From positions 1 through 63,557 of the forward strand of contig CAMJOE010000001.1 of assembly GCA_946407485.1 (NCBI GenBank): a stretch of DNA of 63,557 nt, written 5' to 3'. This document shows, piece after piece, positions 1 through 63,557 of the stretch (position 1 is its first letter; the number at the start of each line of letters is the position of its first letter). This DNA is from an uncultured Prevotellaceae bacterium (GTDB taxonomy: Bacteria; Bacteroidota; Bacteroidia; Bacteroidales; Bacteroidaceae). Below the pieces are notes generated by a model. It saw only the letters and a list, made by a program, of their open reading frames with translations, was not told the origin of the DNA and did no database searches. Made by a program: the position numbers and the translations under genes.

Positions 1-680
1 TGCTCGACCGCGTGCAGGCCAAGTACCCCGACCTCTACATGATGATGTGCTCGGGAGGCGGCGGACGTTCCGACGTGACGGGACTGCGCTACTTCACCGA
101 GTTCTGGTGCAGCGACAACACAGACCCCATCGAGCGCCTCTTCATCCAATGGGGCTACTCGCAGTTCATGCCGGCAAAGGCCATGTGTGCCCACGTGACG
201 GAGTGGAACAGGCGGGCGAGCATCAAGTTCCGCGTCGATGTCGCCTTCCAGGGAAAGCTGGGCTTCGACATCGGCTTGAAAGGCCTTTCCGACGACGACC
301 GCCAGTACTGCCGCTCGGCAATCAAGGAGTACAAGCGCCTGAAGGAAGTCGTCTGGTCGCCCAACCTCTACCGCCTCGTCTCGCCCTACGAGGGACAGCA
401 TTGCGTCGTGCAGCGCGTGGATGACGCAAAGAGCAAGAGCATCGTCTTCGCATACGATATCCACCCGCGCTATGGCGAGAACATCCTGCCCACGCGACTG
501 CAGGGACTCGACGCCGCTGCCAAGTACCGCGTCAAGGAGATTTGCCTGATGCCCGGCAAGCAAAGCTGGCTGCCCTGCAACGACAAGGTATATACGGGCG
601 ACTACCTGATGAAGGTCGGCATCAAGGTGACATCGACGAACGACCTCGTGAGCCATATCATAGAGATAATGAAAGAATGA
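1..680 (+). CDS. alpha-galactosidase (GH36-like), C-terminal part; 5' end lies outside the window
   Basis: Frame is open from base 3 with no start in the window. The block CSGGGGRSD..FTEFWCSDNTDPIERLFIQWGYS matches the conserved GH36 catalytic-domain region. Stop at 678-680. Confidence 0.8.
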   Translation, partial: LDRVQAKYPDLYMMMCSGGGGRSDVTGLRYFTEFWCSDNTDPIERLFIQWGYSQFMPAKAMCAHVTEWNRRASIKFRVDVAFQGKLGFDIGLKGLSDDDRQYCRSAIKEYKRLKEVVWSPNLYRLVSPYEGQHCVVQRVDDAKSKSIVFAYDIHPRYGENILPTRLQGLDAAAKYRVKEICLMPGKQSWLPCNDKVYTGDYLMKVGIKVTSTNDLVSHIIEIMKE

Positions 681-690
681 GAAACTCCGC

Positions 691-954
691 TTTCGGAAGT
701 TAAAGAAGTTAATGAAGTTAAAGAAGTTAAAGGACGATACCATTTTAGTTCATAATTCATAGTTCATAGTCCATAGTTAATCGCGGCAGCAAATTCTTCA
801 TTCTTCATTCTTCACTCTTCATTCCTTTTCACGGATTTGGCTACAAAAGCTATTGTCCTTTCTCCGCGCATTAAAAGCGCGCCTTACTGCTAGAGCATGT
901 GAGAACTTCCCCAAGCGAGCAAAGCTCGCTAACTTCTTTAACTTCTTTAACTTC
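691..954. repeat. composite palindromic intergenic element (GAAGTTAAA-arm family), expanded copy
   Basis: Arms 691-741 and 903-954 are mutually complementary and nearly identical to the arms of 57306-57490. Confidence 0.8.
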
Positions 955-1006
955 CATCATAATATAACAAGCGAAACCTAAATAAGAAATACAAAATATT
1001 GAAGGA

Positions 1007-3070
1007 ATGAAAAAACTCGCTCTTCTATCATGCTTCCTGCTCGGAGCGTTGGCAGGACTGTCGCAAAACCCTTACCTCCCTCTGTGGGAGCACTTGCCCG
1101 ACGGTGAGCCTCGCGTTTTCGAAGACCCCGACAACCCAGGGAAACTGCGCGCCTACATCATCGGTTCGCACGACACACACTATTCCGAGTACTGCGGCAA
1201 CGACATCCGCATGTGGTCGGCTCCGGTGGAGGACCTCACGCAATGGCGCGACGAGGGCCCCATCTTCTCGTGGTTCGTCGGTGGCCGTTGGGACACGATG
1301 TACGCACCCGACCTTGTCGAGGTGAAGGACAAGGCGACGGGCAAGAAGACCTATTGGCTCTACCCGCACAGCCGCGGCTGGGGGCGCGTGGCGATGGTCT
1401 GCAAGGGCGACCGCCCCAATGGTCCGTTCACGCCCGTCAACCTCACACCCGACGGCACGCGCTGCGTGGAAGGCTCGCTCATCGATTTCGACCCCTCGGT
1501 GTTCGTCGAGACTATTACGGACAAGAAAGACAAGGACTACGACAAGGGCTTTCGTGCTTACGTCTTCTACGGATTCCAACACTCCACGGCTTGCGAGCTC
1601 GACCAAAACACGATGTACAGCAAGCGGCCGGGCACGGAGCTGATTGACCCCTTCATCCCCGCCAGCAGTCACGACGGACGTCTTCTCGACAAGGAGGGCA
1701 GCCAATACAAGGCGCTCTACGAGGGACAGAATCCCCTCGACTTCAACTTCTTCGAGGCAAGCAGCATCCGTCAGGTGGGAAACAAATACGTAATGGTATT
1801 CTCGGGCTACAGCGGCAAGGAGTACGGCCTGGGCAACACGAACAGCGCGCTGCGCTATGCTTACGGCGACTCGCCCCTGGGCCCTTGGCGCTCCGGCGGC
1901 GTGCTGGTGGACAGCCGCGGCGTCGTGCTTAACGAGGACGGCTCCCGACTGACGACGACCAACTTCGCCCACAACACGCACGGCTCGCTGCAGGAAATCA
2001 ACGGGCAGTGGTACGTCTTCTATCACCGTCCGCCTCGTGGCTTTGCCAATGCGCGTCAGGCAATGGTGGCGCCCGTCAAGATAGAGTGGGACAAGAAGCC
2101 TGTCAGCAAGGGCGGCCAGGTGCGCATTACCGGCTACGACCCCTTTGCCCCGCAGAACGCGTGGACAGCTAAGGCCGGCAACGGCGACGAATATACCGGC
2201 GCCGAGGTCACCAGCGAGGGCTTCCAGATATTTGGTCTGCCGCCCTATCAGTATTACAGTGCCGGCATCGCCTGCTACGTGTCGGGCCCCGGCAGCGGCG
2301 AGTGTATGCAGGACAACCACGACGTCTGGCGCAACACGATGGACCTCGCGGGCCTCAGAAACGGCACCATTGTGGGATTCAAGTACTTCGGCTTCGGAGG
2401 TCTGGCTCAAGCAGACAAAGGACTGCCTGCCTTCGAGGGCACGAAGCAGGGCAACAAGACGCAGTTCTGCCTCCATCTCACTCCGGGCGGCAAGGGCGCC
2501 TTCAAGGTGCATGTCATGCTCGACGGGCCATACGCCAACCCGACTTGGAAGGGCCGCGAGATTGCTGTGATAAACGTCCCGGCTGATGCGCCGCGCGAGC
2601 CTCGCGTCTGCAATATCCCGGCTGATGCCGTCGAGGGCCTCACGGGCAAGCATGCCATCTACCTCGTGGTCGAAGGACCTGAGGTGGAGGAGCCTCAGCA
2701 GCAGCGGCAGTTCGGGCGTCGGCAAGGGCCGCAGCGTCCACAGGGTCTCTTCGACCTCCACGGACTTGGCTTCAGCAAGGGCGGCTCGATTGAAGTGCCC
2801 CTCTGCCTGCAGAAAGGCATGACCGACGTGGCCATCACCGTCGATGGCAAGCAGCTCGTCGTGCCGAGCACACCCGTTTACAGCAGCAACGCCAACGGCT
2901 ACATCGACGTCACCCACTACCAGGTGTATGGTCCGCTTCGCCAGGGCTCCGTGCTGAAAGCCAGTTCGCCCAACCCCGATGTGAAGTTCCAGATCAGCCC
3001 CATCGCCGACGGACGCGCCACCGTCCGCGCTACCTATCAGGGAAAAGAGAAGGTGTATCTCATCAACTGA
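1007..3070 (+). CDS. secreted glycoside hydrolase family 43-like enzyme with C-terminal beta-sandwich (CBM-like) region
   Basis: Signal peptide MKKLALLSCFLLGALAGLS/Q. NPYLPLWEHLPDGEPRVFEDP..YIIGSHD and YAPDLV..YWLYPH blocks are typical of GH43 propeller enzymes (recalled, not searched). Confidence 0.65.
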   Translation: MKKLALLSCFLLGALAGLSQNPYLPLWEHLPDGEPRVFEDPDNPGKLRAYIIGSHDTHYSEYCGNDIRMWSAPVEDLTQWRDEGPIFSWFVGGRWDTMYAPDLVEVKDKATGKKTYWLYPHSRGWGRVAMVCKGDRPNGPFTPVNLTPDGTRCVEGSLIDFDPSVFVETITDKKDKDYDKGFRAYVFYGFQHSTACELDQNTMYSKRPGTELIDPFIPASSHDGRLLDKEGSQYKALYEGQNPLDFNFFEASSIRQVGNKYVMVFSGYSGKEYGLGNTNSALRYAYGDSPLGPWRSGGVLVDSRGVVLNEDGSRLTTTNFAHNTHGSLQEINGQWYVFYHRPPRGFANARQAMVAPVKIEWDKKPVSKGGQVRITGYDPFAPQNAWTAKAGNGDEYTGAEVTSEGFQIFGLPPYQYYSAGIACYVSGPGSGECMQDNHDVWRNTMDLAGLRNGTIVGFKYFGFGGLAQADKGLPAFEGTKQGNKTQFCLHLTPGGKGAFKVHVMLDGPYANPTWKGREIAVINVPADAPREPRVCNIPADAVEGLTGKHAIYLVVEGPEVEEPQQQRQFGRRQGPQRPQGLFDLHGLGFSKGGSIEVPLCLQKGMTDVAITVDGKQLVVPSTPVYSSNANGYIDVTHYQVYGPLRQGSVLKASSPNPDVKFQISPIADGRATVRATYQGKEKVYLIN

Positions 3071-3086
3071 CGCAAAGGAGGGAAAA

Positions 3087-3192
3087 ACGCCACGTGAGGG
3101 AACGGCCGACGCTTGCTGTGGGAACGGCGTTTCCTTGCTGTGGGAAAGGCCGACGCTTGCTGTAGCGTCTGGCGTTCCTTCGTGAGGGGTCT
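3087..3192. repeat. CTTGCTGTGGG-family ~22-24-bp tandem array
   Basis: Units ..ACGCTTGCTGTGGGAACGGCGTTT / CCTTGCTGTGGGAAAGGCCG / ACGCTTGCTGTAGCG.. in a convergent-gene gap. Confidence 0.7.
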
Positions 3193-3256
3193 GAAACTCC
3201 TTCATCTTGCGTTCCCCGGCAGCACCTTTTGCGGGAGCTGCACCCCCGTATGCAAA

Positions 3257-3290
3257 CAGGGAGCCACACATGATGCGGCTCCCTGTTTTT
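3257..3290. terminator. bidirectional hairpin terminator between GH43-like gene and lpdA
   Basis: CAGGGAGCC-N11-GGCTCCCTG followed by TTTTT on the + strand, with an A-rich 5' flank for the - strand. Confidence 0.6.
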
Positions 3291-3316
3291 GCGTTTGGTA
3301 CGGTTCGTCCGTCTCC

Positions 3317-4615
3317 TTAGTTCACCTCTATCAGCACCTCGGAGAGGGTGGGATGAATGTGGACGGTCTCGCGGAGCTGGCGCAGCGTGGCGCCGAGGGT
3401 GATGTAGGCCGTCACCTCCTGTACGATGTCGGCGGCATGTGCGCCGAATACGTGGGCGCTGAGCAACTTGCCTTCTTCGGGCTCGCAACAGAGCTTGACC
3501 ATGCCTTCCGTCTCGTTCATCGCCAGCGCCTTGCCGTTGGCGCGGTAGAAGCTTTTGTGGCACTCGAAGGGCGTGCCTGCCTGCTTCAGCTGGTCCTCTG
3601 TGGGACCGGCGCAGGCGGCTTCGGGCTCGGTGAAGATGGCGGCGGGCATGAAGTCGAAGCGTATCTTGTCCTCGATGCCGAGGATGCGGTTCACGACGTG
3701 TATGCCCTGCATCTCCGCCGCATGCGCCAGCATCTGGCGTCCGTTGACGTCGCCGATGGCGTAGATGCCCTTCACCGTTGTCTCGAAGTTCTCGTCCACG
3801 ACGATGCCCTTGCGCTCATCGTAATCGAAGCCCGCATTGGAGAAGTCGGGCGAGACGTTCGGTTTGCGGCCCGTTGCCATCAGCACGTAATCGGCCTCCA
3901 CGCTCACCTCTTTGCCTTTCTGTTCGAACAGGACGGACAGTCCCTCTCCACCTTTCTCCTCCCCACTCTCCGCAGAGAGGGCGGGGGCGAGGCTCTTCAC
4001 GCCTGCTCCCATGTAGAAGGTGATGCCGCGCTTCTCCAGGAGCTTGCGCAGGCGCTTTGCGATGTCGCCATCCACCATGGGAAGGCACTCCTTGAGGTAC
4101 TCCACGACGGTCACCTCCGAGCCGAAACGTTGGAAGACGCTCGCAAACTCCATGCCGATGACGCCCGCACCTATGATGCAGAGCCGCCTGGGCAGTTTCT
4201 TCAGGCCGAGCAACTCGGTGGAGGACCCTACCTTTGGGCTGTCGGCACCCGGGATGGGCAAGAGCTTGGCGCTGCTGCCCGTAGCGACGATGATGTGCTC
4301 TGCCGTCACGCCGCTCACGGTATGTGCATCGATGAAGACGCCCTTCTCGCGAATCAGCGTGATATTGGGATGCGAGAGCAGCGTCTCGACGCCGCCGCGC
4401 AGCGCCTCCACGACTTGCGGCTGACGCTCCGTAGCTTCTGCAAACGTGGCTGAATGCACGTAGGTCTTCGTCGGGATGCAGCCAACGTTGAGGCACGTAC
4501 CGCCCACGTGGACGTCCTCGAAGATAGTGACCTTCAGACCCTTCTTCGCCGCATAGACCGCAGCTTTGTAGCCGCCAGGCCCTGCTCCTATAATGATTAA
4601 ATCTGCTTTGTTCAT
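3317..4615 (-). CDS. lpdA: dihydrolipoyl dehydrogenase (E3 / L-protein)
   Basis: IIGAGPGGY FAD motif, redox disulfide GGTCLNVGCIPTK, second GAGVIGMEF dinucleotide motif, C-terminal HIHPTLSE motif. Last gene of the gcv operon. Confidence 0.9.
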   Translation of the reverse strand: MNKADLIIIGAGPGGYKAAVYAAKKGLKVTIFEDVHVGGTCLNVGCIPTKTYVHSATFAEATERQPQVVEALRGGVETLLSHPNITLIREKGVFIDAHTVSGVTAEHIIVATGSSAKLLPIPGADSPKVGSSTELLGLKKLPRRLCIIGAGVIGMEFASVFQRFGSEVTVVEYLKECLPMVDGDIAKRLRKLLEKRGITFYMGAGVKSLAPALSAESGEEKGGEGLSVLFEQKGKEVSVEADYVLMATGRKPNVSPDFSNAGFDYDERKGIVVDENFETTVKGIYAIGDVNGRQMLAHAAEMQGIHVVNRILGIEDKIRFDFMPAAIFTEPEAACAGPTEDQLKQAGTPFECHKSFYRANGKALAMNETEGMVKLCCEPEEGKLLSAHVFGAHAADIVQEVTAYITLGATLRQLRETVHIHPTLSEVLIEVN

Positions 4616-4745
4616 AGGAAATTGTTTTTGGAGTAAAGTAGTAAAGCAGTTAAGTAGTTAAGCCGAATGTCCTGGCCGAAAACCTCAAACAGCATAGGCA
4701 TTGGCTTAACTACTCAGTACGAAAGTGCTATAACCTCCCTACTGC

Positions 4746-6266
4746 TCAACTGCTCTGTTTCGACTTCCAGTAAGTTGTGACGGGTTGCTTGGCAGCCAGC
4801 ACGTCATCGACACGGCCGATGGGCGTGTTGTGCGGGGCCGTCTTCACCATTTCGGGATCGGTCTTGGCCTCCTCTGCAATCTTGTGCATCACGTCGATGA
4901 AGGCATCGATGGTCTCCTTGCTCTCGTTCTCGGTCGGCTCTATCATGAGGCTCTCATGGAAGAGCAGCGGGAAGTAGATGGTGGGAGCATGGTAGCCATA
5001 GTCGAGCAGACGCTTGGCCACGTCCATTGTCGTGACGCCCGTGCTCTTGTCTGCGAGGCCGTCGAAGACCACTTCGTGCTTGCACAGCCCCTTGATGGGC
5101 AAGAGGTAATCGCCCTTCAGGCGCTCCTTGATGTAATTGGCATTGAGGGTTGCCAGCTGGCCGACGTGCTTGATGTTCTCACTTCCGAGCGAGAGGATGT
5201 AAGCGTAAGCCTTCAGCATCACGCCGAAGTTGCCGAAGAAGTTGCCGACAGAGCCGAGCGAGGATTCGCTTTGTCCCCAATCGACGATAAAGCCTTCCCA
5301 TTCGGTCGGGCCATCTTCGGGGAGGTCGTAGTTCACGACAACCTTCTTGACGCGAGGCGTGGGGAGGAACTTCTCCAAGCCTTTGCGTACGCCGACCGGA
5401 CCGCTGCCGGGGCCGCCGCCGCCATGAGGCGTGGAGAACGTCTTGTGCAGGTTGATGTGCATCACATCAAAGCCCATGTCGCCGGGACGGCATTCGCCGA
5501 GCAACGCATTGAGGTTCGCGCCGTCGTAGTACATCAGGCCGCCGGCCTTGTGTACCATCTCGGTAATCTCCAGGACACGCGGCTCGAAGATGCCCAACGT
5601 GTTGGGGTTGGTCATCATCATGGCGGCGATGTTCGGGCCTTCTAGTTCGATTAGTCTCTTCAGGTCTTCCAGGTCGACTGTTCCATTGGCGTTGCTCTTC
5701 ACCTCGACGACCTCCAGGCCGCAGACTGCCGCGGAGGCAGGGTTCGTGCCATGTGCCGAGTCGGGGATGAGCACCTTTGTGCGGACGTCATTCCTGCTTT
5801 CGTGATAGGCGCGGATAACCATCAGGCCGGTCAGCTCGCCGTGTGCGCCGGCACAGGGGTTCAGCGTGAACTCGCTCAGGCCTGCAAGCTCGGCAAGCGA
5901 CACCTGCAGATTGTAATACACCTCCAACGCGCCCTGGCAGGTCACGGCGGGCTGCAGGGGATGCAGTCCTGCGAAAGCCTTCAGTCCGGCTATCTCTTCG
6001 TTGATAACGGGGTTATACTTCATCGTGCACGAGCCGAGCGGATAGAAGCCGTCGTTCACGCCGAAGTTGTTGTGGCTGAGATTCGTGTAGTGACGCACTA
6101 CCGTCAGTTCGTCGCACTCGGGCAGGCGGGCAGCTTCCTTGCGGCGAAGCGTGGCGGGCAGCTCCGCCGTTGTATGCGTGCGGTCATAGTCCTGCGGGAG
6201 GGAGTAACCCTTACGTCCTTTCTTCGACAACTCGAAGATAAGGTTTCCATATAATGTCCTGTTCAT
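4746..6266 (-). CDS. gcvPB: glycine dehydrogenase (decarboxylating) subunit 2
   Basis: PLP-lysine block INLHKTFSTPHGGGGPG. The start overlaps the gcvPA stop in an ATGA (6263-6266). Confidence 0.9.
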   Translation of the reverse strand: MNRTLYGNLIFELSKKGRKGYSLPQDYDRTHTTAELPATLRRKEAARLPECDELTVVRHYTNLSHNNFGVNDGFYPLGSCTMKYNPVINEEIAGLKAFAGLHPLQPAVTCQGALEVYYNLQVSLAELAGLSEFTLNPCAGAHGELTGLMVIRAYHESRNDVRTKVLIPDSAHGTNPASAAVCGLEVVEVKSNANGTVDLEDLKRLIELEGPNIAAMMMTNPNTLGIFEPRVLEITEMVHKAGGLMYYDGANLNALLGECRPGDMGFDVMHINLHKTFSTPHGGGGPGSGPVGVRKGLEKFLPTPRVKKVVVNYDLPEDGPTEWEGFIVDWGQSESSLGSVGNFFGNFGVMLKAYAYILSLGSENIKHVGQLATLNANYIKERLKGDYLLPIKGLCKHEVVFDGLADKSTGVTTMDVAKRLLDYGYHAPTIYFPLLFHESLMIEPTENESKETIDAFIDVMHKIAEEAKTDPEMVKTAPHNTPIGRVDDVLAAKQPVTTYWKSKQSS

Positions 6267-7612
6267 GCCTTTGCCTCCTCTTCCTTAAATTGCTGAATAA
6301 TCTCGACGAGTTCGTCAATCTCCTCTGTTGAGCGCTGCTCTGTGACAGCCAGCATGAGTGTCTTCTCGCCGACCTTCACGCCGGCGAGATAGCCGCTGGC
6401 GGTGCATTCGTCGAGGAGTGCGTCGAGGTCGCCCTCGTAATCCACGCAGAACTCATTGAAGAAAGGCTGTCCCGGGAAAGTATCCTTGAACTTGCCCGTC
6501 GCGATGAGTTTGTCGCGGAGACTGTGTGCGCCGGCATAGCTCATCTCTGCCACTTCGCGAAGTCCCTCCTTGCCCATGAGGCTGAGATATATCGTGACGT
6601 AGAGCGCCATGAGACTCTGGTTGGAACAGATGTTGGAGGTTGCCTTCTGGCGACGTATGTGCTGCTCGCGGGCCTGCAGCGTCAGGACGAACGCCCTCTG
6701 GCCGCGATTGTCGAGGGTTTGTCCCACGATGCGTCCCGGCAGCTTTCGCATCAGCTTCTCCGTGCAGGCCATGTAGCCCACGCCGGGGCCTCCGAAGGTC
6801 ATGGGAATGCCGAGGCTCTGGCCTTCGCCTACAGCCACGTCGGCTCCCCACTCGGCTGGCGTCTTCAGGATTGCCAGGTCGCTGGGGTTCGCGTTTACTA
6901 TGAAGATGCCTTTCTGCTCGTGAACGGCGTCGGAGATGCCTGTGTAGTCCTCGACGATGCCAAAGTAGTTGGGCTGCTGCACGATGAGTCCAGCCACGCC
7001 GCCCTCGGCGAGGGCTTTGTCGAGAGCCTTGCGGTCGAGCACGCCGCCCTCAGCAGGCACGAGCTTGATCGGGAAGCCGTGGAAGTGCGCGTAAGTCTCG
7101 ACGACGCGGCGCACCTTCGGATCCACCGTCTCGCTCATCAGGACGCAGTTTGCCTTCTTGGCGTTGCCCCAAGCCATCATGGCAGCTTCCGCCGTGGCGG
7201 TTGCGCCGTCGTACATCGAGGCGTTGGCAATGTCCATGCCCGTCAGCTCTGCAATCATCGACTGATACTCGAAGATGTAGTGGAGCGTGCCCTGCGATAT
7301 CTCGGCCTGGTAAGGCGTATAGGAGGTCAGATACTCCGAGCGCTGAATGAGGTTCTGTACTATGCTGGGGGCATAGTGGTCGTAACACCCTGCACCGGCA
7401 AAGCAGATGAGAGGCTGCGTGTTAGCAGGTGCGGTCAGTTGTTCGAAGAAAAGTCGCAGGTCGGTCTCCGAGAGGGCTTCGGGCAGTTCATACTCTCTCT
7501 TGAAGCGCGTTGCCTCAGGCACGTCGTCGAAGAAGTCGTGGACCGACTTCGCGCCAGCAGCCTTCAGCATCTCCTGCAAGTCTTCCTCGGTGTGGGGAAA
7601 ATACTTGTACAT
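6263..7612 (-). CDS. gcvPA: glycine dehydrogenase (decarboxylating) subunit 1
   Basis: 449-aa protein with the SYTPYQAEISQGTL block typical of the P-protein N-terminal half. Translationally coupled to gcvPB. Confidence 0.9.
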   Translation of the reverse strand: MYKYFPHTEEDLQEMLKAAGAKSVHDFFDDVPEATRFKREYELPEALSETDLRLFFEQLTAPANTQPLICFAGAGCYDHYAPSIVQNLIQRSEYLTSYTPYQAEISQGTLHYIFEYQSMIAELTGMDIANASMYDGATATAEAAMMAWGNAKKANCVLMSETVDPKVRRVVETYAHFHGFPIKLVPAEGGVLDRKALDKALAEGGVAGLIVQQPNYFGIVEDYTGISDAVHEQKGIFIVNANPSDLAILKTPAEWGADVAVGEGQSLGIPMTFGGPGVGYMACTEKLMRKLPGRIVGQTLDNRGQRAFVLTLQAREQHIRRQKATSNICSNQSLMALYVTIYLSLMGKEGLREVAEMSYAGAHSLRDKLIATGKFKDTFPGQPFFNEFCVDYEGDLDALLDECTASGYLAGVKVGEKTLMLAVTEQRSTEEIDELVEIIQQFKEEEAKA

Positions 7613-7685
7613 GACGTGATAACTTATTCTATTATTCGTTATGACGTGATAGCGTAATGTCGTTATTTCGAGACATCAGATTGGA

Positions 7686-8066
7686 TTACTCAGCGCAGAA
7701 GGCTTCGTAGGCAGCCTTGTCCATGAGGTCGTCGAGTTCCGAGGGGTCGGACAACTGCACCTTGATGATCCAGTTTGCGAATGCGTCTTCGTTCAGCAGC
7801 TCGGGCTTGTCCTCGAGTGCCTCGTTGACTTCGACGACAGTACCGCTGACGGGAGAAATCAAGTCGCTTGCCGCCTTGACGCTCTCCACGGCGCCGAACT
7901 CTTCGCCTGCTGTGACCTCGTCGTCCACTTCGGGCATGTCGACGTAAACCACGTTGCCGAGCTCGTGCTGGGCATAGTCAGAAATACCAATGTAACCGTA
8001 TTCGCCTTCTACGCGAATGTACTCGTGTGACTCGCTGTAACGGAGTCCTTCTTCAAATTTAGCCAT
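7686..8066 (-). CDS. gcvH: glycine cleavage system H protein
   Basis: 126 aa. Lipoyl-lysine block GAVESVKAASDLISPVSG. Confidence 0.9.
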   Translation of the reverse strand: MAKFEEGLRYSESHEYIRVEGEYGYIGISDYAQHELGNVVYVDMPEVDDEVTAGEEFGAVESVKAASDLISPVSGTVVEVNEALEDKPELLNEDAFANWIIKVQLSDPSELDDLMDKAAYEAFCAE

Positions 8067-8090
8067 AGTTAAATAATTAGAAAATGTGAT

Positions 8091-8566
8091 AATAAGAAAA
8101 TAAGAAAAGGAAGGAGTTATTCATTGTTTAGGTTTTCTCTTGCCTTCTTTATTATCTTGATTAATGTACCAATAATTATATTTAAATCGTTCTTAAGTGA
8201 GTCGTGCTCTTTTTGACTGATAGTTTCTGATAAGAATAACAGATCTAACCAGTAGTCTGTCTCGCCTGCTTCTTTTAGCGCAATGTTCAGTTTCGTGACG
8301 AAATCAGGTTTGGTCTGGGCATATTTGCTTTCGGCGATGTTGGCTCCAATGCTTGTACCTGACTTGTAAACCTGAGTGGAGATTACATACTCCTGTCGCT
8401 CTTCGCGAAGAAACTTGTGCAACTTGATGATGCGCAAAGCAAAGTTCTTGCTGAGTTCTGCAAGCAGGTTGTTCTTTATCATCTCAGGAAGCGTATAATT
8501 AGAAGATATGAAGTGTAAAAATAAGAGGAGAAGGAAGGCGGTAAACCTTTCTTATTTTCTTATTTT
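8091..8566. mobile_element. low-GC cassette carrying the four-helix-bundle gene, bounded by ~20-bp inverted repeats
   Basis: AATAAGAAAATAAGAAAAGG (8091-8110) versus the reverse complement of CCTTTCTTATTTTCTTATT (8546-8564): 19/20 match with one A indel. Confidence 0.5.
8117..8482 (-). CDS. four-helix-bundle protein (23S rRNA intervening-sequence protein / Avd-like family)
   Basis: 121-aa helical ORF. GTSIGANIAESKYAQTKPDFVTKLNIALKEAGETDYWLDLL resembles the TIGR02436 four-helix-bundle family. Strongly AT-rich compared with its neighbours. Confidence 0.75.
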   Translation of the reverse strand: MIKNNLLAELSKNFALRIIKLHKFLREERQEYVISTQVYKSGTSIGANIAESKYAQTKPDFVTKLNIALKEAGETDYWLDLLFLSETISQKEHDSLKNDLNIIIGTLIKIIKKARENLNNE

Positions 8567-8576
8567 CTACATTTCT

Positions 8577-9698
8577 TCATTTCTTATAATGTTTGTCGTA
8601 GAACTTTTTCTTTACTACTTTGCCTGGGAATGTCTTCTTGCGGATCTGGATGGAAAGCGGGGTGTCGAGCTTTGCGAACTCTGTCTTGACGAGGGCCATG
8701 CAGACGCTCTTGTCGACGCTGAGGCAGTGGTAGCCGGTGGTGACTTCGCCCACCTGCTCTCCCTCCATGTTGAGTACGGGATAGCCATGGCGGGGGATGG
8801 CCTTGTCAGCGAGTTCGATGCCTACGAGCTTCTGTGGGACGCCGTTGGCCTTCTGCTCTGCGAGGGCTTCCTTACCGATGAACTCGGGCTTGTCGAGCTT
8901 GCAGAACATCGAGAGTCCTGCCATGACGGGGGAGATGTCGGCGCTGAGCTCGTCGCCGTAGAGCGGCAGGCCGACCTCGAAGCGCAGCGTGTCGCGGCAT
9001 CCGAGACCGCAGGGCTTGCAGCGTCCGCTCTGGATGAGCTTGTCCCAAGACTGCTGGATGAACGCGTGGGAACCGTAAATCTCGAAGCCGTCCTCGCCGG
9101 TGTAGCCGGTGCGGGAAACTATTATCCCCGACGGAGAACCGTCGGGCACGGTGGCTGGGGAGGCGTCGGGGGCGGCGAGGGCTTTTGCCGTGTAGAACTT
9201 CAGCTCCTGACAGGGGATGCCGAGCACCTCTTCGACGACGGCTTCGGCTTCGGGGCCTTGGACTGCGAGCTGCCCATAAAAGTCGCTCTGGTGGTCGAGG
9301 CAGATGTCGAAGCCTGCTGTGTGCTCCTTCATCCAAGCCACATCCTTGTCGATGTTTGCCGCGTTGATGACGAGGAAGAAATCGTTCTCGCCCATCTTGT
9401 AGACGAGCAGGTCGTCGACCGTTCCGCCGTTGGGATAGAGCATCATACCATAGTATATTTGTCCGACGGGCGCACCGCTGACGTCGTTCGTGAAGATGTG
9501 CTGGACGTAGCGTTCAGCGTCGGGACCAGTGATGCGCACTTCGCCCATGTGACTCACGTCGAAGACGCCGCAATGCTGACGTACGGCATTGTGCTCGTCT
9601 GTGATGTTCGTGTACTGGATGGGCATGATGAATCCGCCGAAGGGCGACATGAGTGCGCCGAGTGCCACGTGGCGGTCATAGAGACATGTCTGTTTCAT
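8577..9698 (-). CDS. gcvT: aminomethyltransferase (glycine cleavage T protein)
   Basis: LYDRH..GA.M..FGG..MP.QY start and VSRTGYTGEDGFEI block are typical of GcvT. Confidence 0.9.
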   Translation of the reverse strand: MKQTCLYDRHVALGALMSPFGGFIMPIQYTNITDEHNAVRQHCGVFDVSHMGEVRITGPDAERYVQHIFTNDVSGAPVGQIYYGMMLYPNGGTVDDLLVYKMGENDFFLVINAANIDKDVAWMKEHTAGFDICLDHQSDFYGQLAVQGPEAEAVVEEVLGIPCQELKFYTAKALAAPDASPATVPDGSPSGIIVSRTGYTGEDGFEIYGSHAFIQQSWDKLIQSGRCKPCGLGCRDTLRFEVGLPLYGDELSADISPVMAGLSMFCKLDKPEFIGKEALAEQKANGVPQKLVGIELADKAIPRHGYPVLNMEGEQVGEVTTGYHCLSVDKSVCMALVKTEFAKLDTPLSIQIRKKTFPGKVVKKKFYDKHYKK

Positions 9699-9776
9699 TT
9701 ACAATTTGACAATTTACGATTTACGATTTATGTACTATTTAGTAATTTAACTATTTACTTCGTGTCTCCCCTCTCC

Positions 9777-10580
9777 TCAGAGAGCGGTCGGGGCTGAGGC
9801 GTCTCGCTTCCCCCAGATGAACCTTGGGTCGAGGTATTCCTGTTCTATTGCCTCGATGTTCCTGACGTCTTCCTCGGTGAGCCGAAGCGTGTCGGAGCAG
9901 AGCTTTTCCACGGCGAAGCGCTTGAACTCGTCGATAGTGAGGTCGGTGTGCTCCTTGAGGAGCGTGATGCGCTGACGCACGCTCTCGACGCCGTGCTTGT
10001 CGAGCTTCTGTCTGGGCGGCGTGATGGCCTGGAGCATGTGTCGCATGTCGGTGTCGAAGAGCATAGTACCGTGGACGATGCTCCACCCGGGGAGGTGGTA
10101 GTAGGCATTGCCCGAGACCTTCCGTCCGCCGATGAGCACGTCGTTGTTCTGCGTGGAGGTGGCATCGAGCCCCAGTTCGCGGAGCATTCCGCAGACCATT
10201 TGCATGTAGGCGCGGAAGGTGGTCTGCACCTGGTCGGAGCGCGTGATGTAGCTCATCATGACGTTTGAGCGGTCGGCATATACGCAGCCGCCGCCGCTCT
10301 TCCGACGATAGAACTCGATGCCGTGCTCGCGGCAGTAGTCGAGGTTCACCTCGTTCTCGATGACCTGGTTTCTGCCGAAGATGACGGTCGGCTCCACTTG
10401 CCAGAGGAAGAGAAGACCAGCCCCCTTCCCCGACCCCTCCCCCGAGGAGGAGGGGAGTTCCGTGCCAAAGAGCCTCCCTCCTCGGGGAGAGGTATGGAGG
10501 GGGGCTGCCGCATACTCCTCCATCGCCAGATAGAAGCTGAGGCGTCGCGTTTCGTCTGAGGGCAGAGCCAAGTATGTCAT
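9777..10580 (-). CDS. lplA: lipoate-protein ligase, catalytic domain only
   Basis: RRKSGGGCVYAD and GRKVSGNAY blocks correspond to the LplA/LipB-fold catalytic motifs. At 267 aa it lacks the LplA C-terminal domain. It carries a 90-bp in-frame repeat insertion. Confidence 0.85.
   Translation of the reverse strand: MTYLALPSDETRRLSFYLAMEEYAAAPLHTSPRGGRLFGTELPSSSGEGSGKGAGLLFLWQVEPTVIFGRNQVIENEVNLDYCREHGIEFYRRKSGGGCVYADRSNVMMSYITRSDQVQTTFRAYMQMVCGMLRELGLDATSTQNNDVLIGGRKVSGNAYYHLPGWSIVHGTMLFDTDMRHMLQAITPPRQKLDKHGVESVRQRITLLKEHTDLTIDEFKRFAVEKLCSDTLRLTEEDVRNIEAIEQEYLDPRFIWGKRDASAPTAL
10418..10507. repeat. G/C-rich double-hairpin palindromic element, in frame in lplA (90 bp)
   Basis: Ends CAGCCCCC / GGGGGCTG. 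Internal CCCCTCCCCCGAGGAGGAGGGG and CCTCCCTCCTCGGGGAGAGG hairpin halves. Confidence 0.75.
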
Positions 10581-10631
10581 GGGCGATGATACGGGTTCGT
10601 CGTGGAAACGTTGTTAGTCGCTTTGCGACTA

Positions 10632-10639
10632 CAAAGATA
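10632..10639 (-). promoter_or_regulatory. Bacteroidota sigma-A -7 box (TAtcTTTG) for lplA/gcv operon
   Basis: TAnnTTTG consensus on the - strand, about 50 nt upstream of ATG 10580. An AT-rich repeat module lies just upstream. Confidence 0.6.
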
Positions 10640-10823
10640 CGAAAAAATTAAGAATTAAGAAAGAAGAATGGTGATTTATTTCGTTCTTTTAGAAAAAATA
10701 ACATAGTAGGCGGACGTCGGGCTGACACTCGGTCGCCCGGCATCACGGCAAAAGCGACTCAAGTCGTCGCCTTGGACGACTCGAATCGGTGCGTTTCGTC
10801 GGTCTATGCTACACGTGGGATGG

Positions 10824-10890
10824 ATTGCTGCATGGCGATGCAGCAATTGCTTCGTCGCCATGCAGCAATTGCTTTGTCGCCATGCAGCAA
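10824..10890. repeat. TTGCTGCATGGCGA-family 22-bp array
   Basis: GCCATGCAGCAATTGCTTYGTC units plus an inverted terminal copy. Partner array at 58798-58863. Confidence 0.75.
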
Positions 10891-10964
10891 ACAAATCGAT
10901 GAGTGGAAAAGGCTCGTAAGAGGTGTGGGGAAGAGCCTTGAAAGGTGCAGGGAAGGGCGTTCCC

Positions 10965-12524
10965 CTACTTCACCAGGACCTTGCGGCCGCCATGGATGTA
11001 GATGCCCTTTGCCTTGGGGCGGACGCTCAGACGGCGTCCGTCGAGCGTAAACCAGGCAGGCGCCGCCGTCCGGCTCTCGGCAAAGACGGGCTCGAGGGCT
11101 GTCGGGTCGGGACTCGCGTCGAGCCAGGCGAAGACCTCTCCGCAGGAGCCCGAGACGAGGTTAATAAAGAAGCGGGTGCCTACCTCCACATGGTCGAGGG
11201 GCGACAGGCTGTCGTCGATGCGGAAGTATTCGCCCTCGTCGTCGAGGTGAGCGTCGCGGAAGGACAGCCAGTTGCCGAAGGGCACCACCATGTCGCCCCT
11301 GGAGTGGACGAACTGGATGCGGTGCTGCGGCTTCCAGCCAAGGCAGAGACTGTTGTCTGCCAATGCGCGGTGGAGGTCGAGGAAGGCCTGGAGCTGGGGC
11401 GTCTCAGCTGTGTCGGAGGCAGGCCCGGCGTTTCCGAAGTTGGCGTTGTCCTTGATGTAGGCGTAGAACTCCGGTGTGAAGAGCTTGTCGAGCTTAGCCC
11501 AGACCGAGTTGCCCGACGGTGAATAGAAGAGCTCCGCCATCTGCTGGGGCGTGTAGTGGCGACCGTTGGCGTCGAGGCCGGCCTGCAGTTGCTGGTACCA
11601 CCGACTGCTCATGTCGCCCGTCGTAAGTTCTTTCGAGGCAATCCAGTCCATGATACCCGTGTCGAGGAACTGCTGCGAGAGGTAGTCCTCGATTGCGTGG
11701 CCCTGCATGGCGGGATGCGTGTCGAGCATGCCTTTTATTATCATGGGCACCACGGCGGGCAGCGTCGCCATGCCCTGTCGGTGCTTGGTCGAGGCGTCGT
11801 AGCTCGTCCCGTCGTCGGTCAGGTAATAGCGGAGCGTCTCGATGAGGTCGTAAGGGCCGTCGCCGCAGATGCTTCCGCGGAAGCGAAGCTCGTCCGAGAG
11901 GCCGTTCTCCTCAATGTGTCGGTGGACCGCCAGCGCCACGGCGCCGCCCTGCGAGTAACCGAAGCTGAAGCTGCGCCAGTCGCTCCGGAAGGCCAGCGCC
12001 CGCTCGTCGTTGACGTGCTTCTGATAGAGCCCGAGGCCGTACTCCACGCCATCGACGACCTGCTGCGCCGTCAGACGCTCCGACAGGTAAGGGTGCGGAC
12101 GGTCCTTGCTCACGCCATAGCCCTCGTAGTCGGGCGCGATGATGACGCAGCGCGAAATGAAGTTGTAGGCGGGGGTAAGGCCCAGCCCGTACTTTCCCTT
12201 AGCAAGCATGCCGAACAGCGTGCGTTCGGTCGTGTTCGAGCTCGACGTGGGGCACTCCCTGTCGGCAGCAATCGTGTAGTGGCTGAAGATGTGGAGCGAC
12301 TCGATGCTGTCCGTCACGACAGGCTTCTTGGGCTGCCAGGCGACGAGCAGCGACGAGAGGACGACGTCCTCGCCATTGGCGCTGTGCGACGGGTAGTTGT
12401 ATTTGTAGAACTTCGCATCCGAGGTCTGATGAATCAGCTCTAAGCTGTCCGACGGCTCTGCCACCTGTGCCGCTGCCCCGCTGAAGCAAAGCAGCAAGGC
12501 AATGATACCTGTAATCTTCCTCAT
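10965..12524 (-). CDS. secreted alpha/beta hydrolase (lipase/esterase-like) with T9SS C-terminal sorting domain
   Basis: Signal peptide ..FSGAAA/QV, nucleophile elbow GYSQGG, C-terminal ..KGIYIHGGRKVLVK as in T9SS type-A CTDs. Confidence 0.65.
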   Translation of the reverse strand: MRKITGIIALLLCFSGAAAQVAEPSDSLELIHQTSDAKFYKYNYPSHSANGEDVVLSSLLVAWQPKKPVVTDSIESLHIFSHYTIAADRECPTSSSNTTERTLFGMLAKGKYGLGLTPAYNFISRCVIIAPDYEGYGVSKDRPHPYLSERLTAQQVVDGVEYGLGLYQKHVNDERALAFRSDWRSFSFGYSQGGAVALAVHRHIEENGLSDELRFRGSICGDGPYDLIETLRYYLTDDGTSYDASTKHRQGMATLPAVVPMIIKGMLDTHPAMQGHAIEDYLSQQFLDTGIMDWIASKELTTGDMSSRWYQQLQAGLDANGRHYTPQQMAELFYSPSGNSVWAKLDKLFTPEFYAYIKDNANFGNAGPASDTAETPQLQAFLDLHRALADNSLCLGWKPQHRIQFVHSRGDMVVPFGNWLSFRDAHLDDEGEYFRIDDSLSPLDHVEVGTRFFINLVSGSCGEVFAWLDASPDPTALEPVFAESRTAAPAWFTLDGRRLSVRPKAKGIYIHGGRKVLVK

Positions 12525-12574
12525 ACGATATGGAGGGATTTAGAGATGTGACGGGATTGTAACGCCGTCAGAAC

Positions 12575-14650
12575 TCAATTGATGATGACTTTCTTTCCGT
12601 TGCTGATGTAGATGCCTTTGGCGCGAGGCTGTCTGCAAGGACGTCCCTGCAGGTCGTACATCGTGCCGTTCTCGCTCAGCTGACCCTCGGAAATCTCCCT
12701 GATGCCGGTACCCGCATTGAGCACCAACTCGAGTCCGCGCTTGGCGTCAATCTTGCCGTGGCCGAACTGTGCGGGCTTGGCTTCGGTAAACGCGTCGGTG
12801 CGGGCGGAGCGGCACACGATGTCCTTCACCTCGGCAGGTGTCAGCTTCGGGTTGGCCTCCAGCCACAGGGCGACGGTTCCGGCCACGGTGGGCGCTGCCA
12901 TCGATGTGCCGCTTTCAGCGTTATAGGGGAAGCCCTGCCAAGTCATCTCGGGACGGTATGGCTTCGGATTGCCTTTATCGTCTTTTTCCACGTTGAAGTG
13001 GCTCACGGCTGCCACTATATTAATGCCTGGAGCACAGATGGTGGGCACATGTACGCCATTAAGGCCGGTGCCGTAGCTGCTCAGTGGGGCAATATCGTTA
13101 AGTGGTTCGTCAATTGAGGGCATAGGTTCATCGTAGAGTGAACGCACCATAGTGTTGGTGGTATAAGCGCCTACGGAAATGCAGGAGGGCGCTGTGGCCC
13201 AGTCGTTTTGCAACATGCCATCCATGCTGCTCAGGAAGCCTGCCCTGCCCTCAGACGTCAGCTCGGCATTGAAGATGTCGAGGCCCACGCCCTGCTTGCT
13301 GCCAATGGTCAGTTCGAGGAAGTAGTCTTCTTGCAGCATACCCATACCGCAAATTTTCATGCGCACCTGGTCGGGCTCACGCGACACGCCTAAACGCAAA
13401 ATGCCACTGAAGCCTTCATCCAGTGCAGGCACTCCCTCGCTGATGATGTCGGGCAGGATGCCCGTCTCGGGATTGAGCATCGGCGATTGCCATAGCGTCT
13501 TCCATTTGTTGCCGCCTTCTTTTTTGACCAGCGACAGGCGCATACAGAGGTCGGCATCCTTTGGCACGAAGCCTTCGATGTTCTCAAATTGATCCTTCAT
13601 GGCAATCATTGAACGCAGCGTATCCGTGTCGCTTTCGAAATCCTTATGAAGATACAGCCGCCTGTTGCCCTCGTTGCCGGCAGAGATGACCAAAGGCACG
13701 CCCTCCTGGCAGATGGCTTCGACAGCCTCCGCTATCTCGCCCTTTCCGTTGTGAGAACCGGTGTTCGTGCCAAGACTCATGCTCACTACCATTGGCTGCT
13801 CACGCTGTTTGGCATATTCTTTCAGGAACACGAGGTCGTAGAAAATACTCTTCGAAGAGATTATCCGGTCGATTGTCATGTTTTCATCACTTGCATCGGG
13901 AGAATAGATGGTGCACAACACGATGTCGGCATCTGGAGCCATGCCGCCGAATCCCTGGGGGCTGCGCGTTCCGGCAGCAATGGAAGCGGTGTGGCTGCCA
14001 TGGTCGCCAGTGGGGAAGTCCGTCGTCAGGGCAGCGATCTGCTCGGGCGTGTCGAAGACGGAGCCGGGCAGTTCCATGCCGTCGGCCGTCACTTTCCTGC
14101 CGCTTTCATCGAAAGGCGAATAGACCGCCTTGATGCGGGAGCGTCCCTCGCTGTCCTTGAAGGCAGGATGCTGGTAATCAAAGCCGCCGTCGAGGAGAGC
14201 AACTGTGATGCCCTTTCCGCTGTAGGACTTGTCGCCCACCATGCCGCGGGTGCCGTCGATGTCCGACACTCCAATCTCGCCGCGCGATATGTCGGTCAGC
14301 TGCTTGGGAGCTGGGCCGCCCGTGCCGATACGCAGTACGCCCTGCATATCCTCCACTTGCTGCAAGACGTCGAGAGGAATGGCTGCTGCCACTTGCTGCC
14401 CCAGGCGTCCCTGCAGCTTAACGCCCATGGTGCGCAAGGCATCAAGCGTCTTGTCGGCGCGCGTCTCGTCGAGTTTGATGATGGCACTCAATGTGCCGGC
14501 AGATGCAGCAGCAGCGGCTCTTGTCCGCTTCGCAGCCTGATGCTTTTCCACCTGCATGCGGGCATCAAGCGTCAGTTTGTTGCTCGTCTGTGCCACCATA
14601 GACGTCGAAACGCAGAAGAGCAGAGCATTTAAGATCAGTCGTCTTTTCAT
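12575..14650 (-). CDS. S8 subtilisin-like serine protease with T9SS C-terminal sorting domain
   Basis: Triad blocks ALLDGGFD (Asp), HGSHTASIAAG (His) and SGTSMAAPTVAG (Ser). Signal peptide ..SMVA/QT. C-terminal KGIYISNGKKVIIN. Confidence 0.85.
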   Translation of the reverse strand: MKRRLILNALLFCVSTSMVAQTSNKLTLDARMQVEKHQAAKRTRAAAAASAGTLSAIIKLDETRADKTLDALRTMGVKLQGRLGQQVAAAIPLDVLQQVEDMQGVLRIGTGGPAPKQLTDISRGEIGVSDIDGTRGMVGDKSYSGKGITVALLDGGFDYQHPAFKDSEGRSRIKAVYSPFDESGRKVTADGMELPGSVFDTPEQIAALTTDFPTGDHGSHTASIAAGTRSPQGFGGMAPDADIVLCTIYSPDASDENMTIDRIISSKSIFYDLVFLKEYAKQREQPMVVSMSLGTNTGSHNGKGEIAEAVEAICQEGVPLVISAGNEGNRRLYLHKDFESDTDTLRSMIAMKDQFENIEGFVPKDADLCMRLSLVKKEGGNKWKTLWQSPMLNPETGILPDIISEGVPALDEGFSGILRLGVSREPDQVRMKICGMGMLQEDYFLELTIGSKQGVGLDIFNAELTSEGRAGFLSSMDGMLQNDWATAPSCISVGAYTTNTMVRSLYDEPMPSIDEPLNDIAPLSSYGTGLNGVHVPTICAPGINIVAAVSHFNVEKDDKGNPKPYRPEMTWQGFPYNAESGTSMAAPTVAGTVALWLEANPKLTPAEVKDIVCRSARTDAFTEAKPAQFGHGKIDAKRGLELVLNAGTGIREISEGQLSENGTMYDLQGRPCRQPRAKGIYISNGKKVIIN

Positions 14651-14709
14651 AATAAATAGATAGTTATGTGATTGGCTTACTTATGAGATTCGAGGGCAGC
14701 GTCTTTAGC

Positions 14710-14746
14710 AAAACAGGCAGACAGCCTCTTTTTAGCTATCTGCCTG
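14710..14746 (-). terminator. hairpin terminator after tRNA-Leu
   Basis: CAGGCAGA/TCTGCCTG stem followed by TTTT on the - strand. Confidence 0.5.
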
Positions 14747-14752
14747 CTTGCG

Positions 14753-14834
14753 TACCCCGAGCCGGGGTCGAACCGGCACAGGTTTCCCTATCGGTGTTTG
14801 AGACCGACGCGTCTACCGATTCCGCCATCGGGGC
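14753..14834 (-). tRNA. tRNA-Leu (anticodon CAA)
   Basis: Reverse complement folds as a cloverleaf: acceptor GCCCCGA/TCGGGGT, anticodon arm TCGGT-CTCAAAC-ACCGA, long variable arm, T arm GCCGG-TTCGACC-CCGGC. No encoded CCA. Confidence 0.85.
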
Positions 14835-14845
14835 TTAACCGGGTG

Positions 14846-14853
14846 CAAAGGTA
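14846..14853 (-). promoter_or_regulatory. -7 box (TAccTTTG) for tRNA-Leu
   Basis: 11 nt upstream of the tRNA 5' end. A heptamer array covers the -20 to -45 region. Confidence 0.65.
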
Positions 14854-14861
14854 AGAAAAAA

Positions 14862-14890
14862 AGTTCATAGTTCATAGTTCATAGTTCATA
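14862..14890. repeat. heptamer array AGTTCAT x4
   Basis: Direct reading. Abuts the tRNA-Leu promoter. Confidence 0.9.
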
Positions 14891-14958
14891 TTTTTTTGTT
14901 TTAGTGTTCTTTTTGTGCTTTTTCACTTAATCTTTAATCTTTATTCTCTAATCTTTTT

Positions 14959-14966
14959 ATAACTTT
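14959..14966 (+). promoter_or_regulatory. -7 box (TAacTTTG) for sulfatase
   Basis: 21 nt upstream of ATG 14988. Confidence 0.6.
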
Positions 14967-14987
14967 GTACGTGCAAAACCATGAATT

Positions 14988-16697
14988 ATGAAGCTTCTCC
15001 TTTCGCTGCTCGGCACGTTGCCGCTCTCCGCTCTCGCCAAGACGTCTTTCCATAATATAATATATATAATGTGTGACGACATGGGCTACGGCGACTTGGG
15101 CTGCTACGGGCAGAGGCTCATCGCCACTCCCAACATCGACCGCATGGCGGCGGAAGGGATGAGGTTCACCGATGCCTATGCCGGCTGCCCTGTGAGCGCG
15201 CCCAGCCGATGCTCGTTCATGACGGGGCAGCACACGGGGCACGCGAAGATACGAGGCAACCGCGAGTACTGGGGACGCGCTGTGCTCAGGCAAAACATGT
15301 TCGGGGAGAATGCCGACTATTACGTCATCGGGCAGGAACCCTACGACATGACGCAGCCCATCATACCCGAACTCTTCAAGGCGAAAGGCTATCGCACGGG
15401 CATGTTCGGCAAGTGGGCTGGAGGCTACTGGAACTTCGACTACCCCGACACCTACGCCCGTCTGCCCGACGGCAACACGGACACAAGCCGGAGCCGAGAG
15501 AGCTCGTCGTGCTCCCTGCCCAATCTCAGAGGCATCGACTGCTTTTATGGTCCCGTCTGCCAATTCCAGGCGCACAGCTATTTCCCCAATTTCCTGAACC
15601 GATACGACCCGGAGGGACGCGGCGACACGCACCTCGTGGCAGAGGTCTTGAAGCAAAACATCAAGTGCAAGACCCTCTCTAACTCCCCCTTAAAGGGGGA
15701 GGACTGGGGAGGGGCTTCCTATGCAGACCGCCCTCAATACTCAGCCGACCTCATCCATCAATACGCCCTCGAGTGGCTCGACCGACAGACGAAGGACGAA
15801 CCTTTCCTCGGTATCTTCACCTACACCTTGCCGCATGCCGAGCTCTGGCAACCAAGCGACTCTATCGTCGAACGCTATCACGGCGTCTTTCCTGCCGAGG
15901 AGGAACGCTCCTATCGCACTGATGCAGGCAGCTGGTACTACGGCGGCAACGACAAGCACGCGCAGTTTGCGGCGATGATAACACGCCTCGATGCCTACGT
16001 CGGCGAGATACTCGCAAAGCTCCGCGACAAGGGGCTTGCCGACAACACACTCGTCATCTTCACCAGCGACAACGGTCCGCACGAGGAGGGTGGCGCCGAC
16101 CCGGGCTTCTTCGGACGCGACGGCAAGCTGCGCGGCATCAAGCGAAGCACCTACGAGGGCGGCATCCGCATCCCCTTCATCTGCTGGGGCGCAGGCATAC
16201 CACGTGGCACCGTCAGCAATCACCAACTTGCCTTCTACGACCTCATGCCGACCTTCATGGAGTACAGTGGCGTCTTCTCGAAGAAGGAAATACGGGAGCA
16301 CAGCCAGCAGACCCTCTCTGACTCCCCCTTAAAGGGGGAGAACCAAAGGTCAGCGACCGAAGGGAAAGCTAACTCCCTCCCTTTAAGGGAGGGCTGGGGA
16401 GGGTCTTTTGACGGCATCTCCTTCTGTCCCACCCTGCTCGGCAAGCCCCAAAAGCAACGCCGGCACGACTTCCTCTATTGGGAGATGAGCGACGGCCCGA
16501 CGCAGGTCATCGGCGTCCGGCAGGGCGACTGGAAGCTCGTCGTCAGCCAGGGAACGCCTTTCCTCTACAACCTCTCGACAGACATCCACGAGGACCACGA
16601 CCTCAAAGACCGCTTCCCAGACAAGCTCGCCGAGCTCATCGGCATTGTCCACCGCGAACACATCGACAGCCCGCTCTTCCCCATTAACCTTCCATAA
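14988..16697 (+). CDS. sulfatase (Ser-type formylglycine site)
   Basis: CDDMGYGDLGCYG metal-site block. Sulfatase signature PVSAPSRCSFMTG has Ser at the FGly position. Signal peptide present. Two in-frame palindromic insertions. Confidence 0.85.
   Translation: MKLLLSLLGTLPLSALAKTSFHNIIYIMCDDMGYGDLGCYGQRLIATPNIDRMAAEGMRFTDAYAGCPVSAPSRCSFMTGQHTGHAKIRGNREYWGRAVLRQNMFGENADYYVIGQEPYDMTQPIIPELFKAKGYRTGMFGKWAGGYWNFDYPDTYARLPDGNTDTSRSRESSSCSLPNLRGIDCFYGPVCQFQAHSYFPNFLNRYDPEGRGDTHLVAEVLKQNIKCKTLSNSPLKGEDWGGASYADRPQYSADLIHQYALEWLDRQTKDEPFLGIFTYTLPHAELWQPSDSIVERYHGVFPAEEERSYRTDAGSWYYGGNDKHAQFAAMITRLDAYVGEILAKLRDKGLADNTLVIFTSDNGPHEEGGADPGFFGRDGKLRGIKRSTYEGGIRIPFICWGAGIPRGTVSNHQLAFYDLMPTFMEYSGVFSKKEIREHSQQTLSDSPLKGENQRSATEGKANSLPLREGWGGSFDGISFCPTLLGKPQKQRRHDFLYWEMSDGPTQVIGVRQGDWKLVVSQGTPFLYNLSTDIHEDHDLKDRFPDKLAELIGIVHREHIDSPLFPINLP
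15670..15718. repeat. short derivative of the G/C palindromic element, in frame in the sulfatase gene
   Basis: AGACCCTCTCTAACTCCCCCTTAAAGGGGGAGGACTGGGGAGGGGCT matches the left and right ends of the 16309-16406 copy. Confidence 0.75.
16309..16406. repeat. full-length G/C palindromic element, in frame in the sulfatase gene
   Basis: Ends AGACCCTC / GAGGGTCT. Hairpins TCCCCC-TTAAA-GGGGGA and CTCCCTCCC-TTTAA-GGGAGGG. Confidence 0.8.
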
Positions 16698-16777
16698 AGA
16701 CCATAAACAAGAGGATGTGCCAGTTCTGACACATCCTCTTGTCGTTTTCTTACGCTTTGAAGCGTTGGCTCCTAAGG

Positions 16778-19700
16778 CTATTCCTGGTCGGCCATGAGGT
16801 TGAGGACGTAGGTGTAATCGGCCACATCGACCTCGCCATCCTTATTGACGTCGCCCGAGACGGAGTAGCTATCGTCGGCCATAAGGTTGAGAATGTACGT
16901 TGCGTCGGCCACATCGACTGCACCGTCGCCGTTGGCATCGCCGGGCATTCCGAAGCCGCAGAGCAGGGCATAGTCGTCGCGCTCAACCTGCCACTGGAGC
17001 AGAGGCCAGCCGTTACCGATGACACCATTCTCGTGCCAACCTTGCCATTTGCTTGCGATATCGCATATCTCCTCCTGGTTCGTGCCGTCGTAGAAGAGAA
17101 CATCTATCAGCGAGGGATGAGGTCCGGTGATGGAGGTCGGCCAATCGGCAAGAACATCAGCCTGGCTACCATTGGCTTTGCCTGCGGAGTAGCTCCTTTG
17201 CATGGTGAAATCAGCATTGACATAACCTATCATGTCCATTCCTGAATTGCCAAGTACTGCAGCATTGGTGTAGCAGTTTTGGATGTCGGCATACGACATA
17301 ACCGAACCGATGAAACCTGCAGCAAAGCCCCATTCGGACTTAACCGTTCCGTTGACATATACACCATTGATTGTAGTGGTGGGGGCATCCTCTGCCTCAT
17401 ATCCTGCGCGACCTGCCAAGATGCCTACGCTCTGTGCATTGCCGCCATCGACGGTTGCATTGTAGAAGCCAAGGTTCTTGACTGTGCCCACAAGAGCGCC
17501 GAAGAAGCCTGCCTCAAACTCATTGTCCTTGTTGGCGGCAATGGTCAGGTTCTTGATGATGTGACCTGCGCCGTCGAGGTCGATGGCCTTGCCGTAGCCC
17601 TCTTCGTAGCTGTTAGCATAGAACGTGCTGTTCATGGGCCACCAGCCTTCGCCCTGCATGTCGATGTCGGCAGTCAGCTTGGCGTAAGTCGTCTTGCCGT
17701 CAGCCATGCGGTCGCGCAGGCTCTGCAGGTCAAACTTGTTGGCAATCTGGAAGGGATTGCTCTCGGTACCGTTGCCCTTCGTGTCGAGCAGCGTAGCCTT
17801 CATGCTGGCCTTGTCCATGTCGAACTCGATGAGATACTTGCCGGCAGGCGAGATGCGCCAAGTGCGGTCGAGGCCACGCACGAGGTCGGTCACCTCCTGT
17901 CCGCTCTGGAGCTCGAGGTATTGCTCTTCGCTGCCATAGCGCGCCTCGGTCCAACTGCCGCGAGTCGTCTGGCTATAGTTCACCATCTCCTCAGTGCTGC
18001 GACATGTCATGATGCCGAACGAGCAGAAGGGATTGCTGTTGTCGTTCACGAGGTCCACAACGCCGACGTACTTGCCGCTGCCAACATGCTGCAGGGGTAC
18101 TTGCTCGTCGTTCTTCCAACGCATCAGGCTGCCCTGGCGATTGTTAAGCGTACCCGTCACAAACACCGCGTTGTCCCAATTGTACTCGTCCTGTAGAGCG
18201 AAGTCAACAGTCATCTTGTCGAGGTCGAGCACAACGTTATAGGTACCGTTAAGCGCCTGGAAGTCGCTGCCACCCTCCTGCACGTCGAAGCGATGGCGTC
18301 CGGGCGTGATGAAGCTGCGCGTGCCGTCGGTGCTCTTGTAGATAGTGTTGATGCGACGGAAGTAGAGGCCTGCACGCTGGTAACCGCCGATGCGACGGCT
18401 GCGGTCCTGAAGAGTCACGGTACCTACGAACTGGCCCTGTGCGTTCATTTTCAACGGATAGAGCGGGCACATCTGAGCGTAAGGCCATTCGCTGTTCTCG
18501 CTGTTCTCGTCGTAAAGGTCGCCCTGAACATAGACTACGCCACCGATGGCAGGATTCGTCATCAGCTCGGCGATTTTCTGTTCGGCTTCTTCGTCGGTCA
18601 GTGTGCCATTGATGACGATTCCCTCGAGTTCGTTATAGACTTCTATCATCTGGTCTTGCTGATTGCCAGGTTCGAGGCCGTCGGCCATGTCCGAAGCAAA
18701 CAGCGCAATCTCGAACAAGCGCTTATAGACGTCCACGCTGGCAGGAACGGCTGCAAACTCGGCATTCATCTCCTCGATGAGCTTCAGCTGCTGCTCTGTG
18801 TCGGCAGTCCTGGCTTGAGCTATCTTGCTGCGGATGGCATCGATATGCGACTGGCTGAGATAGTATTCCTGATCGTAGCGCTGCTGGTCGATAAGCTCTA
18901 CGCGCTCGCTATACTGGTCGAGGATGGCATTGATGGCATTGCTGCTCTCGCCCAAGTAAGTGAGGCGGAAGTTGCCCCAGATGGTCAGGTTCTTGTTGCG
19001 CCAAGGGGTCTCGCCGTTGCGGATGCCGATAGTGAGCTTGCCACCCTTCACGATGCCGTAGGCCGTCTGTTCGTAGCGCTTACCGTTGAACGCGAAGCTG
19101 GCCGTGTATATGTTGTCGGGCACGAAGTATCCGTCACCCTCCTCTGTGTCGATGTCCACGCTGCCTGTCTGCTCACCGTTGTGCGGAGCGGTCTCGTCAT
19201 CAGTGGCATCGTAGCGGCAGTTGACGCCGTTCTCTGCATCTGCATAGCTGACCTTGTCGGCATAGACACTCAGCACGGGCGTCTGGAAGTCGTTAACGAA
19301 GAGCTGAGCGGGGATGACGTCCGTGCCGTCGATAAGGCCTTCGTGACCTTGCCCCGGACGATGGAAAGCCTGAGCGGTGAGGGCGTAGATGCCGTCACTG
19401 AGACCTGTTATCTCCTGGCTGACCTCGAACGCCATATTATAGGCGGCAGCCACGGGGAAGACGTCAGTGAAGCCTCCGTTGTGCACCATGTTGTAGCCGC
19501 TCTCAGTGCGACCCTCGGTGACGGTCCAGCCATTCCAAGCCACAGCATTGTCGAACTTGGGATTGACGATAAGAGAGGTCAAGTCGGAGCCCTCGGCAGC
19601 GCTGTTCAGGATTGCCGTCTGGAGAAGCTGCTGCGCAAAGGTAGTCTCAGCTGCGAGTTGCTCAGCATCGAGCAGACGCGTATTCATTATATATAAATAT

Positions 19701-22700
19701 GTACCGTTGGGGAAGTCGGCGGATGGCGCAACTTCTTCTGTCAGGTAAGTCTCGAGTTTGTCGGCGTCATCGCCTTGGAGGTCGTCGCGGCTCTCCCATT
19801 CGCTGATGATGGCTCCTACGGCAGCAGCATAGCTCTCGTAAGCAGCCACGCTGAGCTTGATTTGGTCGGGCAGACGGCTTGCCTGGTCGGCAGCGTCGAG
19901 GATGGCACTGGTCTCGGTGAGGCTCTCGGCGCCTTCCACGATGTTGCTGTAAGCCTCCTTGAGCGACTCCTGTCCCATGACTTCTTCGAGGTCTTGGGCA
20001 TCGTCGGCAATCTGCTGAGCGATGAGGGCGTAGGCTGCGGCATCGTTGCCGACGTACTCAATGCGGACGCGGTCGATGACGCTCCAGGCGTTGGCGGTAT
20101 TGATCTGATTGCTCAGGCCAATACGTAGCGTGCCATCGGTAACGGCAAGGTAGAGCGGCTTGTTCCAGTAGTGGCCCTTCGCCATATAGACAGCGGCAGC
20201 GGCGGTGTTCGAGGGAACGAACTGGCCGTTTGACAACTGCACTTCGCCCGCGCCGTCGTTCATCTTGGCATCCTTGCCGTCGGCGGTGATGTCAACAAGG
20301 CGGCGAGCCTGACGCTTGCCGGCACTCTCGGCATAGTAGTAGGTGTTGCGCATCATGTCCTCCACAAAGTTGTCGTACGCCTCGCTGTCAAGAGCGGCAG
20401 CACGGCTGAAGCCCTGCAGGCGCAGCTTATAGACGCCGTTCTCGAGGTCGACGATATCCTGATGCGTGTCGAACGTCTTGCCTGCCTGCTCGGCTACACC
20501 ATTGCTGACAGCGAACTCATTACCCGTCCAGAAATTGCTGTCGTTGGTAAAGTTGGCGTTTTTGATGATGGCAAGGAAGCCCGTGTAGTTGGGGTCCTCC
20601 TGTCCGCAGACGGAGCAGAAGCCGTCTTCAAACTTATGAGCGGGGATGACGACTTCGTCGTTGTTGGAATACGTCATGCCGGACGGATCCACTGTGCCGT
20701 CGCAGAGCATCTTTCCCTTTGGGAAGACCTGTGCGTGACCATTGGAGAAAGGCAGAGGCTGGTCGTCGACCGCAGCGCCGTTGTCGAGGTTCTGGTACCA
20801 TGCAATAGTGCTCTGGTCGCCGTTCAGCTTATAGCAGAGCGAGCCGTCCATAATCTCGTCGTAGCTGATAAGAGCCACCTGCTGCTCTACCTCGCTTGTG
20901 CAGTAGTTGTTTGAGAGGTGGCCGTCGGTGACGCGTGCAAAGTAGAGGCCCTTGCCCTCACTGTAGCCCGTCACCTCGCTGCAGCTCCAGCAGTTGTTGA
21001 TGGTAGCCTTGCCGCCGCTTCCGCCCCATCCGACGAGGGCTCCTGAATCGTTGCCGCCTTCGATGGCACCGGTGCTGAAGCAGTTCTCGATGAGGAGGGT
21101 CGTCTGGCTGCCCGTGTTGCCGCCGAAGATGCCTGCTGCCTGTACGCCGGTGGCATAGACATTGCCCATGTTGCCAAGGTTGCGGAGCGTGACGTTGCCT
21201 GCCATCTGGTTGGTGCCGCCCACGAGGGCTACGCATTCGCCATAAGCATTGATGGAGCAGGTCTCATCAAGCAAGAGGTTCTCGATGAGCGCGCCGTTGC
21301 CGCAGCGGCCGATGAAGCCGACGTAGTTAGCATCGGCATTGATGTGCAGCTCGCTGATACGGTGCTGTTGTCCGTCGAAGTGGCCGCGATAGGGGTTCGT
21401 GCCGTTGCCGATTGGTTCGAACAGATCGCTGTAGTCCATCATGTTGATGTCGTCGGTGAGACGTGCGTTCCAACCTGAGTTGCCGAACTCGTTGACCATG
21501 CGAGAGAACCAGTAGAGCTGGCTTGCATTGCTTATCATGCGGAAATCGTCAACAAGGGGAGCATAGTCGGGGTTGCCGCTGCCGCAATTGATGCAGAAGC
21601 CGTCCTCGTATTCGTGAGGCGGAATGGTGCCGCTCGGCGAGTTGCTGTAGCCATTGACATCAATAGGCGTGCCGTCGCAGTTGAGCTGACCGCCGGCATA
21701 AACCTGGCCGCCATCTATATAATAAGGTACAGGATAAGCGTCCGTGCCGAGACGTTGGCTCCATGTGAGCGTGCTTTGGTCGCCGTTGAGCGTAAAGCAG
21801 AGCTCGCCGCTCGAAAGCGGTTCGTCGGTCAGCCAGTCGCCATCGGTGCCCTGATGTCCTGCGCCCTGGTCGTCGAAGTCGGTAAAGTCGAAGCAGTTGG
21901 TCACCGCCATCGTGCCCGGTTCGTAGCGAATGAGCTGGCAATAGTAATCAAATTTGTTGCCAGCCATGTCAGCACCCGTGATGGTTCCCAAGTTGACGCA
22001 ATTCGTAATGGAGCTGCCACCTTTGTTGATCCATGCACAAAAAGCAGTGGCAGGCGCACCAGTAATCGCGCCTGTGTTGAGGCAGTTCTTCAGTTGGATA
22101 GTGGGATAGCCGCTCTGGCCTACGCCGAGGATGCCAGATGCCGAACCGCTGGTGGCCGTGATGGTTGCCTCGTTCACGCAGTTCTCTATGATGAGAGGCG
22201 TTTCGGTATCAACTTGCGCTGCGCCTGTGATGCCGCCGATGCCGGAGGGGCCTGTCACGGAGCAACTGCTGTCGATGATAAGGTTGCGAATGACGGTGCC
22301 GCCGCGAATGACGCCGAAAAAGCCTTGGAAGTTGCTCGTGCCGTCAATGACCATGCCTTTGATGCGGTGGCCCTGTCCGTCGAACGTGCCGTTGTACTTG
22401 TAGGTTGTGTTGAGGCCGATGGGCGTGTGTGCATTTACTGTGCCCTGATAGTCGATGTCGGCAGTCAGCATACCTTTGATGGTAACCTGATGAGCGTCAT
22501 TGACCATCGCAGCGAACCACTCGACGTCGGCCACGCTGCCCAGTTCGAGGAAGCCGTCGGCGTTTGGCGTGATGTGGTCTTGCATGAGCGTTCCGCAGAC
22601 GGAGCACCAGCCATCGACGTCGTTGTGCTTAGGAGCCGGCGAGCTGTTTGTGTTGCTGTAGGTGACGTCACCTATGGCAACGCCAGCGCAATTCACTTCG

Positions 22701-23581
22701 CCCACGGCATAGACCTGTTTGTGCGTGTCGAAGGGCACGGGGAAAGCGTCGGTGCCTAATGTCTGATACCAGTTGATGCTGGTCTGGTCGCCGTTTGCCT
22801 TGAAGCAGAGCTCGCCGCTTGCCACCATGTCGTAGGTGACGTAGGTGCAGCCGCCGGGCGCTGTCGCTGCATCCGCATCCTGCTGCAAGCAGTAGCAATT
22901 GGTGAAGGAAGCACGGTCGGCCGGGTTGCCCCAAGCAAACGTGTTCATGGTCTCAACCTCTGCAATGGAGATGCAGTTGGTGTAGGAGATGGACTTGCCG
23001 CCCGTCACCCATCCCACGAAACCGTGATTGTAGCCCTGATTGCCCTGCACCTTGATGGCAGAGATACAGTTGCGGAAGGTGGCGTTGCGCGAAGCGTAGC
23101 CGATAAAGCCCGCGTTGGAGGCATTGGCGTCATAGTCCACGTCGATGTTGACAATGCTTACCACGTTCTCGAACGTCGCGTTGTCGCTCCAGTTCCAAGC
23201 GGCAAGTGCGGCGCAGTTCTTGAATGAGGCGCGGATGCTGCCGCCCACGACGAGGTTCTTCACAGTGCCGGCGAAGTTGTAGAACATGCCGGTCTGCTTG
23301 CCCTGGAAGTCGTAGTTGAGGGTGACGGTATGCCCTGCGCCGTCGAAGGTGCCGCTATAGGAAGCGGCGTTCGTGCAGAGCATGAAGTCGAGCCCTTCGA
23401 TGTCGCCGGTGAGTACCACGTCAGAGCTCTCGTAGCCCGACATTTCGGACCAGGCTTGCAAATCGCTTTTGCTGCCGATGAGATACGCACCGCTCTCGTT
23501 CTGCTGCAGGTCGGCCCATGCAGTTTGCCCGGCAAGCATCATGATGCCTGACAGGAGGAGGAAGTAAAGTTTACGTTTCAT
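16778..23581 (-). CDS. giant (2267 aa) secreted GLUG-repeat/adhesin-like protein with C-terminal dockerin, no T9SS CTD
   Basis: Signal peptide ..GQTAWA/D. GLUG-type modules (GTFDGAGHTV, GFFGVIRGGTVIRNL, IGGITG), three CxxC linkers (DGWCSVCG, DGFCINCG, DGFCSVCG) and two CBM-like modules. The terminal sequence GDANGDGAVDVADATYILN..GDVNKDGEVDVADYTYVLN gives two Ca-loop dockerin repeats (about 16781-16945). Confidence 0.7.
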   Translation of the reverse strand: MKRKLYFLLLSGIMMLAGQTAWADLQQNESGAYLIGSKSDLQAWSEMSGYESSDVVLTGDIEGLDFMLCTNAASYSGTFDGAGHTVTLNYDFQGKQTGMFYNFAGTVKNLVVGGSIRASFKNCAALAAWNWSDNATFENVVSIVNIDVDYDANASNAGFIGYASRNATFRNCISAIKVQGNQGYNHGFVGWVTGGKSISYTNCISIAEVETMNTFAWGNPADRASFTNCYCLQQDADAATAPGGCTYVTYDMVASGELCFKANGDQTSINWYQTLGTDAFPVPFDTHKQVYAVGEVNCAGVAIGDVTYSNTNSSPAPKHNDVDGWCSVCGTLMQDHITPNADGFLELGSVADVEWFAAMVNDAHQVTIKGMLTADIDYQGTVNAHTPIGLNTTYKYNGTFDGQGHRIKGMVIDGTSNFQGFFGVIRGGTVIRNLIIDSSCSVTGPSGIGGITGAAQVDTETPLIIENCVNEATITATSGSASGILGVGQSGYPTIQLKNCLNTGAITGAPATAFCAWINKGGSSITNCVNLGTITGADMAGNKFDYYCQLIRYEPGTMAVTNCFDFTDFDDQGAGHQGTDGDWLTDEPLSSGELCFTLNGDQSTLTWSQRLGTDAYPVPYYIDGGQVYAGGQLNCDGTPIDVNGYSNSPSGTIPPHEYEDGFCINCGSGNPDYAPLVDDFRMISNASQLYWFSRMVNEFGNSGWNARLTDDINMMDYSDLFEPIGNGTNPYRGHFDGQQHRISELHINADANYVGFIGRCGNGALIENLLLDETCSINAYGECVALVGGTNQMAGNVTLRNLGNMGNVYATGVQAAGIFGGNTGSQTTLLIENCFSTGAIEGGNDSGALVGWGGSGGKATINNCWSCSEVTGYSEGKGLYFARVTDGHLSNNYCTSEVEQQVALISYDEIMDGSLCYKLNGDQSTIAWYQNLDNGAAVDDQPLPFSNGHAQVFPKGKMLCDGTVDPSGMTYSNNDEVVIPAHKFEDGFCSVCGQEDPNYTGFLAIIKNANFTNDSNFWTGNEFAVSNGVAEQAGKTFDTHQDIVDLENGVYKLRLQGFSRAAALDSEAYDNFVEDMMRNTYYYAESAGKRQARRLVDITADGKDAKMNDGAGEVQLSNGQFVPSNTAAAAVYMAKGHYWNKPLYLAVTDGTLRIGLSNQINTANAWSVIDRVRIEYVGNDAAAYALIAQQIADDAQDLEEVMGQESLKEAYSNIVEGAESLTETSAILDAADQASRLPDQIKLSVAAYESYAAAVGAIISEWESRDDLQGDDADKLETYLTEEVAPSADFPNGTYLYIMNTRLLDAEQLAAETTFAQQLLQTAILNSAAEGSDLTSLIVNPKFDNAVAWNGWTVTEGRTESGYNMVHNGGFTDVFPVAAAYNMAFEVSQEITGLSDGIYALTAQAFHRPGQGHEGLIDGTDVIPAQLFVNDFQTPVLSVYADKVSYADAENGVNCRYDATDDETAPHNGEQTGSVDIDTEEGDGYFVPDNIYTASFAFNGKRYEQTAYGIVKGGKLTIGIRNGETPWRNKNLTIWGNFRLTYLGESSNAINAILDQYSERVELIDQQRYDQEYYLSQSHIDAIRSKIAQARTADTEQQLKLIEEMNAEFAAVPASVDVYKRLFEIALFASDMADGLEPGNQQDQMIEVYNELEGIVINGTLTDEEAEQKIAELMTNPAIGGVVYVQGDLYDENSENSEWPYAQMCPLYPLKMNAQGQFVGTVTLQDRSRRIGGYQRAGLYFRRINTIYKSTDGTRSFITPGRHRFDVQEGGSDFQALNGTYNVVLDLDKMTVDFALQDEYNWDNAVFVTGTLNNRQGSLMRWKNDEQVPLQHVGSGKYVGVVDLVNDNSNPFCSFGIMTCRSTEEMVNYSQTTRGSWTEARYGSEEQYLELQSGQEVTDLVRGLDRTWRISPAGKYLIEFDMDKASMKATLLDTKGNGTESNPFQIANKFDLQSLRDRMADGKTTYAKLTADIDMQGEGWWPMNSTFYANSYEEGYGKAIDLDGAGHIIKNLTIAANKDNEFEAGFFGALVGTVKNLGFYNATVDGGNAQSVGILAGRAGYEAEDAPTTTINGVYVNGTVKSEWGFAAGFIGSVMSYADIQNCYTNAAVLGNSGMDMIGYVNADFTMQRSYSAGKANGSQADVLADWPTSITGPHPSLIDVLFYDGTNQEEICDIASKWQGWHENGVIGNGWPLLQWQVERDDYALLCGFGMPGDANGDGAVDVADATYILNLMADDSYSVSGDVNKDGEVDVADYTYVLNLMADQE

Positions 23582-23715
23582 GTTGGTTTTTGGTTAGTGA
23601 AATAAAATATATGATATCTGAATGATCGGAGGGTTCTGAGTAATCGGAGGACTCGGAGGGTTCTGAGTAATCGGAGGATTCTGAATGTTCTGAATATTCT
23701 GATTTGGCGGAGGGG

Positions 23716-26700
23716 CTACTTGACCACGACCTTCCGCCCGTTCCTTATATATATGCCCTTTGGCAACTGTCCGTTTGGCCTGCCCGCTTTGACCGCCTGG
23801 CCGCTGAGGTTGTATGTCGTGCCCCGAGCCGGATAATGCCTGTAGAACCTGTCGTCCTCGTGGACGAGGGCGATGCCGTCGGGGTTGGCATCCATGAGGC
23901 GCTCTATACGGAAGTAATCGACGCGGAACTTGCCGGTGCGGTTTTGTCCTGTGACCTGTGTGCCGTCGCCTTTAATGGAGCCGGAACGGATGCCGAGGGT
24001 GAGGTCCTCGCCTTCTGCCACGGTGACTTTCACACTGAGTTCCTGCATGGATTTCCCATCGACGGCCTCGCTGATGTATGAGGCGAAGGAGTTGGTTTCG
24101 CCCGGTGTGAGGTTCTGCTCGTAGGCGTGGGACGAGCCGTAGTATTGCACGGCATTATTGGCGAAGAGGCGTCCCATGCCTTCCAGCCCCGTTTCGCTCC
24201 AGAAGAGGCAGCTGATGCGATAGACGCCGGCCTGCAGTTTGGCGGCGGGTATCGTCTGATAGAGACAGAAGTCGTTGGGCATGGGCCGGTAGCCGGCTGG
24301 CGTGAAGGCGCAGTAGTTCTGCCCATGCATGCCTTCGCCCCTGCCGTAGAGTCCGGAATTGGTCATGGTGTAGGTGCCGGTGTAAGACACGTTCCAGCCG
24401 TACGGGACGCCTTTCACGGTGGCACCATTCGCGAGCTCTGTCTCCGTCTTATACTCGAAGTCGCTGTTCACGATGAGTGCCCGGGTCAGAGAGTCCGGGT
24501 CGCCCTGCGGAAGGTCGCCTATGCGGCGGACGGTGAAATGGTCCACCTTGAACCATCCCGTCTCGTCGGTCTGCCTGCCGTCATTGCTGATGCAGCTTGT
24601 CTTGATGCCTACCGTGAGGTCTTCCCCCTCGTGAACCTGCAGCACGACGCGCATGGGATGCATGATGGTATGTGTCTCGTAGCCTGCCTTGTGCCCTGCG
24701 AAGGAGCTCACCTCGTCGGCCTTGAGGATTTGGTCGTAGTCGCTCTTGTGGGCGTAATACTGCACGTGGTCGTTGGCAAAGAGTCGGCAGGGGCCGCGCT
24801 TGCCGGACTGGTTGAAGAGCCAGCACCCGACCTCATAGACGCCCGGCTGGAGCTTGTCGGCGGGGATGGTCTGATAGAGGCGGAAGTTTTCGGGCATAGG
24901 CTTTGCCTTGAACCAGCAGATGGAGCCTCCCTCGCAGTAGTTGATGGAGCCGTCGCTGTTGCTGATGCCATAGGAATTGCCTGACATCGTGCCCTCCAAC
25001 GTCCAGCCGTAGGGCACGCCTCGCTGTATGCCGCCGGTGGGGTTGGTGCGCACGGAGCCTCCGCTCTTGTAAAGCTCGAAGTCGGGATTGACGAGGAGCT
25101 GGTTGGTGAGTGTCAAGTCCTCGGCATCCGTGCGGCGATAGACGATCTGGCTGATGACGAGGGCGGGGTTCAGGGCATAGAAGCGGAAGGCCACGTCCTT
25201 TGCCGACGTCGCGGTGTAGGAGAAGCGGGCCTCGGCATAGCCATGCATCACGTTGTCGCTCCAGACGTTTGTCTCGGCGTTGCACTTGATGCTTTGCGAG
25301 GTGACGCTGCCGGCGCCGATGCCCATGCCGACGCAGAGGTCGTGGGCGGTCGTGATGGGGAAGGTGGGCAGGCAACGCACGATAATCTGGTACTTGCCCT
25401 TTTCGAGGGGCAGGCTGTACTCTACGTAGGGCGCCTTGCTACGGGCATTGGTTGCCGTATAGGTGGTGTAGTCGATGGGCCAGACGGTAATGCTCTGGCC
25501 TCCCACGCCGAGATTCTCGAGCGTCTGCCAGGTGCCGCGGCTGCCGGTGTAGCTGGTGCCGGGGACGTAGACGTAGCCTTCGTCGAAGACTTCCCCCTTG
25601 GCATCGTTGACCTCGCTTGCCGTAGCGGCGTACGGCATACCGAATTGCGGGCCCGTGGCGCTGGCATTGGGCGACTTGTTCATCATGCCGTTCCACTTGC
25701 CGCCTGCTGTCTGGTTGTTGAAGATGTCCGTGAGATAGACGACGTCGCTGTAGCCGGAGCGTGCCAGGGCTGCGTAGTGCATGGCACGGGCATGGTCGCC
25801 CAGCCCCGCGTACCAATAGCTGAGCTTGGCGCCGTAGGCCTTCAGGTTCTGCCCTGCCGCGGCAAGGATGGGGTATGCGAAAAGCTCGAAGTAGGCATCC
25901 TGAAGCCTTTGCGGGATGCTTTCCTGCAACGAGCGGACGCGGGCGGCAAGCGTCTGGTAGTCCTTGATGCGCTGTTGCATCTCGGGTATCGTCAGCGAGA
26001 CGTGATAGACGCATTCGGGCTTGCTGGCCGACGCAAGGCGATAGTGCTCGAGTCGCATCTCGCCCATTTCATCGGCAAACTCCTCGCCGAAGGTCTTGGC
26101 CGACCACCAACGGCTGAACTCGTGAGCACGCTCGGGGGTCCACTTGCTGACGTCCCAGGCCAGCTCCATGCAGAACTCGAACTCTGCCTCTGCCGGCTTG
26201 ATGTCGCCGACGTTTATCATCCAGAATCGCGTCATGCCGTTTTCGTAGGCTTTCGACAACTCGTAGCTGATGAGCGAGGGTGAGATGGTGCTGAGCCAGA
26301 TGTAGGAGCAGGGGTTGCCGAGGTAGGAGAGGTGGTAGTAGATGCCATGCCCGCCGCTTCGCTTGCGCTCCTTCGCGGTGGGGAGTTGGCGGATGTAGGC
26401 GTAGTTGTCGTCCACCCAGCACATCGTCACGTCGTCGGGTATCTGGAGGCCTGCGTTGTAGAGCGTGAGTGCCTCCTTATAGGGGATGTATATCTGCGGC
26501 ACCTTTGTGGGGTCGCCGCCCAGGGAGTCGGTGATGATTTCGCGTTGGGCTGCGATGATATCGGCGAGGCCCTTCAGCTGGGCTGCCTGTCCGTCGTACC
26601 CCAAAAGGGCAACGTCCTGCAGTCCCCTCATGCCGATGTCGTAGATACCTTCGTAGTCGCGCGCCTCGCCGGCACGTTTTGCCCAGTAGTCGTAGCAGCC

Positions 26701-27708
26701 CTGCGGGTTGGTGGCAAAGGTGAAGTTGTTGCTGTTGTTGCCGCTCTTGAAGCGCGGCCACTCCCAGAGGTTGTCGCGCAGCATGCTGTCGCCGCTGCTC
26801 ATGACGATAGCCCAGGCCTTTGCCAACCGCTTGTTCTCCTCCATCGACCAGAAGGCGCGCGAACTGCCGTGCTTAGCCGGCCAGAGGCAGTTGGCGCGGA
26901 GGCGGAGCAGGAGTTCCATCACCTTCTCGTAGGTGTTAGGTCCTATATTATTATATGTAGCGTCGATGGTCCGCTTGGCCCATGGGAGGAGCGCCCAGTC
27001 TTCGTCGTTGATGAAGAGTCCGCGGTATCGGACGGAGGGTTTCTCCACGTCGGTGCGGTCGCCCTGAACATAGATGCAGGCCATCGGGGCGGGTTCGACG
27101 TCGGCCCACCAGACGTAGGGCGAGACGCCGATTCTGCGGCTGATCTCGAAGAGGCCGTAAGCCGTGCCGCGCGGCGTGCCGCCCAGGACGACGAGGGCTT
27201 GGCCGACGCCCTCCATCGGCTCCTGTACGAGCTGGAGCGCATACGCTTCCCAGACGCCCGTGAGACCAGTGGTATCGACCTTCCCGTCGGCAATGAGCGC
27301 GTCGATGAGGGCGGAGGAACCGATGGTGCCGGCGAGAATGACAGCCTCCTCCATCCCCTCCAAAGGAGGGGTGAACTGCGGGCCATTATCCCCTCCACCT
27401 TCTCGCAGCGGTTCCCCCCTCCTTTGGAGGGGAAGGGGGAGGCTGTAGGGGAGGTTCGGGGAGAAGGTAAGGTTTCTTAGCGTAAGGCTTGTCCCCGTGA
27501 CCGCCTTGATGTCCCGGATGACGCAGCGAGCGGCGGTGGTGACCACCTCGGCATCATTCGCATCCACGACGAACACGGCGTTTGCGTCGGTCCCGACGAT
27601 GGGAAAACCGCTTGCCACCTGCGAGAAGGTCAGGTCCGCCGCGGCTGGCAAGGTGCCGGCAAGCGACAGGATGCAAATCGTCAAATATCGTGACAAATGA
27701 TGCTTCAT
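23716..27708 (-). CDS. GH115-like alpha-glucuronidase with two CBM-like modules and T9SS CTD
   Basis: GTPRGTAYGLFEISRRIGVSPYVWWADV and YRGLFINDEDWALLPWA blocks recalled as GH115 signatures. Duplicated ~190-aa C-terminal modules. C-terminal KGIYIRNGRKVVVK. Confidence 0.7.
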   Translation of the reverse strand: MKHHLSRYLTICILSLAGTLPAAADLTFSQVASGFPIVGTDANAVFVVDANDAEVVTTAARCVIRDIKAVTGTSLTLRNLTFSPNLPYSLPLPLQRRGEPLREGGGDNGPQFTPPLEGMEEAVILAGTIGSSALIDALIADGKVDTTGLTGVWEAYALQLVQEPMEGVGQALVVLGGTPRGTAYGLFEISRRIGVSPYVWWADVEPAPMACIYVQGDRTDVEKPSVRYRGLFINDEDWALLPWAKRTIDATYNNIGPNTYEKVMELLLRLRANCLWPAKHGSSRAFWSMEENKRLAKAWAIVMSSGDSMLRDNLWEWPRFKSGNNSNNFTFATNPQGCYDYWAKRAGEARDYEGIYDIGMRGLQDVALLGYDGQAAQLKGLADIIAAQREIITDSLGGDPTKVPQIYIPYKEALTLYNAGLQIPDDVTMCWVDDNYAYIRQLPTAKERKRSGGHGIYYHLSYLGNPCSYIWLSTISPSLISYELSKAYENGMTRFWMINVGDIKPAEAEFEFCMELAWDVSKWTPERAHEFSRWWSAKTFGEEFADEMGEMRLEHYRLASASKPECVYHVSLTIPEMQQRIKDYQTLAARVRSLQESIPQRLQDAYFELFAYPILAAAGQNLKAYGAKLSYWYAGLGDHARAMHYAALARSGYSDVVYLTDIFNNQTAGGKWNGMMNKSPNASATGPQFGMPYAATASEVNDAKGEVFDEGYVYVPGTSYTGSRGTWQTLENLGVGGQSITVWPIDYTTYTATNARSKAPYVEYSLPLEKGKYQIIVRCLPTFPITTAHDLCVGMGIGAGSVTSQSIKCNAETNVWSDNVMHGYAEARFSYTATSAKDVAFRFYALNPALVISQIVYRRTDAEDLTLTNQLLVNPDFELYKSGGSVRTNPTGGIQRGVPYGWTLEGTMSGNSYGISNSDGSINYCEGGSICWFKAKPMPENFRLYQTIPADKLQPGVYEVGCWLFNQSGKRGPCRLFANDHVQYYAHKSDYDQILKADEVSSFAGHKAGYETHTIMHPMRVVLQVHEGEDLTVGIKTSCISNDGRQTDETGWFKVDHFTVRRIGDLPQGDPDSLTRALIVNSDFEYKTETELANGATVKGVPYGWNVSYTGTYTMTNSGLYGRGEGMHGQNYCAFTPAGYRPMPNDFCLYQTIPAAKLQAGVYRISCLFWSETGLEGMGRLFANNAVQYYGSSHAYEQNLTPGETNSFASYISEAVDGKSMQELSVKVTVAEGEDLTLGIRSGSIKGDGTQVTGQNRTGKFRVDYFRIERLMDANPDGIALVHEDDRFYRHYPARGTTYNLSGQAVKAGRPNGQLPKGIYIRNGRKVVVK
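27343..27444. repeat. full-length G/C palindromic element, in frame in the GH115-like gene (102 bp)
   Basis: Ends AGCCTCC / GGAGGCT. Hairpins CCCCTCC-AAA-GGAGGGG and CCCCTCC-TTT-GGAGGGG. Confidence 0.8.
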
Positions 27709-27766
27709 GGTCTGAAAAAATGCGTTTTATGATGTCCGAATTGCACTTAAATAATCATCTGCGGAG

Positions 27767-27774
27767 CAAAATTA
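27767..27774 (-). promoter_or_regulatory. -7 box (TAatTTTG) for GH115-like gene
   Basis: 58 nt upstream of ATG 27708. Confidence 0.5.
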
Positions 27775-27950
27775 GCAAAAATTTTTAATATAACAAGCAA
27801 AATAGTGCAAAAAATTTGCAAGGGACGCATTTTTTTATTGCATGAGCGCAGTTTCCTCACGTTGACTAATTGACATGTAAAAGCGTCGGATTGCTTACAC
27901 TTTGCTATTTCAGGGGCGGACAAAACGTGTCGCGTCGGGGCTTCCAACTG

Positions 27951-28085
27951 GAGGCGAAAACGGACGCTTCACGAGGGAAAAGCAAACGCTACACGTAGGA
28001 AAGGCGAACGCAACGTGTTGCGTTTGCCCTCGCAACACGTTGCGAGGGACGATTCGTCACGTCGTTTCTGTAGAGAAAACGTGTC
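27951..28085. repeat. related 22-bp-period array with embedded palindromes
   Basis: CGCTTCACGAGGG.. / CGCTACACGTAGG.. / CGCAACGTGTTGCG.. / CCCTCGCAACACGTTGCGAGGG. Confidence 0.55.
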
Positions 28086-28507
28086 CTAAAACTCCTTTTA
28101 TTGTCCCGAAAGCGAACTTTTTCCGCCTTTCTCCAATTTTTTCGAAAAATAGCATCTTCTGTATCAAGGTGTTACGAAATGAGGCGTTTCTTGAGGCGGG
28201 ACGTACCCCCCTACGTCCCGGCACCCATCGCGCCGCAGAACGAAAATTCTCGAAATAGCAAGAAGTAAGCAAAATGGCGCGTTTTGTGACAAATTGTAAA
28301 ATCAGGAGCCAATGCTTCCCAGCATCGGCAATCACAAAGGCAAAGGGGGAAATCTGCAATTGGCACGTTTTTCGGACGGAGGAAAGTGCCGTGGCGAATG
28401 AGGATGCAGGCTCGTTTTTCCACCTCCGCGTTCAGCCGAAAGTGTCCACGCCTTACATTATAATAAATAAAACTACCCTTTCTCTTGGTATTTTCCGCGG
28501 TTCTTCG

Positions 28508-28515
28508 TACCTTTG
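28508..28515 (+). promoter_or_regulatory. -7 box (TAccTTTG) for HAD phosphatase
   Basis: 21 nt upstream of ATG 28537. Confidence 0.6.
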
Positions 28516-28536
28516 CAGCGCGGAGGAAAAACACAG

Positions 28537-29181
28537 ATGAAGTATAAGGCAATCATATTCGATCTGGACGGGACGCTGACGGATACGCTCGAGGACCTTT
28601 TCCTGAGCGTGAACTACGCCCTGCGCAGCTGCGGGCTGCCCGAAAGACAACTCGACGAGGTGCGGCGCTTCGTAGGTAACGGCGTCAGGAAACTCATCGA
28701 GCGAGCCGTCCCGAAAGGCACGAAAAGGACGGTGCTGGAGAATTGCTTCGAGGCTTTCAAGGCGCACTACATCATTCATTGCCAAGACCATACGTGCCTC
28801 TATCCAGGTGTGGCAACCCTGCTCATGACGCTCCACACCCACGGCTACCGCATGGCGGTGGTCAGCAATAAGCTGCAGACGGGCGTCGACGAACTGTCGC
28901 ACACCTTCTTCAACGGCGTGATAGACGTGGCGATAGGCGAGCAGCCGGGCGTTCCGCGCAAGCCCGAACCGGACATGGTGGAGAAGGCCCTGAGCATGCT
29001 TGGCGTGACGAAGGACGAGGCCATCTATGTGGGCGACTCCGACGTGGACTTGCAGACGGCCTCGAATGCCGGACTGCCATGCATCTCCGTGCTGTGGGGA
29101 TTCCGCAGCAGAGACTTTCTCGTGGCCAACGGCGCCACTATCTTCGCCGAAAAGCCACAGGATGTATTGGCGCTCGTCTAG
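28537..29181 (+). CDS. HAD-superfamily phosphatase (phosphoglycolate phosphatase-like)
   Basis: MKYKAIIFDLDGTLTDT (motif I), VVSNK, GDSDVD. Start placed at ATG 28537, 21 nt after a TAccTTTG box, rather than at the track's 28513. Confidence 0.8.
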   Translation: MKYKAIIFDLDGTLTDTLEDLFLSVNYALRSCGLPERQLDEVRRFVGNGVRKLIERAVPKGTKRTVLENCFEAFKAHYIIHCQDHTCLYPGVATLLMTLHTHGYRMAVVSNKLQTGVDELSHTFFNGVIDVAIGEQPGVPRKPEPDMVEKALSMLGVTKDEAIYVGDSDVDLQTASNAGLPCISVLWGFRSRDFLVANGATIFAEKPQDVLALV

Positions 29182-29275
29182 GCAAACCGTAATTCTCCCT
29201 TCATGATTCATAATCCTGCCAGTCCAATTGCGTTGGATTGCGTAGCAATATGGAGAAAATCACGCTGAACCATAA

Positions 29276-29310
29276 AATTATGAATTATGAATTATGAATT
29301 ATGAATTATT
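29276..29310. repeat. heptamer array AATTATG x4-5
   Basis: Direct reading. Abuts the -7 box at 29316. Confidence 0.9.
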
Positions 29311-29315
29311 TTTCA

Positions 29316-29323
29316 TACCTTTG
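29316..29323 (+). promoter_or_regulatory. -7 box (TAccTTTG) for TPR lipoprotein gene
   Basis: 36 nt upstream of ATG 29360. Directly preceded by an AATTATG x4 array. Confidence 0.6.
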
Positions 29324-29359
29324 CGCCCGAAATAAAGAAGAATAAACCAAAAAGACACA

Positions 29360-31054
29360 ATGAAACGTACAACCAGACTCTTTCTCACGGCAGCTTCGGC
29401 TGCCTTCGTCATGAGCTCCTGCAGCAAGCTCGGCAAGCTCACAGACGAGAATTTCACCGTCACTCCCACACCCCTCGAACTCGTCGGCAACGAAGTGCCG
29501 GCCACCATCAACGGTACCTTCCCCGTCAAGTACATGAAGAAGAAGGCCGAGGTAACCGTCACGCCCGTCCTCAAATACCAAGGCGGCGAGGCCATCGGGC
29601 AGAGCCAGACCTTCCAGGGTGAGAAGGTAGAGGGCAACGGCACCACCATCAGCTACAAGCAGGGCGGCGTCTATACCATGAAGTCCAACTTCACCTATCA
29701 GGACGCCATGCAGAACAGCGACCTCTACGCACGCTTCGAGGCCAAGCTCGGAAATAAAGTGGTCAGCATCCCCGAGGTGAAGATCGGCTACGGCGTGCTC
29801 GCCACAAGCCAGCTCCTCAGCCGCTGCGGCATGAAGGCCTCCACAGCCCCCGACGCCTTCCAGCGCATCATCGAGCAGAAACAAGAGGCCAACATCAAGT
29901 TCCTCATCAATCAGGCAAACCTCCGCGCCAGCGAGCTCAACAGCGTCAGCATAAAGGACTTGGGCAAGATATTGCGTGAAATCAACAACAACGAGGAGAC
30001 GCGTGCCCTGCAGAATATCGAGGTGAGCGCCTACGCAAGCCCCGACGGCAAGTTCAAGTTCAACGAGCAACTCGCCGAGAAGCGCCAGAATGTCAGCGCC
30101 AATTACCTGAAAGGCGAGCTCAAGAAGATTGACATGAAGGCCGACGTCGATACGAAGTTCACCGCCGAAGACTGGGAAGGCTTCCAGGAACTCATCAGCA
30201 AGAGCAACCTCCAGGACAGGGACATCATCCTGCGCGTACTTTCCATGTACAAAGACCCCGAGGAGCGCGAACAGCAGATACGCAACATGAGCGAGGTCTT
30301 CACAGATATCAAGGAGAGCATCCTGCCTGAGCTCCGCCGCGCACGACTCATCGTCAACTACGAGGTCATCGGTCGCAGCGACGATCAGATACTTGCGCAA
30401 TACCAAGACGACCCGAGCAAACTCACCGTCGAAGAGCTCATCTACGGCGCCAACAAACTTATCAAGGACGAGCCGACACGCAACCAATGGTACGAAAACG
30501 TGGCACGTCTGTTCCCCTCTGACTATCGCCCGCTCAACAACCTGGCTCAGCAGGCCATCGCCAACGGCCAGCCCGAGATGGCTGAAACCTATCTGAAGCG
30601 CGCCGTCAGCATCAACAAGAACGCTCCCGAGGTCAACACGAACATGGCGCTTCTCGCCCTGAAGGAAGGCGACATCGCTTCCGCAGAGAGCTACCTCGCA
30701 AAGGGCAGCGGTTCGGATACCTTCAAGGAGGTGATGGGCAACCTTAACATCGCCAAGGGCAACTACATGCAGGCCGCCAGCGACCTCGCAGGCGTGACAA
30801 GCAACAGCGCAGCCCTCGCTCAAATCCTCGCGAAGGACTACGTCGCAGCAAAGAACACGCTGGCTAACATCAAGAATGGCGACGGCATCACCAGCTACTT
30901 GCAAGCCATCCTCGCTGCACGCACAGGAGATGCCGCCACCGTGACCAGCGCACTGGCCAACGCCATCAAGCTCGACCCGACACTCGCCGAACGCGCCGCC
31001 AACGACTATGAGTTCATCAAGTACGCCAGCGCGGTGAAGAGCCTCATCAAGTAA
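29360..31054 (+). CDS. lipoprotein with C-terminal TPR-like repeats, function unknown
   Basis: Lipobox ..AAFVMSSC. The C-terminal third consists of helical TPR-like repeats. Promoter box lies 36 nt upstream. Confidence 0.6.
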   Translation: MKRTTRLFLTAASAAFVMSSCSKLGKLTDENFTVTPTPLELVGNEVPATINGTFPVKYMKKKAEVTVTPVLKYQGGEAIGQSQTFQGEKVEGNGTTISYKQGGVYTMKSNFTYQDAMQNSDLYARFEAKLGNKVVSIPEVKIGYGVLATSQLLSRCGMKASTAPDAFQRIIEQKQEANIKFLINQANLRASELNSVSIKDLGKILREINNNEETRALQNIEVSAYASPDGKFKFNEQLAEKRQNVSANYLKGELKKIDMKADVDTKFTAEDWEGFQELISKSNLQDRDIILRVLSMYKDPEEREQQIRNMSEVFTDIKESILPELRRARLIVNYEVIGRSDDQILAQYQDDPSKLTVEELIYGANKLIKDEPTRNQWYENVARLFPSDYRPLNNLAQQAIANGQPEMAETYLKRAVSINKNAPEVNTNMALLALKEGDIASAESYLAKGSGSDTFKEVMGNLNIAKGNYMQAASDLAGVTSNSAALAQILAKDYVAAKNTLANIKNGDGITSYLQAILAARTGDAATVTSALANAIKLDPTLAERAANDYEFIKYASAVKSLIK

Positions 31055-31059
31055 ACTTT

Positions 31060-31178
31060 AATGAAGTATGAAGTATGATGTATGAAGTATTTGCTACCGC
31101 AAAAACACTGCTTCCAAGAGTTGAGCGGGCTTTCCGCGCGGTAGCAAATCCTTCATACATCATACTTCATACTTCATT
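31060..31178. repeat. 119-bp near-perfect palindrome with ATGAAGT heptamer arms
   Basis: Left arm 31060-31100 pairs with right arm 31138-31178 (about 41 nt, 1-2 mismatches). Confidence 0.85.
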
Positions 31179-32178
31179 ACTTCTCGTCCTCTCCTGCACA
31201 GGACATCCCAAAGAGGTTCGCTTCGAAGGGGAATTCAACCACCTGGAGCAGGGCGAGTTCCTTATCTACAGCAGCGACGAGGCGCTCGACAGGCTCGATA
31301 CCCTGCGCCTTCGCGACGGGCGGTTCGAGTACAAGCTACCCACCATCCAGCCCGCCACACTGCACATCCTCTACCCAAACCAGTCGGAACTTGTCGTCTT
31401 CGCTAACCCCGGAAGCGACATCGTCATAAAAGGCGACGCACAAAACCTCAGCGAAGTGGAGGTCTCGGGCGACGAAGACAACGAGGTCTATACGCAGTTC
31501 CGACTCGAAGCCAACGGCAAGTCGGCCGCCGAAGCAAGGCAAATCGCTCACAACTACATCCTCGAGCACCCCACTCTCTTCATGAGCCAGTACCTCCTGA
31601 CTGCCTATTTCCTTTGCGACGAAACGGCATCCGCACAGGAAGTAACGGAGTTGTACGACAGCCTCAGTCGCGCTTGCCCCGACGACCTTGCACTCTCCAA
31701 ACTCTCTACCCACGTCCGCTCGCTCGGCAAACTTCGCGTCGGCAATCCCCTACCCGACTTTTCCCTCAAGCTACCGCCTAATCATGGGGGCAACGGCGCA
31801 GAGGAAAGGACCGTCAAGAAGGCAGATTATCAAGGCAAACTCCTGTTGATAGCGTTCTGGGCAAGTTGGAAAGGCGGCAGCCAGAGCGCACTCTATCGCG
31901 CCCGACGCCTGCGCCGAGAACTGAAATCAAAAGGCAAAAGCATCGAACTCCTCAGCTATTCGCTCAACGCTGACGAGCGCGAACTGTATCGGGTAGAACG
32001 CCGCGACACCGTCGACTACGAAAGCTTCTGCGACTTCCGCGCTTTCGCCAGCCCCCTCGTCCAGCAATGGGGTATCAGGCAATTGCCTTACATCATCCTC
32101 GTCACACCCGATGGCCGCATCGCCGCCGCAGGAACCGACTGGATGACTGACATACAGCCCACCGCCAGCGAACTGTAG
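31075..32178 (+). CDS. TlpA/thioredoxin-fold lipoprotein with degenerate active site
   Basis: LLIAFWASWKGGSQ aligns to the FWASWCxPC motif of TlpA-like oxidoreductases, but both Cys are absent. The lipobox-like LLLVLSC is encoded by the right arm of a 119-bp palindrome. Confidence 0.55.
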   Translation: MMYEVFATAKTLLPRVERAFRAVANPSYIILHTSLLLVLSCTGHPKEVRFEGEFNHLEQGEFLIYSSDEALDRLDTLRLRDGRFEYKLPTIQPATLHILYPNQSELVVFANPGSDIVIKGDAQNLSEVEVSGDEDNEVYTQFRLEANGKSAAEARQIAHNYILEHPTLFMSQYLLTAYFLCDETASAQEVTELYDSLSRACPDDLALSKLSTHVRSLGKLRVGNPLPDFSLKLPPNHGGNGAEERTVKKADYQGKLLLIAFWASWKGGSQSALYRARRLRRELKSKGKSIELLSYSLNADERELYRVERRDTVDYESFCDFRAFASPLVQQWGIRQLPYIILVTPDGRIAAAGTDWMTDIQPTASEL

Positions 32179-32236
32179 CCCTACAAAATGCAACATGTGC
32201 CGCTAGCCTTTCCCATCACTTGCTATAACTGCACCC

Positions 32237-32345
32237 TCACGTCACCCCTCATACATCTTCACGTCACCCCTCATACCTCTTCACGTCACCCCTCATACCT
32301 CTTCACGTCATCCCTCATACATCTTCACGTCACCCCTCCTTTGGA
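32237..32345. repeat. 22-bp tandem repeat, about 4.7 copies (TCACGTCACCCCTCATACMTCT)
   Basis: Unit starts at 32237, 32259, 32281, 32303 and 32325. Confidence 0.9.
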
Positions 32346-32368
32346 AAGGCAGGGGGAGGCTCTTTTTT
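32333..32368 (+). terminator. hairpin + T-run after the TlpA-like gene (also a partial copy of the G/C palindromic element)
   Basis: CCCCTCC-N13-GGGGAGG, then CTCTTTTTT. Confidence 0.5.
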
Positions 32369-32376
32369 ACATCACA

Positions 32377-32419
32377 TAAAAAAGGAGCCGACTGCTTGTG
32401 TTTAAGCTTTCGGCTCCTT
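32377..32419 (-). terminator. hairpin terminator after tRNA-Pro
   Basis: AAGGAGCCG/CGGCTCCTT stem followed by a T-run on the - strand. Confidence 0.6.
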
Positions 32420-32426
32420 CAAAAGG

Positions 32427-32499
32427 TCGGGATGACAAGACTCGAACTTGCGACCTCGCGCCCCCCAGACGTGTGCGCTACCAACTGCGCTACATCCCG
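32427..32499 (-). tRNA. tRNA-Pro (anticodon GGG)
   Basis: Reverse complement CGGGATGTAGCGCAGTTGGTAGCGCACACGTCTGGGGGGCGCGAGGTCGCAAGTTCGAGTCTTGTCATCCCGA. Acceptor CGGGATG/CATCCCG, anticodon loop CTGGGGG, one A-C mismatch in the anticodon stem. Confidence 0.8.
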
Positions 32500-32518
32500 T
32501 TCCTTACATTTGTGGGTG

Positions 32519-32526
32519 CAAAGGTA
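32519..32526 (-). promoter_or_regulatory. -7 box (TAccTTTG) for tRNA-Pro
   Basis: 19 nt upstream of the tRNA 5' end. Confidence 0.6.
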
Positions 32527-32558
32527 TAACTTTTTTTTGTTCCTTCCAAACTTTTTCG

Positions 32559-32566
32559 TAACTTTG
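32559..32566 (+). promoter_or_regulatory. -7 box (TAacTTTG) for aroA
   Basis: 33 nt upstream of ATG 32600. Confidence 0.6.
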
Positions 32567-32599
32567 TGCCGTAATTCGTGAAATTTCATAAAAAGGTAA

Positions 32600-33862
32600 A
32601 TGATAAAGATTAGTTCAGGGGACCAACTTAGAGGACGTATTGAGCTTCCGGCAAGCAAGAGTATCTCGGGTCGCGCCTTGGTCTTGGGCGCGCTGAGCAG
32701 AAGTAATGTCTTGCCCGAAAACCTGTCGGATTCCGACGATACACAAGTAATGCTCCGTGCTTTGCAAACAATGCCAGAGATCATCGATATCGGTGCGGCG
32801 GGGACTGCTATGCGGTTCCTGACGGCTTACCTAAGCGTAACGCCGGGCGAGCACGTCATTACCGGCACAGAACGCATGAGGCACCGTCCCATCGGCATTC
32901 TCGTGGATGCGCTTCGCACGCTTGGTGCTTCCATCGCTTACGAAGGCGAGGAGGGCTTCCCGCCTCTGCGCATCTCGGGTCGCGACAACCTTGAGGGCGG
33001 CGCTCTGACCGTCCCGGGCGATGTCAGCTCGCAGTACATCTCTGCCCTGCTGATGATTGCCCCGACGCTGAAGAATGGCTTGCGTCTCACCCTGACAGGC
33101 AACATCGCGAGCCGCCCTTACCTCGACATGACCGTCAGCATGATGCGCGACTTCGGGGCGAAGGTGGAATGGCAGGGCGACAACACTATCGACGTCCAGC
33201 CCGGCCCGTACCTCCAGCGGCCTTATCATATCGAGAGCGACTGGAGCGCGGCGAGTTATTGGTACGAGATGGTGGCGTTGACGCGCGACGCGAATGCTGA
33301 GGTGGACCTGGTCGGCCTGCATCACGACAGCATTCAGGGCGACAGCCGGGTCTGGCAGCTATTTGGAGAACTGGGCGTCACGACACAATACTTCGTGGAA
33401 CCCGACGGGACGGAAGTCGTCCGGCTCAGGAAGGGCGGCGGCATCACCTGCTATTTCAGCTGCGACTTCACACATCAGCCCGACCTCGCCCAGACGTTTG
33501 CCGCGACCTGTTCAATGCTCGACGTGCCCTTCCATCTATATGGCCTGCAGAGTCTTCGCATCAAGGAGACCGACCGCATTGCAGCCCTGAAGAACGAGCT
33601 CGGCAAAATAGTGCGCCTGGAAGAGCAGGGCAACGAGCTGTTTTGGGAAGGGCTATACAACATCGATAACTTAGAAAGCCTGCCCTACGAGACGTTCGCG
33701 TTCGACACCTATGAAGACCATCGCATGGCTATGGCACTTGCGCCCGTCTGTCTCCGCACAGGCGGCGAGATTCAGATAAACAATCCCGAGGTCGTCAGCA
33801 AATCGTATCCCGCCTTTTGGGACGACCTCAAAAAAGCAGGGTTTAAGGTATGCGGCAAATAG
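32600..33862 (+). CDS. aroA: 3-phosphoshikimate 1-carboxyvinyltransferase (EPSP synthase)
   Basis: LPASKSISGRALVL, GAAGTAMRFLTA and IKETDRIAAL blocks. 420 aa. Confidence 0.9.
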   Translation: MIKISSGDQLRGRIELPASKSISGRALVLGALSRSNVLPENLSDSDDTQVMLRALQTMPEIIDIGAAGTAMRFLTAYLSVTPGEHVITGTERMRHRPIGILVDALRTLGASIAYEGEEGFPPLRISGRDNLEGGALTVPGDVSSQYISALLMIAPTLKNGLRLTLTGNIASRPYLDMTVSMMRDFGAKVEWQGDNTIDVQPGPYLQRPYHIESDWSAASYWYEMVALTRDANAEVDLVGLHHDSIQGDSRVWQLFGELGVTTQYFVEPDGTEVVRLRKGGGITCYFSCDFTHQPDLAQTFAATCSMLDVPFHLYGLQSLRIKETDRIAALKNELGKIVRLEEQGNELFWEGLYNIDNLESLPYETFAFDTYEDHRMAMALAPVCLRTGGEIQINNPEVVSKSYPAFWDDLKKAGFKVCGK

Positions 33863-34137
33863 ACATCACGTGTTGCGGACAGCACGAAGTCTGCGAAAAA
33901 GACTACTTGCGAGCTATCGCAGAGGAGATAGACTACTATGAGGACGAAGAGCTCGACCGCTTCCGGGGCCGGACAAGCTATAGCGAGGAGGAGGTCGATG
34001 AGTTTCGCGAGGTGCTCTATACGATGCGAACCGACGAAGTGGCCGGCTGGGTGCACAGTCTCGAGCTGCGCAGAGTGCCCCTTCCCGACGAGCTGAAAGA
34101 CGAAGTTTTACTGATTGTTGGGGAACAAACACAATAA
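33850..34137 (+). CDS. small acidic hypothetical protein
   Basis: 95-aa ORF whose ATG overlaps the aroA end by 13 nt. No recognisable motif. Confidence 0.4.
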   Translation: MRQIDITCCGQHEVCEKDYLRAIAEEIDYYEDEELDRFRGRTSYSEEEVDEFREVLYTMRTDEVAGWVHSLELRRVPLPDELKDEVLLIVGEQTQ

Positions 34138-34170
34138 AGTGACGCGCGCGCACGTTATATATAATAATGT

Positions 34171-37155
34171 ATGGGAAATAGTATGGCAAGAAACAACTGG
34201 CAGAAGGCTAAGCTTTGCGGCATGATGTGCATCGTGCTGCTTGCTCTGCTTGTGTCTTGCTCTACGAAGAAAAACACGTCCACCACGCGTGCCTACCACG
34301 CTCTGACCGCCCACTACAACACGCTCTACAACGGGCAAGTGGCCTACCTCGAGGGCTTTGAGGCGCAGAGTAAAGGTCACAAGGACAACTTCAACGAGAT
34401 ACTGCCCATGTACATCTGCACGAGCAAGGCAACGGCAAACCTGGGCAAGAGCAACTTCGAGACAGCCATCACCAAGAGCGAGAAGGCAATCAAGGTGCAC
34501 AGTATCAAGAAGCGTCCCATCATCAAAGGTAACAGCAAGCGCACGGAAAAGGAGAAGGCGTTCCTGGCTCGCAGGGAGTTCAACCCCTACATATATCGCG
34601 CCTGGTTCATGATGGCCGATGCGCAGTTCCAGAAAGGTGAGTTCTTCGAGGCTGCTTCCACTTACAACTACATTCTCCGCCTTTACAGCACGCAGCCCGA
34701 CATCACGTCTGTGGCGAAGGCAAAGCTGGCGCGATGCTACGTAGCGCTTAACTGGCCGTACGACGCTGAAGACCTCCTCAACAAGATGAAGAGGGACACC
34801 ATCACGCGTAAGGGCGAGAAGGAGGTGGAGAACACCAAGGCCGGCTATTACGTGCTGACGCATCAGTATCAGGAAGCCATTCCGCACCTGAAGAATGCCA
34901 TCAAGACGACGCGCGGCAAGCTGCCCAAGGCGCGCCTCAACTTCCTGCTGGCACAGCTTTATCACGAGACGGGTCGCGACACGATGGCCTATAAGACGCT
35001 CTCTAAAGTGATACGCGCCAACCCGCCTTACGAGGTGGCGTTCAACGCCCGCATCATGCAGACCGAGGTGATGCACAAAGGCAAGTTCCGCCAAATGATA
35101 GCCCGCCTCAAGCGCATGGCAAGGAGCGACAAGAACAAGGACTACCTCGACAAGGTCTATTACGCGATGGGCAACATCTACCTCGCCAACGAGGACACCA
35201 CGCACTGCATCTATGCCTGGGAGAAAGGCTTGGAGGAGAGCAAGAAGAACGGTCCCGACAAGGCGACCTTGCTCTTGCATCTGAGCCAGCTCTACTGGGA
35301 GCAGGAGAACTATATCGAGGCGGCACGCACCTATAAGCTTTGCGTCGGCGCCCTCGACAAGGAGCATCAGGAATACAAAGAGACGGAGCGTCGCAGCAAG
35401 ATACTTAACGACCTGGAGCCTCACCTGAGCACCATCAAGCTGCAAGACAGCCTGCAGGTGCTTGCCCAAAGTCCCGAGGAGGTTTACCTCGCAGCCATCG
35501 ACCGCGTCATTGCTGAACTCCGCAGGAAGGAAAAAGAGGAGGCGAAGAAGGCTGCCGCGAACGGTACGCTCAACCCTAACGCCATGAACAATGGCATGAT
35601 GGCAGCCGCGGCCACCGGCATGGGCAAGGACGCCGCCGCTGCTCAGATGAACCAGATGGGCATGATGGGTGGGCAGCAGCAAGGCGACTGGTACTTCTAC
35701 AACCCCATGGCGGTTCGCAACGGCCAACAGGAGTTCCAGCGTCGGTGGGGCACACGTCCCAACGAGAACTTCTGGCGCATAAGCAACAAGCAGTCCCTCC
35801 TTGCAAACATGAGCGAGGAAGAGGCCAAGAAGTATGAGGGAATGGATGAGGCGATGGCCGACAGCCTCTTCGGAGCGGCCACCAGTGCTGCCGAAGCAGA
35901 CAGCATCGCATCAAAGGAGCAGGCACGCAAGGACTCGCTTGCCAACGACCCACACCATCGCGAGTTCTACCTCAAGCAGATACCTTTCACGGAGGAACAG
36001 ATGGAAGCATCCAACCAATTGCTTGGCAACGCCCTCTACAATGCAGGAATACAGGAACAGGAGCAGCTCGAGAACTTCCCGCTGGCTGAGAAGACGATGA
36101 TTCGCTTCCTCAATGACTTCCCGGAACACGAGGGCACGGACAACGTCTTCTATCACCTCTTCCTGCTCTACGGCCGCCTTGAGGACCTGGAGGGTGCCGA
36201 GGAGTACAAGGGCTACCTGCTCGAGGACTACCCCGATGCCAAGCTTGCCTTCCTCCTGGGCAACCCGAACTACGAGATGATAGCACGCGAGGGCAAGCAC
36301 GTCGAGGACAGCATCTATGCGGAGGCCTATGCAGCCTATCAGACTGAGAACTACAAAAAGGTGGAGGAGAACTACCAGTTCAGCACCGACAACTTCCCAG
36401 AGGGCAAGCACCGCGCCCGCATGATGTTCGTCCGCGCCATGAGCTCGCTCTACGACGGGCAGCGCGACACGTTCATGGTGACCTTGCGCGACGTGATACA
36501 GAAGTTCCCGAAGGAGGAGGTGACGGAGCTGGCGCAAGCCATCGTCAAGGGGCTTGACGAGGGACGTCTCCTCATGGACGACCGCTACGACGCAAGCAGT
36601 ATATGGAGCCGCCGCACACGTAGCGAAGCGGGCGACAGCACAGCGGCAGAGCCCGTCCTCAAGGACGACCGCTACAGCAATTTCAACTTCGTGCTGGCTT
36701 ACCCGACAGGCAGCCTCGACGAGAACATGCTGGTCTTCGAGATGGCTCACTACAACTTCACCAACTTCATGGCTCGAAACTTCGACATCGAGATACAGGC
36801 CGACGCCGGGCTGACGATGATGGTGATCAAGGGATTCCTTTCATACGACGAGGTGCACGCCTACGCACAGCGACTCCACGCCGACGAACACATGCGCACT
36901 CGGCTCGAAGGCATACGCACGCTGCTTATCTCCGACGACAACCTCAAGATGATCGGCAAGGAGTTCAGCTTCGACGACTACAAGGCATTCTACGACGAGC
37001 ACTTCGCACCGCTCGACGTGCCCGAAGACCTCAAGATAGACACCCCGGCCGACCTCGAGATCCTCGATCCCGACGAGTTAGACAAGCGCGAGCAGGAGGA
37101 GAAGGAGCAGGAAGCAGAAACCCAGGAAGAGGACGACTTCCCGTTTGGCTGGTAA
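34171..37155 (+). CDS. porW: T9SS periplasmic TPR lipoprotein PorW/SprE
   Basis: Lipobox LLALLVSC. N-terminal TTRAYHALTAHYNTLYNG block and TPR-rich body as in SprE/PorW. Q/M/G-rich low-complexity tract and acidic tail. Confidence 0.75.
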   Translation: MGNSMARNNWQKAKLCGMMCIVLLALLVSCSTKKNTSTTRAYHALTAHYNTLYNGQVAYLEGFEAQSKGHKDNFNEILPMYICTSKATANLGKSNFETAITKSEKAIKVHSIKKRPIIKGNSKRTEKEKAFLARREFNPYIYRAWFMMADAQFQKGEFFEAASTYNYILRLYSTQPDITSVAKAKLARCYVALNWPYDAEDLLNKMKRDTITRKGEKEVENTKAGYYVLTHQYQEAIPHLKNAIKTTRGKLPKARLNFLLAQLYHETGRDTMAYKTLSKVIRANPPYEVAFNARIMQTEVMHKGKFRQMIARLKRMARSDKNKDYLDKVYYAMGNIYLANEDTTHCIYAWEKGLEESKKNGPDKATLLLHLSQLYWEQENYIEAARTYKLCVGALDKEHQEYKETERRSKILNDLEPHLSTIKLQDSLQVLAQSPEEVYLAAIDRVIAELRRKEKEEAKKAAANGTLNPNAMNNGMMAAAATGMGKDAAAAQMNQMGMMGGQQQGDWYFYNPMAVRNGQQEFQRRWGTRPNENFWRISNKQSLLANMSEEEAKKYEGMDEAMADSLFGAATSAAEADSIASKEQARKDSLANDPHHREFYLKQIPFTEEQMEASNQLLGNALYNAGIQEQEQLENFPLAEKTMIRFLNDFPEHEGTDNVFYHLFLLYGRLEDLEGAEEYKGYLLEDYPDAKLAFLLGNPNYEMIAREGKHVEDSIYAEAYAAYQTENYKKVEENYQFSTDNFPEGKHRARMMFVRAMSSLYDGQRDTFMVTLRDVIQKFPKEEVTELAQAIVKGLDEGRLLMDDRYDASSIWSRRTRSEAGDSTAAEPVLKDDRYSNFNFVLAYPTGSLDENMLVFEMAHYNFTNFMARNFDIEIQADAGLTMMVIKGFLSYDEVHAYAQRLHADEHMRTRLEGIRTLLISDDNLKMIGKEFSFDDYKAFYDEHFAPLDVPEDLKIDTPADLEILDPDELDKREQEEKEQEAETQEEDDFPFGW

Positions 37156-37160
37156 CTTTG
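37153..37160 (+). promoter_or_regulatory. -7 box (TAacTTTG) for porX, overlapping the porW stop codon
   Basis: The TAA stop of porW forms the first 3 nt of the box. 45 nt upstream of ATG 37206. Confidence 0.5.
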
Positions 37161-37205
37161 CTATAGGTACTATAGTCCCTATAGTCACTATAAGAAATAA
37201 GGACA

Positions 37206-38753
37206 ATGAACTACAAACTGCTTTGGGTTGACGATGAGATTGAGCTCCTGAAGGCTCACATCCTTTTCCTCGAGAAGAAGGGCTACGAGGTGGAGACCGT
37301 GTCGAACGGCTACGACGCCCTTGACCGCTGCGCCGAAGAGGCGTTCGACCTCATCCTGCTCGACGAGAACATGCCCGGCCTCAGCGGTCTCGAGACCCTG
37401 ACCCGCGTGAAGGAACTGCTGCCCGCCACGCCTGTGGTGATGGTGACTAAAAGCGAGGAGGAGCACATCATGGAGCAAGCCATAGGCGCCAAGATTGCCG
37501 ACTACCTCATCAAGCCCGTCAATCCGACACAAATCCTGTTGACGCTCAAGAAGAACATCCAGCAGAGGGAAATAGTGACCGAACACACGCAAAGCAACTA
37601 CCAACAGGACTTCGCGCGCCTCGGCATGCAAATCAACGACGCATCCAACCTCGAGGAATGGAAAGACGTCTATAAGAAGCTGACGTACTGGGAGCTGCAG
37701 CTGAGCGAGACGGAGAGTGGCATGCAGGAGATGCTCGCGATGCAGCGCCACGAGGCAAACGCCGAGTTCTCGAAGTTCATCCGAAAGAACTACCTGCGCT
37801 GGATGGAGAAGCCGGAGGAGCGCCCCGTGATGAGCCCCGACATCTTCAAGCGCGCCATCTTCCCCCTGCTCGACAAGGGCGAGAAGGTATTCCTCATCGT
37901 CATCGACAACTTCCGCTACGACCAGTGGCGCGTCTTGTTGAACGAGATCGGCGACGCCTTCACGGTCGAGGAGAATCTCTATTGCAGCATCCTCCCGACG
38001 GCGACGCAGTACGCACGCAACGCCATATTCAGCGGCCTCATGCCCAACAACATCGCCAAGATGTTTCCCGACCTCTGGGTCGATGAGGACAGCGAGGAGG
38101 GCAAGAACCTCAACGAGGAACCTCTCGTCAGGACTCACTTCGAGCGCTACCGCCGCAAGAACACGTTCTCGTACCATAAGATAAACCATTCCAGCGCCGC
38201 CGAGAAGTTCGTATCCCAGATAACGCAACTGAAAAGGAACGACTTGAATGTCGTGGTCATAAACTTCATCGACATGCTCAGCCACGCACGCACGGAGAGC
38301 CTCATGGTGAGGGAACTGGCGAGCAACGAGGCGGCCTATCGCAGCATCACGCAGAGCTGGCTGCGCCACTCGGCCGTGAGCGACCTCTTCCGCAGCCTGG
38401 CTGCCCAGGGATGCACCGTCGTGCTGACCACCGACCACGGCAGCATCCGATGCTACAACCCCATCAAGGTCATCGGCGACCGCAACACGAACACAAACCT
38501 CCGCTACAAGCTGGGCAAACACCTCTCCTACAATCCCAAGGAGGTTTTCGAGATAAAGGAGCCCCTCCGCGCAGGCCTGCCCAGCCCCAACCTCAGCACG
38601 ACCTACATCTTTGCCATGCAGGAAGATTTCTTCGCCTATCCCAACAACTACAACTACTACGTGCAGTACTACAAGGACACGTTCCAGCACGGCGGCATCA
38701 GCATGGAGGAGATGCTCATCCCGCTCGTCACGCTGAGAGGGAAGAAGCGGTGA
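37206..38753 (+). CDS. porX: T9SS response regulator PorX (receiver + PglZ/alkaline-phosphatase-like domain)
   Basis: CheY-like N-terminus (LWVDDEIELL, LLDENMPGLSG). PglZ blocks LPTATQYARNAIFSG, DMLSHAR, TTDHGS, FQHGGIS. Length and layout match P. gingivalis PorX as I remember it. Confidence 0.85.
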   Translation: MNYKLLWVDDEIELLKAHILFLEKKGYEVETVSNGYDALDRCAEEAFDLILLDENMPGLSGLETLTRVKELLPATPVVMVTKSEEEHIMEQAIGAKIADYLIKPVNPTQILLTLKKNIQQREIVTEHTQSNYQQDFARLGMQINDASNLEEWKDVYKKLTYWELQLSETESGMQEMLAMQRHEANAEFSKFIRKNYLRWMEKPEERPVMSPDIFKRAIFPLLDKGEKVFLIVIDNFRYDQWRVLLNEIGDAFTVEENLYCSILPTATQYARNAIFSGLMPNNIAKMFPDLWVDEDSEEGKNLNEEPLVRTHFERYRRKNTFSYHKINHSSAAEKFVSQITQLKRNDLNVVVINFIDMLSHARTESLMVRELASNEAAYRSITQSWLRHSAVSDLFRSLAAQGCTVVLTTDHGSIRCYNPIKVIGDRNTNTNLRYKLGKHLSYNPKEVFEIKEPLRAGLPSPNLSTTYIFAMQEDFFAYPNNYNYYVQYYKDTFQHGGISMEEMLIPLVTLRGKKR

Positions 38754-38778
38754 AAGACCTTACCCCCTTACGGGGATA

Positions 38779-39237
38779 ATGAAATTCAAAATGTATAAAT
38801 TCAAAATTCAAAACATAGAAGCCTCCTCTCAGGAAGGTTTGGAGGGCGCCACTCTTGCCGAAGCTGCACGCAAATTTATCGATGAAATGGGCGAAAATTG
38901 CGTTTTCGCCTTCTACGGCAAGATGGGGGCAGGCAAGACGACATTCATCAAAGCCATCTGCGAGGCACTGGGCGTGACGGATCCCGTCGCTTCGCCCACG
39001 TTCGCCATCGTCAACGAGTACGCCGACGCTCAGGGACAGCCCATCTATCACTTCGACTTCTACCGCATCAAGAACCTCCGTGAAGCCTACGACATCGGCT
39101 GCGAGGAGTATTTCTACAGCGGTTTCCCCTGCTTTATCGAATGGCCGGAGATGGTCGAGGAACTGCTTCCCGAGGACGCCGTCAAGGTGACGATAGAAGT
39201 CCTCGAGGATGAGGCGCGTGTCGTCACATTGTCATAA
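38779..39237 (+). CDS. tsaE: tRNA threonylcarbamoyladenosine biosynthesis ATPase TsaE
   Basis: P-loop FYGKMGAGKTTFIKAI, then SPTFAIVNEY and HFDFYR blocks. Confidence 0.8.
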   Translation: MKFKMYKFKIQNIEASSQEGLEGATLAEAARKFIDEMGENCVFAFYGKMGAGKTTFIKAICEALGVTDPVASPTFAIVNEYADAQGQPIYHFDFYRIKNLREAYDIGCEEYFYSGFPCFIEWPEMVEELLPEDAVKVTIEVLEDEARVVTLS

Positions 39238-39269
39238 ATCAAAAAATCCCTTTAGAGGGAAATTCAAAT

Positions 39270-39375
39270 CCCACAGCAAGGAACGGCAAACGCCACAGCA
39301 AGGAACGACCAACGCCACAGCAAGGAACGGACAACGCCACAGCAAGGAACGGCCAACGCTTGCTGTGGCGTTTGC
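39270..39375. repeat. CTTGCTGTGG-family array: 4 x 23-bp direct units plus a terminal inverted unit
   Basis: CGCCACAGCAAGGAACGNCCAA x4, then CGCTTGCTGTGGCG, which pairs with the last unit. Confidence 0.8.
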
Positions 39376-39441
39376 TATTTCCCCACGTGGCACTTTCGGG
39401 GGCAATGATATAGGGGGGAGATATTATTGTCCTGTAAAAAA

Positions 39442-39650
39442 GCACCGTAGGTGCGACAGAACACAGACGGGGGTGTCAACCCCTGGGCCTGTTTCATTCA
39501 CGATATAAAAGCCCTGAAAGGGCGACAGAATATATAATTGGTTTAATTCCGACTTACTTTTGGATTCTGTCGCCCTTTCAGGACTTCTTTTCCCTCGCGC
39601 CATAACCGGGGGTTTGCACCCCCGTCTGTGATCTGTCGTCCCTTCGGGAC
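39442..39650. repeat. ~200-bp nested palindrome made of four small-hairpin+GACAGAA modules
   Basis: Outer arms 39442-39475 / 39617-39650. Inner arms 39511-39531 / 39564-39582. Confidence 0.8.
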
Positions 39651-39687
39651 TTTTTTCGCCTTTTTCCTCTCGTAGGATGGCGAACTC

Positions 39688-42438
39688 CTACTTCTTCAGC
39701 CGGTAGATGAGTCGGTATGTGCCGCTGCCCAGCTCGATAGGCTCGGACGGCTTGAAGCGCGTCGGCTCCGGGTCGGGTTTGCGGTCGCGCTCCTTTTCGT
39801 TGAAGACGAGTCCGGAGCGGTTAAGGCTGCGAGGAGCCATCTCTACGGTTTCGGCCTGCTGCTTCAATGCCTCGGGACAGAGCACGGTGGCGGTGGTGCC
39901 GACGGGGATGCTGAGTCGCAGGTCGAAGGTGCTGGCGGAGCGTTTCCAGTCGACACTGATGTCGCCGTAGGGCGTCGGCTTGAGGGCGCGCACGAACGAC
40001 AGGCTGTCGGGCAGCTGCGGACGTATGGTGAAGTGGCGGTAAGCGGGTTGCGACGGGTCGCCCTCGATGCCGGCCAGCGCCTGATAGAACCAGGAGCCGA
40101 TGCCGTTGTAGCAATTGTGGATGCGGCTCCTGCGGCCGTTCCAGTGCTCCCAGGTCGTCGTCGCACCGTTGTCGATCATATAGAGATAGCCGGGGAAGCT
40201 GTGCTGGTGCAGCATGTCGGCCATGAGCTGGACGTTGCCTGCGCGGGTGCACCATTGCGTCACGATGGGGATGCCCACGAGTCCCGTGAAGAGGTGGCCG
40301 TCGAAACGCCCGTAGGTCTCGCGCTTCAGGGCATTGTTGACCTTCTGCTGCAGGTCGTCGGGCACGGCGCCCACGAAGAGCGGGAAGCTCTGGTCGAGTT
40401 GCAGGCCGTTGGCGTAGGTGGCGTCCTTCTTATTATAATATGTAGCGTGGATGCGTTGGTTGATGTCCGTTTGCTTCTGCCTGTAGAGCTGTGCGTCGTC
40501 GGCCTTGCCAAGCAGCTGGGCAGCGTTTGCCATGATGCCATAGACCCAACTCATCGAGCATGAGTTCACGAGGTCGATGCTCTCGGTGTGCGTCTGGTGC
40601 TCCTCGTTGGGCAATGCCCAGTCGCCGAGGAACCAGTCCTTGCGGCGCGTGCTCGGCCAGCGGTGCTCCACGGTCAGCAGTCCGTCGGGCATGTACTGCT
40701 CGGCGTATGCGAGGTAGCGCTGCATGTTGGGGTAGTACCATTCCAAAAGCCTGAGGTCGCCGTACTGCTGGTAGGTCTGCCAGGGCGCATTGGCGATGAA
40801 GGCGCACCAGAATGGGCCGCCGCCGCATTGCCAGAAGGCAGGCCCCACGTGCGGCACCTCGCCGTCGTCGCCCTGCGCATCGGTGTAGCCTTGCAGCCAA
40901 TTGCGATAGAGGGGATACATGTCGTATTGCAGCTGCGCCGCCAAGATGGAGGCGTTGCCGTCGCCACCGTAGCCCTGCCGCTCGATGTGCGGACAGTCCA
41001 CCATGTAGCCGCCGAGCGTCAGGCAGCGGAATGTGTAGTGAACCATGTCGTGAATGGCACAGAGGTCCTTGTCGCTGCAGACGAACGATGCGCCCTTTTC
41101 GTAGCCCGTGTGGATGAGCATGCCTGCGATGTCCGAGAGCGCCGGCTGGCGGTCGAGCCCCTCTATCTTGATATAGCGGTACGCGTGGTAGTTGAACTTG
41201 TTCTGGAACGTCTCCTCGCCCTCGCCGCTTGCGATGTAATGGTCCGTGAAGACGCCTTCGTCGAAGTCACCGCTGAGGGCCAGCCAGTCGCAGTAGCTGA
41301 TGGTGATGCGCTGCCCCTTGCGTAGTTTGCCGAGGCGGATGCGTGTCCAGCCCACGATGCTGCGGCCCATGTCGACCATCCATTTGTTACCGTCGAAGCG
41401 CGAGACCTGTTGGGCCTGCACCTCCATCATGATGCGGTTCGGCTCGCACATCATCGGCGTTATCTCCTGTGCAGGGAGGTCCATCGTCGTGACACCTTGC
41501 CACGTGACGGCATCGAGCGTGGAGGAGGAGAAGTCGGGCAGGAGCTCAGAGGCCTTGACCTCTTCGCCGCCGAACGTCCACGCGCCGGCCTGGCCGTCGT
41601 CATAGTAGCCGCTGCCCCGCGACTGCCATGTCTCGTCCGTCGCCACAAGTGTCCGCCATCCGCCCGTCTCCTGCTGCTGGTCTATCTGTGCCAAGGCGTA
41701 GGGCCCGCCTTCACGCACGCCGACTATCTTCGGGTTGTCGTAGAAGCCGCCGCCAAGCCAGACGACGAGGTCGTTGCGACCCTTGCGCAGCCTGCCCTCC
41801 AGGCTGTATGTCATCGCCTGATGCCGCTTGCTGTACTCCACGACAGATGGCGTCAGCACGTCGTCGCCCACACGTTCGCCGTTGAGATATATCTCATGAT
41901 ACCCCAGCGTGCTGATGTGCAGGAAGGCGGGTGCCTTTGTGTCCTCGCATTCGAACGTCTTGTAGAGGAGCGGCTGCACCTTGCGGTCCGTTCGCTCCAT
42001 GCCGATGTACTTGCCTCGCCACAGCGTCTTGTCGAGGATGCCTACTGAGAACTTCGCACCTCGTGCCCAATCGCCGCCCTTGCCGTTCTCGTCCCAGACC
42101 TTCACCTGCCAATAGACGACGCTGCGGCTCTCGAGCGGCCGGCCGGCGTACGTCACCCAGACCGACTGCTCGCTCTCTATGCGGCCGCTGTTCCATAGGT
42201 CGGCCTTCTCCTCCGAAAGCAGGTCGGGGCGCGAGGCGGCAAGTATCTGATAGGCCGATTGCCGCACGCCGTTGTGGTCCTGCCTCAGCTTCCAGCTCAG
42301 CGCGGGAGCGGTCGTGTTGATGCCCCAAGGCTGATGGAGCAGCTCGCAGCGCAGGTCGTAAGCCGTCAGCGCTGCCTGTACGTAAGTGGCCGCCAGCAGA
42401 AGCAATGCAGCCAGGATGCTTTTCGTCTTCATCTTCAT
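39688..42438 (-). CDS. alpha-L-rhamnosidase (GH78)
   Basis: N-terminal LRCELLHQPWGINTTAPALSWKL..SAYQILAA..LWNSGRIES..YWQVKVWD pattern is typical of GH78. Signal peptide present. 916 aa. Confidence 0.8.
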   Translation of the reverse strand: MKMKTKSILAALLLLAATYVQAALTAYDLRCELLHQPWGINTTAPALSWKLRQDHNGVRQSAYQILAASRPDLLSEEKADLWNSGRIESEQSVWVTYAGRPLESRSVVYWQVKVWDENGKGGDWARGAKFSVGILDKTLWRGKYIGMERTDRKVQPLLYKTFECEDTKAPAFLHISTLGYHEIYLNGERVGDDVLTPSVVEYSKRHQAMTYSLEGRLRKGRNDLVVWLGGGFYDNPKIVGVREGGPYALAQIDQQQETGGWRTLVATDETWQSRGSGYYDDGQAGAWTFGGEEVKASELLPDFSSSTLDAVTWQGVTTMDLPAQEITPMMCEPNRIMMEVQAQQVSRFDGNKWMVDMGRSIVGWTRIRLGKLRKGQRITISYCDWLALSGDFDEGVFTDHYIASGEGEETFQNKFNYHAYRYIKIEGLDRQPALSDIAGMLIHTGYEKGASFVCSDKDLCAIHDMVHYTFRCLTLGGYMVDCPHIERQGYGGDGNASILAAQLQYDMYPLYRNWLQGYTDAQGDDGEVPHVGPAFWQCGGGPFWCAFIANAPWQTYQQYGDLRLLEWYYPNMQRYLAYAEQYMPDGLLTVEHRWPSTRRKDWFLGDWALPNEEHQTHTESIDLVNSCSMSWVYGIMANAAQLLGKADDAQLYRQKQTDINQRIHATYYNKKDATYANGLQLDQSFPLFVGAVPDDLQQKVNNALKRETYGRFDGHLFTGLVGIPIVTQWCTRAGNVQLMADMLHQHSFPGYLYMIDNGATTTWEHWNGRRSRIHNCYNGIGSWFYQALAGIEGDPSQPAYRHFTIRPQLPDSLSFVRALKPTPYGDISVDWKRSASTFDLRLSIPVGTTATVLCPEALKQQAETVEMAPRSLNRSGLVFNEKERDRKPDPEPTRFKPSEPIELGSGTYRLIYRLKK

Positions 42439-42458
42439 ATATTTTTCAAAATCTGCTG

Positions 42459-42466
42459 CAAAGATA
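42459..42466 (-). promoter_or_regulatory. -7 box (TAtcTTTG) for GH78 gene
   Basis: 20 nt upstream of ATG 42438. A divergent TAccTTTA box at 42479-42486 (+) precedes the SSF transporter. Confidence 0.6.
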
Positions 42467-42518
42467 CGAAAAATTTCGTACCTTTACACACGAAATCCGC
42501 AATAAAGTCATTCTTCGC

Positions 42519-43985
42519 ATGTCCAATCTTCTCGTTTTCTCCGCTTTGGGGCTTTACATACTGCTGCTTGTCCTCTTTACGAGGCTTGTGAAAACGAAGG
42601 GCGACAACAACGCCTTCTTTCGTGCCGGCCGCAAGTCGCCGTGGCTGCTCGTCGCCTTCGGCATGATAGGGGCGAGCATCAGCGGTGTGAGCCTCGTCAG
42701 CGTGCCGGGCTGGGTGCATCAGAACGGCATGACCTACATCCAGATGTGCCTTGGCTTCTTCGCCGGCTTCGTCTGCATCGCCTTTCTCCTGCTGCCGCTC
42801 TACTACAGGCTTCGCCTCACCAGCATCTACGGCTACCTTGCCGAGCGGTTCGGGCGCCGCAGCCATCTGACGGGCGCTTGCTTTTTCCTCTTGAGCAAAC
42901 TCACAGGCGCCGCAGCACGCCTCTTCCTGACGTGTACCGTGCTTCACGAAATGGCCATCCGCCCTCTCGGTCTCCCCTTCGCCTTCACGGTAGGCGTCGT
43001 GCTGCTCGCCATCTTTCTCTATACGAGGAAAGGCGGTATCGAGAACATCGTCCGCACAGACGCCCTGCAGACCTTCTGCATGCTTCTTGCCACGGGTTGC
43101 ATCGTCTGGGGCGTGTCGATGAAGATGAACCTCTCGCCCTCCGGCATAGCGGACACCATCGCCAGCAGTCCCATGGGGCAGATGTTCTGCTGGGACCCGT
43201 CGAGCACGCAGTTCTTCTTGAGGCAGTTCATCAATGGCATGTTCATTACCATCGTCATGAACGGCCTCGACCAGGACATGATGCAGAAGAACCTGACCTG
43301 CAGTTCTTTGCGAGCCGCGCAGAAGAACATGTGCCTCTATGGCTTTTGCATCCTGCCCGTCAACCTTCTCTTCCTCGCGCTCGGCGTCTTGCTCTACACC
43401 TTTGCTGCCCAGGAAGGGCTCGCCATCCCCGAAGCCGGCGACCGCTTGCTGCCGATGCTTGTGGGCCAGGGAGTGCTGGGAACCTTCGTCGTCTTCCCTT
43501 TCACCATCGGCATCACCGCGGCGGCGCTCTCCAGCGCAGACAGCGCGATGACCTCGCTCACCACGAGCATCTGCGTGGACATCCTCAGGATTGAGCAAAA
43601 AGGAGTAGAGGCGGAGAGCGCCCTTCGCACCCGGCATCGCGTCCACGTCGCGGTAGCCCTTGCCTTCGCCCTCTGCATCGCCGTCTTCCACATCGCAGGC
43701 AGCGGCACCATCATCGACACCATCTACCGCCTGGCCGGCTACACCTACGGCCCGCTGTTAGGACTCTTCAGCTTCGGCCTCTTCACGCGCAGAACTGCGA
43801 ATGACCATGCCGTGCCCTACATCGCCGTTTTCTCCCCCATCATCTGTGCCTTTTTGGATTACCTCGCCCCGCTTCTCTGGAACTACCGCTTCAGTTACGA
43901 ACTCCTCCTGCTCAACGCCGCCCTGACCTTCCTCGGCCTTCTCATCACATCCCGCCCCGCGTCACATCGCAAAACGACTCGTTAG
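42519..43985 (+). CDS. sodium:solute symporter family transporter
   Basis: Multi-pass hydrophobic protein with FRAGRKSPWLLVAFGMIGASISGVSLVSVPG, typical of SSF. Start moved to ATG 42519 (MSNLLVF..) downstream of a TAccTTTA box. Confidence 0.75.
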   Translation: MSNLLVFSALGLYILLLVLFTRLVKTKGDNNAFFRAGRKSPWLLVAFGMIGASISGVSLVSVPGWVHQNGMTYIQMCLGFFAGFVCIAFLLLPLYYRLRLTSIYGYLAERFGRRSHLTGACFFLLSKLTGAAARLFLTCTVLHEMAIRPLGLPFAFTVGVVLLAIFLYTRKGGIENIVRTDALQTFCMLLATGCIVWGVSMKMNLSPSGIADTIASSPMGQMFCWDPSSTQFFLRQFINGMFITIVMNGLDQDMMQKNLTCSSLRAAQKNMCLYGFCILPVNLLFLALGVLLYTFAAQEGLAIPEAGDRLLPMLVGQGVLGTFVVFPFTIGITAAALSSADSAMTSLTTSICVDILRIEQKGVEAESALRTRHRVHVAVALAFALCIAVFHIAGSGTIIDTIYRLAGYTYGPLLGLFSFGLFTRRTANDHAVPYIAVFSPIICAFLDYLAPLLWNYRFSYELLLLNAALTFLGLLITSRPASHRKTTR

Positions 43986-43986
43986 T

Positions 43987-44149
43987 AAATCGCAATTTAC
44001 TAGTGTATAAATGTCGATTTACTAGTGTGTCGTTTGCAATTTACACGTGAGTAGTTTGAAAACGCCACGTGACATGAAGCCTCTCGCGACGTGTCGCTGG
44101 CGGGCTGGCGACGTGTTGTGAAGAACCTGGCGACGTGTTGTGTGAACAT
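43987..44149. repeat. heterogeneous units locked to a 22-bp lattice
   Basis: AAATCGCAATTTACTAGTGTAT (43987), AAATGTCGATTTACTAGTGTGT (44009), then CTCGCGACGTGTCGCTG (44083) and CTGGCGACGTGTTGTG (44105, 44127). Confidence 0.75.
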
Positions 44150-44151
44150 TC

Positions 44152-44266
44152 ATGTAGGCTCAATGTAGGCATCATGTAGGTATTATGTAGGCTTTATGTA
44201 GGCATGCATCTTCATATATTCCTTTATTCATGCCATTTTCGAGCATTTCTATGTAGGCATGTAGGC
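44152..44266. repeat. seven ATGTAGGC octamers, five at exact 11-bp spacing
   Basis: Starts at 44152, 44163, 44174, 44185 and 44196. 44251 is in phase (+55) and 44259 is not. Confidence 0.9.
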
Positions 44267-44400
44267 TGTTTAATAAACTCTGGAAAAATTTTTAGTCAAT
44301 TCCGCCCTCATGAAGCAGTTATGAATCTTTTGTCACAAAACTTTTTTCCCATTATTATATTTTTTTCTAACTTTCAGTATACAGTTTTCATTTTTTTTCA

Positions 44401-44408
44401 TAACTTTG
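44401..44408 (+). promoter_or_regulatory. -7 box (TAacTTTG) at the head of the lower-GC island
   Basis: Preceded by a T-rich tract. The next plausible start codon is about 400 nt downstream, implying a long leader. Confidence 0.5.
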
Positions 44409-44480
44409 CACCGACCAAGTGGCTCTTTTATGGGCTTGAGGGTCAAATCTTAATGGATTCCTGCGGAAAAGCACACTCTG

Positions 44481-44513
44481 CTCCCTCCCTCATGGGAGGA
44501 TTGGGGTGGGTCT
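44481..44513. repeat. partial (right-half) copy of the G/C palindromic element, non-coding
   Basis: CTCCCTCCCTCATGGGAGGATTGGGGTGGGTCT versus CTCCCTCCCTTTAAGGGAGGGCTGGGGAGGGTCT at 16373-16406. Confidence 0.65.
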
Positions 44514-44653
44514 TCCAAAGGGAGAAAGGACGTTTACGAACGTTATCTTCTACCGTCAAACCTGGAAAATTTGAAGTAAGAGAAGGTATCGCAATCGAAG
44601 CGTCCGCGTGGGTGATTTATATCCCACACTTTTGTGTGGAGTATATATGTCAC

Positions 44654-44744
44654 GACGTGGGCCAATTGGTTGCTTATCCTCTTACAGGGCAGTTTCCAGG
44701 GCCTGACGGTGGGATAAGCGAGTACAAGCTACCCACGTCTTTTT
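44654..44744 (+). terminator. long two-tier stem followed by T5 at the end of the island leader (terminator/attenuator-like)
   Basis: GACGTGGG..GCTTATCC..GGATAAGC..CCCACGTC, then TTTTTG. Lies about 70 nt upstream of the small ORF. Confidence 0.45.
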
Positions 44745-44813
44745 GTATCCATCACATTTAGCGAACACAAACGCCGAGTCGGGGTGGCTGTAGGCAATGA
44801 ATTAGGGATTATT

Positions 44814-44987
44814 ATGGGAGATCTAAAAGAATTAAGGAAATTGTTATCTGAAAATGATAACAGGTTGAACGAATCCACTATTTTGCCGATATATGTGTAT
44901 TTGGCAAATGGAGGAAGAGTAGCAGATTATGAAAATCAAGAAGAGTTAAAACAGGTATTAAAAAGATTTAAAGAACTTGTATCATGA
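44814..44987 (+). CDS. small hypothetical protein translationally coupled to the GLUG/cohesin gene
   Basis: 57-aa helical ORF (MGDLKELRKLL..). Its TGA overlaps the ATG of the next gene (ATGA at 44984-44987). An alternative GTG start lies at 44784. Confidence 0.35.
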   Translation: MGDLKELRKLLSENDNRLNESTILPIYVYLANGGRVADYENQEELKQVLKRFKELVS

Positions 44988-47900
44988 AACGTCTATTAAA
45001 TTCAGCAGTAGTGTTCCTCTGCTTTGTAGCAACATCGTTTGCTCAATTTAGTGGATCTGGGTCAGGAACAGAGAATGACCCTTATCTGATTTTCAATGAA
45101 ACTCAGTTGTCACAGATGTCAAATTTCCTTAATCAGGAGGGCATCGTATTTAAGTTGATGAAGGATTTGGATCTTACAAATTGGATATCTGAGAATAATC
45201 CACGACAGGGATGGATACCAATTGGGGTGCAGTCTACACCATTCAAAGGTAAGTTTTATGGAAATAATCACATTATCTCCGGTTTGACGATAACTCGAAC
45301 CTCTGCCAATAATGTTGGATTCTTCGGTTATGTCAGTAACGCTACAATAAGTGACTTGACGATTGAGGGGTCGAGTATAGCTGCCTCACAAGATGTCGGC
45401 GGTTTGGTTGGACATATCATCAATTCTTCTGTGAGCAACTGCCATGTGACATTGACAGGAATAAATGGTGTATATGGTTCTTCCAATGTTGGTGGCTTAG
45501 CTGGCTACTCAAATAGCACCAACTATACAACATTTAGTGTAGAAGCCTCTGTCGCAGCATCCGAGAATGTTGGAGGATGTATTGGAAAGGTGGAAAATGG
45601 TGGTGTAATAGAAGGTGGCAGTGTTACAGGTACAATTATCAGTCAAGGCAGTTATGCTGGTGGTTTGATAGGTAAAGCAACGAACCACACTCTTAGAGGC
45701 ATTAATGTGAGTAGTGATATCGTTGGGCAAGACTACACTGGCGGCATTACTGGTTACAGTTCCAAAGGCATCTTGATAACTTGTACCTATAGGGGCACGC
45801 TTTCCGGTAAGCAGTTCGTTGGAGGTATAGCCGGTTCGGTTCAAGAAGGAGGTACCTGTTTTGATTCTTGCTATTCTATTGGAAAGATTATATCAACAGG
45901 TGATTACTGTGGTGGGATAGCAGGTATTATCCCAGGGTTCATTGAAGAGATGAAGAATTGCAGCCACTTTGGTGATATTAATGGACAATCTTATACTGGT
46001 GGTTTGATTGGTGCGGTGCCCGGAGATAATAATTATAGAGCGTCGTTGGTGGCATTTAAAAATGTGGATAATTGTACTGTTATAGGCAATATAACGGGTC
46101 TGTCTTTTGTGGGAGGACTAATTGGAAGTGAGACCCCTTCGCATTACCATAAAGTGTTCCTAGACCTTAAAAACAGCTATTTTAGTGGTACCATTCAAGG
46201 AACAAAAAATGTTGGGGGGTTGTATGGCCGTAAGTGTTACGGTACGATTCAGAACAGCTATGCATACGCCAATATTTTCGGCACATCAAATGTTGGAGGA
46301 ATTGTAGGTTATATATCAAGTGACTCATATTTCAACTATAGAACGGTCATAAAATCGAATGTCTCAAATAATGCGGTTATTTCTGCAACGACTTCTGACG
46401 TTGGTCGCATCTACGGAAAGGCTGACAACACGGATGACGTTGTTATAGGTGCTTTAGCATCAGCGGAGGGCAATCGCGCTTTGACACAGACCCGTGTTAT
46501 TCTTAGCGGCGTAATACAGGAAGTGGAAGATGATTTGCAGAACGGAACAAGCATAGGTCCGTCGTTGCTTCGTCTGAAAGCAACCTATGTCTCTATGGGT
46601 TGGGATTTCGATAACAATTGGAACATTTTAGAAACGGAATGCTATCCTTATAAGAAGTATCAGGCTGCGCCACCAGTGATAGAAAGCAATCTTGTTTCAC
46701 AATCAACTATTATAAGCGGGAAAAGTGTTGATAATGGTACTGTTTACCTTTATTATAAAGATCGCGAAGCAATGTCCATACAATGCAATAACCATCAATG
46801 GGCATTCAACATTGAACCTTTGCAGAGTGGAGCACAGGTACAAATTTATACTGATGTAGAAGGAATGACTCCTTCATACTTCACCACATCTATAGTCGGC
46901 TATCCTGGCAGCGGCACAGAGAGTGAACCATGGCGCATTTATACAGCCGAAGATTTACAGGGCACCAACAACCGAGGATACTACAAAGTGATGAATGATA
47001 TTGACCTCACCTCTTGGATTAACCAAAATAGCCCAACAGAGGGATGGCCTGCAATAGGACGTGACAGCGGTGAAGCTACATATATAGATGGTGATGGGCA
47101 CAAAATATCAGGACTTTGGACAAATACTACCCAAAATTATACTGGTCTGTTCTCAAACTTCTCGGCTGGACAAATTAAGAACCTTAACGTAGAAGTGGCA
47201 ACAGGAAAGAAAGTTAAGGGCGGCGATTATACGGGAATCCTAATAGGTCGTAATGCTCAAGGAAGCATAGTAAACTGCTCTGTCACGGGTGACGTAGAAG
47301 GAATGACTCATACCGGTGGTGTTGTAGGATATATTGAAGCGTCAAAAATAAGTAATGTAACTTATGAAGGCAGTGTCTCTTCAAGTGGGGATGAATCTTT
47401 TGTAGGTGGTATTGCTGGTCAGGCGAAAACTTGTTCCGTGAATGGTTGCATATCGACTGCAAATATCTCGACCATTGGCGCTAATAGTCGTGTAGGCGGA
47501 CTCATTGGTGACGCAAAAGAAGGGAGCATCAGCAGATGTTTCGTCAGCACTACATTAGAAGCAACAGGTACAAGCAATACTGTAGGTGGACTTGTTGGTT
47601 ATAGTATGACACCTATTACCTTGTCTGTTTCAACGGGGAACGTGTCGGCAACAGGAAACAATTCATACACAGGTGGATTGGTTGGTTATGCATTGTCGCC
47701 TGTTAACAATAGTTATAGTACAGCAAAAACTACAGGTACACTCTATTCTGCAGGATTGATTGGATACACCTTCAGCACAATTGACAAATGTTATGCTACA
47801 GGAAATATTTATGGTGACATGTATGGAGCTGGTTTGGTTGGTGAACTTGACGGACAAGGCGCTCGTCTTACGAACAGTGTAGCTTGCAACAATATCCTGG

Positions 47901-49489
47901 AATTAACAGCACAATCATCGTGGGGCTGTCGTGTAATCGGTGGATTCAAAAATGGTGCAGAAGATCCTGACCAAAGCAACTATGCTTTAAAAACCATGCA
48001 AGTTTCCTTAAATGGTGTGCCACAAGTGAAAACAGATGATTTGGTAGAGGGAGTTGCCAAGACTAAACTTGAGTTAATGACAGCAACAACATACCAAGGT
48101 ATTGGTTGGGATTTCGATACAATATGGCAAATTGAAGAAGGACTAGGCTACCCATATCTTCAGGGCTCCTCTACAGTTGGCCCGACACCTCCTGACAACG
48201 AAGATGACTTTATTGATACAGACATTTCAGCACTTGACAATGTAATTTATGTAGAAAGAGCAGAAACCGCTCCTGGAAACGAATTGATACTATCTATTAA
48301 GATGAAGAATTCGGCAGCAATTCGCGGCTTCCAATTTAATCTCAGTTTACCCGATGGCGTTACCATAGCTAAAAATAACAATGGAAAAGTGTTGGCTTCA
48401 CTGAGTGATGGCAGGTTACCCGAAGATGACCAGCATACTCTAACCGTTAACGAACAATCAGATGGCAGCTATCTCTTCTTATGTGGTTCGCTTTATGAGG
48501 AGACATTTACAGGAAACGAAGGAGAAATAGCAACGGTAAAAGTTAATGTCTATCTAGGAATGGAAGATGGAAAATATCCGATAACATTGAAAAACATTAA
48601 ACTGACGGAGAGCGACATCAGTAAATACTACGAAATAAGGGAAGTAAAGTCAACGCTTGCCATAACATCTTGTATTATAGGTGATATTAATGGTGACTGG
48701 AAAGTGGATATAAGTGATTATATTGGCATAGCTAACCGCATTTTGGGTTATGCTCAGGAAGGTTTTAATGAAAAGGCTGGTGATGTTAATAGTGATGGAT
48801 TTATTGATGTTTCTGATTATATAGGTGTTGCAAATATAATTCTTACAGGTTCTATCTATGGAAGTCAACAACATGCTAGTTCTCGTTTACAGAGTGCAGA
48901 TGCTACAGGCCTTATAACCGATGAAAATGTTATTTACGTGGCTCCACAGTCGGTAATTTCCGGAGAAATTGTAATGTTGAGCATTTGTATGAACAATACG
49001 GCACCTATTCGTGGTTTCCAGTTCGACCTTTATCTGCCAGAAGGGGTAATTGCAGCCAAAAACACTAACGGGCGTTTCATATGTTCCTTAAATAATAATC
49101 GTTTGGAGGCCGACGATGAGCACACACTAACGTTGGCAGAACAGCAGGATGGAGGAATTCGCTTCCTTTGTGGCTCACAATATGATGAAAATTTCATAGG
49201 TAACGAAGGAGAGATTGCCACTTTGATGGTGAGGGTAGACGAAAAAATGCCTTATGGTAGCTATCCCATTGTTTTAAGAAATATGAAGTTGTCAGAGACT
49301 AACATTAATAACTTCTATGAGACGGAGTCCATAGAAACCTATCTAACCATAGATAGTCCCGATTGCCTATACGGAATGGAGAGTAAAACACAATTGAGGC
49401 AAGATTTTTACTTGCTATCTGGCCAACGTGTTCAGAAACCCATAAAGGGTGTAAATATTATAAGTGGAAAGAAAGTGTTAGTGAAATAA
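44984..49489 (+). CDS. 1501-aa GLUG-repeat surface protein with cohesin-dockerin-cohesin modules and T9SS CTD
   Basis: Signal peptide ..ATSFA/QF. Many GLUG units (VGGLVGHIINSSVSNC, VGGLAGYSNS, VGGIVGYI..). Cohesin-like modules at about 48236-48670 and 48923-49365 (AIRGFQFNLSLPDGV / PIRGFQFDLYLPEGV). Dockerin at about 48681-48850 (DINGDWKVDISD..DVNSDGFIDVSD). C-terminal KGVNIISGKKVLVK. Confidence 0.75.
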   Translation: MKRLLNSAVVFLCFVATSFAQFSGSGSGTENDPYLIFNETQLSQMSNFLNQEGIVFKLMKDLDLTNWISENNPRQGWIPIGVQSTPFKGKFYGNNHIISGLTITRTSANNVGFFGYVSNATISDLTIEGSSIAASQDVGGLVGHIINSSVSNCHVTLTGINGVYGSSNVGGLAGYSNSTNYTTFSVEASVAASENVGGCIGKVENGGVIEGGSVTGTIISQGSYAGGLIGKATNHTLRGINVSSDIVGQDYTGGITGYSSKGILITCTYRGTLSGKQFVGGIAGSVQEGGTCFDSCYSIGKIISTGDYCGGIAGIIPGFIEEMKNCSHFGDINGQSYTGGLIGAVPGDNNYRASLVAFKNVDNCTVIGNITGLSFVGGLIGSETPSHYHKVFLDLKNSYFSGTIQGTKNVGGLYGRKCYGTIQNSYAYANIFGTSNVGGIVGYISSDSYFNYRTVIKSNVSNNAVISATTSDVGRIYGKADNTDDVVIGALASAEGNRALTQTRVILSGVIQEVEDDLQNGTSIGPSLLRLKATYVSMGWDFDNNWNILETECYPYKKYQAAPPVIESNLVSQSTIISGKSVDNGTVYLYYKDREAMSIQCNNHQWAFNIEPLQSGAQVQIYTDVEGMTPSYFTTSIVGYPGSGTESEPWRIYTAEDLQGTNNRGYYKVMNDIDLTSWINQNSPTEGWPAIGRDSGEATYIDGDGHKISGLWTNTTQNYTGLFSNFSAGQIKNLNVEVATGKKVKGGDYTGILIGRNAQGSIVNCSVTGDVEGMTHTGGVVGYIEASKISNVTYEGSVSSSGDESFVGGIAGQAKTCSVNGCISTANISTIGANSRVGGLIGDAKEGSISRCFVSTTLEATGTSNTVGGLVGYSMTPITLSVSTGNVSATGNNSYTGGLVGYALSPVNNSYSTAKTTGTLYSAGLIGYTFSTIDKCYATGNIYGDMYGAGLVGELDGQGARLTNSVACNNILELTAQSSWGCRVIGGFKNGAEDPDQSNYALKTMQVSLNGVPQVKTDDLVEGVAKTKLELMTATTYQGIGWDFDTIWQIEEGLGYPYLQGSSTVGPTPPDNEDDFIDTDISALDNVIYVERAETAPGNELILSIKMKNSAAIRGFQFNLSLPDGVTIAKNNNGKVLASLSDGRLPEDDQHTLTVNEQSDGSYLFLCGSLYEETFTGNEGEIATVKVNVYLGMEDGKYPITLKNIKLTESDISKYYEIREVKSTLAITSCIIGDINGDWKVDISDYIGIANRILGYAQEGFNEKAGDVNSDGFIDVSDYIGVANIILTGSIYGSQQHASSRLQSADATGLITDENVIYVAPQSVISGEIVMLSICMNNTAPIRGFQFDLYLPEGVIAAKNTNGRFICSLNNNRLEADDEHTLTLAEQQDGGIRFLCGSQYDENFIGNEGEIATLMVRVDEKMPYGSYPIVLRNMKLSETNINNFYETESIETYLTIDSPDCLYGMESKTQLRQDFYLLSGQRVQKPIKGVNIISGKKVLVK

Positions 49490-49496
49490 TACTAAA

Positions 49497-49523
49497 AGAC
49501 GGGAGCAACTCCCGTCTTTTTTT
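49497..49523 (+). terminator. rho-independent terminator after the GLUG/cohesin gene
   Basis: AGACGGGAG-CAA-CTCCCGTCT followed by TTTTTTT, 8 nt after the stop. Confidence 0.8.
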
Positions 49524-49658
49524 ATTCAGATATTTATTATCCATGAGTTCAAAGACATCATCCCTTTAATTGGCTCAATCAGTAATTTTTCTTATTTTCA
49601 GCGCGAAGCATTACAAAAGAAATTTTATCCAAATCGGATAATCCATTTTGGGTAATTG

Positions 49659-50687
49659 TCAGGCTTTCAGCATCTGCCGGGTTTGTTCGATGAGGGCGAA
49701 GACGTCCTCTTTTTTTTCAGCACGGAGCATGGCGATGCGGGTGTCGCGGTAGTTGGGGATGCCTTTGAAGAGGGGCGTTGCGGCGAGATGGCGGCGGACA
49801 TGCCTGATGCCGCACAGCTCGGGGTCTTTGCCGAACTTGGCCTTGATGGGGTCTTGCGAGGCGCGGTCGATGCTGATGAGCACTTGTTGTTTAAGTATGT
49901 CTATCTTCTCGTCGAGCGTGAGGGGCTGCTCGGGATGCGCTATCTCGTGGAAGATCCAAGGGCGTCCGAAGGTGGCGCGGCCTATCATGACGGCATCGAC
50001 GCCATAGCGGTCGAAGGCTTGCCGCGCCTCTTCGGCAGAGGTGATGTCGCCGTTGCCGATGATGGGGATATGCATGCGGGGATTGGCCTTCACCAGTCCG
50101 ATGTTCGTCCAGTCGGCGTCGCCCATGTACATCTGTGCTCTTGTGCGGCCGTGGATGGTCAATGCCTTGATGCCGCAGTCCTGCAAGCGCTCGGCCAGGT
50201 CGACGATGAAGGGCGTGCCGTCGGGCAAAAGGAGGTGCTTTTCGTCCCAAGCCAAACGGGTCTTGACGGTGACGGGCGTGTCGGGGACAGCCTCCACGAC
50301 AGCCTTTGTTATCTCGAGGATGCCGGGAACATTCTGCAGCATGCCGGCTCCGGCACCTTTGCTTGCGACCTTCTTGACAGGACAGCCGAAGTTGATGTCG
50401 AGCACGTCGGGGTGCGCCTGTTCAACGACGATACGTGCCGCCTCGCGCATCGCATCGACGTCCTTGCCGTAAATCTGTATGGCGACGGGTCGCTCCTCGG
50501 GGCAAATCTGCAGTTTCAGGAGGCTTTTGTTGACGAGACGGATGAGGGCGTCGCTCGAGACGAACTCCGAATAGACCATAGCCGCGCCCATCTGTCGGCA
50601 AAGCAGACGGAAGCCGATATCCGTCACGTCCTCCATCGGCGCCAGTAGCACAGGGCGCTCCCCCAGGTCAATCGTTCCAATCTTCAC
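49659..50687 (-). CDS. dusB: tRNA-dihydrouridine synthase
   Basis: LAPMEDVTDIGFR, LDINFGCP and LTIHGRTRAQ blocks. Confidence 0.85.
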   Translation of the reverse strand: MKIGTIDLGERPVLLAPMEDVTDIGFRLLCRQMGAAMVYSEFVSSDALIRLVNKSLLKLQICPEERPVAIQIYGKDVDAMREAARIVVEQAHPDVLDINFGCPVKKVASKGAGAGMLQNVPGILEITKAVVEAVPDTPVTVKTRLAWDEKHLLLPDGTPFIVDLAERLQDCGIKALTIHGRTRAQMYMGDADWTNIGLVKANPRMHIPIIGNGDITSAEEARQAFDRYGVDAVMIGRATFGRPWIFHEIAHPEQPLTLDEKIDILKQQVLISIDRASQDPIKAKFGKDPELCGIRHVRRHLAATPLFKGIPNYRDTRIAMLRAEKKEDVFALIEQTRQMLKA

Positions 50688-50777
50688 TGTTCTTTTTAAT
50701 TAAGAATTAAGAAAGAAGAATTAAGAATTAAGAAAGAAGAATTAAAAATAAAACAAAGGAGAAGTATGATTTATGAA

Positions 50778-51221
50778 TTATGAATTATGAATTGACTTAA
50801 AGGCCAGGGCGTACATTTTCATTTGCTTGAGCATCGCGCCGAGTCCGTTGCTTCGCGTCGGCGAGAGGTGTTCGCGCAGGCCAATGCGGTCGATGAAGTA
50901 GAGGTCGGCATCGAGTATCTCCTGTGGCGTGTGGCCGGAGAGAACGCGTACAAGCAAAGCGACGATGCCTTTCACGATGAGCGCGTCGCTCTCAGCGCGA
51001 AAATGCACCATTCCATCGATAAAATCGGCCTGCAACCACACACGGCTCTGGCAACCGTCGATGAGGTTTTGTTCCGTCTTATATTGTTCGTCGAGGGGCG
51101 GCTGCTCACTGCCCATGTCGATGAGCAGCTGGTAGCGGTCCATCCAATCGTCGAAGTCGCTGAACTCGGCGATAATGTCGTCTTGGATTTGGTTGATGGG
51201 AATAATGGGGTTTATGGACAT
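50778..51221 (-). CDS. sufE: SufE-like cysteine desulfuration protein
   Basis: 147 aa. IDGCQSRVWL active-site Cys block. The last codons and the stop lie in an ATGAATT heptamer array. Confidence 0.8.
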   Translation of the reverse strand: MSINPIIPINQIQDDIIAEFSDFDDWMDRYQLLIDMGSEQPPLDEQYKTEQNLIDGCQSRVWLQADFIDGMVHFRAESDALIVKGIVALLVRVLSGHTPQEILDADLYFIDRIGLREHLSPTRSNGLGAMLKQMKMYALAFKSIHNS

Positions 51222-51236
51222 GATGGGGTGGGATAA

Positions 51237-52229
51237 CTATTGTTCATTGTAAATCAACTGCGTTAAAGTTTGCCCGACTGCTTCGAGGACGTTCGGGTCG
51301 ATGTTATCGGGCGTGTCTTTTATCGTGTGCCACGTGGGGCCGAAGCTGCTCGAACCATCTTTATAATAAGGTATGATGTCGATGCACGGCACGCCGGCTG
51401 CGTTGACGTTTACGTGGTCGTCGGTGACGTATCCAGCATCGGTGAGGGGGAAGAACTGCCTGTATCCGAGCTGCCCTGCCAATTGCCAGACGAGGTTGAC
51501 GATAGGCTGAGCCAGCTGCCTGCTGATGCCTTCGCGGGAGAACGTAGCGCCGAAGCCGCCCACCATGTCGAGCAGTACGCCGTAGCGTGCTTTGTAGCCA
51601 TCGGCCCTGGCGCGTTCGGCCCAGACCTTCGAGCCGAGGCACCATGTGTCGGACGCGCCGAGACGGTCCTCCTCGAAGAGCGGGGTGCCCAGGTCCTCAG
51701 CGTCGAAGCATATCATGTCAACGCCCACCTGGACGGGCTTCTCCTGTATGAGTCGGCATATCTCGAGCATGACGGCGACGCCGCTTGCGCCATCGTTGGC
51801 CGCCAGAACAGGTGTGCGATGGTTCGCCTCGTCGTCATCGTTGTCGGCCCAAGGGCGTGAGTCCCAGTGGGCACAGAGCAGGATGCGGTCGGGGTTGCTG
51901 GGGGCGATGCGCGCGATGATGTTTCGTGCGGGCAGCATCGAGCCGTCCCAGATGGTGACGTCAGCCGTCTGTTCCTCTACCTCAGCGCCAAACGCCTTGA
52001 AGCGCTCCACGATGTAGTCGCCGCACCGTCGCGAGGCGTCGCTGCCCGGCACGCGTGGGCCGAACTCGCACTGCTCTTTGATGTAGAGCATGGCATTGCT
52101 GGCAGAGAAGCGCGGACAGGAGGCGAGGGCGATGGTGTCGGCCTTCGAGGCGCTCCCTTTCGACTGACCGTCGCAGGAGGCAAGCATGAGGAATATAATG
52201 GCGGGAAGCCAGAAGATAACTCTTTTCAT
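51237..52229 (-). CDS. M28-fold glutaminyl-peptide cyclotransferase (glutaminyl cyclase) lipoprotein
   Basis: Lipobox FLMLASC. M28 metal-site blocks (LLCAHWDSRPWAD, FDAEDLG). Size and layout resemble the type II QC of Porphyromonas. Could also be a plain M28 peptidase. Confidence 0.65.
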   Translation of the reverse strand: MKRVIFWLPAIIFLMLASCDGQSKGSASKADTIALASCPRFSASNAMLYIKEQCEFGPRVPGSDASRRCGDYIVERFKAFGAEVEEQTADVTIWDGSMLPARNIIARIAPSNPDRILLCAHWDSRPWADNDDDEANHRTPVLAANDGASGVAVMLEICRLIQEKPVQVGVDMICFDAEDLGTPLFEEDRLGASDTWCLGSKVWAERARADGYKARYGVLLDMVGGFGATFSREGISRQLAQPIVNLVWQLAGQLGYRQFFPLTDAGYVTDDHVNVNAAGVPCIDIIPYYKDGSSSFGPTWHTIKDTPDNIDPNVLEAVGQTLTQLIYNEQ

Positions 52230-52268
52230 TTTTCCTTTTATTCGTTGTGACGTTATGACGGGATTTCG

Positions 52269-54029
52269 TTATAACGGGATTTGGGCCGACGCCATGACGC
52301 GCAGGAAGTTGCCTCCCATGATGAGGCGGATGTCCTGCTCGGAGAACTGCCTGCGGAGCAGGTGGCGCGTGAAGTTGATTATCTCGGAAGCGTCAGCGAG
52401 TCCCGGCACGCCGCCGTCGCCGTCGAAGTCGGTGCCGAGCCCCACATGCTCCACGCCCATTATCTTTGCAGCATGGCAGAGGTGGTCGACGGCGTCGACG
52501 ACGGTGGCTGTGCCGTCGGAGCGGAGGAAACCGCTGTAGACGGTGGTCTGCGCCACACCGCCTGCCTTGGCGAGCGCCCGCAGTTGGTCGTCGGTGAGGT
52601 TGCGGGGATGGTCGCAGAGGGCACGTGCCGAGCTGTGGCTGCAGACGATGGGCACCTTGCTGAGCTCCAGCGCGTCGTAGAAGCTTTTTTCTGAGGCGTG
52701 GCTCATGTCGACGAGTATGCCGAGGCGGTTCATCTGCTCGACCACCTCACGCCCGAAGTCGCTGAGGCCTCCGTGCTCGTTGTTGCCGCGGGCGGAGTCG
52801 CATATGTCGTTGTCGCCGTTGTGGCAAAGCGTCATATAGACGATGCCGCGCTTCTTGAAGTATTCAAGCAAGCCGATGTTCTTGCCGATGGCATAGCCGT
52901 TCTCGATGCCTCGCAGGATGGCCTTCTTGCCTTGTGCCTTGAGTCGGAGGATGTCGTCTTCCGTCTCGGCGAGCCCCACGCGGTCGCCGTTGGCGCGCAC
53001 CATCTCCTCGATTTGCGTGAGCAGGAGGTCGGCCTTTGCCGTCGCTATCTTGTAGGCCTCCTCATTGCGCTCGCCTTGCGGCAGATAAGCCACCATGATG
53101 GATGCATCGAGGCGGCCCTCGGTCATCTTAGGCAGGTCGACGAGCACGCGGTCGGTACGCGAGGCGAACATCGAGATGTTCTCGCGGCTGTTGTCTGTGA
53201 AGAACATGGGCGTGTCGCAATGACTGTCCAGGATAATCGATGTGTCGTGGATGCGCTTGGCCTCAGCGAAGGTGCGTGCTTCGTTGATAAGCCAGCGGAA
53301 GAGCGACATGTGGCTTTCGTCGTTGTTCAGGATGAAGCACTCGGGGTGCCACTGTACGCCGAGCAACGCCTTGTGTTCGCTCGACTCCACCGCCTCGATG
53401 ATGCCGTCGGGGCTCGTGGCGGAGACCTTCAGATGAGGTCCCGGGTCTCTTACCGCCTGATGATGGAAGGAGTTGACCGCCAGCTTCTGCTTGTTGCCGA
53501 ATGCGCTTTGCAGGATGCTTCCCTCCTCGATGTTGACCGTGTGGGAAGCGGTGTAGCGTGGCATGTCCTGCGAGTGCTTTATTATTGAAGATTGGAGATT
53601 CTGGGTTTCGCATTCCCCTTCAATATTCAATTTTCCATTTTCAATGATATAGATGTCCTGCCAGACTTTGCCGCCGAGTACAGCGGCCATCACCTGTATG
53701 CCGCGACAGATGCCGAGCGTCGGTATCTGGCGATGGAAGGCTTCGCGTGCGAGGAAGAGCTCCGTCTCGTCGCGCTCGGGGCATACGCTGCGCAGCTGTG
53801 GCAGCGGTTCTTCGCCCAGGAGGAGCGGGTTGATGTCTCCGCCGCCCGACAGCACGATGCCGTCGAGCGTATCGAGCAACGAGAGGATGGCCTCCTTGTC
53901 CTTATGAGGGGGGATGACGACCGGCGTGCCTCCCGCCTTGAGAACAGAGAGGTAGTAGCCTGGCGCCAGTTCGCAGCCCTTGTCACCACAGTTGCCCGTA
54001 ATGCCGATTAGTGGGTTCTTGTGTATCAT
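52269..54029 (-). CDS. fusion protein: class-I glutamine amidotransferase/peptidase C26 (gamma-glutamyl hydrolase-like) + M19 membrane dipeptidase-like domain
   Basis: N-terminal half has GICRGIQV (nucleophile Cys) and GVQWHPE. C-terminal half has ILDSHCDTP and SHSSARALCDHPRNLTDDQL, typical of M19. Start set at ATG 54029, which overlaps the Lrp stop (ATGA). The track's 54437 start runs through the Lrp gene. Confidence 0.75.
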   Translation of the reverse strand: MIHKNPLIGITGNCGDKGCELAPGYYLSVLKAGGTPVVIPPHKDKEAILSLLDTLDGIVLSGGGDINPLLLGEEPLPQLRSVCPERDETELFLAREAFHRQIPTLGICRGIQVMAAVLGGKVWQDIYIIENGKLNIEGECETQNLQSSIIKHSQDMPRYTASHTVNIEEGSILQSAFGNKQKLAVNSFHHQAVRDPGPHLKVSATSPDGIIEAVESSEHKALLGVQWHPECFILNNDESHMSLFRWLINEARTFAEAKRIHDTSIILDSHCDTPMFFTDNSRENISMFASRTDRVLVDLPKMTEGRLDASIMVAYLPQGERNEEAYKIATAKADLLLTQIEEMVRANGDRVGLAETEDDILRLKAQGKKAILRGIENGYAIGKNIGLLEYFKKRGIVYMTLCHNGDNDICDSARGNNEHGGLSDFGREVVEQMNRLGILVDMSHASEKSFYDALELSKVPIVCSHSSARALCDHPRNLTDDQLRALAKAGGVAQTTVYSGFLRSDGTATVVDAVDHLCHAAKIMGVEHVGLGTDFDGDGGVPGLADASEIINFTRHLLRRQFSEQDIRLIMGGNFLRVMASAQIPL

Positions 54030-54523
54030 GCTTCTTCGAGGACGGTTGGTTTTGTTTCTGCGTGCTGAGCTCCGATGGGTACCTCCTTCTTGATGCTCTG
54101 CTTGAGGGAGATGAGCGTTTCGGTCGAGACGACGCCGTCGATTTCCTGCAGGCGGTCGTTCAAGAGCGTCATCAGGTGGGCGTTGTCCTTCGCATAGAGC
54201 TTGATGAGCATAGTGTAGGGGCCGGTCGTGAAGTGGCACTCCACGATTTCGGGTATCTTCTCGAACTCCTCGACGACTTTCTTGTATAGCGAACCCCTTT
54301 CGAGCGTGATGCCGACATAGGTGCAGGTGTTGTATCCGAGGCAAGCGGGGTCCACGTGGAAGCCGCTGCCGATGATGACGCCGGCATCGACGAGGTGCTG
54401 CACGCGCTGGTGAACGGCCGCACGGCTCACGCCACAAACTTCAGCCACTTCCTTGAAGGGAATGCGGGCATTGCAGGAAATCATCTCGAGAATCTTTTTG
54501 TCCAAATCATCTACTTTAAACAT
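54026..54523 (-). CDS. Lrp/AsnC family transcriptional regulator
   Basis: LDKKILEMISCNARIPFKEVAEVCGVSRAAVHQRVQHL HTH, followed by a C-terminal RAM-like domain. 165 aa. Confidence 0.85.
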   Translation of the reverse strand: MFKVDDLDKKILEMISCNARIPFKEVAEVCGVSRAAVHQRVQHLVDAGVIIGSGFHVDPACLGYNTCTYVGITLERGSLYKKVVEEFEKIPEIVECHFTTGPYTMLIKLYAKDNAHLMTLLNDRLQEIDGVVSTETLISLKQSIKKEVPIGAQHAETKPTVLEEA

Positions 54524-54699
54524 AATAATAATGGTTATAGGTTATAAAAATGATAGCAAAAGTACGGATTATTTTTCAAATTGCAATGAAAAAACGGGAA
54601 AAATTGCTTGCAGACGCACGTTTTTCTTGCAAAATGCAATCAAGGGGCACGTCGGAAGGGGAATTTCGACGGCAATGGAAAGAAAACGCATGCAGAGGC

Positions 54700-54810
54700 G
54701 TCGGCCGACGCTTGCTGTGGGAATCGACTTTCCTTGCTGTGGGAAAAGCCGACGCTTGCTGTGGGAAATGGCGTTCCTTGCTGTGGGAAAAAACGACGCT
54801 TGCTGTCAGC
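54700..54810. repeat. CTTGCTGTGGG-family array, 5 units, overlapping the xerD stop
   Basis: CTTGCTGTGGGAA.. occurs 4 times and CTTGCTGTCAGC once, at 22-24-bp spacing. Confidence 0.8.
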
Positions 54811-55735
54811 TCTTGATGTTCCTCGGGTGGTGCTCCAGGATCTCCTGCCTCAAATGGCTCTTGTCGATGTGCATGTAGATCTCCGTCGTGCCGATGTCTT
54901 CGTGCCCGAGCATCGCTTGGATGGCCCGCAGATTGGCACCGCCCTCCAGGAGCTGCGTGGCGAAGCTGTGGCGGAATGTGTGCGGACTGATGCTCTTCTT
55001 GATACCCGCCTGCTCGGCATACGCCTTGATATAGACGAAGAGAGAGATGCGGCTGAGGTGCTTGCCGCGTCGCAGGGAGATGAACACGTAGTCCTCCTCG
55101 CCCGGCTTTACCGTGATGTCCTGCCGCACGACGAACCATTGCCGCAGCTTCTCGATGGCGCCCTCGCCGATGGGAACCAACCGCTCCTTCCTCCCCTTGC
55201 CGTGAACGCGGATGTACCCCTCCTCGAGATAGAGCTCGCTTAGCTTCAAGTTGACCAGTTCGCTGATACGCAGGCCGCAGCTGAACAGCACCTCTATGAT
55301 GGCCAAATCGCGTATGCCCTCCGGTTTGCTCAGGTCGATGGCGGCCTCGATGGCGTCTATCTCGGGCAGACTCAACACCTCGGGCAGGTGCTTCCCTATC
55401 TTCGGACTCTCCAACAGCTCAGTAGGGTCGGTCTCTATCTCCTTCTCGATGGTCAGGAAGCGATAGAACGAACGCACGCCGCTCAGTATTCGCGCCACCG
55501 AGCGCGGCCCGACACCCAGCTCCTGCAAAGCCTTCGCGAAGTGGTCCAGCTGCTCGAGCGTCACCCGACGGAAGTCGATGCCCTCGTCGGCATAATAGTT
55601 CAGGAGCTTCTGCAGGTCCTTAAGGTAGGCGTCGAGCGTGTTGGCGGTGTACGACCGCTCAAGTCGCAGGTACTGGAAGTAGCGGCGAAGGATGGCGTTG
55701 CCCACAACATTCGTATTTGTCAGTTCATAGTGCAT
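54806..55735 (-). CDS. xerD: tyrosine site-specific recombinase XerD
   Basis: HTFRHSFATQLLEGGANLRAIQAMLGHEDIGTTEIYMH carries the catalytic HxxR..Y. Divergent from aroQ, as in many Bacteroidales. Confidence 0.85.
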   Translation of the reverse strand: MHYELTNTNVVGNAILRRYFQYLRLERSYTANTLDAYLKDLQKLLNYYADEGIDFRRVTLEQLDHFAKALQELGVGPRSVARILSGVRSFYRFLTIEKEIETDPTELLESPKIGKHLPEVLSLPEIDAIEAAIDLSKPEGIRDLAIIEVLFSCGLRISELVNLKLSELYLEEGYIRVHGKGRKERLVPIGEGAIEKLRQWFVVRQDITVKPGEEDYVFISLRRGKHLSRISLFVYIKAYAEQAGIKKSISPHTFRHSFATQLLEGGANLRAIQAMLGHEDIGTTEIYMHIDKSHLRQEILEHHPRNIKS

Positions 55736-55882
55736 AATACATATTATATAATGAAGAATGAAGCGAGAAGAATGCAGAAATTGCCACCGCCGTACAGTTC
55801 ACGCGGCATTCCCAATTCCACATTTTTCGTCTTTTAAGGAAAAAATTCTTCATTCTTCATTCTTAATTCTTCATTATTTTAT

Positions 55883-55890
55883 TACCTTTG
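55883..55890 (+). promoter_or_regulatory. -7 box (TAccTTTG) for aroQ
   Basis: 44 nt upstream of ATG 55935. Preceded by an ATTCTTC array. Confidence 0.6.
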
Positions 55891-55934
55891 TAGCAGAAAC
55901 TAACACTTTTCGACCACAAAGATACAGTTTTATT

Positions 55935-56375
55935 ATGAGAATTCAAATTATTAATGGCCCAAATCTTAACCTTTTGGGCGTTCGCGAGCCTGAAATCTAC
56001 GGCAAACGCGCATGGGAAGACTACCTCAAGGAACTGCGGGCACGCTTCCCGAAGGTACGCATCGACTACTTCCAGAGCAACCTTGAGGGCGAAATCATCA
56101 ACAAGATTCACGAGGTCGGCTTTGACCGCGACGGCATCGTCCTCAACGCAGGAGCATACACGCACACCAGCATCGCCATACTCGATGCTCTGCGCAGCGT
56201 GAGCACGCCCACCGTTGAGGTGCACATCAGCAACGTCTATCAGCGCGAAGAGTTCCGTCGGCGCTCCATCATCAGCCCGGGTTGCGTGGGCTTCGTCGGC
56301 GGCTTCGGACTCGACAGCTATCGCCTCGCCATCGAAGCTTTGATAGATAACGCGGCCCAGGCTAAGACCGAGTAA
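55935..56375 (+). CDS. aroQ: type II 3-dehydroquinate dehydratase
   Basis: MRIQIINGPNLNLLGVREPEIYG and NAGAYTHTS blocks. Start moved to ATG 55935, 44 nt after the TAccTTTG box. Confidence 0.9.
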   Translation: MRIQIINGPNLNLLGVREPEIYGKRAWEDYLKELRARFPKVRIDYFQSNLEGEIINKIHEVGFDRDGIVLNAGAYTHTSIAILDALRSVSTPTVEVHISNVYQREEFRRRSIISPGCVGFVGGFGLDSYRLAIEALIDNAAQAKTE

Positions 56376-57005
56376 ATGTCGCTCGAGGAGTATATCCTTC
56401 GGCACATCGACGCGGAGGGCGACTACTTGCATGCCCTGTGGCGAGACACGCAACTGCGACTGTCGTACGGTCAGATGGCAAGCGGCCACCTTCAGGGGCG
56501 CGTGCTGAAGATGCTCATACAGATGGCAAAGCCGCTGCGAGTGCTCGAGTTGGGCACTTTCAGCGGCTACGCTACTTTATGCATGGCGGAGGGATTGGGG
56601 CCGGATGCCGAGATACACACCTTCGAGGTGTTTGACGAGAACGAGGACTTCCTGCGGCATTGGTTCGAGGGAAGCGCCTACAAGGACAAGATTCACCTTC
56701 ACATCGGCGATGCCCTGCAGCTTGTCCCCGAGATGCAGGAGCAGTGGGACTTCGCCTTTATTGATGCCGACAAGCGGGAATACACGGCATACTACGAGAT
56801 GCTTCTGCCCAGGATGCGCCCCGGAGGCTTTATCGTGGCCGACAATACCTTGTGGTACGGCCACGTCCTCGAGGAGGCGCGCGACAGCGACTTGCAGACG
56901 CGCGGCGTTCAGGCCTTCAATGAAATGGTGGCGCAAGACAATCGCGTGGAGAAGGTCATACTACCCCTGCGCGACGGCCTCAGCATCATCAGGAAGAAGC
57001 CTTAA
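56376..57005 (+). CDS. class I SAM-dependent O-methyltransferase (caffeoyl-CoA OMT-like)
   Basis: VLELGTFSGYATL SAM motif and FDFAFIDADKREY. The ATG directly abuts the aroQ TAA. Confidence 0.8.
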   Translation: MSLEEYILRHIDAEGDYLHALWRDTQLRLSYGQMASGHLQGRVLKMLIQMAKPLRVLELGTFSGYATLCMAEGLGPDAEIHTFEVFDENEDFLRHWFEGSAYKDKIHLHIGDALQLVPEMQEQWDFAFIDADKREYTAYYEMLLPRMRPGGFIVADNTLWYGHVLEEARDSDLQTRGVQAFNEMVAQDNRVEKVILPLRDGLSIIRKKP

Positions 57006-57051
57006 GTCTGCCGTTATGACGTGATAGCGGGATGACGTCATCACATCCAGT

Positions 57052-57276
57052 TTATTTCTTCGGCTCCTCTACAACCCTGATGGGCGGCACGCCGTAGAGG
57101 ACCCTCACCCTATCAACGGGCTGTTTCTTGTCGACGACTCCCGGCGGCGGTCCGTACAGTTCAACCGTGCCGTCGCTTTTCTGCACCTTCTTGGTCGTCT
57201 TGCATGCCGCGAAGCCCAGCAGCGTGATGAGCGAACCCAGCATTAAGCGCCAGAATGAACGAATTTTCTTTCCCAT
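57052..57276 (-). CDS. small Pro-rich lipoprotein, hypothetical
   Basis: MGKKIRSFWRLMLGSLITLLGFAAC signal plus lipobox, about 50-aa mature part. An alternative start lies at 57291. Confidence 0.45.
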   Translation of the reverse strand: MGKKIRSFWRLMLGSLITLLGFAACKTTKKVQKSDGTVELYGPPPGVVDKKQPVDRVRVLYGVPPIRVVEEPKK

Positions 57277-57305
57277 CTTGACATTTACCATTTAATCATT
57301 TATTC

Positions 57306-57490
57306 AACTTTCGGAAGTTATGTTTTTATGGGAGTTAAAGAAGTTAAAGAAGTTAGCGAGCTTTGCTCGCTTGGGGAAGTTAAAGGACAATAGCTTTTGC
57401 AGCCGAATACGGGGCTGAATGCAAACCGCATCCCAAGGTATCGTCCTTTAACTTCTTTAACTTCTTTAACTTCATTAACTTCCGAAACTT
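57306..57490. repeat. palindromic intergenic element (GAAGTTAAA-arm family), compact copy
   Basis: Outer inverted repeats AACTTTCGGAAGTTA / TAACTTCCGAAACTT. Inner arms made of 9-bp GAAGTTAAA units. Confidence 0.8.
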
Positions 57491-57525
57491 AAATCATTTA
57501 CCATTTACCATTTTATTTTCTCCCC

Positions 57526-58620
57526 TTAGAGGGGGAGGAAGGCGGGGTCTTTCATTTTCTTCATGTGGCAGAGTAACAATTTGCCGTCGTTGTCGCGCAG
57601 ATGCATGCCGCCGCCTTCGCAGTAGCGCCAGTAGCGGCAGCCTTTGCAGTCGCCGGTCTTCATCCATTGGCGGTCGCGATGCGGCTGGAAGCGTTGCTCC
57701 CAGACCTGCATGAAGTCGTCCTCGTAGATGTTTCCCTGACGGTAATTCGACCTGATGCTCGTGCAGGCGCTGATGCCTCCATCGACGAGGACTGACGCCA
57801 CCGTGACCCCTGCCACGCAGCGAAACATCCAGTCCCTCACGTCGCCCTCGTACGGCCCAAGGAATCCTTCGCAGCCGTACGACGCATGAATCCGGCCCTC
57901 CTGACGTGTCTCGCGGATGAAGTCGAGCAGTCCGCGGAGCTGTTCCCCCGTGAGCTGCAGCTCCTTGTCCTGCGCCGCGCGGCCCACCGGGAAGATGGTG
58001 GCGAGCCGCCAGTCCGCGACGCCTTTGTCGATGAGAAACGTCTTGAGCTCGGGCAGCATGTCATAGTTGTGCTGATGCACGCAGGTCATCACGTCATAGA
58101 CGAGCGTCGGGTCGCGCACTATCATGTCGATGGCCTGGCTTGCCATGCGGAAGCAGTCGGGGTTGCGACGCAGCCAGGTGTGCTGCTCTTCCAGTCCGTC
58201 GAGGCTGATTGTCACGGAGCAGAGGCCCGCGTCCTTCAGGTCGTCGAGCATCTGGGGCGTGAGCAGCAGGCCGTTCGTCACCATTCCCCAGGGGAAGCCA
58301 CGCGTCGAGATGCCTCGCGCGCACTCCACGACGTCCTCCCTCACCAGCGGCTCTCCGCCTCCGAGAATGATGAAGACGTCCCTCGGATTGCGTTTCCTGG
58401 CTATCCCGTCCAGCACGCGGAAGAAGTCCTCGCGCGGCATGTCGGGCACCATGGCAGCCTGTCGGCAGTCGCTCCCGCAGTGGCGGCAATGGATGTTGCA
58501 GCGCACGGTGCTCTCCCAGAAGAGTTGCCTGAGCGGATGCTCCTCGCGGAGGCTCTTCGTCAGGAGCCTCGAAGCCTCGAGCGCAACGGTACGCCTTATA
58601 CCTAACTTCTCGTCGTTCAT
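57526..58620 (-). CDS. radical SAM / SPASM-domain protein
   Basis: CNIHCRHCGSDC (CxxxCxxC), GGGEPL, and a C-terminal Cys-rich region CTSIR..CKGCRYWRYCEGGG. Start set at ATG 58620 because a TAtcTTTG box (58625-58632) lies inside the longer track ORF. Confidence 0.8.
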   Translation of the reverse strand: MNDEKLGIRRTVALEASRLLTKSLREEHPLRQLFWESTVRCNIHCRHCGSDCRQAAMVPDMPREDFFRVLDGIARKRNPRDVFIILGGGEPLVREDVVECARGISTRGFPWGMVTNGLLLTPQMLDDLKDAGLCSVTISLDGLEEQHTWLRRNPDCFRMASQAIDMIVRDPTLVYDVMTCVHQHNYDMLPELKTFLIDKGVADWRLATIFPVGRAAQDKELQLTGEQLRGLLDFIRETRQEGRIHASYGCEGFLGPYEGDVRDWMFRCVAGVTVASVLVDGGISACTSIRSNYRQGNIYEDDFMQVWEQRFQPHRDRQWMKTGDCKGCRYWRYCEGGGMHLRDNDGKLLLCHMKKMKDPAFLPL

Positions 58621-58624
58621 GTGG

Positions 58625-58632
58625 CAAAGATA
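58625..58632 (-). promoter_or_regulatory. -7 box (TAtcTTTG) for radical SAM gene (near-leaderless)
   Basis: Only 4 nt separate the box from ATG 58620. Preceded by an ATGAAGA x4 array. Confidence 0.55.
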
Positions 58633-58639
58633 CGAAAAA

Positions 58640-58667
58640 ATGAAGAATGAAGAATGAAGAATGAAGA
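58640..58667. repeat. heptamer array ATGAAGA x4
   Basis: Direct reading. Abuts the -7 box at 58625-58632. Confidence 0.9.
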
Positions 58668-58754
58668 ATTTTTTCCTCATTCTTAGCATTACTTAACATG
58701 ACCGGATTATAGAGATAGCCTGAAATGGTTTTAAACTTGACGCGTCTAATCTCT

Positions 58755-58863
58755 TCACTAATCGTTACTGATTACGTCACTAATCGTTCATAGTTCGTTG
58801 CTGCATGGCGACAAAGCAATTGCTGCATGGCGACAAAGCAATTGCTGCATCGCCATGCAGCAA
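58755..58863. repeat. five consecutive ~22-bp units (2 x TCACTAATCGTT.., 3 x TTGCTGCATGGCGACAAAGCAA-type)
   Basis: Direct reading. The last unit, TTGCTGCATCGCCATGCAGCAA, is itself palindromic. Confidence 0.75.
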
Positions 58864-58912
58864 TCAACTATGCCTGTCATGTCGGGCAAAAATGCCTGTC
58901 AGATGGGGCAAC

Positions 58913-58946
58913 AAAAAAGGAGCAGCACCCCGAGGGATGCTGCTCC
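58913..58946 (-). terminator. rho-independent terminator after hsp20
   Basis: GGAGCAGCA/TGCTGCTCC stem followed by TTTTTT on the - strand. Confidence 0.7.
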
Positions 58947-58969
58947 GTTGTCTTGGATGTAACGTCAGT

Positions 58970-59395
58970 TTATGAGACCTCAATGGCCTTGCTGAGTTTC
59001 TTCTCTTCCTTCACCGTCTTGGGCATCGTGACGGTCAGGATGCCGTCCTCAACCTTAGCGGAGATCTTGTCGCGCTCCACGTTGTCGGGCAAAGTGTAGT
59101 TCTGTTCGTAGTTGCTGTACGAGAACTCGCGTCTCAGGTAGTGATGCTTCTTGTCCTCGTGCTTGTGTTCGCACTTGTTCTCAATGGCGATGGTCAGGTT
59201 ACCGTCTTCGTTGATGTTGACCCTGCAGTACTCTTTCTTGATGCCGGGTGCTGCGAGCTCCATCGTGTAAGCATCTTCACTCTCCTTTACATTGACGGCC
59301 GGTGCTGTGCTGTTGGCGCGAGGCATAAGGTCAGTGTTAAAGAAATCTTCAAACAATGTTGGCATCCAACTGTTTCTAAACATTACTGGTAACAT
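58970..59395 (-). CDS. Hsp20/alpha-crystallin small heat-shock protein
   Basis: 141 aa. An alpha-crystallin domain pattern (AYTMELAAPGIKKEY..GNLTI.., LPDNVERDKISAKVEDGILTVTMPK). Confidence 0.85.
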   Translation of the reverse strand: MLPVMFRNSWMPTLFEDFFNTDLMPRANSTAPAVNVKESEDAYTMELAAPGIKKEYCRVNINEDGNLTIAIENKCEHKHEDKKHHYLRREFSYSNYEQNYTLPDNVERDKISAKVEDGILTVTMPKTVKEEKKLSKAIEVS

Positions 59396-59614
59396 AATTG
59401 TGTCCTCCTATTTTTGTTTATTAGTTAATTAATTTGTTTTCTTTTTTGTTGCCTCTGCTTTCGCTTCAGCTTTCACAAACAAGAGGAACAAGTTCCGTGC
59501 CAATGCCGAAAGTGACAAGATAGTGGACAAATGAGGACAAACGTGGACAGAATGGCAGAAAAAGAGAGCTCGCCCATGCCCTGAAGCATGAGCGAGCTCG
59601 CTGGACTCAGTCTC

Positions 59615-62600
59615 TTACTTAATGACAACCTTCTTGTTGCCTACGATGTTGATGCCGCGCTGCATCTTGCTGAGGCGCTGGCCTGCAACGTTGTAGATGG
59701 CATCGGCAGCGTTAAGGGTAGCGTCAACCTTGCTGATGCCGGTCGCATCGTCTTCAAAGCCAACGAAGTCCTTGACGCCTTCTCCGTCAGAACGTATCAC
59801 CAGATAAGCCTTACCGGCAGGAATGGTGCTTCCGTCTGTCACTCTATAGAAGCCAATGCCATCAACGCCATCGGCCAGGACATACTGGGTGCCGTCGGCC
59901 GTCACATTGTCTGTAGCGGGCACGAGGTCGTTGACGGGAACATCGGGCACTTCGCTTGTCGTATAGGCGAAGCTGTATTCGCCGGCATCAGCCTTGACGA
60001 TGACGGGCTCGCCGGCGGGTATGCCTTGGGTAATAGGCAGGAGGGAAGCGTAGTCGCCATTGACCTTGACGGCGAAGACTTCAACGGATGCGTCGGCAGG
60101 AATCTCGAGATTCTCCTCTGCCACCATCGTTGCGTAGCCGACCTCGCTCACAACGAGAGTCTGTTCGGTAGGCACTACCACGTCGCTCACCTTCTTGTAG
60201 AACTTGAAGGTCTGATCTGCGATATTCGCCTGGATAGAGCCATCGCTGGCCAGCTTATAGCAACGCCAGTCATGAGAGTTGTAGATGCCGATGTATCTCT
60301 GTTCTGTTGTTTCTGTTGTGGTCAGGTAGCCCTGGTCCACGGTGAAGTGCATAGCATCACCTGTTCCGACGCGGACGCCGTTGTTGGAATTCATGCAGTA
60401 GAGCCATGTCTCTGCACTCCCATAGGGATAGAAGACGTAACCTAAGGACTCATCTTTGACGGTCCACTTGATGTTGTCGGCAACGGCACTCGTGATCTTG
60501 TCGCCTTCTACGGTTACTGCCACAGCTGCAGGAGCGCTGGCTGCACCCTTGTCGTTGGACATTGCGAAGGTATCGCCGTTGTCACCCACGATGACGAAGA
60601 CGTCGGTGGCTGTGAGTTCGTCGAGAGCTACTTCAACCCAATTCTCCGTGCCGGGCGTGGGAGGCGTCTCCTGCTCTACTACAGTAGCATTGACGGTGAC
60701 ATCATAGGCGGGCATGCTGAAGCTAAAGACTGTTTCTGTGGTACCCGGTGAAAGGGTTACATCCTGTCCCTCTTCTGCACCGCTGACGGTGAGGCTTTCC
60801 AACTCATAACCTTCTGCGATGCTGAGCGCCAGGGTTACCTCAGTGCCTTCTGTCACTTGGGCATTCTCGCCATTCTGCAGGAGCGTCTCGCCGCCATAGT
60901 TGGCGGTGATGGTTACGTTCTCAGGATTGGCAATCGCAAGGGTGTAGCTTTCGGGAACGATATCGCTGTACTTTTGCAGGTTGATGTTTCCGAGGCCTAC
61001 ATTGCCCGTTACCTTCTCCGAGTAGATCCACTTGATGTAGCGGATGTCCTCGCCGAGGTCGCGGATTGTCTTAGTCTCCGCAGTGCCAAGCTCTGTATAG
61101 GTAACGATGGTGCCATACTCTTCGCCGTCCTCAGACACCTGCACCTTGAAGGTGCCGCCGCTGAAGCTGTTGCCCTGGATGTCGAATGACAGCACGCCAG
61201 GACGCTCGTCGAAGGCCAGGACGATAAAGTCGCCCGTGCCGTCGAACTTCAGATGTGGCGCATTCTTATAGTCCGTGCCAAGGCCTTCCTGAGTCAGGCC
61301 GGCCGTCGTTTCAATGTCTGCCTTGACGCCGTCGAAGCTGAAGGGCAGCTCTGCATATTCCTCCTCAACGGGAGCTACGTAAGCTTCCTGCGTGAGGGTC
61401 ACTTCCTTACTTACACCGCCATAACTGAGGACGATGTTTGCCGTACGTTCTGCGCCATCGTTGGCTTCACATTCTATCATCACTCTGTCGAACGACTTCG
61501 TGCTCGGAGTGAGGCTGGTAATCCAGGCGGCTGTCGTTGTAGCCGTCAGCTCTGCACCATCTATGGGGTTCTCGATGCTGTACATCAGCTCATAGTACGT
61601 GACGTCGGCAGCGATGGTTGCATTCTCGGCCACGATGACAGGATCAGGAACGGCGGGATGCGTCAGGGAAATCAATTGGCAGCCTTGGCCGAACTCATAG
61701 GTCGTGACATACTTCTTCAAAGTACCCTTCACGACGACAACGTCGCCGACTGCAACGGTCGATGCGTCGGCAGCATCGGTGCTTACGCAGCGGTATGCCT
61801 GCAGGAAGTCTGCGTCGCCCTCTGCATCAACGAAGTTGAAGGTAATGTTGTTGTGCTCCGTGCTCCATGCCGTCGGGATTTCAGTAACGATACCGGTGGC
61901 ATAAACGTCTGTCAGGCCTGCATTGGCATCGATGGCAGCGCGGGCATCAGCAACAGTATATGGGTCGGCCTCTGTACCTTCATGAGCAAGGATGGCATAG
62001 GTGGCTGTCGCTACAGGACTCACGTCAGTACCCTTCACGGCAATGGCCTTGAAGGTTGTGGTCGTGCTGACAGGGATGGCTCCTTCGTACTGAGTGCTCT
62101 CGGTGGTAGGCTCTGTGCCGTCGGTCGTGTAATAAATGATGGCATCGGACACTTCACTACTGATGACTACCCTCAGAGCAGAGGTATATATGCCGGCATC
62201 AGGAGAGAAGACAGGAGCCGCGAGGGCTACTGCAGGATGTGTCAGGGAAACCAGTTCGCAGCCTTGAGCGAACTCGTATGTTGAGCCGTACTTCGTCAGG
62301 TTACCGTAAACGACGACAACGTCACCCACCTGAACGTCCGGAGCATCAGCACCTGTACAGCGATAAGCCTGCAGGAAGTCTGCATCGCCTTCTGCATCAA
62401 CAAAGTTGAATGTGATGTTCTTATACTCTGCGCTATACGCTGTGGGGATGGCAGAGACGATACCCGTGGCATAGACGCCCTGCGTGCCTGTGCCGGCATC
62501 GATGGCAGCACGAGCCTCAGCGACGGTATAGGGGACGGTCTTTGTGAAGGTCTTTGAGGCAACGTCACTGTCGTTCATGCCGCTCTTTGTGGCTTTTGCC

Positions 62601-63187
62601 TGGATGGTTGTCGTCTCGGTTAGGGTGAAGGGTTCGCTGTAAGTTTCCCAAGTATCGCCACCCGTATTGTAGAGAATGGCAGCACCCTCTGTGCCGCAAG
62701 CAATGCTGACCTCTGTTGAAGTAAGGAAGTTCTCAACACCCATGATGATGGGAGTGGCCACGGAAGGAGTGACGCCTGCAGCTACATAAGTGACGGTGAT
62801 GGTCTTGAAGTCCGTTCTTGCTGTAGGAGAAAATGTGGCTACACCATCGGCTACTGTAAACGTACACGTTGGGGTGGAAACAACATTTGTCACAGTATAG
62901 CCCTCTTCAGCAGAAATGCGTACAGTACCGCCGCTGTACATACGCCAGGAACCGTTCGAGGAGGTGTAATACTTTCCGTTGTTTCCGCCACCCTGGGCTT
63001 CAACTGTAATAGGAGAAATCGTATAACTTGTATACGCAACTCCATTTTCCCATGAATTCGCCGCAGCAATGGCGGGGAAGTCAAACGTCACTTCCTCTGC
63101 ACTTACTGCGCTTGAGAAAGCTGTTGTCATAATGGCAGCTATCAAGCAGACACGCAGCCAAAGTTTGTTAAGTAGATTTTGTTTCAT
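59615..63187 (-). CDS. 1190-aa T9SS-sorted surface protein with a duplicated 190-aa module
   Basis: Signal peptide ..SSAVSA/EE. Two tandem copies of a Fn3/CHB_HEX_C-like plus OB-like module (NITFNFVDAEGDADFLQAYRC twice). C-terminal IYNVAGQRLSKMQRGINIVGNKKVVIK CTD. Confidence 0.7.
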   Translation of the reverse strand: MKQNLLNKLWLRVCLIAAIMTTAFSSAVSAEEVTFDFPAIAAANSWENGVAYTSYTISPITVEAQGGGNNGKYYTSSNGSWRMYSGGTVRISAEEGYTVTNVVSTPTCTFTVADGVATFSPTARTDFKTITVTYVAAGVTPSVATPIIMGVENFLTSTEVSIACGTEGAAILYNTGGDTWETYSEPFTLTETTTIQAKATKSGMNDSDVASKTFTKTVPYTVAEARAAIDAGTGTQGVYATGIVSAIPTAYSAEYKNITFNFVDAEGDADFLQAYRCTGADAPDVQVGDVVVVYGNLTKYGSTYEFAQGCELVSLTHPAVALAAPVFSPDAGIYTSALRVVISSEVSDAIIYYTTDGTEPTTESTQYEGAIPVSTTTTFKAIAVKGTDVSPVATATYAILAHEGTEADPYTVADARAAIDANAGLTDVYATGIVTEIPTAWSTEHNNITFNFVDAEGDADFLQAYRCVSTDAADASTVAVGDVVVVKGTLKKYVTTYEFGQGCQLISLTHPAVPDPVIVAENATIAADVTYYELMYSIENPIDGAELTATTTAAWITSLTPSTKSFDRVMIECEANDGAERTANIVLSYGGVSKEVTLTQEAYVAPVEEEYAELPFSFDGVKADIETTAGLTQEGLGTDYKNAPHLKFDGTGDFIVLAFDERPGVLSFDIQGNSFSGGTFKVQVSEDGEEYGTIVTYTELGTAETKTIRDLGEDIRYIKWIYSEKVTGNVGLGNINLQKYSDIVPESYTLAIANPENVTITANYGGETLLQNGENAQVTEGTEVTLALSIAEGYELESLTVSGAEEGQDVTLSPGTTETVFSFSMPAYDVTVNATVVEQETPPTPGTENWVEVALDELTATDVFVIVGDNGDTFAMSNDKGAASAPAAVAVTVEGDKITSAVADNIKWTVKDESLGYVFYPYGSAETWLYCMNSNNGVRVGTGDAMHFTVDQGYLTTTETTEQRYIGIYNSHDWRCYKLASDGSIQANIADQTFKFYKKVSDVVVPTEQTLVVSEVGYATMVAEENLEIPADASVEVFAVKVNGDYASLLPITQGIPAGEPVIVKADAGEYSFAYTTSEVPDVPVNDLVPATDNVTADGTQYVLADGVDGIGFYRVTDGSTIPAGKAYLVIRSDGEGVKDFVGFEDDATGISKVDATLNAADAIYNVAGQRLSKMQRGINIVGNKKVVIK

Positions 63188-63272
63188 TGTTGATATAAAT
63201 AAATAAAAGGTTATTGATGATTTGTCAGTCGGTTGTTTCTGCTTGTCAAGCCATAGCTTCGCAATTCGCTTG

Positions 63273-63280
63273 CAAAAATA
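63273..63280 (-). promoter_or_regulatory. -7 box (TAttTTTG) for the 1190-aa surface protein gene
   Basis: 85 nt upstream of ATG 63187. Confidence 0.4.
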
Positions 63281-63449
63281 TACATATTTATAATGCGCGC
63301 AAAGGAAAGAGGGAAATAAATTCGTCTAAATTGAGGAAACGACATTTTAAGATGCCAAACGGCACACTCGAAGACCGGGGAACAAGGCCATCCAACTTCC
63401 TCTCAATCGGAAAACCTCAAATAAATTTGGTTATTTACTCACTTATTCG

Positions 63450-63457
63450 TACCTTTG
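63450..63457 (+). promoter_or_regulatory. -7 box (TAccTTTG) for the terminal partial gene
   Basis: 23 nt upstream of ATG 63481. Confidence 0.55.
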
Positions 63458-63480
63458 CACCCAATATCACGTAACGCACC

Positions 63481-63557
63481 ATGCAATTTAATAAAAAATA
63501 TCTGGAAAAACTCGGCGTCGCCATCGAACTGACGGCCTTTGCTCCGGAGAAGAAAAC
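63481..63557 (+). CDS. 5' end of an unidentified gene (runs out of the window)
   Basis: ATG lies 23 nt after a TAccTTTG box. Open frame MQFNKKYLEKLGVAIELTAFAPEKK.. Confidence 0.35.
   Translation, partial: MQFNKKYLEKLGVAIELTAFAPEKK

Follow-up and report, generated by a model that had tools for sequence, protein, structure and literature searches.

Short palindromic DNA repeats, probably selfish, located in frame in protein-coding genes of rumen and gut Bacteroidales

A 98-bp palindromic sequence within a sulfatase gene of an uncultured Prevotellaceae bacterium belongs to a set of dispersed repeats that lie in frame in many real genes and are polymorphic for presence and absence. Copies cluster, and one element is replaced by another very locally between conspecific strains. 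These elements probably form a selfish, RPE-like, multi-subfamily family of short non-autonomous palindromic DNA repeats, which multiplies within Bacteroidales genomes from rumen and gut and is tolerated in coding sequence. The whole stretch of DNA analyzed, referred to as the window, comprises 63,557 nucleotides (contig CAMJOE010000001.1 of assembly GCA_946407485.1). The initial annotation of the window had pointed to such elements at a high density and knew of no description for Bacteroidota. None was found in a literature search, and the phenomenon proved to be larger than first reported.

Architecture and copies in the window

The elements measure about 49-110 bp, and a full copy consists of two inverted modules flanking a variable linker. 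Each module is made up of a terminus of 14 nt (AGACCCTCYCYRRC or a related sequence) and, after it, a C-run/loop/G-run hairpin of 6-8 bp. The subfamilies are distinguished by the loop (TTAAA, AAAGG, or CCGAGG); at locus L109, a chimeric element combines one module of the TTAAA type with one of the AAAGG type. In the stems, 98.5% of the cells are paired, and G-U pairs are almost absent. Two-sided changes are observed in four of the seven stem pairs (59 cells), a level reached by none of 500 shuffles. The hairpin is conserved by compensatory change.

In the canonical TTAAA-loop element, each orientation has a single open frame; in the AAAGG-loop subfamily, all frames read are open. The resulting peptides are rich in P, G, S, L, K, and E and flexible. 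Since no stop codons are possible from the C and G runs, coding sequence would tolerate these elements, which are stop-free and seem to encode flexible loops.

The window letters at 16309-16406 are identical to the 98-bp sequence quoted initially. The left terminus AGACCCTCTCTGAC is followed by the hairpin TCCCCC-TTAAA-GGGGGA and a 32-nt linker, and the right half is composed of the hairpin CTCCCTCCC-TTTAA-GGGAGGG and the terminus CTGGGGAGGGTCT. The inverted termini are 14 nt each. The arms, at 16309-16341 and 16374-16406, show 76% complementarity, in agreement with the description of the left half as approximately the reverse complement of the right half. The predicted fold is a double hairpin closed by pairing of the termini (DNA MFE -26.1 kcal/mol, z -2.8). 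This element is read as TLSDSPLKGENQRSATEGKANSLPLREGWGGS within the sulfatase.

The other three copies proposed at the outset (15670-15718, 10418-10507, and 27343-27444) were found as described, with fold z values of -2.9, -2.7, and -7.1, respectively; the limits of the latter two, in lplA and GH115, were slightly extended (Table 1). The second sulfatase copy is a left module fused directly to a right terminus. The GH115 element has 39-nt arms that are 90% complementary, and its subfamily is also present at the unrelated loci L042, L097, L107, L109, L117, and L119. All four copies are in frame, and the host ORFs are genuine, as indicated by their Pfam matches.

A covariance model of the TTAAA-loop module recognized both modules of the 98-bp element and the second sulfatase copy at E values of approximately 1e-12, whereas the lplA and GH115 copies gave only 1.4-5.8. 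One model fails to cover all four copies; the latter two come from other subfamilies. The four copies, initially treated as one kind of element, represent at least three related sequence subfamilies rather than a single family.

Further copies in the window are partial or degenerate. Inserts had also been suspected in lpdA and gcvT. For lpdA, this suspicion is supported: the segment is missing from 416-residue orthologues at about 90% identity, while other orthologues carry clear element peptides (PTPNPSLKGGEQSKSFPLGEDLGEA) at this site. The case of gcvT is only suggestive: its segment contains 10 extra residues in comparison with PDB 1YX2 and has a fold z of -2.3. Two partial copies had been regarded as non-coding. 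One of them, at 32333, is indeed intergenic and comes directly after five 22-nt tandem repeats. The other, at 44479-44513, is probably non-coding as well, since the ORF across it has no Pfam match and looks spurious. The half-module in the radical-SAM/SPASM gene encodes the last eight residues of the protein (KDPAFLPL), and the TAA stop codon sits in the hairpin loop.

A strict scan of the window gave eight C-run/loop/G-run hairpins, as compared with 0.6 in mononucleotide shuffles, and a 31-nt pattern of one module matched three times (0.00 expected by chance). At gathering thresholds, Rfam gave no match at the elements in the window; its only matches, two tRNAs and Acido-Lenti-1, were elsewhere.

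Table 1. Elements, partial copies, and host genes in the window
Feature	Position	Strand	Remarks
Degenerate single-hairpin insert in lpdA	3938..3991	-	residues 209-226, LAPALSAESGEEKGGEGL
Possible eroded insert in gcvT	9126..9179	-	LAAPDASPATVPDGSPSG; suggestive only
Host gene 2, lipoate-protein ligase LplA, 267 aa	9777..10580	-	Pfam LplA-B_cat PF21948
Two-hairpin element in lplA, CCGAGG-loop subfamily	10413..10507	-	residues 26-56, read as APLHTSPRGGRLFGTELPSSSGEGSGKGAGL
Host gene 1, S1-family sulfatase, 569 aa, two elements inside	14988..16697	+	Pfam Sulfatase PF00884
Single-hairpin derivative in sulfatase	15670..15718	+	residues 229-244, read as TLSNSPLKGEDWGGAS
Full two-module element in sulfatase, TTAAA-loop subfamily	16309..16406	+	residues 442-473
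Host gene 3, GH115 glycoside hydrolase, 1330 aa	23716..27708	-	Pfam GH115 PF15979
Two-hairpin element in GH115, AAAGG-loop subfamily	27340..27447	-	residues 88-123, read as YSLPLPLQRRGEPLREGGGDNGPQFTPPLEGMEEAV
Half-module-like hairpin with G-rich terminus and T-run	32333..32370	+	intergenic
Half-module (terminus and hairpin)	44479..44513	-	covariance model E 3e-5
Half-module in radical-SAM/SPASM gene	57516..57552	-	covariance model E 0.005

Distribution and host genes

Further copies, which the initial annotation had expected elsewhere, were detected in abundance. The 31-nt module pattern is present in more than 112 stretches of genome contigs from about 28 Bacteroidales MAGs. These MAGs come from ruminants, horse, and human gut and from many independent assembly projects. 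It should be mentioned that all sequences are from MAGs and metagenome contigs and that copy numbers are extrapolations from the matches listed. An unseeded census gave approximately 0.12 hairpins per kb, which extrapolates to a few hundred per genome.

In this census, 72 of 95 hairpins lay inside ORFs, as compared with 76% for random positions; among the full elements, 58 of 73 were well inside ORFs. The ORFs in the related loci were called by a greedy longest-ORF rule, with no gene finder. When tabulated as coding or intergenic, as had been suggested, the copies proved to be overwhelmingly in frame and to occur in many unrelated proteins. The intact frames suggest that the inserts are translated. 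In-frame copies in surface loops or inter-domain linkers would be tolerated, and disruptive copies would be purged, which might leave coding and non-coding DNA equally populated.

The host ORFs (n = 56) matched 114 Pfam families and include UvrA, UvrD, AlaRS, a class I aminoacyl-tRNA synthetase, and MetH. Many carbohydrate-active enzymes also carry elements, and essential genes are among the hosts. In AlaRS, the copy sits in the stretch between the aminoacylation domain and the editing domain. Inserts in fold-compatible loops or linkers were seen in the two or three proteins examined, including the sulfatase and AlaRS. In the AF2 model of the sulfatase, both inserts, including residues 442-473, are predicted to be coil with pLDDT values below 50, in line with the surface loops expected initially; with a mean pLDDT of 70.8, the quality of this model is moderate, and other segments of it are also of low confidence. 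The alignment with the solved structure 7AN1 breaks at both inserts, and 7AN1 has no insert residues.

The intergenic-class copies lie between distinct operon genes: MraY and MurD, fucosidase and uridine kinase, SufD and SufS, and esterase and DHFR. Gene-disrupting or ribosome-bypassed copies between same-strand ORFs were considered and rejected, as the flanking ORFs are distinct genes and none is split. Phage carriage was also rejected: the pattern was present in one viral contig among 2.9 million. Protein-database searches with the element peptide were uninformative: a 34-residue segment from the window, too short for statistical power, gave only three matches at E values of 0.001 or less among 1.84 billion protein representatives, and a 46-residue tandem query gave no scored match.

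Insertion, turnover, and mode of spread

As judged from orthologous sequences, the elements are insertions and not ancestral loops, since close orthologues and conspecific strains are empty, half-filled, or occupied by a different subfamily at the same site. Sulfatase orthologues with 76-88% identity range from 472 to 605 residues in length and differ at exactly two sites, which are either empty or filled with different peptides; the outgroups are empty. The absence of these residues from distant orthologues, proposed as a check, was confirmed: neither site holds an insert in sulfatases of about 60% identity or in 7AN1; the L001 lplA has 8 residues where the window lplA has 31; and GH115 variants of 1291 residues do not have the 37-residue insert.

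Conspecific variants differ at the first sulfatase site (15670-15718), in GH115, and in lplA. At the first sulfatase site, an unrelated loop of 42 nt and of ancestral type lies between flanks of about 97% identity in the conspecific strain L119, and L003 has the full 68-nt form. In lplA of L119, an AAAGG-loop element occupies the site of the CCGAGG-loop element in the window, and the total gene length is equal. In three instances, the element occupying a site belonged to another subfamily. The full element, a collapsed one-hairpin form, and the empty site were all found at one orthologous position. Divergence between conspecific strains remains at the background level right up to the element edge, so the turnover is confined to the element. 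Rather than being added cleanly to an ancestral loop, the inserts replace the local loop sequence. In every comparison of empty and filled sites, the loop was replaced or too diverged, never simply interrupted. A clean pair of such sites was found neither in the orthologue DNA nor in the 21.7-kb conspecific locus nor by all-versus-all empty-site BLAST among the loci, and de novo transposition was therefore not directly observed.

The elements presumably spread by way of the hairpin, as cruciform or single-stranded DNA, and not through cut-and-paste by a DDE transposase. A related possibility, which is rather doubtful, is that these are REP/REPIN-like or IS200/IS605-derived (PATE-like) elements, mobilized as single-stranded hairpins by an HUH Y1 transposase (RAYT/TnpA) encoded elsewhere. 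As in REP, BIME, and REPIN sequences, short (20-40 nt) G/C-rich imperfect palindromes form larger hairpins as inverted doublets, copy number is high, and there is no target duplication; subterminal hairpins and the lack of such duplications are also features of PATE. Stem-preserving compensatory changes on both strands would likewise fit, as would the copies in tandem or abutting: an extra terminal 8-mer lies within 40 nt of 10 of 62 elements, against a background of 0.6%. However, REPs are extragenic, and a GTAG or CGTC tag defines their two superfamilies (PMC3733652). The present elements are mostly intragenic by both counts given above (58/73 and 72/95), and the 5' tag is absent, the modules starting with AGAC or GGAC (GTCT or GTCC at the ends of the complement). 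PATE insert 3' of a fixed tetra- or pentanucleotide target, but no conserved 4-5 nt target lies upstream of the present elements. The sole skew is at position -1 (A in 41 and T in 2 of 73 copies), and it is explained by the need to keep the open frame free of a TAG codon. The window contains no RAYT gene or other Y1 transposase. No transposase of any kind is encoded in the window, where the sole recombinase is of the Xer type (tyrosine recombinase), and no candidate transposase or autonomous partner was identified.

It is unlikely that the elements are ordinary MITEs, that is, internally deleted IS derivatives moved in trans by a DDE transposase via the terminal inverted repeats of 14 nt. Like bacterial MITEs such as Correia/NEMIS, ERIC, RUP, and BOX, the elements are small and contain no transposase gene, with clear inverted termini and a variable internal segment, and the linkers of 110-170 nt in some copies are expected of a deletion series. 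On the other hand, MITEs generate target duplications, and about 90% of them are intergenic (PMC11602168). The present elements are 76-79% intragenic, and no target-site duplication of at least 2 nt was detected in 73 copies, direct repeats of 2-8 nt being at chance frequency. A non-systematic look at 0.83 Mb of flanking loci revealed neither a longer element sharing these ends nor a parent IS with these termini. Furthermore, the covariation conserves the hairpin and not merely the terminus.

The inserts might instead be selected features, namely mRNA hairpins tuning translation or folding, sites for DNA-binding proteins, or repeatedly recruited flexible loops. This explanation is considered improbable, in spite of three observations in its favor. 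Copies persist across species, elements at orthologous sites are 92-99% identical where their flanks are 82-88% identical, and the orientation relative to the host gene is 40 sense to 5 antisense (p 8e-8, with some orthologous sites counted repeatedly). The last bias is more than neutral tolerance alone would explain. Nevertheless, sites are polymorphic even in conspecific strains, with losses and subfamily swaps, the hosts are functionally unrelated, and intergenic spacers are also occupied. The avoidance of G-U pairs in the stems points to a palindrome at the DNA level rather than an RNA structure. Ancestral low-complexity loops or metagenome-assembly artefacts, suggested by the low-complexity peptides and by data all from MAGs and contigs, are effectively refuted by near-identical stretches of 31-68 nt at more than 100 unrelated loci from many independent projects, by residues missing in outgroups and solved structures, and by copies that preserve reading frames and covary.

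In a selfish repeat family of this kind, an occupied site would act as a landing pad, at which other family members collapse, duplicate, or overwrite the resident copy. Such changes might arise when similar termini and hairpins recombine or undergo gene conversion, or by break repair at the palindrome. Tentatively, this can be extended to a hairpin-dependent "copy-and-replace" mobile system, with loop-coding parts of genes as its main habitat and new copies homing to occupied or break-prone palindromes. A dedicated enzyme and a strand or transcription bias, such as that of 40:5, would then be involved as arriving copies overwrite, collapse, or duplicate the resident. If so, the loops of hundreds of proteins, including essential enzymes, would be hypervariable cassettes within abundant gut species.

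Significance and comparison with known systems

In-frame selfish DNA has so far been a curiosity of Rickettsia and Wolbachia, often ascribed to weak selection in small intracellular populations. In-frame palindromic repeats at a comparable or higher density appear to be new for free-living rumen and gut Bacteroidales with large populations. If this is correct, tolerance of translated repeats would be a property of element design and not of relaxed selection. A considerable share of the variation in length and loops between Prevotella-type orthologues, even at the strain level, would be due to one repeat family, and this variation would affect protein clustering, structure prediction, and strain typing in metagenomes. 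The family would also offer a tractable system for the movement of palindromic repeats without target duplications and a natural map of insertion-tolerant loops across hundreds of enzymes.

Mitochondrial G+C-rich double-hairpin mobile elements, namely the yeast var1 GC clusters and the Allomyces double-hairpin elements (DHEs), are tolerated inside coding regions and recur at hot spots. The DHEs were reportedly described by Paquin et al. in 2000. These elements are organellar, occur in AT-rich genomes, and have no sequence in common with the present ones.

Porphyromonas gingivalis, of the same order as the host organisms, has the BrickBuilt MITE, which is composed of end modules and short tandem repeats (PMC4596501). 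BrickBuilt is likewise a small non-autonomous repeat with terminal inverted repeats, and half-modules in the present family also adjoin tandem arrays. BrickBuilt is, however, always intergenic, unlike the present elements.

The analogy with RPEs drawn in the initial annotation is valid at the level of the phenomenon but not of sequence homology. Like the RPEs of Rickettsia (Ogata et al. 2000, 2002) and the protein-coding palindromic repeats of Wolbachia (Ogata et al. 2005), the present elements are dispersed palindromes of several subfamilies with no known transposase, located in frame in numerous unrelated genes, some of them with housekeeping functions, at apparently surface-compatible positions. 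A 2024 review of MITEs presents RPEs as in-frame MITE insertion at its extreme (PMC10969869). No relatedness in sequence is apparent from a comparison with RPEs by description. The present elements are shorter, at about 49-110 bp against roughly 150 bp for RPEs (PMC10969869), and are double hairpins of G and C runs, bounded by explicit inverted termini of 14 nt. Approximately half of all RPEs lie in ORFs, whereas the coding fraction here equals that of random positions. Finally, RPE hosts are obligate intracellular bacteria, whereas the hosts here are free-living, abundant gut anaerobes, in which replacement of one subfamily by another at the same site is seen.

Sequence and architecture of the elements

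The 98-nt sequence quoted in the initial annotation is present in the sulfatase gene (site 2), and the remaining named copies were found in the same gene (site 1), lplA and the GH115 gene; Pfam confirmed the host ORFs as sulfatase, LplA and GH115 hydrolase. As single-stranded DNA, the full element folds at -26.1 kcal/mol (z -2.8) into the two C-run/loop/G-run hairpins described for it, enclosed by paired termini. The other three copies also fold significantly better than shuffles, with a z of -7.1 for the GH115 copy. A strict scan gave 8 perfect C-rich hairpins in the window, compared with 0.6 in shuffles, and no Rfam match was present at the element positions in the window.

A 31-nt module is common to both sulfatase copies. 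The degenerate pattern GACCCTCYCYNNCYCYCCCTTAAAGGGRGRG matches the window three times (0.00 expected). Further copies exist beyond it: the pattern was found in more than 112 stretches of a species-representative genome collection, among the matches listed. The records listed come from about 28 MAGs labelled Bacteroidaceae, Prevotellaceae, Prevotella, Alloprevotella, Paludibacteraceae and Bacteroides, with sheep, goat, yak, buffalo, roe deer, reindeer, cattle, horse and human gut as sources; all sequences compared are MAGs or metagenome contigs. It should be mentioned that one viral contig, IMGVR_UViG_3300045988_146400 (72 kb; loci L120 and L121), the only one among 2.9 million, carries two copies of the module pattern, and it may be a phage or prophage whose host carries the family.

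When placed in register, the copies show a common architecture: the terminus AGACCCTCTCTAAC, a hairpin, a linker of 2 to about 45 nt (occasionally longer), a second hairpin and the inverted terminus. The most frequent element length is 68 nt. In almost all copies the "A" module (TCTCTAAC-TCCCCC) forms one end, and the opposite end is any of several variants. The proposal of one shared family holds in part: further copies exist, but the window copies represent at least three subfamilies, because a covariance model of the TTAAA-loop module found five modules in the window (E 3e-12 to 5e-3) and scored the lplA and GH115 copies weakly. The AAAGG-loop subfamily (GH115 type) is dispersed too, at unrelated loci L042, L097, L107, L109, L117 and L119, and in L109 a TTAAA module is joined with an AAAGG module.

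Solo half-modules, consisting of a terminus and a hairpin, are followed immediately by short tandem arrays, such as AAGGTCNAAGG... or GACCTGCGACC..., in the window and at L019, L030, L051, L057, L081, L092, L095, L096, L099 and L108. Because this arrangement recurs, the in-frame elements may represent a larger element with arrays, reduced to a minimal form of two ends. The intergenic regions of the window are dense with short tandem arrays having units of 7, 9 and 22 nt, frequently in inverted pairs, and like arrays recur far apart. These arrays are reminiscent of the BrickBuilt MITE of P. gingivalis. One 22-nt array adjoins an intergenic inverted repeat containing a match to the Rfam Acido-Lenti-1 sRNA (40 bits; gathering threshold 37), which is possibly a chance hit to the hairpin. 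In addition, two giant ORFs have weak dockerin type I matches, unusual for Bacteroidales.

Positions of the elements and other features in the window
Feature	Position (strand)	Description
Sulfatase site 1	15670-15718	49 nt, one hairpin, TTAAA loop
Sulfatase site 2	16309-16406	98 nt, full element, TTAAA loop
lplA copy	10418-10507	CCGAGG loop
GH115 copy	27343-27444	AAAGG loop
Radical-SAM/SPASM gene with half-module	57526-58689 (-)	
Solo half-modules with arrays	32215-32370, 57440-57552	
Intergenic tandem arrays	691-985, 3075-3165, 10803-10916, 29262-29321, 32215-32346, 39278-39368, 50698-50807, 54674-54831, 55743-55882, 57291-57491, 58798-58889	
Like arrays far apart	904-985, 57300-57381	88% complementary
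Acido-Lenti-1 match	39606-39651 (+)	
Inverted repeat holding the match	39436-39486, 39606-39656	
Segment missing from L119	8068-8580	513 nt, between gcvH and gcvT
ORF in this segment	8117-8482 (-)	121 aa
Giant ORF	16778-23581 (-)	2267 aa; internal repeats of ~1 kb at 20774, 21737, 22745
Giant ORF	44984-49489 (+)	1501 aa

Insertion into host proteins

Orthologue comparisons in sulfatase, lplA, GH115 and lpdA bear out the earlier view that these are insertions rather than ancestral loops. Close sulfatase orthologues from a homologue search (76-88% identity) range from 472 to 605 aa, and in the alignment they differ in length at precisely the two element sites. These sites hold a short loop in many orthologues and in all outgroups (~60% identity); in other orthologues they hold inserts that vary in length and have quite dissimilar peptides. 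Alignment to 7AN1, the closest solved structure, falls into three blocks, interrupted at the two inserts. In the AlphaFold model (mean pLDDT 70.8), residues 232-241 and 442-473 are coil with pLDDT below 50. The lplA product has 31 residues where the L001 orthologue has 8. Members of the GH115 90%-identity cluster are 1330, 1322, 1306, 1291 or 1287 aa long; the 37-residue insert is missing from the 1291-aa forms and half present in one form. The suspected lpdA insert is supported, since orthologues of 416 aa (~90% identity) are without the window's LAPALSAESGEEKGGEGL and others have PTPNPSLKGGEQSKSFPLGEDLGEA at the same position. For gcvT, the signs are limited to 10 residues more than in 1YX2 and a weak fold. 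We infer that the inserts are translated.

Protein ends seem to be affected as well. A half-module provides the final 8 codons of the radical-SAM/SPASM protein, with the TAA stop inside the hairpin loop; this C-terminus is remodelled by the element. In lpdA orthologues P0203 and P0264 and in sulfatase orthologues P0008, P0012, P0019, P0028 and P0046, N-terminal extensions (e.g. MSTISQNQSTPLPAREGQGGGS or ...KLPLKGVG...) appear element-encoded. N-termini and signal-peptide regions may thus also be created or extended by elements.

Direct reading of the canonical 68-nt element shows that two frames contain a TAA stop (in CTCTAAC and in the TTAAA loop), which leaves one open frame per orientation, encoding TLSNSPLKGE...LPLREGWGGS in one and DPPQPSLKGRESSPFKGELERV in the other. 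The AAAGG subfamily is stop-free in every frame read. Only 2 of 73 copies among the matches listed are preceded by T, because T would make a TAG codon in the open frame.

With ORFs called by a simple greedy longest-ORF rule, 58 of 73 full elements and 80 of 133 module hits among the matches listed lie well inside ORFs; the 56 distinct host ORFs among them match 114 Pfam families and include UvrA, UvrD, AlaRS, a class I aminoacyl-tRNA synthetase, MetH and a PPDK-like enzyme. The AlaRS copy is in an unaligned stretch separating the aminoacylation and editing domains. The AlaRS-host ORF of L077 has a second small excess, EKDPSKGELEGV (residues ~387-404), where the E. coli AlaRS loop is 5 residues shorter; it resembles a collapsed remnant of an element peptide. 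Copies outside ORFs are in short spacers separating distinct operon genes rather than in split genes. No disruptive copy was observed. A seed-independent census, restricted to strict C-run hairpins at a distance of over 150 nt from every seed (the module pattern), gave 95 in 834 kb, or 0.114 per kb, compared with 0.126 per kb in the window. By extrapolation, a genome would contain a few hundred copies. The census hairpins are mostly inside ORFs (72/95, equal to the random-position fraction), whereas bacterial MITEs are about 90% intergenic (PMC11602168).

Turnover at orthologous sites

At one orthologous site, L038 and L103 carry a full element, L033 carries a one-hairpin form and L006 is empty. 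The 49-nt copy at sulfatase site 1 has the same relation to the 68-nt form of L003, and at site 2 of L003 three right modules are in tandem. A different subfamily occupies the same site in three cases: lplA (window and the conspecific L119), sulfatase site 2 (window and L117) and a UvrD-like host (L056 and L004). The window and L119 are 96.5-98% identical across 21.7 kb, and their only structural differences are sulfatase site 1 and an unrelated 513-nt segment. Their lplA elements differ in sequence, with equal total gene lengths. Between the window and L119, divergence does not rise above background before the element edges are reached. The 513-nt segment encodes a 23S rRNA-intervening-sequence protein (PF05635, E 5e-24) and, with heptamer tandem arrays (AATAAGA-type) on its borders, has the appearance of a small cassette that varies between strains.

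Pairing holds in 98.5% of cells in the hairpin stems, and two-sided changes affect 4 of 7 stem pairs (59 cells), a level reached by 0 of 500 shuffles. G-U pairs are nearly absent, which fits a DNA-level palindrome. Neither a TSD nor a conserved upstream target was present in the 73 copies among the matches listed. Within the same matches, an additional terminal 8-mer is located no more than 40 nt beyond the ends of 10 of 62 elements (background 0.6%); of the 45 in-ORF copies that could be classified, 40 have the A module in sense orientation (p 8e-8). At orthologous sites, elements are 92-99% identical, compared with 82-88% for their flanks. The window has no transposase genes, and none of the loci compared showed a de novo insertion with clean boundaries. 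If the elements were DDE-type MITEs, they would move by cut-and-paste; the covariation, missing TSD, clustering, collapse, replacement, local turnover, orientation and conservation, taken together, speak against this. The favoured alternative is a hairpin-dependent process in which copies are converted, collapsed and duplicated locally.

Relation to known systems

The phenomenon is like that of the Rickettsia palindromic elements (RPEs) and the Wolbachia protein-coding palindromes. A further parallel comes from mitochondria, with their GC clusters and double-hairpin elements. In a 2024 review, the Rickettsia and Wolbachia palindromes are still the outstanding case (PMC10969869). The initial annotation knew of no description in Bacteroidota; the full-text literature searched, of incomplete coverage, likewise gave none, which is absence of evidence. 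In architecture the elements are similar to REPIN doublets. However, REPs are defined by a GTAG/CGTC tag and an extragenic location (PMC3733652), and these elements lack the tag and lie mostly inside ORFs. The same-site replacement present here is unreported for RPEs. We class the elements as a known phenomenon that here differs in sequence, architecture, phylum and lifestyle.

Follow-up and report, generated by a model that had tools for sequence, protein, structure and literature searches.

Does the C-terminal region of a secreted GLUG protein from a rumen Prevotella-like bacterium constitute a cohesin-dockerin assembly device, exposed on the cell surface by the secretion system of type IX (T9SS)? 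The gene lies within a window of 63,557 nucleotides, the whole stretch of DNA analysed here. Our preferred reading, to which we assign a probability of roughly 60%, is that the protein is a T9SS cargo whose cohesin-dockerin-cohesin (Coh-Doc-Coh) stalk acts as a node of a Ca2+-dependent cohesin-dockerin network. The protein comprises 1501 residues arranged as a signal peptide, two GLUG arrays, the Coh-Doc-Coh modules and a short T9SS tail:

44984 to 49489, + strand: whole gene, encoding the secreted GLUG protein of 1501 aa that ends in the Coh-Doc-Coh-short CTD cassette (intact ORF; Pfam Glug and Dockerin_1).
44984 to 45043, + strand: Sec signal peptide, aa 1 to 20, ending ATSFA before QFSG (read from the sequence).
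45044 to 46651, + strand: GLUG repeat array 1, passenger, with the closing motif GWDFDxxW...YPY (Pfam PF07581; boundaries set by eye).
46904 to 48163, + strand: GLUG-like repeat array 2, passenger, closing with a second GWDFDxxW...YPY (boundaries set by eye).
48236 to 48670, + strand: cohesin module 1, aa 1085 to 1229 (AF2; Foldseek; own family HMM, 226 bits).
48680 to 48865, + strand: type I-like dockerin, aa 1233 to 1294, with two near-identical segments, DINGDWKVDISDYIGIANRIL and DVNSDGFIDVSDYIGVANIIL (Pfam PF00404; Ca loops).
48923 to 49357, + strand: cohesin module 2, aa 1314 to 1458 (paralogy to module 1; family HMM, 215 bits).
49388 to 49486, + strand: short T9SS C-terminal signal, aa 1469 to 1501, 33 aa (own tail HMM; AF2; motifs of PMC11969387).

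Reading of the signal peptide predicts cleavage to a mature N-terminal Gln. GLUG (PF07581) was detected in three stretches of the protein at 45.1 bits against a cut-off of 20.5, the best of which (aa 136 to 156, E = 8.5e-12 in the Pfam scan) falls in array 1, bearing out the GLUG passenger described from the sequence earlier. Array 2 was recognised from its repeated (V/T)GG(L/I)(V/I)G motifs.

The two modules flanking the dockerin share 52% identity in an ungapped alignment of 145 aa (E = 6e-54), far above chance. Both fell below the gathering threshold of Pfam Cohesin PF00963, scoring 16.9 (module 1) and 15.3 bits (module 2) against 24.1. When module 1 was searched against the PDB with single-sequence phmmer, no cohesin came up and the sole match was an antibody chain (E = 0.058); a profile search was required to reach a PDB cohesin by sequence: our family profile matched cohesin 5 of Ruminococcus flavefaciens ScaB (5N5P, E = 1.9e-5). 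The same profile reached proteins with strong PF00963 matches, and precomputed PF00963 annotations are present in many homologues of the cassette cohesins. The AF2 model of module 1 alone had a pLDDT of 97.3 and nine main strands. When this model was compared with the PDB using Foldseek, ranks 1 to 35 were exclusively cohesins, with a best TM of 0.77-0.80; TM values were 0.68-0.80 to type I, type III and non-cellulosomal cohesins and 0.5-0.6 to type II, at sequence identities of just 10-19%. Module 2 was likewise modeled with high pLDDT within the whole cassette. The predicted fold is unambiguously that of a cohesin. The sequence-only reading had proposed two cohesins and held that failure in a cohesin HMM search or a structure comparison would count against them; at the Pfam threshold both copies technically fail the former, whereas the structure comparison is passed.

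The segment between the cohesins was recognised by Pfam Dockerin_1 (PF00404) at 35.6 bits in isolation and 32.6 bits within the whole protein, against a cut-off of 22.9, in agreement with the typical dockerin that had been read at this position. Both Ca2+ loops are canonical (D-x-N-x-D-x-x-x-D-x-x-D), each EF-hand-like loop, with D/N at positions 1, 3, 5 and 9 and D at 12, being followed by a helix: DINGDWKVDISD by YIGIANRIL in the first segment and DVNSDGFIDVSD by YIGVANIIL in the second. The internal duplication is near-perfect and the AF2 cassette model contains the two helices.

Possession of these folds might nevertheless reflect their reuse, the beta-sandwiches being spacers or modules for carbohydrate binding, the dockerin-like segment no more than a stabiliser that binds Ca2+, and recognition between them being absent from this lineage. 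The sub-threshold Pfam scores of both modules and the low identity to solved cohesins would suit this explanation, as would the finding, in work cited in PMC6487960, that non-cellulosomal cohesin- and dockerin-like modules of unknown partners are widespread. It is, however, difficult to reconcile with the pattern of conservation across 177 modules, which peaks in strands 3 and 6 of the 8-3-6-5 sheet, the face to which dockerin is bound in known complexes. There mean entropy was 1.01, and on the other sheet 1.59; strand 3 (IRGFQFDLY) and strand 6 (RFLC) are extremely conserved, and across relatives the dockerin helices (DYIGVAN) are conserved to the same degree. Cohesin- and dockerin-bearing genes also co-occur and adjoin one another. 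We regard reuse of the fold for another purpose as very unlikely.

The two cohesin positions form no position-specific clades, identity being 0.635 within the same protein and 0.557-0.59 between proteins, and by sequence comparison the two cohesins of the cassette appear to be equivalent. A role for cohesin 1 as a specialised 'X-module' for the adjoining dockerin was considered and rejected, since cohesins upstream and downstream of a dockerin do not form separate clades.

With whom would this dockerin pair? The AF2 model of the four-module chain had a pTM of 0.61 and a pLDDT of 88-91 across the junction between cohesin 1 and the dockerin, where the linker is very short. This confidence could come from a dockerin packed on a cohesin of its own chain (in cis) instead of one in another molecule (in trans); such an intramolecular clasp would form a rigid, Ca2+-stabilised stalk holding the GLUG arrays off the surface, with no intermolecular assembly. 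Coh-Doc does recur as a fixed pair, in X-Coh-Doc proteins lacking a CTD that account for 29 of the best 120 homologues. Nonetheless, a clasp would leave the second, equivalent cohesin empty, and much of the composition of the family would go unexplained. In rumen Prevotellaceae MAGs the cassette family numbers 6166 representative clusters, and at least 822 close representative clusters carry cohesins on T9SS cargo, with LRR, Big_2, GLUG and RCC1 among the family passengers. Proteins of the form Coh-Coh-short CTD, which have no dockerin, are abundant (22 of the best 120 homologues), and multi-cohesin proteins with canonical PF18962 CTDs also exist. Conversely, at least five proteins of one related MAG, including a PL11 lyase and an endonuclease I, end in the cassette-type dockerin and possess neither cohesin nor CTD. 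Furthermore, a gene for a dockerin-only protein of ~310 aa occurs immediately upstream of a two-cohesin gene at five loci in four assemblies; at four of these loci (three assemblies) the two-cohesin gene ends in a short CTD. Neither the dockerin-less scaffolds, nor the cohesin-less dockerin proteins, nor their recurring gene adjacency is accounted for by a clasp, which we consider unlikely. Taken together, mini-scaffoldins without a dockerin, dockerin-only proteins without a CTD and the pairing of their genes argue for intermolecular, cellulosome-like binding that would be anchored through the T9SS. The reading of the cassette as a cellulosome-style surface assembly is, on this comparative evidence, strengthened beyond what was visible in the single locus. 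Searching for homologues with only the 69-aa dockerin as query yielded just 25 short fragments and no inventory of ligands.

A candidate ligand had also been proposed within the window itself, at the end of a 2267-aa protein encoded 21 kb from the cohesin gene:

16781 to 16945, - strand: C-terminal dockerin of the 2267-aa protein, gene 16778 to 23581 (Ca-loop motif; Pfam Dockerin_1 borderline).

By motif this second dockerin is real, with both Ca loops intact, although its Pfam Dockerin_1 score of 21.9 bits lies just under the 22.9-bit cut-off. The proposal was that the 1501-aa protein receives it through its cohesins and so tethers the giant protein, which has a Sec signal but neither CTD nor lipobox; the terminal position of the dockerin and the location of both genes in one window are consistent with this. 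The dockerin, however, belongs to another subtype, with LNLMA-type helices (DATYILNLMA and DYTYVLNLMA) in place of the DYIGIANRIL and DYIGVANIIL of the cassette, to which it is only 41% identical. Moreover, in certain relatives both dockerin subtypes and additional, divergent cohesin-like modules are combined in a single protein, suggesting that at least two specificities exist. The claim that this dockerin is the external ligand of the cassette cohesins is thus unsupported, and we judge the pairing quite improbable. The window encodes no partner with the dockerin subtype of the cassette.

Surface display of the cassette would depend on its C-terminal tail. Following cohesin 2 just ~43 aa remain, whereas a type A CTD is a seven-stranded Ig-like sandwich of ~70-100 aa. 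Pfam and NCBIfam scans, isolated tails included, gave no match to PF18962 or TIGR04183 at E <= 10, and the tail was modeled with three strands; a canonical type A CTD was accordingly ruled out. The tail was instead assigned to a class of short CTDs taken from published work. Short CTDs of Prevotella intermedia cargo are cleaved and glycosylated in the course of T9SS-dependent secretion (Ye et al. 2025, PMC11969387). Their definition comprises motif B (Y..G and a basic residue), motif D (GxY/GxN and Ile) and motif E (basic...basic at the extreme C-terminus), all closely spaced, together with a flexible linker that leads into a three-strand sheet (PMC11969387). The present tail is alike in motif B (FYLLSGQR, where Gln or a basic residue follows Y..G), motif D (KGVNI of the GxN subgroup, GxN then Ile) and motif E (GKKVLVK, two basic residues right at the C-terminus), and in its predicted three-stranded sheet beyond a flexible linker, for which the AF2 cassette model gave a pLDDT below 50. 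It differs in belonging to a rumen lineage and in having no recognisable PT/GI-type cleavage site: ...DCLYGMESK... is found instead, and the HMM alignment begins at model position 12. Most homologues, and two other tails of the window, do possess (T/A)(T/A)GI. Cohesin or dockerin cargo goes unmentioned in PMC11969387.

Our own tail HMM matched the 1501-aa protein at E = 2.6e-10, with an alignment ending at the last residue. Over the window it matched exactly five ORFs, all at the exact C-terminus (E = 1e-10 to 1e-13; next match 0.056), and hence four other secreted proteins end in such a tail. Two T9SS components are also encoded in the window:

34171 to 37155, + strand: T9SS lipoprotein PorW/SprE (NCBIfam NF052312, E = 2e-199, 665 bits against a cut-off of 250).
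37206 to 38753, + strand: T9SS response regulator PorX (NCBIfam NF052313, E = 6e-253, 840 bits against 300; Pfam Response_reg and PglZ).

The presence of these equivalogs indicates that the host encodes a T9SS. The T9SS CTD claimed earlier therefore holds, in the form of a short class that goes unrecognised by standard models, and the tail fits a secretion and anchoring signal of this kind. By analogy with P. intermedia, the CTD would be cleaved and the protein anchored in this organism also. Some homologues carry, at the same position, a longer tail of ~75 aa judged CTD-like by eye; for one of these, no NCBIfam model matched the tail at E <= 10.

The observed folds, motifs, family size, T9SS context and conserved gene neighbourhoods can be combined in the following model. 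The protein would be exported by Sec and its signal peptide removed, leaving the N-terminal Gln. Once folded, it would be recognised through the 33-aa short CTD and cross the outer membrane, whereupon the CTD would be cleaved off within the flexible linker beyond cohesin 2 and the new C-terminus joined to a surface glycolipid. Cohesin 2, the dockerin, cohesin 1 and the two GLUG arrays would then follow one another outward from the membrane, the arrays acting as a putative adhesin or binding passenger. The two equivalent cohesins are predicted to be sockets for proteins bearing the same 'DYIGVANxIL' dockerin, while the cassette's own dockerin would insert into the cohesins of other family members close by, or into those of small anchoring scaffoldins of the Coh-Coh-CTD type. 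Binding with these presumed partners, at whatever stoichiometry applies, would generate a cross-linked multi-protein surface coat that also recruits dockerin proteins without a CTD.

This model raises the question of how CTD-less dockerin-only proteins leave the cell. They might dock on a CTD-bearing cohesin partner in the periplasm, the folded complex then crossing the T9SS translocon in a form of 'hitch-hiker' secretion that we put forward as doubtful and that, to our knowledge, is undescribed for the T9SS. Many proteins of the system combine a Sec signal with the absence of both CTD and lipobox and would be candidates, among them the 2267-aa protein, the ~310-aa dockerin protein, the X-Coh-Doc adhesins, the PL11 lyase and the endonuclease I.

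The nine-stranded cohesin sandwich is shared with cellulosomal type I and type III pairs (CohA2-Doc0917, 6KGF; ScaB Coh6, 5NRM; ScaB Coh5, 5N5P) at the TM of 0.68-0.80 given above; these structures derive from C. acetobutylicum, A. cellulolyticus and R. flavefaciens, respectively. The dockerin resembles cellulosomal dockerins in its duplicated 22-residue unit of Ca2+ loop plus helix, and passes PF00404. As in the cassette, the adaptor scaffoldins ScaA and ScaC of R. flavefaciens combine cohesin and dockerin in one polypeptide. The differences are considerable: the host is a Gram-negative member of the Bacteroidota, anchoring is predicted to proceed via a T9SS CTD rather than SLH domains or sortase, and the passengers are adhesin-like GLUG, LRR and Big_2 arrays rather than mainly glycoside hydrolases. 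The low identity to solved cohesins and the sub-threshold Pfam scores likewise set the cassette copies apart. A cellulosome is defined by dockerins that occur chiefly on plant-cell-wall CAZymes, by a CBM in the scaffoldin and by SLH or sortase anchoring. The cassette departs from this in its GLUG passenger and its predicted T9SS anchoring, and no CBM or SLH domain was found; in the related MAG, one PL11 lyase bears the cassette-type dockerin.

Use of cohesin and dockerin beyond cellulose degradation is shared with the GH84/GH33 toxin complexes of C. perfringens (2JH2, 2VO8, 2W1N), the R. bromii amylosome, the Limousia 'mucinolysome' and the cohesin of Archaeoglobus fulgidus (2XDH), and structures from such systems ranked high in the fold comparison. 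Apart from the archaeal A. fulgidus protein, these systems belong to Gram-positive Firmicutes; unlike the cassette, none of those listed is linked to type IX secretion. In our literature search, no published account linked a cohesin-dockerin system to the T9SS. One Bacteroidetes study called a lack of cellulosomal components consistent with other Bacteroidetes genomes (PMC5831590). Surveys of rumen Bacteroidetes metagenomes, which have ecosystem and phylum in common with this locus, have recorded dockerins on Prevotella proteins with a role 'not defined yet' (PMC6487960, PMC6071333, PMC7480376); they give domain counts only, without cohesin partners, a Coh-Doc-Coh cassette or a T9SS link.

The locus and its relatives supply candidates for the partners missing from those repeated counts, whose role was explicitly undefined (PMC7480376), in the form of cohesins on T9SS cargo. 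Proteins with the architectures of anchoring scaffoldins, adaptors and dockerin-only ligands are all found in one lineage, which suggests a Gram-negative 'plug and socket' assembly, cellulosome-style, on the outer surface. Should the predicted binding occur, Prevotella, a dominant rumen genus, would assemble protein complexes in modular fashion on the outer membrane of a Gram-negative cell, extending cohesin-dockerin biology to a new type of cell envelope and a new anchoring chemistry, and surface display in Bacteroidota would gain orthogonal plug-and-socket parts.

The only cultured match, from Prevotella sp. P2-180, is distant and apparently interrupted, has the other dockerin subtype and gave no match to our tail HMM; it is a poor experimental proxy.

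The window protein, 1501 aa in length, is encoded by a single intact ORF that carries the cohesin-dockerin-cohesin (Coh-Doc-Coh) cassette in its 3' part:
44984-49489 (+), gene of the 1501-aa protein.
Comparison of residues 1085 to 1229 (Coh1) with residues 1314 to 1458 (Coh2) revealed 76 of 145 identical positions without gaps (E 6e-54), making the two modules clear paralogues. The segment between them matched Pfam Dockerin_1 with 35.6 bits (cut-off 22.9) and possesses two canonical Ca2+ loops, each followed by a helix, the helices being nearly identical (DINGDWKVDISD-YIGIANRIL and DVNSDGFIDVSD-YIGVANIIL). Ahead of the cassette, the first 1060 residues comprise a signal peptide and a pair of arrays of GLUG-type repeats (Pfam Glug, E 8.5e-12; array boundaries placed by eye). 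Thus, the coordinates and module pattern proposed in the sequence-only reading were correct, and its dockerin and GLUG passenger were likewise confirmed. We infer the functions of the cassette from sequence, predicted structure and gene context.

The modules were identified as cohesins chiefly by structural comparison. Both fell short of the curated Pfam Cohesin threshold (16.9 and 15.3 bits against 24.1), with sub-threshold alignments covering most of the model, and a single-sequence search of the PDB with a module returned nothing relevant. An AlphaFold2 model computed from an alignment of 32 family modules, however, contained nine main strands (pLDDT 97.3, pTM 0.89), and its Foldseek matches in the PDB were exclusively cohesins from rank 1 to 35. 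These included C. acetobutylicum CohA2, A. cellulolyticus ScaB Coh6, C. thermocellum OlpA, OlpC and CipA and R. flavefaciens ScaB and ScaC, together with the non-cellulosomal C. perfringens and A. fulgidus cohesins; TM scores were 0.68 to 0.80 with type I, type III and non-cellulosomal cohesins and approximately 0.5 to 0.6 with type II. A family profile reached R. flavefaciens ScaB cohesin 5 from sequence alone (E 1.9e-5), and many homologues bear precomputed PF00963 matches. Among 177 non-identical modules, conservation peaked on strand 3 (IRGFQFDLY, all positions at least 80%) and strand 6 (RFLC). These two strands lie in the 8-3-6-5 sheet, through which cohesins contact dockerins in solved complexes; mean column entropy in the same set was 1.01 for this sheet versus 1.59 for the opposite one. 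With the predicted fold as the decisive evidence, we conclude that both modules, though divergent, truly have the cohesin fold and present a conserved surface that is a candidate for ligand binding, and we infer that they bind dockerins.

Only around 43 residues follow Coh2. The sequence-only reading had assigned a type IX secretion (T9SS) C-terminal signal (CTD) to this tail, to which PF18962 and TIGR04183 remained blind even at E <= 10; a canonical type A CTD was therefore ruled out. An HMM built from homologue tails matched exactly five ORFs of the window, each to its last residue (E 1e-10 to 1e-13), the sixth-best match reaching only E 0.056. Besides the window protein, these are four other secreted proteins (E 1e-11 to 1e-13), closed by the same kind of short T9SS tail:
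23716-27708 (-), GH115 protein.
12575-14650 (-), S8 subtilase.
10965-12524 (-), 519-aa protein without Pfam match.
59615-63187 (-), 1190-aa CHB_HEX_C/BACON protein.
PF18962 and TIGR04183 passed over all four, so that T9SS cargo inventories based on the standard models would leave them out. The tail is precisely of the class described in Prevotella intermedia, where 48 'short CTDs' were reported with a motif B (Y..G plus a basic residue), a motif D (GxY, or GxN in a subgroup, then Ile), a motif E of basic residues at the end, short motif spacings and a single sheet, predicted to have three strands; experiments demonstrated that such tails are cleaved and that a glycan is attached at the C-terminus, and cohesins and dockerins go unmentioned (Ye et al. 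2025, PMC11969387). The window-protein tail (FYLLSGQR ... KGVNI ... GKKVLVK) falls into the GxN subgroup, and the cassette model places three strands exactly at these motifs, preceded by a linker with pLDDT below 50. In the tail alignment, the PT/GI-like cleavage motif present in most relatives is missing from it. Several lines of evidence thereby point to a T9SS signal, albeit one of the short class on which the canonical models are silent.

Two adjacent genes establish that the host is equipped with a T9SS:
34171-37155 (+), PorW/SprE (NF052312, E 2e-199, 665 bits).
37206-38753 (+), PorX response regulator with receiver and PglZ domains (NF052313, E 6e-253, 840 bits).
A further gene is found 1.7 kb beyond the 3' end of the GLUG gene:
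51237-52229 (-), glutaminyl cyclase homologue with an M28 fold and lipoprotein-like N-terminus.
Its product is closely related to bacterial glutamine cyclotransferases of solved structure, among them PDB entries 6QRO, 6QQL and 4FUU (E 1e-80 to 1e-98), in keeping with the Gln predicted as first residue of the mature window protein.

The cassette belongs to a large family. Querying with the C-terminal 424 aa of the window protein retrieved 542 proteins, and an exhaustive module profile search yielded 6166 representative clusters at E <= 1e-3 (822 at E <= 1e-30). The genomes matched were nearly all MAGs assigned to Prevotella, Prevotellaceae or Bacteroidaceae and recovered from cattle, sheep, goat, deer, buffalo and yak, a single MAG often carrying several loci. 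Passengers are diverse (BspA-type LRR, Big_2, GLUG, RCC1, FG-GAP). The best 120 matches included approximately 26 Coh-Doc-Coh-short CTD proteins of the window type, 22 Coh-Coh-short CTD proteins that lack a dockerin and are nearly devoid of passenger, and 29 X-Coh-Doc proteins ending after the dockerin without a CTD; some variants carry a longer CTD-like tail of around 75 aa or an additional dockerin of a second subtype. Distant members combine 6 to 14 cohesins with a canonical Por_Secre_tail, and two of them exceeded the Pfam thresholds for both Cohesin (E 1.9e-32 and 2.1e-48) and PF18962; the pairing of cohesins with a T9SS signal is therefore probably more widespread in Bacteroidota. In four giant distant matches (P0224, P0189, P0229 and P0259), 6 to 14 cohesin-like modules alternate with spacers of the CarboxypepD_reg or InlB B-repeat type and the chain closes with a canonical Por_Secre_tail, suggesting that other Bacteroidota may carry large scaffoldins anchored by the T9SS.

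The dockerin could in principle clasp a cohesin of its own chain, which is the main alternative to binding in trans; the confidently modelled Coh1-Doc junction and the pTM of the cassette model (0.61) are hints in that direction. We nevertheless regard this as unlikely, as a purely intramolecular model would not account for dockerin-only and cohesin-only proteins, and several observations favour binding in trans. Five different proteins of the Prevotella sp. RGIG3601 MAG, including a PL11 rhamnogalacturonan lyase, an endonuclease I and an RCC1/Big_2 protein, end in a cassette-type dockerin (64-75% identity to that of the window protein) without cohesin or CTD. At five loci in four assemblies (L035, L055, L056, L079 and L080), a gene for a dockerin-only protein of around 310 aa (Sec signal, two small repeated domains and dockerin) directly precedes a two-cohesin gene, which closes with a short CTD in four of the five (three assemblies); the L035 cohesin ORF runs off the contig end. 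At L035, L056, L072 and L079 the dockerin-only gene is preceded by a gene for a large short-CTD cargo, and this neighbourhood recurs among related MAGs, the order at L079 (1-9173) being a 3925-aa short-CTD cargo, the dockerin-only protein and the two-cohesin gene. Cohesins on the two sides of the dockerin formed no separate clades, identity being 0.635 within proteins versus 0.557-0.59 between them, and the two sockets of the window protein are probably equivalent.

We favour, with a probability of roughly 0.6, a model in which the T9SS-anchored cassette cross-links proteins. Following Sec export, the protein would fold in the periplasm and be translocated by the T9SS via its short CTD, which would then be removed and a glycolipid attached just after Coh2, leaving the GLUG arrays exposed at the outer end of a Coh-Doc-Coh stalk. 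With two sockets and one plug, a molecule could cross-link with family members and Coh-Coh-CTD mini-scaffoldins, and its cohesins could capture dockerin-only proteins. The near-perfect internal duplication of the cassette dockerin suggests a dual binding mode by analogy with type I dockerins, for which such a mode is established. Surveys of rumen Bacteroidetes counted dockerins and a few cohesins (PMC6487960, PMC6071333), and according to one paper their function there 'is not defined yet' (PMC7480376); for the genome of a T9SS-bearing rumen Bacteroidetes, cellulosomal components were reported absent, which was called consistent with other Bacteroidetes (PMC5831590). Our literature search found no description of a T9SS-coupled cohesin-dockerin system. 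The modules themselves are known and their logic resembles that of the cellulosome; the envelope type, anchoring route and passenger set are new.

The sequence-only reading had also proposed an external ligand, the dockerin (16781-16945, -) at the C-terminus of a second protein:
16778-23581 (-), 2267-aa protein with Sec signal, weak pectate-lyase-like adhesive domain match and C-terminal dockerin.
Both Ca loops are present and the Pfam score (21.9 bits) lies just below the threshold of 22.9. Its pairing with the window-protein cohesins is nonetheless quite doubtful, because its helices (DATYILNLMA and DYTYVLNLMA) are unlike the cassette type (41% identity) and resemble the second dockerin subtype at the C-termini of some relatives. 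Like the dockerin-only relatives, this protein possesses a Sec signal with no CTD or lipobox; such proteins might cross the outer membrane as hitch-hikers on cohesin-bearing T9SS cargo, although this seems rather improbable.

Around the locus were found:
39688-42438 (-), GH78 alpha-L-rhamnosidase.
42405-43985 (+), sodium:solute symporter.
14988-16697 (+), sulfatase.
Together with the GH115 gene, these suggest a neighbourhood for degrading plant or host glycans that, within the window, does not have the organisation of a SusC/D PUL. The GC content is 55.5%. Many long ORFs run antisense to real genes (for example, 49656-50648 (+) against 49659-50687 (-)); these gave no Pfam match and, as with 42435-43691 (-) and 28453-29211 (-), are best treated as spurious. 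The window also encodes a recombinase:
54806-55735 (-), tyrosine recombinase of the XerC/D type (Phage_integrase and SAM-like N-terminal domain).
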